Counted from the stretch's first letter, positions 1 through 64,000 are shown. The stretch is DNA of 64,000 bases from Macrostomum lignano (GCA_002269645.1 NIVC01000099.1:496001-560000), one strand, 5' to 3'. Made by a program: numbers and translations. Notes: generated by a model from the sequence alone, not told the origin.

Positions 1-779
1 TTTCCTCTATGAAGACAATGGGGCACTTCTTCCCATCTGATGTTAGCACCCCAAGCACCATGACCTTGGCTGGATGCTTGGTGGCCAAGTTGAAGCAAAC
101 TTCTGGCACCATCTGCTTCTTCTTCAGATGCGATAAGTACCTACTGTTGCAGCAATTGAGCTATTGATTCACTATGAATAGATTCTTATCTGAGAAAATG
201 CACACTATGCCAGCATTTTTGGTATCCTTCAGGAAGGCAAGCAGCTTCTTGCACCTGTCTAGCCTTGTCTGCTGAGTCTCTGGCATCAGTCGGGGCCAAA
301 TCTCAACAGCGCCGCTGGCCATGCCAAGGTCATTGTGAATGAGCCTTTGTATGCTATGCTCAGACATCTCCATCTTGTCAGCCATCTTCCACATGGATTG
401 CTAGGGATTCTTGGACACTGACTGTCAGATAGCCTCAACTGTCTCATCTATTCTCTGCAAATAAGGTTGGCCACTTCCCTCTTGTCTCTCAAGACTTAGT
501 CCAGCACTGAGGTGGCACCTAGTGTCCTTCACCATGGTCCTAGACACTCCTAGAGCTGCCACAATTTCAAATATAGAGTAGTCTGCATGGACCTACTCTG
601 ACACAAGCTCACATTTGAGTCTCTCCATTGAAGTTGGCAATAGTTATGAACTTTAGCTGGTAGCAAGGGCTTTTTCATACCTTTATGCAACCAAGGATTA
701 AATATTGTGCACATTGGTTGCATAATCAACAACTAATGGAACATTTTCATAGGGGGTCAGATTTTTATGCCGCACCCTG
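1..779 (-). mobile_element. Degenerate Tc1/mariner (maT, DD37D-like) DNA transposon, 5' part: TIR plus transposase pseudogene; continues beyond the left edge
   Basis: Minus-strand translation gives an HTH region (IVAALGVSRTMV...SMWKMADKMEMSEHSIQRLIHNDLG), CIFSDKNLFIV (first-Asp FSDEK-like motif) and, after a frame break, KHPAKVMVLGVLTSDGKKCPIVF. Several in-frame stops. Terminus reads CAGGGTGCGGC from 779, typical of maT/Tc1 TIRs. Confidence 0.8.
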
Positions 780-2230
780 TGAGGGCTAACAATTTGATAT
801 TATTGTTAGGGGCTTATATTGTTAATAGGGCCTGTTTATATTTAGTCCCTATTTATAAATTATATTCTATATAAACCAAAGTAATAGTAGGCCTACTAGG
901 CCTATTAGACCTATTAGTAACTTAGTAGGCTTATTAAAAATATAATTTATAAGGCTAGACCCTAATAATAAACTCAGTATAATTTTAGTAGCACAAAATA
1001 GATTAGTATAACTGAAGATAAGCACTAATTTTAAAGAAAAGGTCCCATTAGGCCCAAGCTATATCTAATAGCTTAGATATTGGTTGGCCCTAGGCCTTCT
1101 AAATATTAGTCCAACCAACAAAAGGAATCTCTTTTTGTCATTTTTGATAAGGCCTTCATATTTACATAGGCTAGGATAGAATTGTATTAGAATAGGCCTA
1201 GTTATTTTTGCTAGGCATAGGCCTAATAGTAATGAAACTTTGATGTATAACTACTTTGAGTATAAGTCAACTTAAGTTAAAATTTGCTTTTATTTATCTA
1301 ATCTTTACAACTTAATGTACTATTATAGATTCAAACTTAGCTAAACTAATAAATTCTATATTATTTTTAGCTAAATAAATGTACTCATTTCCTAGTACAA
1401 ATTTTTAAGTTGTTAGTTTATAAAGATATTGATATATTCCAACATAGTAGGTTTAACTCAATTAGAACAATAATAACTCTATTATTGTTACTTTTATGCT
1501 CTTATGCAATTAGTTATACCACTTAAATTGAGCTAAATGTTCTATTTTTATTTTGCTATGGGCTAAAATGCAGTAATTTCTATAGATCAGCTTTATTGCA
1601 ATGATATAAATTGCAAATTCTACTTTGAAAGTAGCATTCACTACTCAAGTAGAAAATAAATTTTGCCATAGCTAAAGATGTAGTTCAAAGCAAATAAAGT
1701 TTTTATGAAAGTCTTATATAAGGTTCTTCTTTGAAATAGGACAGACAGTGTCATTTAAAATTGACTATATTTCCTAGGTTGATAGCCTCAGAGCTGCATT
1801 CATATGAAACTGAGTTAATGCACATCTTATCTCAATTTTATCTCAACTAACTTAAAAAAACATTTGCCTCGCAAGTAGGTACATTTTTGTCACACTTTTA
1901 TACTTTATCAACTTCAAAATGTAACTTTGTTCATATGATTGGAAACAATATTCTCAAAGATAAGTCTAAACAAAGTATGCTAACAATTACTACACTTAGT
2001 ATATAATAGCCAATTATGCAGATTGGCAGAACTAGTGACCCAAACCTATTCTGTTATTCTGTTATGCCGTGTATTCTGTTATGGAGCCTCAAGATTATCC
2101 CAAGGCTCTGCCTTAGTGTATGAAGTATGAGTTATAATAATATGAGCACCATTCTCAGAGAAGTGGCCAGCATTCTTGTTACTCGTTTGGGTATGGGATT
2201 GTAAGCTTTTCTACTTTAGTACATGCTTGG

Positions 2231-2386
2231 GCGCAACCTAGGGATTCACCCGGCCGTTTCTATTGGCAACACACACATGTAAGTCGCTATTGGACGGAAT
2301 AGAAGTCACGTGACTGGTCTCAACCAATAGCGACTTACATGTGTGTGTTGCCGATGGAGGCGGCCGGGTGAATCCCAAGGTTGCGC
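2231..2386. mobile_element. Hairpin/MITE-like element with 63-bp inverted arms immediately upstream of the survivin-like ATG
   Basis: 2231-2293 is the reverse complement of 2324-2386 with 5 mismatches. The 30-nt loop contains AGTCACGTGACT. Confidence 0.7.
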
Positions 2387-2450
2387 ATGTATGCTTTAGT
2401 AGACAGATTTCCTATCTTTTCTTCCAGCAAACTCGCCAATTTATTAATCA

Positions 2451-3232
2451 ATGTCGCAGCAGCAGGACGTCAAGAAGGACCTGTGCCAGCAGCTCATGAC
2501 GCTGTACGAGATGCGGCTCCGCACCTTCGTCAAGTGGCCGTTCTCAGCGCCCAGTCGCTGCACCGCCGAGCGGATGGCGCGGGCCGGATTTTACCGGATC
2601 GCCACGCCGGAGTGTCCGGATGCTGTGCGCTGCTTCTACTGCGAGAAGGTTGGCCGAATCTACAACGTTAAACTGCCCGCTGCGCCTGCTGCCGGGTTCT
2701 GGGGGGTCATTATTACCGTCTTTATTATTGGTCTATTGGTCTTCACTTTGCGTAACCTAGTCAGTTAGCTTAATTAGCTCCCAGATTCTCAGTTGCTGGG
2801 CCAGCGTGCCAGATCCTCAGTTGCTGGGCCAGCCTCCCAGATCCTCAGTTGCTGGGCCAGCCTCCCAGATCCTCAGTTGCTGGGCCAGCCTCCCAGATCC
2901 TCAGTTGCTGGGCCAGCCTCCCAGATCCTCAGTTGCTAGGCCGTCGTCACCTATCCAAGGTTTCTCAACGACTCCCGCAGGAACTGGACGGCTGGGACGC
3001 CAACGACGACCCCGTGGGGGAGATGCGGCGTCACGCGCCCCACTGTCGCTACCAGGATCTGCCGAAGGCCTACGATGACATGTCCGTGGAGGAGGTGCTG
3101 AGCAGCGAGGCGGAGCGGCACATCCAGGCCTTGGAGCGGAGCCACTCGGCCTGGCAGGCCAGGGTCGACTCGGCCTCGCAGGAGCTGCTGCGGGAAATCG
3201 ACCGCCAGATTGAACGGATTCAGGGGAAGTGA
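2451..3232 (+). CDS. BIRC5: Survivin-like single-BIR protein, ~149 aa; exons 2451-2648 and 2981-3232
   Basis: BIR motif RLRTFVKWP...MARAGFY...VRCFYCEK|ELDGWDANDDP...RRHAPHC supplies C-C-H-C zinc ligands, followed by a helical tail. GT-AG phase-0 intron 2649-2980. The stop overlaps a GTGAG donor-like site at 3229, so a further exon is possible. Confidence 0.88.
2778..2942. repeat. 28-bp minisatellite (CTCCCAGATCCTCAGTTGCTGGGCCAGC), ~6 copies, in the survivin intron
   Basis: Direct tandem copies visible. Confidence 0.95.
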
Positions 3233-3419
3233 GGCGTTGGCTGGCTAATTGCCATCTGCACGATTTCTGCATTGAAACCCTTGTGACTGATTGGAGAATT
3301 GAAAACATTACAGCTTCAGTTTAATTTTCCCGCAATCTTGATTTGGTACCGCCCATGTCGTGTCCTGGAACTGAGTTTTGCTTCCATAATCCGACTGCAA
3401 TTTCTGGAATCTAAGTGCA

Positions 3420-3932
3420 ATTTCCAAGAAATTGGTAGCCGGTGTCAGATTCTGAATGTCATTTCCAAGAAATTGGTTGCCGGTGTCAGATTCTGAATGA
3501 CATTTCCAAGAAATTGGTTGCCGGTGTCAGATTCTGAATGTCATTTCCAAGAAATTGGTTGCCGGTGTCAGATTCTGAATGACATTTCCAAGAAATTGGT
3601 TGCCGGTGTCAGATTCTGAATGACATTTCCAAGAAATTGGTTGCCGGTGTCAGATTCTGAATGACATTTCCAAGAAATTGGTTGCCGGTGTCAGATTCTG
3701 AATGACATTTCCAAGAAATTGGTTGCCGGTGTCAGATTCTGAATGCCATTTCCAAGAAATTGGTAGCCGGTGTCAGATTCTGAATGCCATTTCCAAGAAA
3801 TTGGTAGCCGGTGTCAGATTCTGAATGACATTTCCAAGAAATTGGTAGCCGGTGTCAGATTCTGAATGCCATTTCCAAGAAATTGGTAGCCGGTGTCAGA
3901 TTCTGAATGCCATTTCCAAGAAATTGGTTGCC
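3420..3932. repeat. 41-bp minisatellite (ATTTCCAAGAAATTGGTTGCCGGTGTCAGATTCTGAATGAC), ~12.5 copies
   Basis: Period 41 (units start at 3421, 3462, ...). Confidence 0.97.
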
Positions 3933-4560
3933 AGTACAAGACATGTGACCATAATTTTCAAGATATTGACGGCCTTTTCCAGGATCTTGAATGCCGTTTT
4001 TTAAATTTCGAATGATAGTTCCAGGACCTGACTGGAAATATTCATAACAAGGATGCCATTTAAAGGTTAATACGACGTATAAACCTGAGTGAAATAGTAA
4101 ATACTTGTAATAGCTCTGAATTAAATAATAATTTTGGTAGCTAGTTGCACTCTGACTGGCTCTGATCCTAAACCACTTGCGTTTATAATCTACTTGGTGC
4201 TGCGATTCGTTACATGCCATTTGTTTTAATCTCGTTTTTATTCCTGCAACGAATATTTATATGGGACAGGTTGTTAGTTTGCTGAATTTATTAAACGCAT
4301 TTTTATTAATACTGGACAGTCTTGTTATTCTGTAACAGCATGTTTTTCTTTTTAATAATTTCCAATTTGACACATGAAACAATTATAAATTACGCAACGC
4401 AATCTGACTAAAAAATTAACATATTTCAGCTATTTAAAAATGTGTTGTTTCTCTCTTACTACTGTGTCAGTAGTGTAGATAGTAGTCACAGTTAGAGTAT
4501 TGTCACATTAATGTCGAAGGATAAATAGTGAAAAATCCTTAGAAATGACTTCCCATCTCG

Positions 4561-5181
4561 TTGAATTTCCCAAAGCTCCGTCTTGCTGTAAGCTGGCTTG
4601 GCAACACTGAAGCCGGAATCCCCGGAATATTTCAGTGTCCGCAGGATTCTCGCGCACCTCCCGCATCGCTTAGAGAAGATCAGACAGTCAAAATCAAACA
4701 GCGATGGGCAATTCGCCATCCGTGCGGCCCAGCAGCGTTGGAGGCGAAGGCCTTCGTCGGCTGAGCGCCTGCAGCAGCAACGGCGGCTGCAATGATGTCG
4801 GTGGTGATCAGACAGCGGCGCCGGCGCCTGTTGCTGATCGACACCGTCTGCAGCTGGCCGCCGCCGACCCGCGGTCGCCCACCGGCGGCATCCGGCGCAC
4901 GCCTGTTGCAGTGCCGCTTGGCGGGGCCTTGCGCTCCAGGTGGCGGGCGAAACTACTGGCTGATGGTGAGCTTGCCGGCTTGCTTGATGACAGATTTGAG
5001 TGCGAACCAGGGACCTCCCGTTGAAAACGTTACCGTGATAAGAATTGCTAGAGTCATAGCAAGTAGCAACCAACTCACCAGTGACTCTAGCGACTCTGGT
5101 GACTTTTTTAACGACCTAAATGACTGCAATGCGACGAAAAAAGAGGCGATTGTTGAGTCACTTGACTTTGTAGAATCGTAA
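4561..5181 (+). other. GC-rich exon-like island with overlapping short ORFs, unidentified
   Basis: Composition matches coding exons elsewhere in the window. ORFs 4598-4795, 4704-5024 and 4792-5181 have no recognisable domain. Confidence 0.2.
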
Positions 5182-5205
5182 AAGAGTCGTGTTGGTGCTT
5201 AACAG

Positions 5206-5571
5206 GGGGCCGTAGCCCAGCGGTAGCGCAGCTGCTCTGGTGTGCCAGCGACCCAGGCTCGATTCCAAGTGCAGTCACATTAATTTGGGGCTGAATTGGA
5301 ATCTCGGCTTGGCTCTGCTCGTGCAATTAACGGCCTTGAGAGCCAACCCCCCAAGGCGCAGTGAAGTGTACATGCCTAACGATAATATAAAGTTAGGGCC
5401 GCTGTACACTCCTGTGTGAGTGTGTGCCTGCGTACGTATCCTCGCGCTTGTATGCCTGCTCAGGGGAGTCGGCGGAATGGGCAGTAATGCCTCTCGCCGG
5501 TTGTGTGCCTATGTCGCTTAAAGTGCGCCAGGGTGCACACAACCCCCTGCCTCTAATAAAAAAATAAAAAA
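5206..5571 (+). mobile_element. tRNA-derived SINE family A, full-length copy
   Basis: Head GGGGCCGTAGCCCAGCGG (A box) and GGCTCGATTCC (B box, 5256-5266), then an A-rich tail at 5555-5571. The body is nearly identical to 25412-25642. Confidence 0.7.
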
Positions 5572-7857
5572 GTTAGTGCTTAACTTCCTACTAACTCAAG
5601 TAGATTAAATAGAGCTGTTATAAATATGAAATGCGGTTCTGATTCATAAATTGACGCAGATGCGCTTTAGACGCAACTCAGTGATTCTATAGCGACTCCA
5701 GCACGCCTCAGATGACTCTACGGTCCCAGAGTCGTTTCGGAGTCGCAGACAAGGAAACGCCTCAAATTGATTCTTAGACGACTTGCCTAAGAATTCTCTC
5801 TGACTCTGAAAGGACTCTGAAACAACTCTGGGGCGACACAAGTAACTTTGGGACGCTCCTTGGCCTGAGTGCCGTTTTCATGGGCTAAAATTTTCTTCCT
5901 GAAAAACAACTTCCTTTTTTAACGAATCGACTCTGCATTTGTGAGCATTCTGGTAGGCTAGGACCGGTTTTTTGAGTTCCTGCCCCATGGGAAATAGTCG
6001 ATGCCTTGTGGATTCATCTATGCTGCAGCATTGCAAGCTAGGTTTTTTTTAGCGGCAGAATCACAAAAACCGAGATGCCAGATGGGCATCGGTCAAAGAA
6101 GTTCGAAATCAAATTAAAAACCAACATCTCTACAATTTCCTTTGCATTTCTAAGAAACAGAAACAGAAGTTTCACAAGTCTGCAGACTGCATGTTAGTGT
6201 TTACAGATTACTCAATTTTGATCAATTGATATAAAAGTCTTGAAATCTCAGGAGTTACATAATAATTGCTGCTTTAAATGAAGTATAAGTTTTAGCTAAG
6301 TATGCGCTGAACTCGATTGAAATAGCCATCTAGCCTAAAAAACGTAGTATGCCAAAATTAAGTCATGACACGCGCTATGACAGCCCCAGTGAGTCGCTTT
6401 TAAGAGCTCGAAATTTCACATCATCAAGGAGACTGACTTCATAAGCTCGAATCTTCATTAACTCGAATCCCCATAAGCTCGAATCTTCACATCGTCAAAA
6501 TTTCTTGTCTGCCATATTCAGAGGCTCGAAAACCAAAAAACCCGGAAGCGAATAGCCATAAAAGTTTCCATTATTGCTTGGCATTGGCTTTACAAAGTTT
6601 CGAGCTGGTGAAATGCCCCCAGCCCAGTGTTCAAGCCAAAGATCATCTGTATGTCTCTGTGCCAGTAATCTAGCTGGTATTTTCCATGGTCAGCTATGAT
6701 CTGCTCTCTTGGGTAGTTCAGCTTTAGGTAGCAAGCCGCCAGCCGAGCCTGTCTGAAGCATCTGCTAGGGGATGCGAGGAAGGTCAAGCACTGTGTGGGC
6801 GGGTTTATGCCTTTGTCCCAAGCTGGCAAACTGCCTGCAGTCTGGGCCTAACTTTGCCGCATAAGGATTTATGACGCAGCTGGCCTTAGTCCCTGTATAT
6901 GTGTTCGCAGGCCCCCCGCACACACTCATCCAGTGTTTGCGCGCGCGTGTGCCATCATTGCGGAAACTTTAGAAAGTCCTGGCCTTTCTTCTTTTAGAAG
7001 CAGTACAATTGCAGTGAACCAGCAGAATTGTTTGCTTCAGCTTCTCGGAGAGGGAGCAGAAGCAGCACTTCAAATATGGGGATCAAATCATTGGTGGCGT
7101 CACATTCTGCCACCTTTCAGCCTCTCGGTCTGTCTGACCTTCTGTCTGAGGCTGCAGCAGCTGCCAAATTTCTGCAGCAAATATTTTAGGGGGGCCTCGC
7201 CGTTGATTACTTTAATAATTCAAATTCCCTCGGCTCTCTCTACTTTTAGAAGCAATATATATATTAGAAGCCAGGAATTTCACATTTTTTTATAGTTTTA
7301 ATGGTTCAAATATTAAACAAAAATTCAAATTGCAATTCGGTTAGGATAGGATGGAGGATGAAGGAACAGCAGACTCAGGTGTACAGCGGCGCTGAAAAAA
7401 GATTTTTATTTAGTGCCCGTTTTTAGTTGAACATCGTCTGTTTATTGTCTATATATGGAATTTCTGCTTTAGTACCAGTCCCAGTCATTGGTCCCATTCC
7501 ATCAATGACCTTTGTGAACTTGCTGTCCCTCGCTCTGTGGACAAAATCGTTCTATCGAAATTGCAATCTCCTGTATGCCGTATCACTGATTAGCTTCCGT
7601 CTGCCGTGATTCCCGTGTTTTTTGGGTGCATCAACGAATCAGCCTTTTAGATTAGTTTATTGTTCTATGTAACTTCAGTAAACTTTGTTTATCCAACTTC
7701 CAGAATGCCCCAATAAATTTAATTGATTTGTGATTTCAATGCGTCTTGCCGAGACATTTTATTAGTACATGTGCACTTTATTGTGAACTTGAAAACCTCA
7801 CAATAGCCGCTGTTATCGTGCTGCATCTAGTAGTCTAAATTGTTCTATTATATAAAA

Positions 7858-8925
7858 AGCCTAAGAGCTGTCATAACAGTGGCCTAAAGACTGTCATTTC
7901 AGTAGCCTGAGAGCTGTCATATCAGTAGCCTAAGAGCTGTCATACCAGTATCCTATTGACTGTCATATCAGTAGCCTGAGAGCTGCCATTTCAGTAGCCT
8001 AAGAGCTGTCATATCAGTAGCCTAATCGCTCTGTCATATCAGTAGCCTAATCGCTCTGTCATATCAGTAGCCTGAGAGCTGTCATACCAGTAGCCTATTG
8101 ACTGTCATATCAGTAGCCTGAGAGCTGCCATTTCAGTAGCCTAAGAGCTGTCATATCAGTAGCCTAATCGCTCTGTCATATCAGTAGCCTGAGAGCTGTC
8201 ATACCAGTAGCCTATTGACTGTCATATCAGTAGCCTATTAACTGTCATATCAGTAGCCTATTAACTGTCATATCAGTAGCCTAATCACTCTGTCATATCA
8301 GTAGCCTAATCGCTCTGTCATATCAGTAGCCTGAGAGCTGTCATACCAGTAGCCTATTGACTGTCATATCAGTAGCCTATTAACTGTCATATCAGTAGCC
8401 TATTAACTGTCATATCAGTAGCCTAATCACTCTGTCATATCAGTAGCCTAAGAGCTGTCATACCAGTATCCTATTGACTGTCATATCAGTAGCCTGAGAG
8501 CTGTCATATCAGTAGCCTGCGAGCTGCCATTTCAGTAACCTAAGAGCTGTCATATCAGTAGCCTAATCGCTCTGTCATATCAGTAGCCTAAGAGCTGTCA
8601 TACCAGTAGCCTATTAACTGTCATATCAGTAGCCTAAGGGCTGTCATATCAGTAGCCTAATACTCGTAACTGTCATATCAGTAGCCTAAGGGCTGTCATA
8701 TCAGTAGCCTAAGGGCTGTCATATCAGTAGCCTAATACTCGTAACTGTCATATCAGTAGCCTAATAACTGTCATATCAGTAGCCTAAGGGCTGTCATATC
8801 AGTAGCCTAATACTCGTAACTGTCATATCAGTAGCCTAATAACTGTCATATTAGTAGCCTAAGACCTGTCATATCAGTAGCCTAAAGGCTGTCATCATTA
8901 GCCTGAGAGCTGTCATCGGTAGCCA
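7858..8925. repeat. ~23-29-bp variable minisatellite with constant core CTGTCATATCAGTAGCCT
   Basis: About 40 tandem cores separated by 4-11-nt linkers drawn from a small reused set. Confidence 0.95.
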
Positions 8926-9369
8926 AAGGGTTGTATTGAATTATCTAATAGTCGATGATTCGTTGTCCAGAAATATGTAGTTAACTGGAATAGTAGCTCT
9001 ATAAGTGATTTATTCTATTGTCTTTTTAGGCCTACTGCCTACCTTCTGTTCTACTCGTATCATGTAGCCGACACGTGTAATCGTGCTCTCAATAACTTTT
9101 TCCGAAATCGTTCTAGTATGCAAGTCACCGGAGGATTCTATTTGTCTAAGCTTTGTGAACTACGAGTATACACTGTATTGGCGCGATTCTACAGAAAGCT
9201 CAACAAGCAATGAAACTATTAATTTTGCTAGGCATATAAAGTCATAGAAAGGAAGCTACTAAAATGTTCATAAAGCGCTGTTATACGAGCGAAAAACAGC
9301 CTGAGCGTCAATCATCAATGTTCGTTCTGCATGAAAAAAAACTTAAAAAGACTATAGCTGTAAGCGGCT

Positions 9370-11040
9370 TTACAGTTCCGCGGTCAGTAGGGCGCCATCT
9401 CCTTGCATCTCGTCCGTTTCCCCATCCATCACGATCCTGACTCTGTCTGAAGCAGCGGCCGCTTGAGTTCCATTGCTGGTCTCCTTGAATTCGAAGACTC
9501 TGGAGTCGGTGTCTCCGAGTCTCGCCGTGTATCCGATCAGCCGGATCTGCTCCAGCTCGCCTCGCTCTATTTCCGCTCTTGCAGCCACTTGTCCCGTTGC
9601 TAATGCGCCAGTTGCACTCTTACCGCTGCCCAGTTGGGGCGAAGCGGCCGGACATCCGGTTATGACCGCCCTGCCGGTCAGCTTTAAACGCGCCGCCGCG
9701 GCCATCCGCCGACGCGAATGACAGCAATATGCGGCTATCAGGGCTCCGCCTAGAAAAGCGCCTGCGGTTAGCAGCGTGGTGCCGATGACGCCCTGCCGAT
9801 CCATGCCCGGACCGTTGACCTCGACAGTTTTACCTGTCTTTTTTGTCAAAATATTTTCGGTGTTGTCTCGTTGATTCGGCTGGATATGAGCTGTTGCATT
9901 CTTGCTGTTTGTAGGTGTAGTTGAAGCAATAGTCGATGGACTTGGCGATATTTGTTTTTGAGATTGACAGACATCAGCACAAACATTGTCCTGACTGTCA
10001 TTGACTTGACCACACCGTTGTTCAGCCCGAGCAGTGTATTTAATGACAGCATCGCCAACATCTGCGCAGAACTCATCAGCGTAATCCATTGCTAGTTGAT
10101 CAGCCACGAGATTGGCAATTGAAATGCCGTTCAGTTGCAAGTGGCCGCTGGGCCATACGGCGCACAGTGCCACTTGCTGCTTTAAGACAAGTCGCTGCAC
10201 TACTGCCTCGACTGCCTCGCCAGGCGATGGCTGAACGCGCAGGCTAGTGATGTTAGCGAGACTGATCAATGGTTGCCATAGAAATGCTAGACTGGAATCA
10301 ATATCAAGGTAGCGCAATGAGGCGCCCACGCTGCAAAATATGACATCGGCATTGCCTCGTAGCGTTGCTGGCGTTTCGGTTGGTAGTTCTAGCCGCACCA
10401 GTGCCGGCAGTTCGGACGCTCCACCAAGAGACTTGAGACGCGGGCTGCCACTAATTCTTAGCTCGGTTAGTCCGACCAGCTCATCCAACGCGCCCGTTTG
10501 AATGCAGACAAGGTCAAAGTTGTCAGTCAGGCGTAGGCTGACAAGCTGGTTTGCTAAGCCCGAATCCGAAGACTCCATCCACGAAGGAGTGCTAAAGAGG
10601 CCGCGCTGCAGGCAGGTGGCATTGCTCTCTGCCAGCTCCAGCCTGTTCAGCTGGCGCAGCCGGTGCAACGCCGTCAAGTCCAGACTGTCTCGCTGGCGCA
10701 GGCGGCGCAATGACAGCGCGTCGACTTTGTCTGAGCTTTCGACTTGAAAGGCGTCAGGCTGCAGATGGTTGATGGCCTCCTCCTTTGTCAGCGGCGGGCT
10801 GAGTGTCCACACCGGCCGGCCGTGCCAGGCGGTGGCGCCACTCACCGGGATGAAGATTTTGCGCTGAACAGTGTACCCAGCGGCTGCGTAGGCTTCTACG
10901 GCGCTTGATGTTCGACAGTCCAGGATGCTTGCGTTCTCTCGTCCGCGTTGGTAGAAGCCGCAGCCAAACGCGTCTGCGAATGGCTGAGCAATCGCTAACA
11001 CGAGCAGCTGCGAAGCAATGATAATGCCTAATTTCGGCAT
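9370..11040 (-). CDS. Single-exon leucine-rich-repeat type I membrane protein, ~556 aa
   Basis: Long ORF with signal peptide MPKLGIIIASQLLVLAIAQPFADA, LRR-like segments (LHRLRQLNRLELAES, LVSLRLTDNFDL, LVGLTELRISGS) and an S/T-rich stalk. A TM segment (GVIGTTLLTAGAFLGGALIAAYCC) is followed by basic HSRRR and a cytoplasmic tail of ~115 aa. Confidence 0.72.
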   Translation of the reverse strand: MPKLGIIIASQLLVLAIAQPFADAFGCGFYQRGRENASILDCRTSSAVEAYAAAGYTVQRKIFIPVSGATAWHGRPVWTLSPPLTKEEAINHLQPDAFQVESSDKVDALSLRRLRQRDSLDLTALHRLRQLNRLELAESNATCLQRGLFSTPSWMESSDSGLANQLVSLRLTDNFDLVCIQTGALDELVGLTELRISGSPRLKSLGGASELPALVRLELPTETPATLRGNADVIFCSVGASLRYLDIDSSLAFLWQPLISLANITSLRVQPSPGEAVEAVVQRLVLKQQVALCAVWPSGHLQLNGISIANLVADQLAMDYADEFCADVGDAVIKYTARAEQRCGQVNDSQDNVCADVCQSQKQISPSPSTIASTTPTNSKNATAHIQPNQRDNTENILTKKTGKTVEVNGPGMDRQGVIGTTLLTAGAFLGGALIAAYCCHSRRRMAAAARLKLTGRAVITGCPAASPQLGSGKSATGALATGQVAARAEIERGELEQIRLIGYTARLGDTDSRVFEFKETSNGTQAAAASDRVRIVMDGETDEMQGDGALLTAEL

Positions 11041-12357
11041 TGTTGAATCCTTTCGTACTCGTTGATGCAGTTGCTTTGTCAACAGTTGCTTAGCAATTAC
11101 TTTTCATTGTCGGTATTTCTCTCCTGAAATGGGAAAAAGCACATGGCTGTTTTAATTTGTTTTGGCTGTAACGGTGCAACACCAGTCATGCATACAGTGA
11201 ATCTTTAGCATAGAAGCTTTCCTAGTCGTAACTATCCTGGTCTCAGGAATAAAATCAACTTTTGTTATGTCACATTGGTTCGTGTGCACTATTAAATTCC
11301 TTTGGCTACGGCCTCGCCTTTTATTTCTTATACTTTCTCTGCAGAATTTTGTCTCGAGGAACTAAGTACAGACTCAAGTTTGCACAGCTGTAACCCTAGT
11401 TTTGTGTTCAAGTGCCAATCAATTTTGTGAATTTGTCGAGTAATTCTAGTTTAGTTTGGCCTTATATAACTATCGAGGCGTGTCTTGCTTACCGGCTTAG
11501 TTATTGTCAGAAGGCTTCGTTTATAATCCAAGGTAGAAAAGAATGAGGGCTGGAACTCTACCTTCAACTGAATAGAAGACTTTACAGTGGCTTCAGAATT
11601 CTGCCACTTAAATATGCGGCCATTGTTGAGTCTGTATGTCTGCACTCTGATTGGGCCGACACTTTGCCGAGCCAATAGCCAAGTCGCATTTAACCTCCAA
11701 AGATTTCTCCGCTGGCAAGTTTTTTACCCTATGAAGAGGCTGGAAGATTTTGGTCAGCAAGCATCATAATTTGCGTGCTTGTCAGTCAGATTTTCATTAT
11801 CCATTTTGCAGCTTGCTGTCTGCTAAGTTCCCGTCAATCAATGTGCCAGCTGGGGGGGGGGGCATGCAACAGAAAATTGCAATTTTCCTGGCTCCAGTTT
11901 GCAACCACTATGGGAATTCTTTCGCTTTCATTATTGCTTGTAGCACCGATGTACTTTTAGTCTAAGATTTTGCCATCTCGGATCGCAGCCGATGCGATGC
12001 ACTCTAATCTGATTCATTAGCCGCCTTAATCAGCGTTTTTGGCTGTGAGACCCGGCCAAAGTTGCTCCTCTGGGTTTTTTTGCCCCCCTTCTACTGCAGC
12101 TGAAAGATCCGGACCCTTTGAGTCCGCGATTTGGCTTGCTTTGAGGATCGGCTCAGCGGGACTTTGCTTTGCATCTCCGCTTGATTTATCTTGTTCTGCG
12201 CCATGCATTTTTATTTTTATTTATCACTATCCACCATCTCTGTGCTGTGCGCTCTCCATCATGCTCAGCTGCACTCTTGCGCTCCTGAAGACTTTCAACT
12301 ACGAGATCTTACGGCTTGCCTTCCCTTCTCTTGCTGCATTGGAGCTTAAAAGTAGCT

Positions 12358-12401
12358 TCTGCCTGTCTGTCTGTCTGTCTGTCTGTCTGCCTGTCTGTCT
12401 C

Positions 12402-12460
<59 letters not shown>

Positions 12461-12571
12461 GCCTGTCTGTCTGTCTGCCTGTCTGCCTGTCTTCCTGTCT
12501 GTCTATCTGTCTGTATGTATGTATGTCTGTCTGCCTGTCTATCTGTCTGTCTGTCTGTCTGTCTGTATGTA

Positions 12572-12612
<41 letters not shown>

Positions 12613-12645
12613 GTCTGTCTGTCTGTCTGCCTGTCTGTCTGCCTA
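12358..12645. repeat. (CTGT)n tetranucleotide microsatellite
   Basis: Direct reading. Confidence 0.98.
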
Positions 12646-14212
12646 CCATCTTTTCCATTCCCCGCTTTCAGGATGTAGCTACAAATTTCCCGCTTTAGCG
12701 ATGAAAACTGAAATGATTCAAGCGTATAGAGAATTTATTCCGTCAATTTGTGTTTCGTGGAGACAGATCGCGCTGCTGGCTAAATAAGTTTATTGCGTTT
12801 TTTTACAAATAATCGCGCAAAATTTATTTCCAGTTTTCCATGCACCCGCAACCGGGGGAAGGGCATTAATCTCCCTATCATTTATTTCAAGCGCTCCGCA
12901 AGTCAAGCCCCGTTCGACCTCGCAGCCGGCAACTCATCGGTTCCTGCGCCAATTCTGTTCGCGCCTGCTTGCGCGTTGCTTATTTTGATGCAGCACTTTT
13001 GCCGCCATGTCCGTGGAGTGCCGGATAAAGAGTCTGTCTGGAGTGAAATACAATGTAGCTAGGTGATGCTTCTGATTAATGAATATTAATGGATTTCTCT
13101 TTCACTCGGTTTCGAATTTGGCGGCACGGAAGCGATGTTCAAACCGATGGTTTCCTATCCAGATGCTCTATTTAGAAGTCCATGCCTGTGCCGTATCAAA
13201 GTTCTGCAGCCTCGCAGTTCGCCCTCCTCTCTCCACTCCTGCCAAACTCTCTCGACTGCGCCTATTCGCTCAATTAATTATTGTGCCGGGAACCCGCCTG
13301 ACGGGCACTAAAATGTATTTTTATTTCTGGGAAAATGTTTGCGAGTTTTTAATTGCTGTGTTCTCTCTCTGTTTCTCTCGCTCTCTCTGACAGACCCGCC
13401 CTGTTGCTCGCCGCTAAATGCAGCGCAATTCACTCAATGCCCGCAACGCATGCGCAGTCGCACGCTTTCTCTCGGCCAATCTCAGAGTACACCATGTCAC
13501 TCTTAGTTGTTGAGAATTTATTTGTTTGCTGTTCAGCCTGCTCAAGACATACAGGTCAGAACCGGTGGGGTTGATGGGACAGAGTTGCCAATTTGTGCTC
13601 ATTGCTAATTAGCCAAGGAATTACTAGGAATTCCCGGGTTCGATTCCTTACAAATTGGTTAGAATACACGCACACAGAATATGCCTCATGATGAAGTTTT
13701 ACTTGTGCTTAGAAAGAAGCTGACTGCTGTATCGGCTCTACCGATATGTGTCGCGTATAATTTAATAAATAAACTCTCTATTTATTTGCAGATTGTAAAA
13801 TTCAATTCAACAGTCTGTGAATAGCTCTTTTATATATCCTAAATATCTGGGATGTAATTTATTAATCTGGGGTGGGGGGACTCGCCAGGAATGCAAGAAT
13901 TCGTTCCATGGCCGGTTAATTCCGGTTTCGCTACATCGCCAAGCCCTCTGGCTGCGGGTCAGATGAACAGGCGAATATCATTTTTTTCTTAGCGGCTGCT
14001 TCGCTTAATTTTTCGGGTGTCAGTCTGCGGCTGAACGATGTGCCGATGTGCAGCTGATGTAGCTTGGAAGCTGCTGGACACAAGTGGAAAGGATTGTAAA
14101 GTGTTAAAAAAGGTAAAATGAGGGAAGTGTTGCTGCCCGGGCGCTGTGCTGGCATTCCACTCCCCTTCCCAGTTTCAAACAGCTGGCACTCAATCTTCTG
14201 CCTAATCTTCAG

Positions 14213-15627
14213 GCTTCATCCTGAAGCTGAGCGGCCCGACCTCTCCATTCAGCCCAGGTACCATTCAGTCTGGGGGTTGGGCAATCGATATGCACAGGTG
14301 TACGGGAGCAGACAGGGTGAATTGCAGTTTGTCTGGCATGCATTGTCCTGCTCTTACACTCCCATCCACTCAATTAGTCTATTGTGCTCATCTACGGCAG
14401 TACTGCTGCATATTTGCGCCTCAATTTGCCTTCTCAGTGCTGTCCTCAGTTGCCCTCGCGTATTTTGCTGAGCTATTTGAGGTTGTCTGTCCATTGTTCA
14501 GCTTTAACTGTAAATTTTTGATACGCTGCACTCGCTACTTGAAGTACTCGTAGTTCAAGTAAACTCTTTCTACAATTCAATGTTTTTAATGCAGCGTCGA
14601 GAACGCCGCAATTTCCTGGACCGTTCACCGCGCAGGACGAGCTGCAGCGGTCAGCTGACTGCCAGCTGAACACCTCCGTCAGTGGAGCCGCAGTTCACGC
14701 CTCGTACACCTTCGCCGAGTTTGCTAGCTCAACTGCCGACTCGTCGGTAGCTGCGACCTCCACGACTACCGAACCGACGGAGAACAGCTTGGAAAGTTCT
14801 GTTAGGTCCGATACGGAATTGATGACCAAGAGTGAGTTCAAGTTTAGCGAATAGTTCAGTCTTCCGATATGTGTCGAAACTAGCTTCTCCCTCTACCCGA
14901 TATGTATCGAAACTAGCTATTCCTTCTATCCGATATGTATCGAAACTAGCTGTTCCTTCTATCCGATATGTATCGAAACTAGCTATTCCTTCTATCCGAT
15001 ATGTATCGAAACTAGCTGTTCCTTCTATCCGATATGTATCGAAACTAGCTGTTCCTTCTATCCGATATGTATCGAAACTAGCTGTTCTTTCTATCCGATA
15101 TGTATCGAAACTAGCTGTTCCTTCTATCCGATATGTATCGAAACTAGCTGTTCCTTCTACCCGATGTGTATCGAAACTAGCTGTTCCTTCTACCCGATGT
15201 GTATCGAAACTAGCTATTCCTTCTACCCGATATGTATCGAAACTAGCTATTCCTTCTATCCGATATGTATCGAAACTAGCTGTTCCTTCTATCCGATATG
15301 TATCGAAACTAGCTGTTCCTTCTATCCGATATGTATCGAAACTAGCTTTACCTCTTACAAGTTCGTGAACCAAAGGCGCTGTACTGTCATTTTACTTACT
15401 ATTATACAGACGATTCATCGCGAAAGACGCCGCTGGCTCGAATCCGCGCCTCATTTCGAAGTTTCATGGGCGGCAGTGGAGGCGGCGGCAGACCGACGGC
15501 GGCATCCTCAGCGCCCCCCAAGCTGGCCCGCGATCAGTGGCACCGCCGGGCTTGTCGCAGGCGCCGGGTCAGAAGCCGAAATGATGGGGACGGACTCTGC
15601 TGCGACTTGTATAACAATGAGCAATAA
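14213..15627 (+). CDS. Putative 3' exons of an orphan spliced gene: 14213-14257, 14595-14831, 15410-15627 (5' exons not found)
   Basis: Three exon-like blocks joined by phase-1 GT-AG introns give a continuous frame: FILKLSGPTSPFSP-ASRTPQFPGP...TELMTK-NDSSRKTPLARIRASF...LCCDLYNNEQ*. No domain recognised. Confidence 0.4.
14864..15347. repeat. 33-bp minisatellite (CCGATATGTATCGAAACTAGCTGTTCCTTCTAT), ~14.5 copies, inside the predicted intron
   Basis: Period 33. It accounts for the repetitive ORFs on both strands. Confidence 0.97.
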
Positions 15628-17620
15628 GTACTTGAAATGCTGTTTCCTAAATAGCCATAGCTCTGTCTAATCTGAATATTGCATTTTTATTTCCTTTATT
15701 AATATTTACAATATCTTCTTACTCAACTTTTCGTCTACAAGTGAGCTACCTTTCCGATTAAAAACTTGCAGTTGAATCTCCAGTTTTACGATTCCATTGT
15801 TTTTGTATTTCGATTTTTACAAACCATTTTTCTCATAGAGATCATATTGAAAATAATATAAAACTGCATTGTGGACGGTGTAGAACTGGAATAGAATATC
15901 AATCAATATTCGATTCTGTAGCCTCGAATCCCACATGTTTGTGCTTGTGATTTTCTTATTTTAAAGTGACACAGTGACAGTTTTAAAGGACACTTCAAAT
16001 CGAAAACTGCCATCAGGAAAAGCTCATACATGTATTTATTCATGTATTTATAAAGTGCTTAGGTGTTGTAAAGTCAAGTTTTTTATATGACTAAATGCGC
16101 TTACATGTAACGAATAATTAACGTACTGCTTACAATAGTCTATATCTAATTAATACTATAAAAAGTGGTGCATGCCTAATGTTCGTACACCTTACACGTG
16201 CTTGCACTGTATGAGCGCCAACGGTTAGAGGTAAATCAAGATGGCCAAAAAAAAGTCTGCCTAGCATTGCGATAAGTTTACATGTACACCTCAACCTTAT
16301 GCCACAAAACAACTGACCGCGAAAGTAAACGCGATGAATATATGGACCAGGAAAAACTATATTACTGTTGCCAACAGAATCAGCCGTTGCGAGGATTCCG
16401 AACTTCGTTGAATATTTGTCTTACGGAATTTTTAAGGTTTGCTTCGGCTTCAGTTCTTTTTTTTATAAAACTCTCTAGCACATGTATCTACACGCTAAAA
16501 TTGCAGAAAAATTAAAATTGTAATGATTTTAATAATTGTTGGTATTGATTAGTTGCATTAAAATATTGCTTAAACCCAGATACAGATCCGGTAAAATAAT
16601 AACTATGTATTATAACAAAAAGTAGTAATAAATTGTTGCCCTTGTTATTTAAAAACTCTACAAGCTATTTTGTGATTGCAAAAGGTAATTTTATTCTGTT
16701 TTTTATATTTAATTATCACAACTATATTTTATGTTTTTGTATTGATCCTATAATTTATTCTACAGAAATAAGTACAATTTTAAGGGCATTCTAGAATAGA
16801 ACTCTCCAAGGTTACTTTGGCTTTGTATCAAATTACATGGGTGTGGCAAATCGCTTCTTACTAAATTCTTTCTACTCGGTAAAATATCTTGTTTTCACAT
16901 TTCCAGTGCTTTTAAATATCATTGTTCTAGTAACATTAATTTTAGATTTTTTAATTTTTTTTTTTACTACTTTGCTTTTAGGGTCAAATTGTAGCGATCT
17001 GTATTGTTTTCTCAAATGTAATTACAATAGTTTAAAAACTTACTCGCTAAACATTGAAGAAAAAAGCAAACTCGCGATTAACCTTAAAATGAAAAAGCAG
17101 CATCTGTAGAAGCAATTTTTAATAGGAAATGCATTTTGACTTTTTTAATTGTTGTTTCTGTGTTCGAATGGATTATTTCGTGTTAAACCTACAGAAATAA
17201 GATGCGTTTTTACCTTTATTAACAATAGATATTAGAAGCCACTGAACTAAAATAAATTGGTAAATTTAATGTTGAATAGACTTATCAATATATCTACAGC
17301 TTATATTATTTCATACATAATATTTTATAATATGTAGAATTCAGTTAAATCCTCTATTTTATTGATATTATTGATTTAATTTTTTGGGATGATGATACAG
17401 TATAGTTTATCTCATAATCTGTTATTATTAGAAAACTTCCAAATAAAGACAACAAAGAATAAACGAGATGTCCAAGTCTTTGTAAGATAGTTTCTTTGGA
17501 AATTCGTGACATAATTAAAAAATGTGCTGAAAAAAAATCAACTGTCTTCTTCTATTTAATTTTTACTAAATAAGCATCTAAACTTTTATTACTGACATCT
17601 AGAAGTGCACTTGACTGCCA

Positions 17621-20600
17621 ATGACTTCAGCATTTTATGATACCCAGCTTGAGCAGATTAATTTTGAAATTCAAGAATGTGAAAATGAGTAAGTCAATGT
17701 TTTTGTTGCTCTTTTGGCTAACGTGAAAATGGCTGAACACTTGTAGTGACGCTTAAAAACCGGCAGGATCCAGGAGGTGCTGGCAGGGCTGCTGGAACAT
17801 GCTCAGGCCGAGCTGCCGACAGCCCGTCCCTCGGACAGCCTCCTGGCGGTGATGGAGTCCATGACGCTGCAGAACTCCGTGGAGAGGACGGCCTGTCACG
17901 ACACCAACGCGCAGCGGGTCGGCGAGCTGCTGGAACAGCTGATTGGCGGGCTGGACCGGGGCGAGCTGACGCCTCTGCAGGTGGGTGCTTCGCTTCTTTT
18001 TTGTTTATTTAACACCGCTCTGCACTTTGTGCAAGATTCTAAAAAGCAGCGGTTGGAAGTTTACTTAAGTTTTTTAACATTAAATGCATCTGATACTAAC
18101 AAAGTACTGTGAATAGTGCACTTTAGGGCTGCTGACTTCGTAACCTTGCCCGTTTAAGCTTCATGTAAACAAAGTTTAAAGTTTGAAAATTGGCCAAAAA
18201 GTAGGGAATATTCATTCAAGATTTTGAGTTGGCCCGCCCGCGTGCTCTAGTTTTCAGCCGAAGCAGTGTTAAAGCACATATTAGATTCGAAGTTCGCTAT
18301 AGAACCAACTCGCAAATGTAGACACGTGCTCAGAGTTCTGTTTAACCATCAACCCTACCGGTACGCAAAGAAAAGATCCGCTTCACATTTTTGTTTCGCT
18401 ACTCGTTAGTAGTAAGTAAATCTCTTGTTTCGCGATTCCTCCTGCTCCAATAGGCGGCTCACGGCCTCATCTTCCTCACCGCCGAGCGCGGCGTCCTGCT
18501 GCCTTTCTCCACCGCCGTGAAGTCCACCTCGGCGGACTCGGACTCTCGCTCGGTGTCCACCGTGTCGCTCAACAGCGTCGAGGACAGCCTTGAACGGAGC
18601 AACGACGCCCTGTGGAACAGCCTGGCTGGCAAGGTGACGCGGCACCTTATCACGGCGCTGAGCGCGGAGCCTCCGGCCGGCTCGAAGCTCGACGAATCTT
18701 TCAGCGAAGCCGCGGCCAGGCGGCTGCGGTTCCAGCAGGGCATCGAGGTGCTGCAGCTGTTCAACTCTGCGCAGCGGTCCTGGCAGGTAGGCCGGATTTC
18801 AACTGGGCCAATTGTATCAGTGGGTCAGCCAGCCGCATCCAAGCACTTGAACTCGCGCCCTCCCGCAGGTGTTCAAGCAGATCCGCATGAGCCACCTGGA
18901 GCGGCTGATCGACCGGCTCTTCTACACGCAGCAGTCCGGCGGGCACAAGCGCCGCACCCTGTCCGAGGTGTCCGCGAATTTCCCCACCTTCGCCTCGGCG
19001 GCCGTGGCGATGATGCGCGAGGACTTCGACCTGATCCGGGCGGACTACTTCCCCACCATCGGCAACTCGCAGGACAGCGTCATCAACATCTACCTGGACT
19101 ACGTGTGCCAGGAGCTCGCCGACTTTGCGCACACGCTGGAGCGGACGCTGACCGAGTCGTCCGCTAAGCAATCGGGTGGCGCTCGGGGCGGCAGCGGTGG
19201 CACAGTGCACTTCTTCTCCAACTTAGCTAACGATGCGCTGAGTTTGGACACCCTGCTGCAGGTGTGTGCGGGTGAATGTGTGCAGAGGTGACCCTGCTGC
19301 AGGTGTGTGCGGGTGAATATGTGCAGAGGTGACCTTGCTGCAGGTGTGATTGTGCTCAAGGCTGATGAACCTTACCACGAGGCGAAACCTGGAACCTAAT
19401 GCCAGGACTCCGTGATCCCTTGAGTACGCTATTCCCCAACGCGCCATCCCAGATCACAGACCTGCTGGCCACCCTGGCGGGCCTCGAGCGCGACTTCGTG
19501 TCGGTGGCCAACGACTACTGGTCGGCCAGCACGCACGGGCTGGACCAGCTGCAGCTGAGCAGCCTGTCCTCCATCGGGGCGGAAAAGCCGCGCGGGGTGC
19601 TCAAACGGCGCCAGTCGAATCCGGCGATGCTCGGCGGCGACCGGCGGATGAGCATCGCCTCTGAGCAGGTGAGACTGGCCTCAGCTCAGCAACAATTTAG
19701 TTGAGAGTGACCGCTAAGTCCTTTTATTCGTTCTACTTTAAGAGGCAAGGTGTACATTTGAAGGTTACATTTTTCCCGCTCTCCCAACCAACTTGCAGGG
19801 CATCCTTGTGGTCTCGCACGACGAGAGCAGCGTGGTGCTGGAGACGAGCAGCCAGCTGCAGCCTCTGCTGCAGTGGCAGGCCGAGCTCGAGCCCTACTTC
19901 CCCGTGCTGGCCCGCTCGCTGGAGCACCAGCTGCACCAGAGCTGGCAGCGGACCTACTCAGACCGGATCCGCTGCTCTGTGGACGAGTCGGTGCGGCAGG
20001 GCCGGCTGGATTTCCCGCAGCTGATCCACAAGTCGCTGCAGGACTACACCCAGCTGGTGCAGCGCCTCATGCGCCTCGCCGTGTTCTGCACCGACGGCGG
20101 CGGCTCCTCCGGCCTGCTGCTCAAGTCGCTGGTGGCTACCGTGCAGCTGCACTTCCACGCCATGGCCAGCGCGCACTCAGCCCTGCTGGACGGCAGCGGC
20201 GGAGGCGACGGCGGAGGCGGCGGCGGAGGCTCGCCGGCCCCGGCCGACGGCATCCCGGACGCCGAGTTCCCCATCCGCATCGGGGACGCCGCCTACGCCA
20301 TGCACGTGTGCGGCCACCTGGCGCAGAGCCTGGCCGGCTGCCACGCCGAGTCCAGCAGCGCCATGTACGCCCTGCACAAGACCTTCTCGGCCCTGCTGCA
20401 CCGGCTGACCGGGGAGGCCGAGCTGCGCTACTCGCAGAACTTTCTCACCTGCCTGCTGTTCGACGCCGGCTCCAACTATTGGGAGGACGGGCAGGAGTTT
20501 CACGACGAGACTCGCGTGTCCTTCAGCGTGGAGAGGTGAGCTGGCGTAGCTGCAGTGGGCATGCCAGTTCAAACTGTATGAGTGCATGACTGCGCTGCTC

Positions 20601-23600
20601 AGGGGTCAGCTTGTCACACTGTCACCTTGATTTTTGCAGCTGCTCAAAGCCCCCTGCAGCAAATTGAACAAGCAAATTCACCCCAAACCAACCATGCCGC
20701 TGCCAGGTGGTACCTGGAGCTGCGGCGCATCTGGCATTCGCTCAGCTCCACCTGCCCGCACGAGATCAGCCGCTGCGTGCTGCTGTCGCTGCTGGAGAAG
20801 ACCCTCGGCTTTCTGCTTCAGCGATACGCGCAGGCGACGCCCTCGCACAGGCGGGTGAACCAGTACAGAGCTGACATCACCGCGATCCTCATGATGACGG
20901 AGGACCTGCTGTACGCCGTGTGCGAGCACGCTGAGCAGGTAAAGTGGCTTTTGGCAGGGTCAGTTACCGATCCGCACCCTCTAACCCGAGCCCACAATTG
21001 TACACCCGCCTGCCTACTTGAGAATCCTCCAGCCCACAATTGTACACCCGCCTGCCTACTCAGGAGTCCCCAGCCCACAATTGTACACCCGCCTGCCTAC
21101 TCAGGAATCCCCAGCCCACAATTGTACAGTCGCACGATCGAGCAAAGTCATAACTGCAGTCAGAAAATGCTTCCAGGTCACGAACCCGGACCAGCTGGAG
21201 GACGCGAGCATCTGCTTTGTGCACAACTGCTGCAGCGGCTTGCTGGCCTGCTTGGCCGTCGTGTCCTCGCCGCTGGCGGACCTGCACCGCGCCTTCCGCA
21301 AAGGGCTCGGCGCCGCCGGCGGCAAGTCCTCCTCGTCGAAGTCATCGGATCGGCAGACGGCGGCAGGCGGCGAGTCCGTCAGCGGCTCGTGCACCTACTG
21401 GCTGAGCGTGGTCCGGCCTGAGATGTACTTGCCTGACGCTGTGACGTGAGTTGCTGACGATGCGAGCTTTTCTAAAACTACTCAAGCCTGAACTAAATTC
21501 AGGCAAGGCTGATAATAATAGCTCGTAATAATAATTGATTACACCTGCCCCAATTGGGCCAGATGTGCAACCGACAGCTCAGCCGCAGCTATTGCGCGGC
21601 GCATCTGAAGGCTGCGTACGGCTGTTCAGTCAAAGGACTGGGGAGGGGGGGGTCGCCACACCCAGCCTAAATTACCCCAGCTAATGCTGCCACCCATTTT
21701 ACAGCTGGGTGAACTAAGGCAATGCAGAGTTAGGTGTCTTGCTCAAGGACACAAATTGTTCCGAGTAGGTCGAAAATCGAACCCCCGACCTTCCAGTCCA
21801 ACCCTTTAACCACTAGGCTAAAATCCCTATCTACGCTGCAAAACCTATAGAAAGCTGAGAAGAGTGCTCAAAGTGCTACTCTGGCTTCAACTCGCACTAA
21901 AGACACTTGTCGAATTCGAACTTCCAGCCTGGACGCCATGCCCTGCCAGGTGGCTCTGCTCATGCAGCTCCGGCTGCTGCAGGAGTCTCCAGCCGCCAGG
22001 CACGAGCACGTGCTCGCCGCCCTGCTCATGAAGCAGTTCGCCCTGTCCGTGCAGCTCGTCTCCCGCGCCTGCCTCTCCGCAAGTGGCAGCGACTCCGGCT
22101 GCGAGGCCACGCTGGCCTGCCTGCTGACCGTGCTGTCGCACTGCCGCGGCGCCCAGCTCGAGGGCCCGCTGCGCTGCCTGCTGCCCGTGCTGGACCGCGG
22201 CGGCGGTGGCGGCGGCGGCGGTCCCGACGATGAAGGCCAATGGGAGCATCTGGACAGGCGCCGGTTTCTCGGCTTGGCGAAGGCATCCGACGCGCCGCTG
22301 TGGCTGCGCGCGCTGGGCCGCCTGCTGGAGCCGCACCTGGAGACGGCGCTTCGGGCTGCCGTGAGCGAGGCGGCGCAGAGGAAGGCAGCGGAGCTGCAGG
22401 TGAGGGACACCAGTAAACTGGTGAACTGGTACTAAATTTACAGCTGTTTTAGCATTTTACTGCTAATCAGAGAAGTTTATTGACTTTGGGGCTGTTGGTT
22501 TTAATTGACTTTGGGGGGCTGTTGGTTTTATTGACTTCGGGGGCTGTTGGTTTTATTGACTTCGGGGGCTGTTGGTTTTATTGACTTCGGGGGCTGTTGG
22601 TTTTATTGACTTCGGGGGCTGTTGGTTTTATTGACTTCGGGGGCTGTTGGTTTTATTGACTTCGGGGGCTGTTGGTTTTATTGACTTCGGGGGCTGTTGG
22701 TTTTATTGACTTCGGGGGCTGTTGGTTTTATTGACTTCGGGGGCTGTTGGTTTTATTGACTTCGGGGGCTGTTGGTTTTATTGGCTTTGTGGGCTGTTGG
22801 TTTTATCGACTTAAGGTTTTGTTTTTATTACAACTTTTAATGCTTATTCTTGTACAAGCATTACAGGCATTACGTAACCTGATCCTGTTACGCATTTGTC
22901 TCCATGCTAACAACCACAGGTGCCAAGTCGGTCTGTCTGTCCCGCACTGCACGGCCCGCTGCCCTGCGGCTGCGCCGCCCCTGTCCCTGCCAGCCGCAGC
23001 AGTGCAGCGGCCGCTGGTTCCTCCGCGGCCGCCGCCGCCGACTCCCTGCTGGTGGCGCTGGCCGCCGAGTGGCCGCGCACCCCGCCAGCCGTGCAGTTCT
23101 GCCTGCGCGCCCTTGGCGACACCGCTGCACGCCGCGGCGCCCGACCAATCGGAGACTGCGCCGGCCTGCACATCCTGGGCGCCTGCATGGCGCAGCACCT
23201 GCGCCGCCTGCGGCTCAAAGACAGCGCCAGCGATCTTGGCCTGGGCGCCGATCCGGACGCCGTGCTGCAGCGGCTGGTCGAGGCGCTCACGGACGAGGTG
23301 CGTCGGCCAGCGTCTGTGCTGCGCATTGTGGAGGCCGTGAGTTCGCAGGTGAGCTGTCGCTGCTCATGGCAACAAAATATGGCTGAAAATTCGAACTATG
23401 AATTATGAATTTTTATGGAACACAAGTTAAGCACAACCGGCCGAGGTTAGTATGCAAATTTGCGTTGGGCAGTTGACGCAAGTTGAAAATTCAGCTGAGC
23501 TGCCAGCTTGCTAATTACGATTCAGCGCCCTGCAATATCATCAATGCCGCTCTTCGCCTCCTCTTTCTTCGCCTTCCACAGTCGGCCTCCAGCATGCTGG

Positions 23601-24328
23601 CTCCTTTCATTGACACGGTCAGCCCCGGCCCGCCGTCCGCACCGTCTGGCTGCAGCGGTGGCCAGTCCGGAGTCTCGGCCGCCTGGCAGGACCGGCGGCA
23701 GCTGGCCGCCATGCTGGCCGAGGTGGACGCGGCCGGCCACCTGCCTCACCTGGTCGGGCTCGGCCACCTGCTGCGCCGCAATGCGGAATGCCTGGCCGCC
23801 GGGCTCGGCGTGGCTGCCGCCGACGACGACGAAGTGGCAGCGGCGGCCGCCTCGGCCGGCTTCGTGTGCGACCTCGGCCCCATGGAGGCGGCGCCCTTCG
23901 ACCCGCTGCGCGCCGCCCAGCGCATGGGCAGCGACCAGCGCCGTCGCTACTTCGACGCGGACGCCGACGGCGACGCAGCCGAGGCGGCGGACCTTCGGGA
24001 CGACGAGGACGACGAAGAGGAAGACGGCAGTCCGGGCGACACCACCGAAGAGGACAGCGGAGGTCGGCGGCGACGCCGACGATCTTCGTCGAATCGAGGA
24101 AGTCGGCGAAAGAGGAGCCGCCAACGGCAGCAGAGGCGACGCGGCAGGCGGCCGAGGTTCAACTGGCCGGAGCTGCTGGCGGACGGCGGGGCGCGGCTCG
24201 GCCTCAGCCTGGTGAACTTCCGGTCTCTGCTGGGCCACCGCTGGGAGTTCACGCGGCCGGAGCTGCTGGAGGGCGACGCCGGCGCGCAGTCGATTGTGGA
24301 GGCGCTGGCGGCGAAGTTCGGCCTATGA
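17621..24328 (+). CDS. KIAA0825: KIAA0825 / DUF4495-family protein, ~1,400 aa; exons 17621-17688, 17767-17980, 18454-18786, 18869-~19271, ~19382-19668, 19799-20535, 20707-20938, 21177-21445, 21928-22399, 22920-23348, 23582-24328
   Basis: Phase-consistent GT-AG exons; the exon 4/5 junction is uncertain. Recognised from memory of the human protein: STVSLNSVEDS..LWNSL, DAGSNYWEDGQEFHDETRVSFSVERW, LLEKTLGFLLQRYAQATPSHRRVNQYRADITAILMMTEDLLYAVC, HNCCSGLLACLAVVSSPLADLHRAF, FNWPELL...FRSLLGHRWE. Confidence 0.8.
19251..19348. repeat. 41-bp tandem duplication (~2.4 copies) spanning an exon-intron junction of KIAA0825
   Basis: CCCTGCTGCAGGTGTGTGCGGGTGAATGTGTGCAGAGGTGA repeats at 19251 and 19292, with a partial copy at ~19333. 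Confidence 0.9.
20989..21128. repeat. 41-42-bp intronic minisatellite (CCCACAATTGTACACCCGCCTGCCTAC...), ~3.3 copies
   Basis: Units at 20991, 21033, 21074, 21115. Confidence 0.9.
21514..21821 (-). mobile_element. tRNA-derived CORE-type SINE (family B), copy 1, in a KIAA0825 intron
   Basis: Minus strand: TAGCCTAGTGG (A box), GGTTCGATT (B box), then TGTGTCCTTGAGCAAGACACCTAACTCTGCATTGCCTTAGTTCACCCAGCTGTAAATGGG, which resembles the MIR CORE domain. Ends in an (ATT)n-like tail. Second copy at 24961-25281. Confidence 0.75.
22478..22812. repeat. 25-bp intronic minisatellite (TTATTGACTTCGGGGGCTGTTGGTT), ~13 copies
   Basis: Period 25. Confidence 0.96.
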
Positions 24329-24960
24329 GCTCAGCTGGTGGATCGAGCACGGGACTGCACTGCGTTTGAGACTGTTTGAGTGATAACATGGACAAAGGCC
24401 TAGCCAATCACGGAGATGATAGAATAGAATGGATTGCTAGTCTAGTTAATCACCGAGATGATTGGAGTAGAATGGATTGCTAATCTAGCCATCAACGGAG
24501 ATGATGGAATAATCGTAGAATGGATTGCTAATCTAGCCTACTTGCTTTTAGCCATAGATTATTAACACATTCAATTACCTAGAACCAGTGCTCACAGGCA
24601 GTTTACATAGCAGAATGCACAAGACATTCTTAGGTTAACATTTTACATGCAGCACAATATTTTCTTAATCAGTGACGAGTCCCCAAGTAATTAGCAGCGT
24701 TTAACAGTAGTTTAGTTAAGTAATAATTATCTGGAATCACTTTTGTTCCACATATTTTATTTTTCTGTTGTTATTGTGATATCAGATTCAACAGTTTATA
24801 GCTTTGAAATGATATTTTTATCTCTATGTTGTATTTCTGTGTTAAAATCTTTTGTAGATTAAATAAACGCGTGAATCAGTGTACAATTTTATCTTAACTT
24901 TAAAATGCTGGTCAATAACCACTGAGTTCCTAATATCAGAATATAAATATGAACTTCAAT

Positions 24961-25081
24961 AATCATAAATATAATAATTAATTACACCCGCCATAATGGC
25001 CAGATGTGCAACCGACAGCTCAGCCGCAGCTATTGCGCGGCGCATCTGAAGGCTGCGTACGGCTGTTCAGTCCAAGGGTCG

Positions 25082-25163
<82 letters not shown>

Positions 25164-25281
25164 CTCAATTACCCCAGCTAATGCTGGTTCCCATTGTACA
25201 GCTCGGTGAACTGAAGCAATGCAGAGTTAATTGTCTTGCTCAAGGACACAATTGTTCAGCGAGTGGGTCGAGAATCGAACC
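24961..25281 (-). mobile_element. CORE-type SINE family B, copy 2, containing a (CA)n microsatellite at 25084-25161
   Basis: Colinear with 21514-21821: identical GGCCAGATGTGCAACCGACAGCTCAGCCGCAGCTATTGCGCGGCGCATCTGAAGGCTGCGTACGGCTGTTCAGTC and shared CORE segment. Confidence 0.75.
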
Positions 25282-25411
25282 CCCGACCTTTCAGTCGTGA
25301 GTCGTAGATTTGCTTTTCTGCATTCTAGCGCTAGCTGAATGAGGGGTTTTGCCATAGACAAAATCGGTAGCTCCATAAAGGTGCGAGTGCACCTTGAACG
25401 AAAGGCCACAC

Positions 25412-25642
25412 CCTTGAGAGCCAACCCCCCAAGGCGCAGTGAAGTGTACATGCCTAACGATAAAAAAAGTTAGGGCCGCTGTACACTCCTGTGTGAGTGT
25501 GTGCCTGCGTACGTATCCGCGCGCTTGTGTGCCTGCTCAGGGGAGTCGGCGGAATGGGCAGTAATGCCTCTCGCCGGTTGTGTGCCAATGTCGCTTAAAG
25601 TGCGCCAGGGTGCACACACCCCCCCTGCCTCTAATAAAAAAA
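25412..25642 (+). mobile_element. 5'-truncated copy of SINE family A
   Basis: Matches ~5335-5565 with a few substitutions and ends in AATAAAAAAA. Confidence 0.75.
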
Positions 25643-26276
25643 CTCAGGGGGGTGATGTAGCCGATGGCCATAAAATGAATGAAAATCCAACAAAACCGCA
25701 AGAGATTTTGCAGCAAAATCAATCAGCTAGACAATCAGAATCTGCATGCATTATCATATATAATATATAATAATAATAACTACTGAGCAGTTCAGCCACA
25801 TATAAAAGTGTATAGAAAAGTCGATGCCGTTAAATAATAAAGGCAAGTTAAATGATTACATATCATTTATAAATCAGTCTTTGTTCCGTGGTTAATACGT
25901 GCCGCAAATATGGATTATGGAGTTGGAAACTGCTACAGTGATGGAGAAGGCAAATTCGCTAGCATGGTAATCGAACTACGATATCCAAGTTAAAAAAATC
26001 AACTTCAATCAAATAAAATTATCGGTAAAAAATCACAAACATTTTATCACCTCCGTTTGAAAGACAGATGATCGGCTTCAGTCCTGGGGGGGGGGGCGGT
26101 CTGTGAGAACCTGCGAGTTGCTGAGGAAGCGGAGCGGCTGGAAAATAAGCAGCCGACGCGAAAAGGGCAAGAAGGAATTGCAGCTCAGAATTGGCGGCGT
26201 GTCTTAAAAAATTCTAAATGTTTAAATGGATTGAGCAGTGGAGTGTAACTAATTGATAGAGCTGACGGAATGGCAA

Positions 26277-27078
26277 AACAATGTGCGCACCGTCTCCTAG
26301 GCAACCCCCTATCTCAGTGTGCACCCGCTCCTGACTAACCCCCCTATCCCAGTGCACCCGCTCCTGACCACCCCCGCCGCCTATCTCAGTGTGCACCCGC
26401 TCCTGACCACCCCCGCCGCCTATCTCAGTTTGCACCCGCTCCTGATCAACCCCTTCATCCCAGTGTGCACCCGCTCCGACCAACCCCTTCATCCCAGTGT
26501 GCACCCGCTCCTGACCAACCCCTTCATCTCAGTGTGCACCCGCTCCTGACCAATCCCTTCATCCCAGTGTGCACCCGCTCCTGACCAACCCCTTCATCCC
26601 AGTGTGCACCCGCTCCTGACCAACCCCTTCATCCCAGTGTGCACCCGCTCCTGACAAATCCCTTCATCCCAGTGTGCACCCGCTCCTGACCAACCCCTTC
26701 ATCCCAGTGTGCACCCGCTCCTGACCAACCCCTTCATCCCAGTGTGCACCCGCTCCTGACCAACCCCTTCATCCCAGTGTGCACCCGCTCCTGACCAACC
26801 CCTTCATCCCAGTGTGCACCCGCTCCTGACCAACCCCTTCATCCCAGTGTGCACCCGCTCCTGACCAACCCCTTCATCCCAGTGTGCACCCGCTCCTGAC
26901 CAACCCCTTCATCCCAGTGTGCACCCGCTCCTGACCAACCCCTTCATCCCAGTGTGCACCCGCTCCTGACAAATCCCTTCATCCCAGTGTGCACCCGCTC
27001 CTGACAAATCCCTTCATCCCAGTGTGCACCCGCTCCTGACAAATCCCTTCATCCCAGTGTGCACCCGCTCCTGACCAC
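26277..27078. repeat. 35-bp minisatellite (CTGACCAACCCCTTCATCCCAGTGTGCACCCGCTC), ~22 copies
   Basis: Period 35, with degenerate units at the left end. Confidence 0.97.
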
Positions 27079-27606
27079 CGCCTATTTTATTACCTCGACA
27101 AAACTGGTTGGAAAACAAGATTAAAATGACCAATAGAAACACATGTAAAAGTTGCCTAACAATCAAAACAAATCAAAACTTACACAACAGACGACATATG
27201 CGGCTAAAAATTCTGGTTAAATCTGCTTATAAAAAGAATATAATAAAAAGGAATATTTAATTTTTGTAAAAAGTTGAGTAAAAACTTCGTTGTAATCTAA
27301 TGACACAAGGTCTCTACATTTTAATCAGAAAATTCCTATGTACACGGAACCGAATACAAAAGTACAAATATAAGAATAATGGGAACATTTCCGAGCAAGT
27401 ATTGCGCTTTCTGAGTATTGCTTCTAGTTCGGTGCGAAAGGCCTCAAGTCCTCCGAATTCTTCAGTATTCGACAGGCACAACTGCTTGGAGAGTCACGTG
27501 GCATTTGTTGCCAAGGCTGATAAATGAGTCGCCAGTATGGAATCCGACAGTTGCTAAGTAAATGGATGGTTGATAAGGTAATAGCGGGGTTTCTAAGGCG
27601 ACATTG

Positions 27607-27800
27607 AGGTTGCTAAGGTCATCCTGTTGTTTCAAAGAAGACAATGTGGTTACTAAGGTCATGTTGGTTGCTAAGGGGATAATAGTTGCTAAGGAGAGGG
27701 TTGTTGCTAAGGGGATGTGGTTACCAAGGTTATGGTGGTTGCTAATGAAACAGTGGTTGCTAAGGGGATGGCGGTTGCTAAGGAGACGGTGGTTGCTAAG
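27607..27800. repeat. Degenerate short-period repeat with GGTTGCTAAG core
   Basis: About 9 loose copies of (G/T)TTGCTAAGG. Confidence 0.7.
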
Positions 27801-27952
27801 CAGAATAAAACAGCCACAGTAGGGATGCAGGTGCCCGCATCAATAAAATCATTACTACCCCTACGTGACCAAGCCGACCCATCCGCCTACTGAAGAATTC
27901 ACACCTGACCTCTCCGACACCAAACCAGTTCAATGTAAAGCGAGTCCAGAGC

Positions 27953-37192
<9,240 letters not shown>

Positions 37193-38795
37193 TTTTTGTG
37201 TTTTGTACTATTTTTTGCTTAAGTCAAACAGGCCCAAATGCAGCAAGAAAGCTGGTTGCTAACAATGGATTGAGTTTCTAAAAGGTTTGGCTAGAGATTA
37301 GCATTTGAGCAGTGCAGTGCTTAGCATTTGCATGAAATGTTAGATACAAAGAATTAGATAAAGAAAAAAAGATAAAGATAAAATCATACATTTATATGCA
37401 TCTTCTATTCAACTAAAAATTTGTACGAATAACTATTTACTTTAGTCTATCTGGAACAAATTTTGAATACTTTGCTATTAGATATATCTACTTAATATGC
37501 TAGATTAAACAGAAATATCAGAGTTTATTACAAAAATAAATGATAGAACATAGTTAAAAGTAGCATTTCAATAGCACTTTTGTTTAAATCAATAGCATCT
37601 TATGGCTTATCTTAAATAAATATGAACCTAAAAAGAATAGGTTCTTATAGTTGTGCATATATATTCAAGTGTGAAAATAGAAATAATAGAATTGAGGTCC
37701 TAAAAGCAATTATAAAATGTAAACATGAGCTTGAAGTTGGAGATTAAATGATAATAGTTTAGTTAAAGGAATTGGAGACATATAGTTTTACCTATGTAAA
37801 ATAAGAATAATAGGCCTATCAAAATAAGAAATGGCCATTAAGACCATGATCCAAAAAAGGATTAATATTATTTTTTAAATAAAATAAAACAAAAATATTC
37901 TATTATGCAATTATTAGGCCCAGTTTTCCTTTGTAAAGAAAAGCAAAATGTTAAATAGAAAACTGAATTATATAGGCATAAAAATTTGACAGTCATTTTT
38001 AATTTAATAAACTTTAATATAGATAAATTATAAGAACTACGCAAGCTAGACTTGATTATGACAAAATATTCAACATTTTGTTGAAATTTAAAATAAGATT
38101 ATTGATTAGATATTGCAAGATGGCTAATTTGCCTTTATTATTATTTAAATTTTATTATTAAAGTATATTTATTAAAACATTAATATGAAGGGCTATGATG
38201 TTTTTTTGAAGTAATGTTTCAGTGAATCACAAAAGTAATATTTTGGCAAAGCATTATAATTTTTGGCAAATAGAATATTACTATATTCCACATTTAGGAT
38301 GATGTCCTTTTGCCTAGAAAATTCTGGCACACAGAAGCCTTTTCATTTTAATGCATCAGTGCATATGGTACAAGCAGCACAGTTGCAACATAGCAGTGCA
38401 AAACAGAGCAGGCTGTATAGTGTTAGAAATGCAAGGTATCCAATAAAAAAAAGAAAAATATATTTAAATTAAAAATCTATCAGACTAATTTTAGGGATAA
38501 AATATAAATATTAAAAACATTTTTATTCAAATGAATGCAAAATTTCTTTATTTTAAATTGTTTTATCTTCTACATTATTTTAATTTTCTTATACTTTATT
38601 AATAATGTTAAAAAATGTGATATAACAAAAAGTACATTTTGCGCTCATAAAATATTTAATAAACTTTGGCACAAGGTAAATCTCTTGACTCTTTATCGGC
38701 ACACAGTGCATACATTGATACATATATCTTTTTGTCTAAAAAATGTTCTGGTACATAGTTGACATGATCCTGACTATGGGGTACATTACATATAG

Positions 38796-38918
38796 CTATT
38801 GAGGTCGCCTTGTATAGTGTTTCGCGGACAAAAAGTTGAAGCCGATTGTTAAATGCCGCGCTCACCACGTGTCCACGTCCACGTCTGTATTATTAATTTA
38901 TTAAGGCGACCTCAATAG
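38796..38918. mobile_element. 123-bp MITE-like element with 16-bp perfect terminal inverted repeats (CTATTGAGGTCGCCTT)
   Basis: 38796-38811 is the exact reverse complement of 38903-38918. The interior is CpG-rich and contains CACGTG. Confidence 0.6.
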
Positions 38919-41804
38919 TCTTTGAAAAGAACTAAATAGATTATTACACAACGATAGCTATATAAAACTTGTAAATGGTTAAAATTAGGTTTATTTACTT
39001 GGTAATTTCAGACAACGTTAAATGTTCCTTGGGCCTGAAGTCATGCAACGCTTACTCAGACTGATTTCTGGTTTGAGAAGAGCCAGCTGTTTCTAAGAAT
39101 TGAAGCAAATTGAATATTTCAGATTTCAGAATATTTTGATGACGGAGCTATTAAAACAAAACACTGAACTTTACATTTTTGCTTTTACTATCTGATGTTT
39201 CCGATTGATAATGGCTGTATAATATTGATTTAACTTTATATACAAGTACTATCTAGGAATCTATAGTGTGTGCATGTATGCTACAAGTGCTACATCTGCT
39301 GGCCGGGAAGTTGCGAAGGCCATAAACGATTAGATTTACGTAACTCAATCTAGAAATCTTAATCTCAAAAAGCTCAAGTGGCACTAGCCTGCAAATTTCC
39401 AAGCATGCAGGACTCGCTCATTGCAAATCAACATTCTAAGTGTTGTGACTTTCGCACACTTTCGTGAATACCACTGTAAATTAAATTAAATTACTGCAAA
39501 TTTACATGTTCATTGAATACATCCTGGCAGTGTACATGTACATCCATGTTCATGTACTTCATGTAGAGTTTTATTGTGTGCTTTTGGGCGTATGACATCA
39601 TAGTCACAAACTCGACAGGCCACAAATTAAGCTGCGATACATTTGAACTTGTCCTGTTGTAGTGATGCATGCATCAAAACACGTTTACACGTACACGAGG
39701 TTGTTGTCAAGCTTCCTAAGATTAATATATTTTCTGAACTTATAGAGTACATGTTTCTCAATGTAATACATATATAAACGTATAGCATACCTACATATCC
39801 ATCTAGCTACATTTCAATATTTCACTTTCAATTCCAGTACAGAATGCATACTGCTTCTCATGCGTACTGTACACTTGTTGCATATGCAGCAGTACATGCG
39901 AATTCGATAGATAGATAAATCGAGAAAAAAACTTCGAAAATGAATGCAACAAGAACCGTCTTAAACAAACCGCGGTAGAATTGTTGGAATACAGTCGATA
40001 TTAAGTGGAAGGAATGATTTAATCAGTTTAAAACAGTGCCATACATTTTGATATTGTGAAAAAAATTATATTCCATTGGTAATGTAAATTATGCAAATCG
40101 TAATGTAAATGTAAATGTATATAAATTTTGCATGTAGCTGAACGCGTATACACAAAAGTACGAAAATACCAGTCTGCTACAGAAGAGGTTTGCTAAAGAT
40201 CAATAATAGAAAATGTCAGCAAAAGAGTACAATAGGAATCATGAGTTTCAGTTGAATCTGAAACTAATTCAAATGTGTCGTTTGCGTCACATTTGACTGT
40301 CATTAATTGGCTGCCGAACCTAAGCCTTACTTATATACCTGACTTAATACCGATCAAAAAGCATAATTAAAAACCCTAATCCTAACCCTAAAACCATATC
40401 AACCATACCACTGTATCACTGCATAAAATTACAGAAAGCAGATCCAACTGAGGATTAAACTAAAAATTACTACTGAGCACACAAAAAGTCTGAATAAACG
40501 AAAATTTAAAATTTTAAGTTATTTTAAAGTTAAACTTTAAGTTAAATTTGGGAACGCACGTAGACTCGTACAAAAGTAACATGGTTAAAAAAATTGACCC
40601 TGATCTGTCCCCCTCTAAATTACAGCAGGTGGGTGGACGTGGTGGCGCAAGTCACCTTTTTGGACTGACAATTTTATCAATTCTATCGGGTTCAGCAGCT
40701 GCTCACCTCACTCATGGACAGCTGATCAACGACTACAGAAAGTTACCATTGTTAATTTTGAAATATTTCGAATGTTACGGTATGATACAACAGTAACTTC
40801 TATAGTGGTACTTGGGACAGCTACAGAAGGACGATAATCGTCGAACTTTCTCTAGACGAAGGTTTTGGCTGCGAGATGCATTGGATATTATTTAAGTTTC
40901 AGCTATTTTCTAACACTGAACTGCTGATATCTGACCTGCAAGATGTATGCATTATACATGTATATAGAGTGTTAAATTGAAAATTCAAATGTCGTTAATT
41001 CTAATGCCTCTAAAAGTGACCTTGTACAACTTGTGAGGTGTAGAGTCTTATTAAAATGCAGCTGGCCATGTGTTCACCATTGGACTCCATTCCAGCGCCC
41101 ACAAGAAAGTGAAAATCAATAGATACAACCGGGGGGGGGGAGTATCATGAGTTGTCAGGGCTCGTGATCTTTTCTAAACCCCAATAATTACCACATGGCA
41201 CGTGACTGACTTCAGTTAAAACGGTGGGGACCCTCCACAGAACGTCACTCAAGCAATGTTCATGAATAACTGAAGTACTTCATTAGCATGACCGAATACT
41301 TCATTTCATGAATTCCTTGCTTCAAAGCTCCGAATCAATCTTTAAGGTAGAAGTTTTCTAAGGAACAAATCAGAAAGCTTTAAGAACATTTCTTTTGATG
41401 TTCCTATTGTTTGTACACTGACCAACCTGACCAAGGTTTGATTGGACATGACAAAGTATGACAGCAGGTTACGTGCAGTTGTACATGATTAACCCATTCG
41501 GCTACTCTAATTAACATGATACGAAACAAATTAAAAAAACTAATATTTTTAAATTTTCGTGTAGAAACAAGGAAAATTTTGGTGCCAATTCTAATGCGAG
41601 CTACCTGATCACTTTGCATAGCGTTTGATTACGAGCTAAATGAAACGAATTTTTGTCAAATGGTATAAAATTGAGTATATTACATAGCAATAAAAATCAA
41701 AGCCAATATTTACGAAGCCTTCACGGAAATATGAACTTTTTAGTACAACAGTCAATCAAAAGTAGCCACTACGTACAGCTTAATGAGTGGACGAAGAAAC
41801 GTGC

Positions 41805-44800
41805 TTACGAGTTGGGCAGCAACCGGTCAATCTTCTGGAAGATTTCCACCACCTCCTCGTACCTGGTCACGTAAGACTCTCTCATTCTCTTGTGCGCGTG
41901 CTGCAGCTGCTCCAGGTTGTTGCTGAACCTCGCGAACAGGTAGTACTCAAGGAAGTCGGCGCTCTGGTCCTCCTTCAGCTCGCTGAACCAGTCGTCGTTG
42001 CTCTGCAGGTCCGGCAGCAGCACCGCTCGCAGGCACTTCAGCAGACAGTCGAAGTTCATGTAGAAGGCCGCCTCGTTCGGAGCCACCTTTGCAGGGAAAT
42101 ACTCGGCCAGGTTGAGAGTGTCGCCCTGGTCTCTCTTGAGTTTATTCAGGAACTTCAGCTCCGGTCGCTTGTCACTGTGGAAGCAGTGTTTCCAGGAATA
42201 GTCGTTGGTGTAGATTTCGACCTTGATATGTTTTCGAACTTTCTCCGCATCATGCTCACTGAACAGCTCAGAGGTGAGCGGAAGCCGGCGTCTTACTCTG
42301 TGCTGAGCAGAATTTCTCAAAATCTCTTTTGCTCCATCCATTTCCTTTCTGCTCAGTCTGTACAGAACTTTCAAGCCTTCGCGAACTGAGTACGCATGGT
42401 CTGGCATCTTGGAGATAATGTCTTCTATTTTGTTTGACTTCGGACCCTGAGCAAGATCGGTCAGTGAGTTTTCCATGAGTCGTTGAATGTCTGCGTAGCC
42501 GTGAAGTGGATGACTTACTCTGACAGGATTGAAGTAGGGCAGGAGAGTAAACGGGTGGTAGTAGAATGGATCAACACATTCACCGAGGCTGTTTACTTTG
42601 CCGATCCCCGATACCTTTTTCAAATAGTCCCTCACATGTCTGGATAAATCATTGATGACAGATTCAAGGCGCTCCACTAATCTTTTCTTGTCTGAATGTT
42701 CGCCTTTTAAATAGAGTTCAGCATCCTTCAGAAAGAAATGGGACATGCACGCCAGCTCGATTTTTCTGGGCTTCTTCATCTCGGTGAGCAAGAATTGAAG
42801 AGATTCTTTTAGCAGCTCAAATAAGTTGGCTCCTGTCCAGCGGTCACGGGGGGTGTTGCTGATCATGAAGAATAAGACGGTCTTTGCGTGATACGATTTT
42901 AAACCGGGTGCGTTCTCTGACACAACTTCTCTCAGCAGGTACTTGACCAGAATGAACAGCTGACCCTGAACCGGCAACAGGCGCTTCATAATCTCCTTCT
43001 CTACAAAGCTGGTACTCACTCGCATCTCATTTCTTTGCTTCCCAGTGGCCTCGTTTTTTCGGTGGTTTCTGATCAGATGCAGGATGAATTTCAGTAATTT
43101 CTTGTTTTCCAGCGCTTTAATTGCATCAACGGTAGCCGTCGGAAAATTGCTTTGACCATCCAACATTTTCTTGACATCCTCGGACGCCACCGCTGCTAGA
43201 GAGCAACAGCGGAAGGCCATGACTTCGTCAGTGGCTGGTCTGAGCTCTGATTCCATTGTCGTCTCTGCTGGTTTTGATTCTAAAAGCACAAATTGTTCAT
43301 CGCCCAATGTTTAATCTAACTTAAAAAGTGAGGCACAATATACGAGTAGCTATTTAATGTATGCGAATTGCTTCTTAAAGTAAACAAACCGTTCACTCAA
43401 GCTTTGACTCACCATAACTTGGGAAACTGACGTGTCCTTCTTCATATTCATGCTGTTTAACTCCATCACAGCCACATCCAGAAACGTGAATGATTTCAGC
43501 CTTCTCCAAATGAGTAAAATCGATGTCAGATTTGGTCAGCAATCCGTTGATGCAGTAGAGGTTTTGTCCCCAGCCGTCGCCGTAGCTTCCCATGATATAA
43601 ATCTCATCGTTCAGCTCTGCAATGAGCTCGCGATGTTGTTCGGCCAGACACCGCTGGAAGATCGCCCTGGGAAAGCCGATTCCCGACTTAAGCAGCGTCT
43701 TGTCCAGCTGGTCGCTGCTCAAATCGACTGGACTTGATTGCTCGATTGTGTCACCTGGAGCTTCCAAACTAAAACAGGTCCGTGCATTCTTTCAACTGTA
43801 AATTGACACTAATATGAAGAAAAACTGATAACTAACTCACCTGCTCTCTTCAGATGTGGAGGGTTGCAGAATTTTCGTTAATTTTTTGCTAACCGACAGC
43901 CATTTGTGCTTCTCCGACAACCTCAATGCTTCCTCGATTTGTCGGTATTCCCATTGGTTGCACAACCGGGATGCTTTAAGAGCTCCAACTGTGTCGGGAC
44001 GATCGAATATAACGGCCAGCTGTAGAACGTCATATTGGTTTGAGTTATTCGCTTTCAAAGATTGCTGAGCAGCTCTAGACGAACTAAGCAGCTGGTCCAA
44101 AACATTGTGCCTCGAAATAGCTGCATGCATGACGGCATTGTTACCATTATGATCTTGAATGCTTAAATCTGCTTTTATCCTGAGTAGCTCCTCAACGCAA
44201 TCAAAATGGCCGTATCGTATTGCCAGCATCAGTGCGGTCATTCCATCACTGTTTTTCAAATCGATACAGCCCGTCCCTGATTCACCACAAGTAACGCTTT
44301 TCTCACCAATCAGTCTAACAACACTAGCATGACCATTCTGGGCGGCAATCATGAGGGGCGTCATTCCGTGCTCGTCCTGCTGATCCAGATCAGCCTTGTT
44401 CTCAATTAGAAGAGTCACTGATTTATCGAAGCCCGACTTTGCAGCGGTGTACAGTGCGGACTGCTTCTCTAAATTGACGTCATTCACATTCGCCCCAGCG
44501 TTCAGAAGTTGCTCTGTAAGCTCAAAGTTTCCTTTTTCACATGAATTGATCAATAGTGTATTGTTATTCCTGTCTCTTTCATTTGCCTGCTCCTTTGATT
44601 GGATCAATGCTTTAGCAGAATTTTTATCTGTGAGAGAAAATATCAATGGCAACATTGAAGAAGATGGCGTTGCTCCAGCTTGGTCCAGCGAGCTATAGAC
44701 CTCTGATGAGGGGTAAGCTAAACTCAAAGCAGACTGGTTATCATTGTTTACTTTGTTGAGATCAGCACCGGCACGAATGAGCTGTTTTACAATTTCTGAT

Positions 44801-47800
44801 CGCTTATTGAAAGAGGCGGCCATAATGGGAGTGCAGCCATTTTTTCCTGGTAGGTCAATGTCTGCTGCAGATTTCAGTAGGCAGTTCGTGACAACTTCAA
44901 AACCTTCTTGACAAGCAATATGCAAAGCCGCTCCTCCGTCAGATCTCTGTGAGTCAATCGCTGCTCCAGCACGAATGAGGTATTCAACCATTCGCAAATT
45001 GCACCCAAAGCAGCTACAGATAAGAGCCGTGTCTCCTTCCTTAGTTACAGCGCTTATGTCTGCTCCGCACTGAATGAGGAACATTGCAAGCTTATTGTGC
45101 CCATTGGACACTGCTCTGTGCAGTGCAGTTGATCCACCTTTTCCTGATCTATCGATATTTTCTCCGATTCTTAGAATCATTTGAACAATTTGATCTTTTC
45201 CTGACTGCGCAGCCAAATGCAAAACAGTGTCGGATTCTGCATCCTGAATGGTGAAATCTGCACCGTGGTTGATCAGGAGCTCAAATATTTCCAGTCGTCC
45301 ACTGAACGCTGCGATGTGGAGAGCAGTTGTCAAATTGTTGTCTTTTCTATCCAAATCGATATTTTTTCTGAGCAACTCTCGCACGATAGAAATGTTTTCA
45401 GACACGACTGCGAGGTGCAGGGCGCTGGACCCGTCCTTTGTAACGGCGCCTAAATGAGCGCCCGCTGCTAGCAAAGTCTGAACTGTCAAAAGATTGCCAT
45501 TGAGACATGCGAGTAGCAGGGGTGTCGTGTCGTTCTTCCCCAAGATTTCCAATTTCGCACCAGCAGAAATAAGCAATCGGGCTATATCTGTGTGCCCCCA
45601 CTGAGCAGCCAAGTGCAAGGCAGTGGCTCCATGACCTTCTCTGTCATTGACGTTGGCACCAGATTCAATCAGTCTTTTGACGATCTTCAAGCAACCAAAG
45701 TAGGTTGAAAGGATTAAAGCAGTATCTCCATCACTATCCTTCTTGTTTAGATCAGCTCTAGCATTAATGAGTAGATCTACTATGCTTTCGTGGTTATTCA
45801 TGACTGCAAGAATGAGTGGTGTCGCCTGACCTTTGCCTTGAGCATCGATGTCACTATGTGACCGCAGTAACATTTTCGCGATTTCAAAATGACCATTTTG
45901 AGCGGCCATGTGAAGCGCAGTGCTGCCATTCATGTCTCGAATGTTCGGATCTGCGCCGAGTTCAAGAAGGCATTTAGCAGCCTTTTCCTTGCCAAAGTAA
46001 GCTGCGATTGTGAGTGCGGTGTCGCCATCGCTGTCCTGCTTGTCGATCGAGGCATTTGCACCCACCAGGAGCTGAATAACTTCAGCGTTATCATTTAGTG
46101 CTGCAGCAATCAATGCGGTCTGTCCTTCTGCAGCCTCAGAATCAACGGTAGCTTTTTTGCTAAGGAGAAGCCACACAACAAGTTGATGACCATTTTGGGA
46201 GGCCAGAATCAGTGGCGTAGCCTGACCTTTTCCTTTGCTGTCAATATCACCCCCAGCATCCAATAGCATTTGAACGATTTCGTAGTGACCACTTTGAGCT
46301 GCCATGTGAAGAGCTGTGCTGCCGTACTCATCTCGAATGTTGACACTCGCACCCGCGTTAAGAAGCATCTCGATGACTCCTGTATTGTTGCTGAACGCAG
46401 CGGACATCAATGCCGTTCGTCCATCAAAAGCTCGAAGATCAGCATTCGCTTGCTTACTGAGCAATATTTTCACTACATCAGCGTGGCTATGCATTGCAGC
46501 CAGCATGAGTGCTGAGTATCCATCATTATTCACCGCGTCAATCAGGGCATTATTATTCAACAGTAGCTGAGCCACGTCTCCGCGTCCATTTAGAGAGGCC
46601 CGAATCAGAGGTGTTGTTCCATTCTTGCCAATGGCATTTACATTGGCCCCATGTTCGAGCAGAAATCTAGCAATTTCAAGATGCCCATTTTGAGCAGTGA
46701 CATGCAGAGCTGTGCACCCGTTTTGGTCTCCATGATTGACACCTGTTTCATCAGTAATGAGTAGCGAAACGATTACAAAGTGTCCGGAGTACGCAGCTCC
46801 TATAAGCGGAGTGTCACCTTCGAGGTTCGCCAGCATGCGATTCGCCCCATTTGAGATCAAGAGCGCAACAATGCTGTTGTAACCAAGCAGTGAGGCGTAG
46901 AACAAGGCCGTATTACCCATGAGATCCTGGTGATCCACTTGGGCTCCAGCCAGCAGAAGCTCACTCACTGACTCATGGTGCCCCATGCAGCTGGCAAGGA
47001 TGATCGGAGTCGCACCTCCTTTCCCGATGCAGTTTACGTCAGCGCCTTTGCTGATGAGCCACTTTATCATGTCTGTGTGGCCCGTCTGGACTGCGAGTAA
47101 AATCGGCGTTGCCCTCTCGTTGTCGGCGGCGTTCACATCTGCAGATTCACTGACTAGCAGCTCAGCGATGTCTATTCTATTGAGTAGGGATGCTAGCAGA
47201 ATGGGAGAATGGCCGTGCTTATTCTTTACATTCGGGTTCGCCCCCGCAGCCAGAAGTAGCCGAGCAATTTCGAGCGAGGAGACAAATACTGCGTAGAAGA
47301 AAGCTGTGTTGCCCTTATTGTCAGGTAAGTCAACTTTGGCGTTTACGGAAAGCAGCAGCTCTACGCAATCTTTATGCCTACAATATGTGGCAAGTAGCAA
47401 CGGTGAATCTCCGTCATCGTCAACAATGTTCACATCAGCTTGACGCTCAATCAGAAGTTGCACAACCTCGAAGTGCCCACGAGTTGCTGCCAGCGTTATA
47501 GCGGCTGCTCCGCCTTTACCTCTGGAGTTGATATCAGCGCCGGATTCTAAAAGCAGCTTCACAACTTCAACGTGACCATTTTGTGACGCACAGTGTAGTG
47601 GGTTGTGCTTTTCATTGGCGACAGCGTGAACATTGGCCTGGTGCCTCAGAAGCAAACGGACGGCTTCTACCTGACCATCGAATGCGCTGCAAATCAACGG
47701 CGTCTCTCCAGCGTCATTTGTTAAGTTGGGATCGGCATCGTTCTCCAGCAAGCACTCAATGACCTCAATATTACCGACAGCTACAGCCGCTAAGAGCACA

Positions 47801-50800
47801 GACTGGTTGCCTAATTTCTTACTCTGCTGATTGACGTTAGCACCCATCGAAACTAGCAGGTATGCAATATCCGGGAAATTCCTGAGTATAGCGAAATGCA
47901 AAGCACTCACCCCATTTTCATCTTGCAGGTCGATGTTTAAGGTCTTATCCACTAGCATTTCGACTGCTTCAAAGCAGCCGGAGTAGCAAGATAATGTTAA
48001 AGCAGAATCACTTTGAGAGTTCGTCAGATTCACATCTGCACCAGAATCTAAGAGCATTTTCACCAGGTTCGGGTGTCGGTTCAGACATGCCAGCATGAGC
48101 GGTGTAGATCCATTTTTCCCCTTTGAATTCACGTCTGCACCAGCTAGCACAAGTTGGCTCGCAATCTCAAGGCTGCCGACTTGAGCAGCACAATGCAATG
48201 GCTGAACTCCCTCTTTTGAGCAAATATGAACATTTGCACCCTTGTCAATCAGTAGTTTTACAGAGGCAACCTGATTTGCCATTGAAGCGTACTGCAGTGC
48301 GGTGTCCCCATCTGAATCTTGTAGGTTTAGCTTTGCCCCTGCTTCAGCCAGCATTTGAACAACGGTGATATTTTTAGTCGTACTGGCCGCCATCAATGCA
48401 GTTTTTCCTTCCGGGTCTTGGTGATTCACATCCGCTCCAGCACTGATGACTAGCTCAACGAGTTGAGAGACATCGTCGATGCTGCCTCTGGCACACACAG
48501 AAAACAGGCAGCTGAGTCCGTCAGCATTTCTAATATTAACATCCGCTCCGGACTGCACAAGTAGCTTCAAGATTTCAAGCCTGTTGCAAATGCATGCAAG
48601 CAAAGCAGCTGTACACTTGTTCTTTCCAGAGGTGTTCACATCGACCATCGCGGCAGCAAGCATTTCCACGATGGGAAGGCAGCCCTGTTGAGTAGCACAA
48701 TGAATTGCTCGACATCCTTCCTTATCTGGAATTTCCAAATCCGCTCCTGCGCCGATGAGCAGCTCAGCGCATTTCACTCTGCTGAAGTAGGAAGCGCAGT
48801 TCAGTGCCGTGTCCCCATCTTTGTCTTGTTGATTAACGTTTGCACCAAAATGAAGAAGAACTAAAACAATGTCATCGAAACCCTGAACTGATGCCAAAAT
48901 GAGAGGAGAATGCATATCTGAATCTAAAACGTTCACATCAGCAGAGTACATCAGTAGTAATTGGACAATGTCGGTGAATCCTGCCATTGCTGCGACAGTC
49001 AATGGGAACTGACCAAGTAATCCAGTTTGATCTGGATTCGTTCCATACGAAAGCAACTTCATTACTGTATCTGTATTGTGTTGTGAACAGGCAATAAACA
49101 GGGCGGACGACCCAAAACTATCGGAGTGGTTGACATCCACTCCTAACTTTAGGATAAGAGTCAATGTTTCGATTGAACCGCTGACTGCAGCTAAGATCAG
49201 AGCGGTATCGTCATTATTGTTGGCAGCTTCGTGGTCCGCACCTACTGTCAGTAAATTTTTGACTACTTCAGTTCGACCGCACAGAGCCGCGATTGTGAGC
49301 GGCGTGTTCCCATTCTTTCCTCGCAGTTCAATCTCTGCCCCAGAGAGCAGAAGCAAGACAACGATATCATTGTAGCCGTTTTGAGCGGCTACATGAAGCG
49401 CAGCCGATCCATCACTTAATCTGAGATTCGGATTCGCACCTGCAGAGAGAAGCAATGCAACTGTCATCAGGTTTCCAAAGTAGGCAGCTTGAATCAATGC
49501 ACTGTGGGCCTCTTCATGTCGGTAGTTTGCATTAGCACCAGCGAGGAGAAGTTCCGAAACGATTTCATGATGACCTTTAACACTGGCCAAAATGATCGGA
49601 GTCCTACCACTCATTCCAATGAAATTCACGTCGGCTTGAGCAGAAATTAGAACAGAAACAATATCTCTATGACCATTCTGAGCCGCAAATATAAGCGGAG
49701 TTGCTAAAGTGAAATCAACATAATTCGGGTCGGCATTGGCTTGAAGCAAGAGTTTAACAACAGTGAGGTGACCAAAACATGCGGCATGGGTGATGGCGGC
49801 TCGACCCATGCGATCGAATGCGTTTACGTTTACACCCTTCTCAATGAGCAGGCCAACGACTTCTTCATGACCATTTGCGGCTGCGACAATTAGTGGAGTG
49901 GCTGCTCCCTTGCCAATATGATCTGCGTCAGCTCCTGCCTCGATCAGCTGCTCAGAAATACTCAAATAACCATTCTGAGCAGCGCAAGACAACGCTGAGC
50001 CTCCTTCGTTATCCGATGGGCTCACCAACGCCTGAGCTTTCAGTAGTGCGACCACTATTTTCTCAAAGCCTAAGAAAGAAGCAATTATTAGTGGAGTATT
50101 TCCTCCGTCATCTCTTGTTTCAACATCGGCTTGCGATTTGAGCAGCAACTCAACAACATCCGAATGACCATTCTGGACAGCGAGTCGCAACGGAGTTCCT
50201 CCTCTCTTGCCCCTCCAGTCGACATCGGCTCCAGCATGCAGCAGGTCTCTGCAGAGCTTGACGTGTCCGATTTGAGCAGCCATTATGAGAGGCGTTGCGT
50301 TCTGATAGTCCGGCATATCGACATTGGCTCCGGCTTTGATCAGCACTGCTGCAGTGTCTCTGTACCCGCTCTGAGCTGCAAGTCGCAACGGAGTTCCATC
50401 GTTTCTGCCCTTCCAGTCCACTTTTGCACCTGCACACAGCAGGGCATCGCAAATCTGGGAGTAGCCGCTCTGAGCTGCGAAAATCAGCGGTGTCGCTCTT
50501 TGAAAGTCGGCTGCGTCCACCTCGGCTCCAGAGTGCAGGAGCAGCCGTGTGACCTCCAAGTGACCTTCAGCTGCTGCGAAATGAAGAGCAGTCTTTCCCT
50601 CAATATTCGTTTTGTTGATCTCTTCCGGCTCGCTGCTCACGATAAATTCCACCTCTTGCAGGTTTCCACTCCATGCAGCCTCCATCAGTTGAGTTCTCTG
50701 CATTCCTGAGAATAAGTTACTGAGCTGGGTTTGAAGCTCAGAAACCTTCTGCTTTGGCTCTTCAGCCTGAGGTCCGTACGGCCTGGTCTTGAACTTTGGA

Positions 50801-53800
50801 GCCCGCAGATTGGCGTAAGTCTGCAGACTGACCAGAATCGCGCTGCTTCTGGTCTCAGCCGCCACATCGAAAATCGAGTTTCCGCTGCTGTCAAAGACGT
50901 CGGCTTCTGCCCCGGCCTCGAGCAGCTGCTTCACCACAGCCTCTCGACCTGCTTGCACAGCGAGCCACAGAGCCGTTCTACCGAAGCCGTCCCGGTCTTC
51001 CAGCAGCTCCTTGGTATGCGCCAACTGGCTGACGATCTCCTCGTGTCCGAGCTGCGCGGCCATCATCAGCGGTGAGCAGCCGCCTTCGTTGGCGATCCTC
51101 GGGTCGGCACCGGCCCGCAGCAGCTGAGCGGCGATCTCGCGGTGTCCCTCTTGACAGGCGAGCAGCAGCGGGCTTGTTGAGTCGTTCTTCAGCAGATTCA
51201 CGTCTGCACTGGCTTCAATCAGGTGAGCAACAACATTTCCGTGCCCGTTCTGAGCGGCTGCACTCAGAGGCGACGTCCCAAACTCGTCCTGGACGTTGAT
51301 GCGAGCACCTCGATCCATCAGTAACTTGACGATTGCCTCGTGTCCATTTTGAGCAGCCATTATCAGCGGTGAAACAGGCTTTTCAGGAATCTCAAGATCT
51401 GATCGTTTGCTCATCATCAGAATGAGCAGTTCCTCTCGGCCGAGCTCGCATGCTGTGATGACCTGCCAGGTCAGATCTGCATCGCTTGGTGCGCACTGCA
51501 GCACCATCTGCATCAGCTCAGGCTCATCGTTTCTCAAAAAATTCTCCATCAGCTCGTCGAAGGTTTGTAAATCCAAGAAAGGCGAATCTGTCTTTTGAAG
51601 AATCAACCGAGCGACATTGACGTGACCTGCTCGGAGAGCCGCTAGTAGAGCCGTCTCTCCCTGATCGTTCCTAACGTCCAGTCGAGCTGAGAAGTCAAGG
51701 AGAGTGCGCGCAATGTTCACGTGATCGGCTCTTGCAGCGATCAGTAGTGGCGTGTCTCCCGCTGCGTCGGTATCGTCCGGAGCGAAGCCAGCCTGAAGCA
51801 GCTGCAAAACTCTGTCGGACTGTCCGACGCTGCTCGCGACGTGCAGCTCCGTTCGACCTTGGCTGTTGCGACGATTTGGCGTTTTATTTACCTCTGTAAT
51901 TTAATTGTGGGCTAATAGAAATAGACTGGAACTAATAACACTTTGGCAGAAATATCGACAAACAACAAATTTTAATAGTTGCAGATAATTTAATATGATT
52001 CAAATCAGGGATCGTGGCTCCAGAACCAGGAGTTTTAACCATGATCTGCATGCATTTAGCCTCATTAGAAATAATAAAATGGTTTGAATCTTCTTTACCA
52101 ACAGTATGTTTTGCTTATTTGAATTTGCGAAAATACATCATTACTAGGCACAGCTTTTTTACTCGTGACAGATGAAAATAGTTCTACACTCGTAAGAAAA
52201 ACTTTTTGTATTGATCAGGTAAGAAAAATAACAAAAACAATCGCAGACTGCCCAGTCTGATGAGAGATCGAAAGTGCATTCAACACACAGAATGCTTTTG
52301 TACTTGTGCTCGAGTACGTCTGAGCGCATGCTTATAAATGCATTTTAATTTTTCTACTTATAAATTAATTGTTAGTAGAAAGAAATTTTGTAATTGGGGG
52401 CTCTCGACTCAAAATGACTAAATTCTTACATTATTTTGGGAATCGTTGTTGTTACACTTATTTTGGCTCCACATGCTCTCATTTTGGCTCCACATGCACT
52501 CATTTTGGCTTCACATGCTCTCATTTTGGCTCCACATGCTCTCATTTTGGCTCCACATACACTCATTTTGGCTTCACATGCACTCATTTTGGCTTCACAT
52601 GCACTCATTTTGGCTTCACATGCACTCATTTTGGCTTCACATGCACTCATTTTGGCACCGCAGCCCGGCACTTACTTTTTATCGCCACAGGTGGGCAATA
52701 ATTTTGGCGCTATATTTTGACTCCCTGAAGCACAATTATTGATTTCTATAATGAGTCACATGATGGAGCGTGGGGGGACAAAGCATTGGCATGCCCCTCA
52801 TAGCTTTTACTGGGGGGAGCATGTCCCCCCAGTCCTCCCGGTGGCGACGCTTCTGCTTAATGGCACGCACCCTAAACGACACGCACCCTAAACGACCCGC
52901 ACACTAAACGACACGCACCCTAAACGACACGCACCCTAAACGACCCGCACCCTAAACGACACGCACCCTTAACGACACGCACCCTAAACGACACGCACCC
53001 TAAACGACACGCACCCTAAACGACACGCACCCTAAATGACACGCACCCTAAACGACACGCACCCTAAACGACACGCACCCTAAACGACACGCACCCTTAA
53101 TGACACGCACCCCTAACGACACGCACCCTTAACGACACACACCCCTAACGACACGAACCCTTAACGACACGCACCCTTAATGACACGCACCCTTAACGAC
53201 ACGCACCCTTAATGACACGCACGCCTAACGACACGCACCCTAAACGACACGCACCCTTAACGACACGCACCCCTAACGACACGCACCCTTAACGACACAC
53301 ACCCCTAACGACACGCACCCTTAACGACACACACCCCTAACGACACGAACCCTTAACGACACGCACCCTTAATGACACGCACCCTTAATGACACGCACCC
53401 CTAACGACACGCACCCTTAATGACACGCACCCTTAACGGTCGACACGCACCCTTAACGACACGCACCCTTAACGACACGCACCCCTAACGACACGCACCC
53501 CTAACGACACGCACCCTTAATGACACGCACCCTTAACGACACGCACCCTTAATGACACGCACCCTTAACGGTCGACACGCACCCTTAACGACACGCACCC
53601 TTAACGACACGCACCCCTAACGACACGCACCCTTAATGACACGCACCCCTAACGACACGCACCCATAACGACACGCACCCTTAACGACACGAACCCTTAA
53701 CGACACGCACCCTTAACGACACGAACCCTTAATGACACGCACGCCTAACGACACACACCCTTAATGACACGCACGCCTAACGACACGAACCCTTAACGAC

Positions 53801-56800
53801 ACGCACCCCTAACGACACGCACCCTTAACGACACACACCCCTAACGACACGCACCCCTAACGACACGCACCCTTAACGACACGCACCCCTAACGACACGC
53901 ACCCTTAATGACACGCACCCTTAACGACACGCACCCTAAACGACACGCACCCTTAATGACGCGCACCCTTAACGACACGCACCCTTAACGACACGCACCC
54001 TTAACGACACGCACCCTTAACGACACGCACCCTTAATGACACGCACGCCTAACGACACGCACCCTTAATGACACGCACCCTTAACGACACGCACCCTTAA
54101 TGACGCGCACCCTTAACGACACGCACCCTTAATGACACGCACCCTTAACGACACGCACCCTTAATGACACGCACGCCAAACGACACGCACCCTTAATGAC
54201 ACGCACCCTTAACGACACGCACCCTTAATGACGCGCACCCTTAACGACACGCACCCTTAATGACACGCACCCTTAACGACACGCACGCCTAACGACACGC
54301 ACCCTTAATGACACGCACCCTTAACGACACGCACCCTTAACGACACGCACCCTTAATGACGCGCACCCTTAACGACACGCACCCTTAATGACGCGCACCC
54401 TTAACGACACGCACCCTTAATGACACGCACCCTTAACGACACGCACCCTTAATGACACGCACGCCTAACGACACGCACCCTTAACGACACGCACCCTTAA
54501 TGACACGCACCCTTAACGACACGCACCCTTAATGACACGCACCCTTAACGACACGCACCCTTAATGACACGCACCCTTAACGACACGCACCCCAAACGAC
54601 AAGCCCTCTTAACGACACGCACCCTTAATGACACGCACCCTTAACGACACGCACCCCAAACGACAAGCCCTCTTAACGACACGCACCCTTAATGACACGC
54701 ACCCTTAACGACACGCACCCCAAACGACAAGCCCTCTTAACGACACACACCTAATATTTCTTCATGCAAGCAAAATTAAAATTACTCAAGTTAACTACTT
54801 TCAGTAGAAACAGTAGCATTTTAATTCTAAAAATGAATAGCCACGATAATGCTTTTTTTAGTAGCTGGCACATGATGACGTGCACCAATATTATTCAATG
54901 TACATAAAATCGCTTAAGACAGAAGGAAAGGTCTTATGAAGCTCTTTAGAACAGCGGCACTGCTCCTGAGCTCAGGCAAAATGGGACGCTTTCATAAGAC
55001 CTAAACTTCATCATATTGTCTAAAATTCACAACGTCTAAAACTGAATGTGAAAGAGTGTGCAGAGATTTTAGACGCAGTGAAATTCAAAATTTCATTAGG
55101 CATAAAATTTAGGCGATGTGAAGTCATGCGCTTCAAAGGCGTTGTGAAATTTAGGTCTTATATGAAGCGCCCCAGCAAAGTTTATCTCCTTCCCTGGACA
55201 ATGAACCGTCTATCTATACGGTCGTACAGCTGTTGAACGCAAACAATTGGCAAACTACACTTGATCGTCTCATACTCATTGTGATTGTGTATGGCCACTT
55301 TTCTCTCCGAAACGCCCAGACTGTGGTTGAATTAGTAAACACCTGTCTGTTATTTTCGAACTGTTTATGTCAGTAGAAAAAGTTAAATAATAGCAATAAT
55401 AAACTTTAGTTGCACTCATTTCTCACTGCGTGCGTACGGCCTTAGATAACAATTAGCGGCCTCTTCGTCTCTTTATAATCATCTCACATTCGAGCTTCGT
55501 AAAAACTGTCTGGCTGCTTCTGCGAGTCTGGCAGTCCAAGCCTCGAGCAGTAGCTACCGGCTAACTGTACATTAAAGCCGCAAAGTTCCACATTTATAAT
55601 TAGAATATGCGGCACATTGGCACTGTTTACTGCTGTGTGATGTTTAGGAACAAAAAATTGATGCATTTTTCTGGTTTGGAAATTATTAGCAGTCGTTTCT
55701 GCAGCCCTGAACTGCCGCAATGTTTGACCAGTGCCATCGCAGCTTATAGTTCAGCACAATGACCTTCATTTTTACCTTCTTCATTAAATTTATGTGATGG
55801 TAGTAGAGCACAATCAAAACAAAAAAATTGAAAAGGAAATTATTGTTGCTGAAAACATCAGCGCCCCCGGTGATTGAAACTATGAGGACTCAAATACCTC
55901 CAGATCCTCCATTGGATTGCAGCTTTGCTCCCAGATCCTCCATTGGATTGCAGCTATGCTCCCAGATCCTCCATTGGATTGCAGCTTTGCTCCCAGATCC
56001 TCCATTGGATTACAGCTATGCTCCCAGATCCTCCATTGGATTGCAGCTATGCTCCCAGATCCTCCATTGGATTGCAGCTATGCTCCCAGATCCTACATTG
56101 GATTGCAGCTTTGCTCCCAGATCCTACATTGGATTACAGCTTTGCTCCCAGATCCTCCATTGGATTACAGCTATGCTCCCAGATCCTCCATTGGATTGCA
56201 GCTATGCTCCCAGATCCTACATTGGATTACAGCTTTGCTCCCAGATCCTACATTGGATTGCAGCTTTGCTCCCAGATCCTACATTGGATTGCAGCTATGC
56301 TCCCAGATCCTCCATTGGATTGCAGCTTTGCTCCCAGATCCTACATTGGATTGCAGCTTTGCTCCCAGATCCTCCATTGGATTGCAGCTATGCTCCCAGA
56401 TCCTCCATTGGATTGCAGCTTTGCTCCCAGATCCTCCATTGGATTGCAGCTTTGCTCCCAGATCCTCCATTGGATTACAGCTATGCTCACAGATCCTCCA
56501 TTGGATTGCAGCTATACTCACAGATCCTACATTGGATTGCAGCTTTTCTCACAGATTTTGCTTTGGATTACAGCTATGCTCACAGATTTTGCTTTGGATT
56601 ACAGCTTTTCTCACAGATCCTACAGTGGATTACAGCTTTTCTCACAGATTTTGCTTTGGATTACAGCTATGCTCACAGATTTTGCTTTGGATTACAGCTT
56701 TTCTCACAGATCCTACATTGGATTGCAGCTATGCTCACAGATCCTACATTGGATTACAGCTATGCTCCCAGATCCTACATTGGATTGCAGCTATGCTCAC

Positions 56801-57756
56801 AGATCCTACATTGGATTGCAGCTATGCTCCCAGATCCTACATTGGATTACAGCTATGCTCCCAGATCCTACATTGGATTGCAGCTATGCTCACAGATCCT
56901 ACATTGGATTGCAGCTATGCTCCCAGATCCTACATTGGATTACAGCTATACTCACAGATCCTACATTGGATTGCAGCTATGCTCACAGATCCTACATTGG
57001 ATTACAGCTATGCTCACAGATCCTACATTGGATTGCAGCTATGCTCACAGATCCTACATTGGATTACAGCTATGCTCCCAGATCCTACATTGGATTACAG
57101 CTATGCTCCCAGATCCTACATTGGATTACAGCTATGCTCCCAGATCCTACATTGGATTGCAGCTATGCTCACAGATCCTACATTGGATTGCAGCTATGCT
57201 CACAGATCCTACATTGGATTGCAGCTATGCTCACAGATCCTACATTGGATTGCAGCTATGCTCCCAGATCCTACATTGGATTACAGCTATGCTCACAGAT
57301 CCTACATTGGATTACAGCTATGCTCCCAGATCCTACATTGGATTACAGCTATACTCACAGATCCTACATTGGATTGCAGCTATGCTCCCAGATCCTACAT
57401 TGGATTACAGCTATACTCACAGATCCTACATTGGATTGCAGCTATGCTCACAGATCCTACATTGGATTACAGCTATGCTCCCAGATCCTACATTGGATTA
57501 CAGCTATGCTCACAGATCCTACATTGGATTACAGCTATGCTCACAGATCCTACATTGGATTACAGCTGTGTTCACAGATCCTACAGTGGATTACATCTGT
57601 GCTCCCAGATCCTACGAGTACAGTGGATAGCGTTTTATATCCCATTCATATTCCATATTGCATAACTTATTATTAAAACCAGCTAGAAATCATACTGTCT
57701 GAGAACGAGAACTCACCAGACTCTTCAGCACTGTCATCGTCGACTCCAGCCTCCAT
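41805..57756 (-). CDS. Giant ankyrin-repeat protein fused to a C-terminal Mab-21/cGAS-like nucleotidyltransferase (cGLR), ~3,300 aa; exons 57756-57717 (probable start), 51893-43841, 43768-43413, 43279-41805
   Basis: An 8,053-nt exon of canonical ankyrin repeats (G.TPLHxAAxxGHxxxVxxLLxxGA). Phase-consistent GT-AG introns 43769-43840 and 43280-43412 join it to YIMGSYGDG...SDIDF, TDEVMAF, RVSTSFVEKEI, LKSYHAKTVLFF..PRDRW..NL and SHFF, the hallmark Mab-21/cGLR motifs. The first exon (MEAGVDDDSAEES, phase 1, GTGAGT donor) is less certain. Confidence 0.85.
52440..52655. repeat. 21-bp minisatellite (CATTTTGGCTTCACATGCACT), ~10 copies
   Basis: Period 21. Confidence 0.95.
52862..54752. repeat. 16-bp minisatellite (CGACACGCACCCTTAA and variants), >110 copies
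   Basis: Period 16 with a gradient of variants along the array. Confidence 0.97.
55897..57612. repeat. 31-bp minisatellite (CTCCCAGATCCTACATTGGATTACAGCTATG), ~55 copies
   Basis: Period 31. It explains three long + strand ORFs. Confidence 0.97.
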
Positions 57757-58314
57757 GATGCCGCTGCGTGCTCAGAGACTATCAAGGGAACTGCGAGAAA
57801 AATGGATATTTATGAATTTTTAAATTTCCCGATTGACCCCGTGAGAATGAAAATTGGATTAACAAACCTTTCCTTCCGTGAAAGTTTCCTGGAAAATCTT
57901 GAAATCAATGCTTTTAGAGAATGGTGTTTCTAGCCAGAAATTCTTTTTGCCAGGAAAATAAATGGTACCTTGTAGTCATTATTGACTGCAGTAATGCTTC
58001 TATGCATATACACGTACAAGCGTTTCCCCAAACTAGGTACTAACATTCCAGCGTACCCTTCTGTACGTTCATTGAATTAATGCACATTATGAATTCAGTG
58101 TACATTGCAGTTTGTTATTTTGCAGTCTGAAACTAAGTGAAAATGGTTAGAATAAGCCTATTTATGTACATGTATGTCATGCATAGGATTAACGAAGCAA
58201 GGCAGTATTTTGATTCACAAAAGTTAACGAGCAGGTGGACTCTATATGAGTACCTGTACTCAAAGTATGTCAGGTCTGCACTATTTAGTGTGTCAGTTCT
58301 GTACTGTTTCGTGT

Positions 58315-58875
58315 GTCAGGTTAGACTGTATCAGGTCAGACTGTGTCAGGTCAGGCTGTGTCAGGTCAGGCTGTGTCAGGTCAGGCTGTGTCAGGTCAGG
58401 CTGTGTCAGGTCAGGCTGTGTCAGGTCAGGCTGTGACAGGTCAGGCTGTGTCGGGTCAGGCTGTGTCAGGTCAGGCTGTGTCAGGTCAGGCTGTGTCAGG
58501 TCAGGCTATGTCAGGTCAGGCTGTGTCAGGTCAGGCTGTGTCAGGTCAGGCTGTGTCAGGTCAGGCTGTGTCAGGTCAGGCTGTGTCAGGTCAGGCTGTG
58601 TCAGGTCAGGCTGTGTCAGGTCAGGCTGTGTCAGGTCAGGCTGTGTCAGGTCAGGCTGTGTCAGGTCAGGCTGTGTCAGGTCAGGCTGTGTCAGGTCAGG
58701 CTGTGTCAGGTCAGGCTGTGTCAGGTCAGGCTGTGTCAGGTCAGGCTATGTCAGGTCAGGCTGTGTCAGGTCAGGCTGTGTCAGGTCAGGCTGTGTCAGG
58801 TCAGGCTGTGTCAGGTCAGGCTGTGTCAAGTCAGGCTGTGTCAGATCAGGCTGTGTCAGTTCAGGCTAATCAGGT
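58315..58875. repeat. 15-bp minisatellite (TGTCAGGTCAGGCTG), ~37 copies
   Basis: Period 15. Confidence 0.97.
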
Positions 58876-58939
58876 CTGAAATTCAAGAGTTTAAGAGTGG
58901 TGATCAGTCACTCAAAAACTCCCACTTCTAGACACTGGG

Positions 58940-59270
58940 GAACAAGTGCCTAGGTATTTACCAGTTCAAATAACTTACTGCGGCGGATCCTCTTGTGGTT
59001 GGTAGACTTCTGGTTCTTGCGGTGTGTGTGACTCTGTCTAACTTGGCTGAGCAGTAGTGACGGCCGATTTGGAGTATTCTTGAGTCCTTGACTTTTATCT
59101 GTGAATCGACCAAAACGAGAGCGAATCAGAATTCTTGTGACGGTCCTCGAGCTCGGAATTAACAATCGAACGTGCGCCCTAATGAACAATTGAATTCTCT
59201 AATTTTCTGTGATAGGTCCTCCTGAAGGGCGGCTTCTTCGTTACGTCCGAAACGTAACGGATAACTCAAC
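58940..59270 (+). mobile_element. Possible highly decayed Penelope-like element 3' fragment
   Basis: A GIYQFK remnant at ~58953 and CCTGAAGGG...CCGAAACGTA at 59221-59256, which resembles PLE terminal hammerhead-like motifs. No intact ORF. Confidence 0.25.
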
Positions 59271-61094
59271 TAAATCAATAAATCCTCTAGGAATATATCC
59301 TAGGAAACAAGGAGGCCTTTCTCAACTGTGTCGACAATAAACAGCTCTCGTAAACTGAATGAATCAACTTATTAACGCTAACAATAAAAGAACTGAAACT
59401 GGTAAACGCTTACCAATTGGACAGGTGTGGTCCCTCAAAGATTGGTCTTCTTGTTTCTTCGGAGTCTTCTTAGAGACCGCTCTGAGTCTGAATTGTTTAC
59501 TCGAATTTTCACTTATATTTATAGCAAAATTTTGGAGAAAAATCGGTTTGGGATTGGGTATTTACTTAGGTAAAAAATGTTTGATTAAGCGGTCATGCAT
59601 GTTTGAGCATTACCATTTAAGAAGTTAAACAAATACAGCTGTTGAAATCCGGTTCCTTGATCAAACAATGTAGGGTTCTAAATCATTCTGTTTGCGCGTG
59701 ATTCCTAAAATAGATATGACTCATTTTGAAAGAAATTGACTTTCTTAGAATATTACTTTAAGTAGAGCATTACGGTATGGTTTAATAACTCTCTACAAAA
59801 TTTTAGAGTTCAGTAGAGTCACAACTTTGCATGGAAATGCATGGTTGATCGTCTAACATCCGTCGGGCACAGCATGATAACAATGCTACCTGCCAATTGC
59901 TGCTAGAAGTTGAAACATAGTGCGTCTTTGAAGCGTGTTTTTGGTAAATTAGGGATGGAACGACAGTCGACCCACAGCCAGTCAGTCAAGCAATCTAACC
60001 CTAGGCACACGGATAAGCACGCAGGGTGTACACCAGGCCAGAATTTTTCATAGTCATAAATAGATAGTTTTGGAGGTAGTCACAACACGGCAGTCTGTAC
60101 CACAAATGAGGAGTGCTGGGTATGCTTCCAGTCAGCATATCCGTGGTCATCAGTGTCGTGGGTTGTGTAAAGGATCGGAGGTCTCTGTCTGGAAAAAAAT
60201 TAACGGCAAACGATAACTGTCAGTAATAATCGTAATAATGAGCTGACACTGCCGCAGCCAAACAGGTACCGCTTGATTGATGACTGGGAATAAAACAGCC
60301 TTTGCCCTGGCTGCCAGAGGTCTGCAATTCTGCCAACACCCGATAGAGAAAAAGTTAGCAAACAATCCAGCTGCCCAGGCCAGCTAAAACTGGCTGACTG
60401 TGCGGCCTTCCAGACGCCTAGCTCTGTGTCCTCTACCTAAGGGCATTTTAAACAGCAGCCCCTCTGCAATTGCTTCCACGCTATCGGAAATTATGCCATT
60501 ATATAATTGATGCAATGCCGTGCGATGCAGTCTAAAAAAGTAGCTCTTGGCTGCAGAGAGGAGGTCGAGGTTGTTATAGCAATGGTTCCATGTCTGAAGC
60601 CTCTGTATAAGCACTCTAGGAAATCCGCTGAACATTTCTAATTTAAGTTGTTAGCCTGCGGAATCCATTTACGCAAACAATGATCACTAGCTGCAAGCTG
60701 GCTGCTCAGGTAGTTGCATGCAACGGTGTACGAAGCCGGCTAGAATACTACTGTGCATTACAAATTGTTATTTATATTGAGTGAACGTCTCTGTGCCTCT
60801 GAGGAGTTTCTGACAATGCAAGTCAGGAAATCCAAAATCAGTAAAAAACAGATAACAGGAGTAAAATATATCTATGAGGCTCGTATTTGTAGCGATCTGG
60901 TAGGCAGCAACTGCATGTTAATTCTTTAGATGCAGGGGCGGTCACAGAATTTTCTCGTTTCATCAGGGGTACATTACAGGCGACAGTTTTCATTTTAATT
61001 GATTAAAGGTCAAAAGATCAAAATGTCAAAAACCATTTTATAATCTTTCGGGAGGTCAGCGGACCCCCTTGAGCCTCCTAGAGCTGCCTCTGCT

Positions 61095-61489
61095 CAGGGA
61101 CTATTCAATACTCGAGACGGGAAACGACAAAACTGGGAGGCCGATCTATTAATAACTTAGTCGTTGAAAAGCATTACTTGGATAGGTTCCTCCTTGTAGT
61201 CAGCGAGTTTGTCTGTGGTAAAAACCTATCCAATTAATAAATAGGCCTCCAAGTTTTGTCGTTTCCCGTCCCGAGTATTGAGTAGTCCAAGGATTTCTAC
61301 AATTAGCAATCTGGAGTGGAAACGAGTTTTACCTCATGAGACCACGCCAATTGTTAAGATAAGGAGCCAGCACTGAATGTCTATGGCTCTGTCTGACTCT
61401 GTCTATGCTAGTCTGGCCTCGTGAGGTAAAACTGAAAAACTCGTTTCCACTCCAGGTTGCTAATTATAGAACTCCTTGACTAGTCCCTG
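61095..61489. mobile_element. Composite double-hairpin MITE with outer TIRs CAGGGACTA / TAGTCCCTG (hAT-like)
   Basis: Hairpin A is 61098-61288 (~55-bp arms) and hairpin B is ~61281-61489 (~55-bp arms). The 8-bp flanks CCTCTGCT / CCTCTACA match at 6 of 8 positions. Confidence 0.6.
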
Positions 61490-62338
61490 CCTCTACATGT
61501 AAAAAATTGACATGCAACTGCTGACTACTGGATCGCTGCAAATGAGAAGCCGCGCCCGATTGGCTGACCGGCAGAATCAGTAGCTTTCTGACCAGCAACA
61601 CTTGCTGAGTACGGGGCTGATATGGGTGTTTATGAAAATCTATCTATCGGTATAAAAGGGTTTACGCCAAACTCTGTAAAGAAAAAAAACAGGATTGAAC
61701 TGGATAGCGTAGCATCCGCATATTTTAAATACAATCAAACCGATTGCGAGAAAAAAGCAGGCAATGGTGCAGCCATTGTGCACCTTCGCTGGCCCCATTT
61801 GCTGGCTTCTGTCGGCATTCTTGGCTCTGTGCGTCAGCGCCCAGAATATTGGTATGCCTGTGATTGCATCCTATATACTAAAAATGAGTTGTCTGTGGGT
61901 ATGCGATAGATTTCAGAAAAATTGGCTCAACCGATTTTCTTCAAACTTGCACCATTCGATCAGAAATTTTCCTGGGACGGTACATGCATCTTGGCTAAGA
62001 AATTGCTCCATTCTAAAGGGATTAAATATTCGAAAAACATGCTTTTTTGCAAAGGTCAAGCAAAATTTTCGACTTGAAATGCATTGTAAGAATGCTAGAG
62101 AAAAACCTGACTGACTGAATTTCAATTCTGATAAAGATTGCATCACAACAAGTTGAAAACAGTGTCGAAGAAATGCACACACGACTTGATTTAAATTGCG
62201 TAGCCAATATTGCTAACTTGAACTGAGACTGATACTGGCTGACTGAGAAATTGATTATGTCATAACTTTTTACTTTAATTGACTTGCTGTAAGAATTGAA
62301 TTATAAGGGCCACAATTCATGTACTCCAATTGAAAAAA

Positions 62339-62404
62339 GATAGCCTAGATACGAACAGATTGGACTGCCAACGTAACGACCTGGGTTCGAATCTTAGTAG
62401 TGCA
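62339..62404 (+). pseudogene. Degenerate tRNA-like sequence or SINE head (possibly tRNA-Gly GCC derived)
   Basis: TAGCCTAGAT (A box), CTGCCAA loop-like motif and GGTTCGAATC (B box). The cloverleaf stems are poor. Confidence 0.4.
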
Positions 62405-62461
62405 AAATAATTTTTTTTATCAAAACACCTTGAAAACACGAAACTGCTAAACATAAAAAAG

Positions 62462-62705
62462 CACAATGTCAAACATAAAAGAGGCACCATGTCAAACATT
62501 ACATGGGCACCATGTAAAACATATACGTGACTCTATGTCAAACATTCAAGAGCCACCATGTAAAACATAAAAGAGTCACCATTTCGAACATTAAAGAGCC
62601 ACCACGTCGAACATTAAAGTGCCAAAATGTCAAACGTAAAAGAGCCACCATGAAGAACATTAAAGAGCCACCATGCCAAACATAAAAGAGCAACCATGTA
62701 AAATA
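62462..62705. repeat. Degenerate 23-bp repeat (CACCATGTCAAACATTAAAGAGC), ~11 copies
   Basis: Direct reading. Confidence 0.85.
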
Positions 62706-64000
62706 TTAACCCTCGAACGTTGGAGAAAACAATTGTCGGTTTATTATATTTGGGGTCCAATGGACCCCTCTGAGTTGATGCATGTTAACAATGCTTTATT
62801 GATTATTTATTGTTCAAAGCAAAAAACTACCAATACAATGGCGAACGTAATACATTAGTCGCATATTATCAAAAGCATAGCAACTTATTCATGTACTTTC
62901 TAAATGAAATTAAGCAATGAAGCTGAGAGTACTGATTAGTACTAAGTATGTACATGTAGCTGCATCTTCCTCTATAGGGAAACAGCTGTTCGTCTACAGT
63001 AACAGCTTCATTAGGAAAGTAACTCTTCTGTGAGTTCTGGACAAGTCCGTCAAGCAGCAACCTCACAGCGGCAAGCTTATCTAGCTCTTTGCAGTCGCAC
63101 ATTTCGAGTGTCGCGGTTGTCAAGTCGCAGAAATTGGCGAATTAGTCTTGAAGCGCGTCAAAGACATGAAGTTCTTGAAAACCTTTCTTCCGAATTCCTC
63201 ACTCCAGAGCTCATCGATGCTCTCCATGCTTCCTTTGAATACTCCGCGAAGAATGTTTAGGCCAATGAAGGCATTGATTTCCTCTCTGGTAGTTGGATTC
63301 CAAGCATTTCCAAGAACTCTCCTAGCTTCGCGGTTGGTCTCTATCACAATTGTGTCAACCATGTCATTGTCAAAGATGACGTGGAAAGCCGACTCTTCAT
63401 CATGAATGCGTGCTGCAGCGTAAGCTGTGATTCCAGGTCTATTGCGCAAGATGTTGCAGGCTGGCTTCTGTCCAGGACGTGAAGTTTCATGGTGCGCCCA
63501 TACTTGACCACTAGGACTGTGATAACCTCTTTCAACATCACCAGCAGCAGCTGCGGCAGCAACAGGTGATGCTGGCCTTGATGAATCACTAGATGCGTCT
63601 TCAACATCGGGCAAATCAATATCTTGTTCGGCTTCAGCAATATCCGAAAGAGCCTCGTCTTCGTCCGATACTTCAGCGTCAATATGGGCTTCTGGGTGAG
63701 CAACTGGTTGGTTCACAATAACTTTAAGAGCTCTAGACTTAGCAGCTCTTACGATCATCGGTCTAGAAGAAGCCATTTTGCAAATTTTCGCAAATACTTG
63801 CTGAGTAAATGCTTGGTATAGTAGTTTTCTCTATGAATCAGCTGGAAATCGTTCGTTGTAAAGTAGCTATTTTCACAAGATTAGGGCAAGGAGGGTGCTC
63901 CTTATATACCCATCAGCTATATATGGAATATTCTAGAAATATAAAATATTAGAAAGTTTAGAAAATATTGCACCGCCCCAACCGACCTTGTGTGTGTTTC
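62706..64000 (-). mobile_element. Internally deleted, frameshifted piggyBac (PGBD4-like) transposon; other end lies outside the window
   Basis: TTAA at 62706-62709 is followed by CCCTCG (piggyBac end) and the subterminal palindrome GGGGTCCAATGGACCCC. Transposase from ATG 63776: ...IVIETNREA...EEINAFIGL..LWS..MSLTRF, then frameshifts, then DKLAAVR...YFPNEAVTVDEQLFPYRGRC (first catalytic Asp). The rest of the DDD domain is missing. Confidence 0.88.

Follow-up and report, generated by a model that had tools for sequence, protein, structure and literature searches.

Within the window, a 64,000-nucleotide stretch of Macrostomum lignano DNA, a single minus-strand gene is predicted to encode a protein of approximately 3,270 amino acids (352 kDa) in which a long ankyrin (ANK) array precedes a nucleotidyltransferase (NTase) domain of 595 amino acids (Table 1). 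The ankyrin frame is open over 2,684 codons, from 51891 to 43840, and joining positions 43841-51807, 43413-43768 and 41805-43279 yields 3,265 codons uninterrupted by a stop. Both introns are of the GT-AG type, both donors (GTGAG) agree with the M. lignano consensus GT[G/A]AG, and intron 1, located in the linker that connects the array to the NTase domain, preserves the reading frame. The initial annotation, which had joined an ankyrin exon of about 2,680 amino acids in frame to the following exons via introns of 72 and 133 nt, is thus borne out. If intron 1 were retained, a TGA at 43837-43839, immediately after the donor, would close the ankyrin ORF. The annotated M. lignano paralog P0002 likewise carries a linker intron, immediately ahead of the conserved N-terminal helix, and shares the position and phase of intron 2 with the window gene (SY(G/AA)SKPAE in the window protein versus SV(G/TG)SQPAM in P0002, the slash marking the junction), the paralog alignment being free of gaps across this junction. 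As the first in-frame methionine of the N-lobe exon sits directly before G-S, this exon offers no start for a stand-alone protein with the conserved N-terminal helix. Conservation of intron position and phase, together with the ANK plus domain architecture seen in M. lignano paralogs, supports the predicted ankyrin-NTase fusion and, with it, the earlier claim that the ankyrin ORF continues into a Mab-21-type domain. No second Mab21 copy was found within the window.

The long exon contains no start codon, its open frame beginning right behind the acceptor TTACAG/ at 51894, which corrects the initial annotation. With low confidence, we propose ATGCATGCAGATCATG as a candidate first coding mini-exon. 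It provides the only nearby ATG of fitting phase, and its last G would combine with the AG at 51893-51892 to give GAG, such that the predicted protein would begin MHADH-E-VNKTPNRR; its donor, GTTAAA, is atypical relative to the consensus. A spliced leader (SL) supplying the start at TTACAG/ was ruled out, as the SL ATG would there be followed by AGG TAA and is in frame only with a non-canonical acceptor two bases downstream.

Table 1. Features of the predicted ankyrin-NTase gene, in window coordinates (slashes mark splice junctions)
Feature	Position	Strand	Basis or remark
Candidate first mini-exon, 16 nt	52040..52055	minus	inferred, low confidence
Ankyrin-repeat coding exon, ~2,684 codons	43841..51893	minus	open frame; Pfam Ank_2; self-built HMM
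Unbroken run of ~59 ankyrin repeats	44755..50604	minus	self-built HMM; inter-repeat gaps 0-23 residues
Intron 1, 72 nt	43769..43840	minus	donor GCAG/GTGAGT, acceptor TTTTAG/; read directly
Exon coding NTase N-lobe (spine helix, strand 1, G-S, D-x-D, His/Cys cluster)	43413..43768	minus	
G46-S47	43585-43590	minus	
S-D-I-D (D67-I-D69 at 43519-43527)	43519-43530	minus	
N-lobe cluster H80/C84/C86/H98	43432-43488	minus	
Intron 2, 133 nt, phase 1	43280..43412	minus	donor TATG/GTGAGT, acceptor TTTTAG/; read directly
Last exon (D122, RVSTSFVEKEI, Mab-21_C, C-terminal extension, stop)	41805..43279	minus	
Third Asp, D122 of ATDEVMAF	43227-43229	minus	
Mab-21_C helical lobe	42666-42953	minus	Pfam PF20266, E 9e-8, above cut-off
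Helical C-terminal extension	~41808-42509	minus	conserved across family
Stop codon TAA	41805-41807	minus	ends last exon

The ankyrin array and the fold of the downstream domain

Pfam Ank and Ank_2 match the array in 45-46 stretches (E = 0; 1,774 bits over 46 stretches for Ank_2), while an HMM constructed from the protein's own sequence resolves 70 ankyrin repeats of 33-aa period, of which about 59 form one contiguous run (residues 402-2351, numbering from 51807), so that an earlier estimate of 70-80 repeats was about right. Comparison of the ankyrin exon with itself by BLASTN returned two weak matches only (64-139 nt, 75-80% identity) and TRF found no tandem array within it. As DNA self-similarity is negligible, the array is old and diverged, and an assembly or tandem-duplication artefact is ruled out. 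Among the paralogs seen, the longest that is well formed measures 1,575 amino acids, and the approximately 70 repeats of the window protein amount to roughly 2.5 times the array of that paralog. The exceptional size attributed to the protein at the outset therefore holds within the Macrostomum family of ANK and cGAS-like receptor (cGLR) fusions, but not in general, as ANK-only proteins of 2,000-3,400 amino acids are common in public data. Giant ANK immune and cell-death proteins of fungi and invertebrates (NACHT-, death-domain-, TIR- and kinase-ANK) also commonly pair arrays of 2,000-3,400 amino acids with a signalling module; in contrast to the window protein, precomputed Pfam lists show no Mab-21 domain for any of the 120 best ANK matches.

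Pfam analysis of the spliced product, which had been suggested with the Ank and Mab-21 models, gave the anticipated Ank matches and a match to Mab-21_C (PF20266), also present in 23/23 family members, whereas the Mab-21 NTase model PF03281 matched neither the window protein nor any of the 23 members. The N-lobe is thus recognised through its motifs and fold only, not by a sequence profile. For the last exon, hhalign pairs the PAxDxVxAxxCC strand with the equivalent strand of a distant Mab21-like protein. Searching PDB with the family profile retrieved 'cGAS-like receptor 1' (8gjy; E 8e-8) and cGAS (E 4e-7); single-sequence phmmer against PDB sequences gave marginal cGAS matches (E 0.01) confined to the C-lobe.

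An AlphaFold2 (AF2) model of the domain generated from a 23-sequence alignment reached a pLDDT of 86.8 and a pTM of 0.87, replacing an unusable model built from a 5-sequence alignment (pLDDT 57.6). It places the GS behind the strand formed by residues 42-45 and the DxD where strand 68-81 begins. The best Foldseek match to this model was human cGAS (5vdq; E 7.8e-6, 398 aligned columns across both lobes), followed by MAB21L1 (E 1.8e-5), MB21D2 (E 5e-5) and bacterial CdnE (E 0.025), while the search against viral structures (BFVD) returned nothing below E 0.19. Target-normalised TM-scores to cGAS and MAB21L1 stood at only about 0.5, and the fold match is no guide as to whether the domain resembles the active cGLRs or the inactive MAB21L1. 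This high-confidence model supports assignment of the 595-aa domain to the Mab21/cGAS fold, in agreement with the initial annotation. The C-terminal extension, modelled as a helical, family-specific region of about 230-270 amino acids, yielded weak TPR-like structural matches only.

The active site and the Macrostomum family

The G-S, SDID and third Asp lie where they had originally been placed, and RVSTSFVEKEI and SYHAKT are both found in the translation. In the 23-sequence alignment (A2), whose paralogs are 24-32% identical to the window protein, G46, S47 and D67 occur in 23/23 sequences, D69 and D122 in 22/23 each, and R191, S193 and E198 again in all 23, while the N-lobe cluster, a putative zinc site, is kept at H80 in 21, C84 in 20, C86 in 23 and H98 in 21. 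From the alignment, the G-S / D-x-D / D set is complete, intact and conserved, and the near-invariance of active-site residues at 24-32% overall identity points to purifying selection acting there. The arrangement IMGS-X19-DIDF-X50-TDE fits the cGLR motif as given by Li et al. 2023 (h[QT]GS X8-20 [DE]h[DE]h X50-90 h[DE]h), departing from it by M for Q/T; unlike in that motif, the residues flanking the third Asp of the window copy are non-hydrophobic, and the 50-residue spacer between D-x-D and the third Asp sits at the lower limit of the published range.

With the animal cGLRs compared (cGAS, Drosophila cGLR1, the coral and oyster cGLRs described by Li et al. 2023, and MB21D2), for which ANK- and TPR-fused forms are documented, the window protein shares the bilobed Mab21 fold, the G-S / [DE]h[DE] / [DE] set and the Mab-21_C helical lobe. 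It differs from them in the short spacer, the missing PF03281 match and the absence of a vertebrate-type zinc thumb from the domain, the last as previously remarked, as well as in its N-lobe His/Cys cluster, the near-neutral pI of its NTase core (7.3) and its long C-terminal helical domain.

The closest homologs are solely M. lignano proteins combining ANK and Mab-21_C, a family recovered here by profile search after the initial annotation had called for paralogs to be sought (76 representatives at E<1e-30 and 274 at E<1e-10). The best, P0001, matches with E 1.5e-59 over 89% of the domain, and all 17 of the family proteins bearing an organism name, from 20 looked up, are from M. lignano. The sole near-identical match found was a 114-aa M. 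lignano fragment in UniProt (A0A1I8J5X5; 94% identical over the last 109 amino acids), a set of 5.8 billion proteins containing no near-identical full-length protein or transcript-derived fragment. The window gene displays each feature of the family, namely ANK followed by a GS..GWG..SDID NTase, Mab-21_C, the C-terminal extension and a phase-1 intron after the N-lobe, and by its sequence belongs to a large lineage-specific Macrostomum expansion of ANK-cGLR-like genes. Two paralogs bear a C-terminal caspase domain. As some paralogs, the caspase-fused ones included, have lost acidic residues, non-catalytic roles are possible for the fold within the family.

Li et al. 2023 list M. lignano ANK-cGLR fusions of this same family, class them as predicted cGLRs and report the cloning of five of the family's NTase domains. 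The catalogued proteins (among them PAA45980.1 / BOX15_Mlig022265, PAA86972.1, PAA57558.1, PAA93208.1 and PAA68676.1) have in common with the window protein the N-terminal ANK, the GS..GWG..SDID plus PAxDxVxAxxCC NTase, Mab-21_C, the C-terminal extension and the two-intron layout; they differ in being only 24-32% identical to it and in having about 5-28 repeats in 900-1,575 amino acids, versus about 70 in approximately 3,270. The family and the ANK-cGLR architecture are therefore already known, and the gene is an extreme-length member rather than a new kind of system: the earlier remark that shorter ANK-cGLR fusions may be known was correct, while the overall novelty it implied was overstated. 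For the parasitic flatworms shown in their Table S5, Li et al. 2023 give 0 cGLR and 0 STING. That study was also all that our literature search on Macrostomum in connection with cGAS or STING brought up, and no STING gene lies within the window.

Predicted function and alternative readings

We consider it probable that the protein, with about 70 ankyrin repeats, a divergent cGAS-fold NTase and a C-terminal extension, acts as a second-messenger synthase under the control of an activating signal. At rest the enzyme would be held inactive; ligand binding or oligomerisation via the ankyrin solenoid, the C-terminal helical domain or both would activate the NTase, which would then produce a nucleotide second messenger that may act, through a putative receptor, on an immune or cell-death pathway. 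The classification of the family as cGLRs by Li et al. 2023 and the two caspase-bearing paralogs speak for such an immune link.

An alternative that we judge unlikely is that the protein is a pseudo-enzyme or a nucleotide-binding scaffold like MAB21L1 or MiD51, and hence a giant ankyrin adaptor that makes no second messenger. MAB21L1/2 and MiD49/51, for which no cyclic-nucleotide synthesis is known, match the fold nearly as well as cGAS does, and the family-wide lack of a PF03281 match, together with the degenerate triads of P0004 (SNVN) and of P0032 and P0049 (DxN, third Asp lost), is in keeping with such a scaffold. In the text of Li et al. 2023, no M. lignano protein appears by name among the 15 active enzymes characterised, an absence that does not equate to inactivity. 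Against this reading, the window protein keeps the full acidic triad and G-S, unlike MAB21L1/2 (Li et al. 2023 describe the MAB21L1/2/3 genes as having no predicted functional active site), and the retention of these residues in 22-23 of 23 sequences at about 30% identity is hard to explain without selection on metal/NTP chemistry.

It is improbable, in our view, that the domain is an active NTase of other chemistry, producing linear 2'-5' oligonucleotides as OAS does, tailing RNA 3' ends or nucleotidylating proteins rather than synthesising cyclic dinucleotides. Its GS-x3-G-x-G...SDIDF arrangement resembles a generic Pol-beta / TUTase / OAS signature, the N-lobe is divergent with a conserved His/Cys cluster specific to the family, and the MTPAP-like poly(A) polymerase palm domain matches 4/23 members weakly (best E 0.025); however, the C-lobe is clearly Mab-21_C throughout the family, and the structure and profile searches rank cGAS and cGLR first rather than TUTases or OAS. 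That the ankyrin ORF and the NTase exons are separate genes, for example in an SL trans-spliced operon, or that the locus is a pseudogene, is very improbable even though SL trans-splicing affects about 30% of M. lignano genes, operons exist and a retained intron 1 meets a stop, as the architecture recurs in many annotated paralogs with conserved intron position and phase, the N-lobe exon has no methionine upstream of the conserved N-terminal helix, an SL joined to the intron 1 acceptor would, to judge from the two sequences, bring its ATG in the wrong frame, and all 3,265 codons are open.

Returning to a regulated second-messenger synthase, the one hint that its ligand may be a protein rather than nucleic acid is the core pI of 7.3. 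To our knowledge, most animal cGLRs are orphan receptors whose ligands are unknown, and the rules of activation beyond nucleic acid are open; a flatworm family whose enzyme always stands behind an ankyrin array of variable length, extended to about 70 repeats in the window protein, lends itself to the question of whether repeat solenoids serve as sensors. We offer only tentatively, as an unlikely extension, that the solenoid is the ligand-sensing or force/assembly-sensing module of an active cGLR, and that Macrostomum may possess a large repertoire of cGLRs sensing proteins rather than nucleic acid, built on variable, ectodomain-like ANK arrays and in some members wired directly to caspases. 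If true, such a repertoire would exist in a phylum for which a far-reaching loss of cGLR signalling has otherwise been reported. As M. lignano is a tractable laboratory model in which RNAi and transgenesis are established, these predictions are testable in the animal. The caspase located behind the NTase in some paralogs provides a possible link to cell death.

Fold and catalytic residues of the nucleotidyltransferase domain

The initial annotation read the C-terminal region as a catalytically competent second-messenger synthase of the Mab-21 family. Its G-S, SDID and third-Asp motifs lie where it had placed them, and RVSTSFVEKEI and SYHAKT were also found. The expected Pfam matches were recovered in part: Mab-21_C matched (E 9e-8, residues 229-324 of a 610-aa query), but the Mab-21 NTase model (PF03281) did not, a pattern shared by all 23 aligned paralogs. 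Structure prediction bore out the proposed fold, as the AlphaFold2 model built on the 23-sequence alignment (pLDDT 86.8, pTM 0.87) returned human cGAS (5vdq; E 7.8e-6, 398 columns, TM ~0.52 on the target) at the head of the PDB matches listed by Foldseek, followed by MAB21L1 (E 1.8e-5), MB21D2 (E 5e-5), bacterial CdnE (E 0.025) and MiD51 (E 0.06). A family profile matched 8gjy, 'cGAS-like receptor 1' (E 8e-8), and cGAS (E 4e-7) over the C-terminal half only.

The order of secondary structure in the model is consistent with an NTase core, with a spine helix followed by strand 42-45 and G46-S47, strand 68-81 beginning with D67-x-D69, and strand 121-129 bearing D122. G46, S47 and D67 are present in all 23 paralogs, D69 and D122 each in 22, and R191, S193 and E198 of the RxSxSxxE motif in 23/23; the catalytic residues are under selection. 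The window sequence IMGS-X19-DIDF-X50-TDE fits the published cGAS-like receptor (cGLR) motif, with M standing where the motif has Q/T. Between the D-x-D and third-Asp strands, the N-lobe carries H80, C84, C86 and H98 (H-x3-C-x-C-x11-H, with C130), kept in 20-23 of the 23 paralogs; this cluster may form a family-specific zinc site, at a different place in the fold from the zinc thumb of vertebrate cGAS. Conservation extends to the final ~230-270 residues, a helical domain whose structural matches are weak and TPR-like.

By analogy with characterised cGLRs, the protein would be a ligand-gated nucleotidyltransferase whose repeat domains might supply sensing, auto-inhibition or assembly. The NTase core has a pI of 7.3 versus a family median of 8.1 which, given the trend in Li et al. 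2023, speaks weakly against nucleic acid as the ligand. Two M. lignano proteins encoded outside the window, PAA93319.1 (P0049, 2,111 aa) and P0032 (1,099 aa), carry a second ankyrin (ANK) block and, at the C-terminus, a caspase domain (Peptidase_C14, E 3e-27 and 3e-25, respectively). These flatworm Mab21-like/caspase fusions tie the family to signalling in cell death or immunity. Their triads are degenerate (DxN, third Asp gone), so the fold also has a non-catalytic use; set beside the conserved residues of the window domain, a pseudo-enzyme or scaffold there is unlikely. Other NTase chemistry is rather less likely still; a poly(A)-polymerase palm model matched 4 of 23 paralogs weakly, and cGAS heads the structural matches. 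The initial observation is confirmed, and its interpretation partly supported.

Gene structure and the ankyrin array

The proposed in-frame fusion through two short introns (table) held: the three exon pieces splice into 3,265 codons with zero stops, and both donors conform to the M. lignano consensus GTGAG (PMC8629364). The annotated paralog P0002 (M. lignano locus L001) likewise has two introns, one in the ANK-NTase linker directly upstream of the conserved N-terminal helix and one at SV(G^TG)SQPAM, which aligns residue for residue and in identical phase with SY(G^AA)SKPAE of the window gene (carets mark splice junctions). A separate NTase gene is unlikely here: exon 2 lacks a Met upstream of the conserved helix, and the 35-nt spliced leader (SL), if joined at the intron 1 acceptor, would supply its ATG in the wrong frame. 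One gene at this locus encodes an intact ANK solenoid, a Mab21/cGAS-fold domain and a conserved helical tail; alongside the open spliced frame and matching paralog introns, a wrong gene model is very improbable.

Within the ankyrin exon, Pfam Ank_2 (1,774 bits) matched 46 stretches and Ank 45. An HMM trained on the window protein itself counted 70 repeats, in line with the 70-80 first estimated from length, and one further repeat lies within 28 codons upstream of residue 1. TRF found no array within this exon, though minisatellites abound elsewhere in the window, and self-BLASTN gave only two weak matches; the repeats are therefore old, which excludes an assembly artefact or recent amplification. 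The complete protein would have a mass of ~352 kDa and a pI of 5.4.

Coordinates of features in the window and of repeat blocks in the protein
Feature	Position	Strand	Detail
Ankyrin open frame	51891-43840	-	2,684 codons without stop (ORF reading)
Intron 1	43769-43840	-	72 nt; donor GCAG^GTGAGT, acceptor TTTTAG^
Exon 2	43413-43768	-	3' end TATG^GTGAGT
Intron 2	43280-43412	-	133 nt
Last exon, stop codon	41805-41807	-	TAA
G-S	43585-43590	-	
S-D-I-D	43519-43530	-	
Asp of ATDEVMAF	43227-43229	-	
His/Cys cluster	43432-43488	-	
Repeat block	residues 17-71		self-trained HMM
Repeat block	residues 146-304		self-trained HMM
Repeat block	residues 402-2351		~59 repeats, unbroken; self-trained HMM
Repeat block	residues 2426-2550		self-trained HMM
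Tandem-AG acceptor	51892-51900	-	
Candidate mini-exon	52040-52055		16 nt
Minisatellite regions	52455-57615, 26302-36257, 2778-3932, 7858-8916, 14863-15347		
Minisatellite	52856-54751		16-nt unit x118
Possible LRR protein	9370-11082	-	570-codon ORF
Probable transposon fragment	63120-63776	-	
G+C-rich regions	18000-24500, 28000-32000		G+C 58-63% vs 32-50% elsewhere

Relatives, family and size

With the C-terminal 610 aa as query, 5.8 billion proteins yielded only four relatives, three from M. lignano and one a JGI fragment; ANK repeats precede the NTase domain in two of the M. lignano relatives, two have Mab-21_C, and no near-identical full-length protein was present in this set. A profile built from these sequences, run against 1.84 billion representatives, gave 274 proteins at E<1e-10, 76 of them at E<1e-30. 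Seventeen of 20 proteins looked up were from M. lignano, while P0076, P0085 and P0092 had no organism label. Full-length paralogs share 24-33% identity with the window protein. M. lignano is a hidden polyploid, and the UniProt fragment A0A1I8J5X5 (M. lignano, 114 aa) is 94% identical over the last 109 residues and shares the C-terminus, so the window belongs to M. lignano, as a homeolog or allele, or to a sister species. The window holds one Mab21-like copy. On each of L001 (NIVC01002079.1, 132-5094) and L002 (NIVC01000673.1, 1790-4718), P0002 has another ANK-Mab21-like gene immediately upstream, at 48-68% identity, so the family is partly tandem in M. lignano.

Li et al. 2023 (bioRxiv 10.1101/2023.02.22.529553, PMC9980059) define cGLRs by three criteria, report some fused to ANK or TPR modules, and describe most platyhelminths as having none besides Mab21-like proteins. 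Table S3 there (rows 89-93) includes five M. lignano proteins of the window-gene family, cloned as NTase domains with the ANK part left off; Table S2 gives Ank_2 matches in these five and ANK matches past residue 2,100 in other species' cGLR proteins. Among the 15 active enzymes characterised closely, the text names none from M. lignano.

The size initially called exceptional is so within the family, where well-formed paralogs seen reach at most 1,575 aa (in that protein the domain starts at residue 956); two longer entries, of 2,381 and 3,379 aa, are evidently poor models. Among ANK proteins in general it is not. A search with the 1,952-aa contiguous array gave 409 proteins at E<1e-100, of which many have 2,000-3,400 aa and many are fusions with NACHT, death, TIR, kinase or caspase domains; no Mab-21 family annotation occurs in the top 120. 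The window gene is an extreme new member of an already known kind.

The 5' end and the surrounding sequence

The acceptor directly before the open frame, TTACAG^ (51894), conforms to the trans-splice motif [T/C]TNCAG. The SL ATG was ruled out as a start at this canonical site because it runs into AGG TAA. This first acceptor has a tandem AG, TTACAGAG^, and a splice made 2 nt past the canonical CAG^ would bring the leader ATG into frame (M-V-N-K-T-P...); SL trans-splicing may occur at this acceptor. The mini-exon ATGCATGCAGATCATG^GTTAAA, whose phase fits and whose donor is weak, is a candidate first exon.

Minisatellites are unusually dense around the gene (periods 15-117 nt, up to 118 copies, 88-99% matches), with the 118-copy array immediately upstream, and produce many spurious ORFs in all frames. 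The G+C-rich regions contain several, with ORFs overlapping on both strands. The 570-codon ORF combines an N-terminus resembling a signal peptide with a weak match to LRR_8 (E 1e-3), a stalk rich in Ser/Thr and one transmembrane-like segment; it might encode an LRR membrane protein from a single exon. The ORF near the window's end is probably a transposon fragment: it matches profile positions 4-83 of 349 of DDE_Tnp_1_7 (E 1e-15), in the N-terminal portion of a piggyBac-type transposase.
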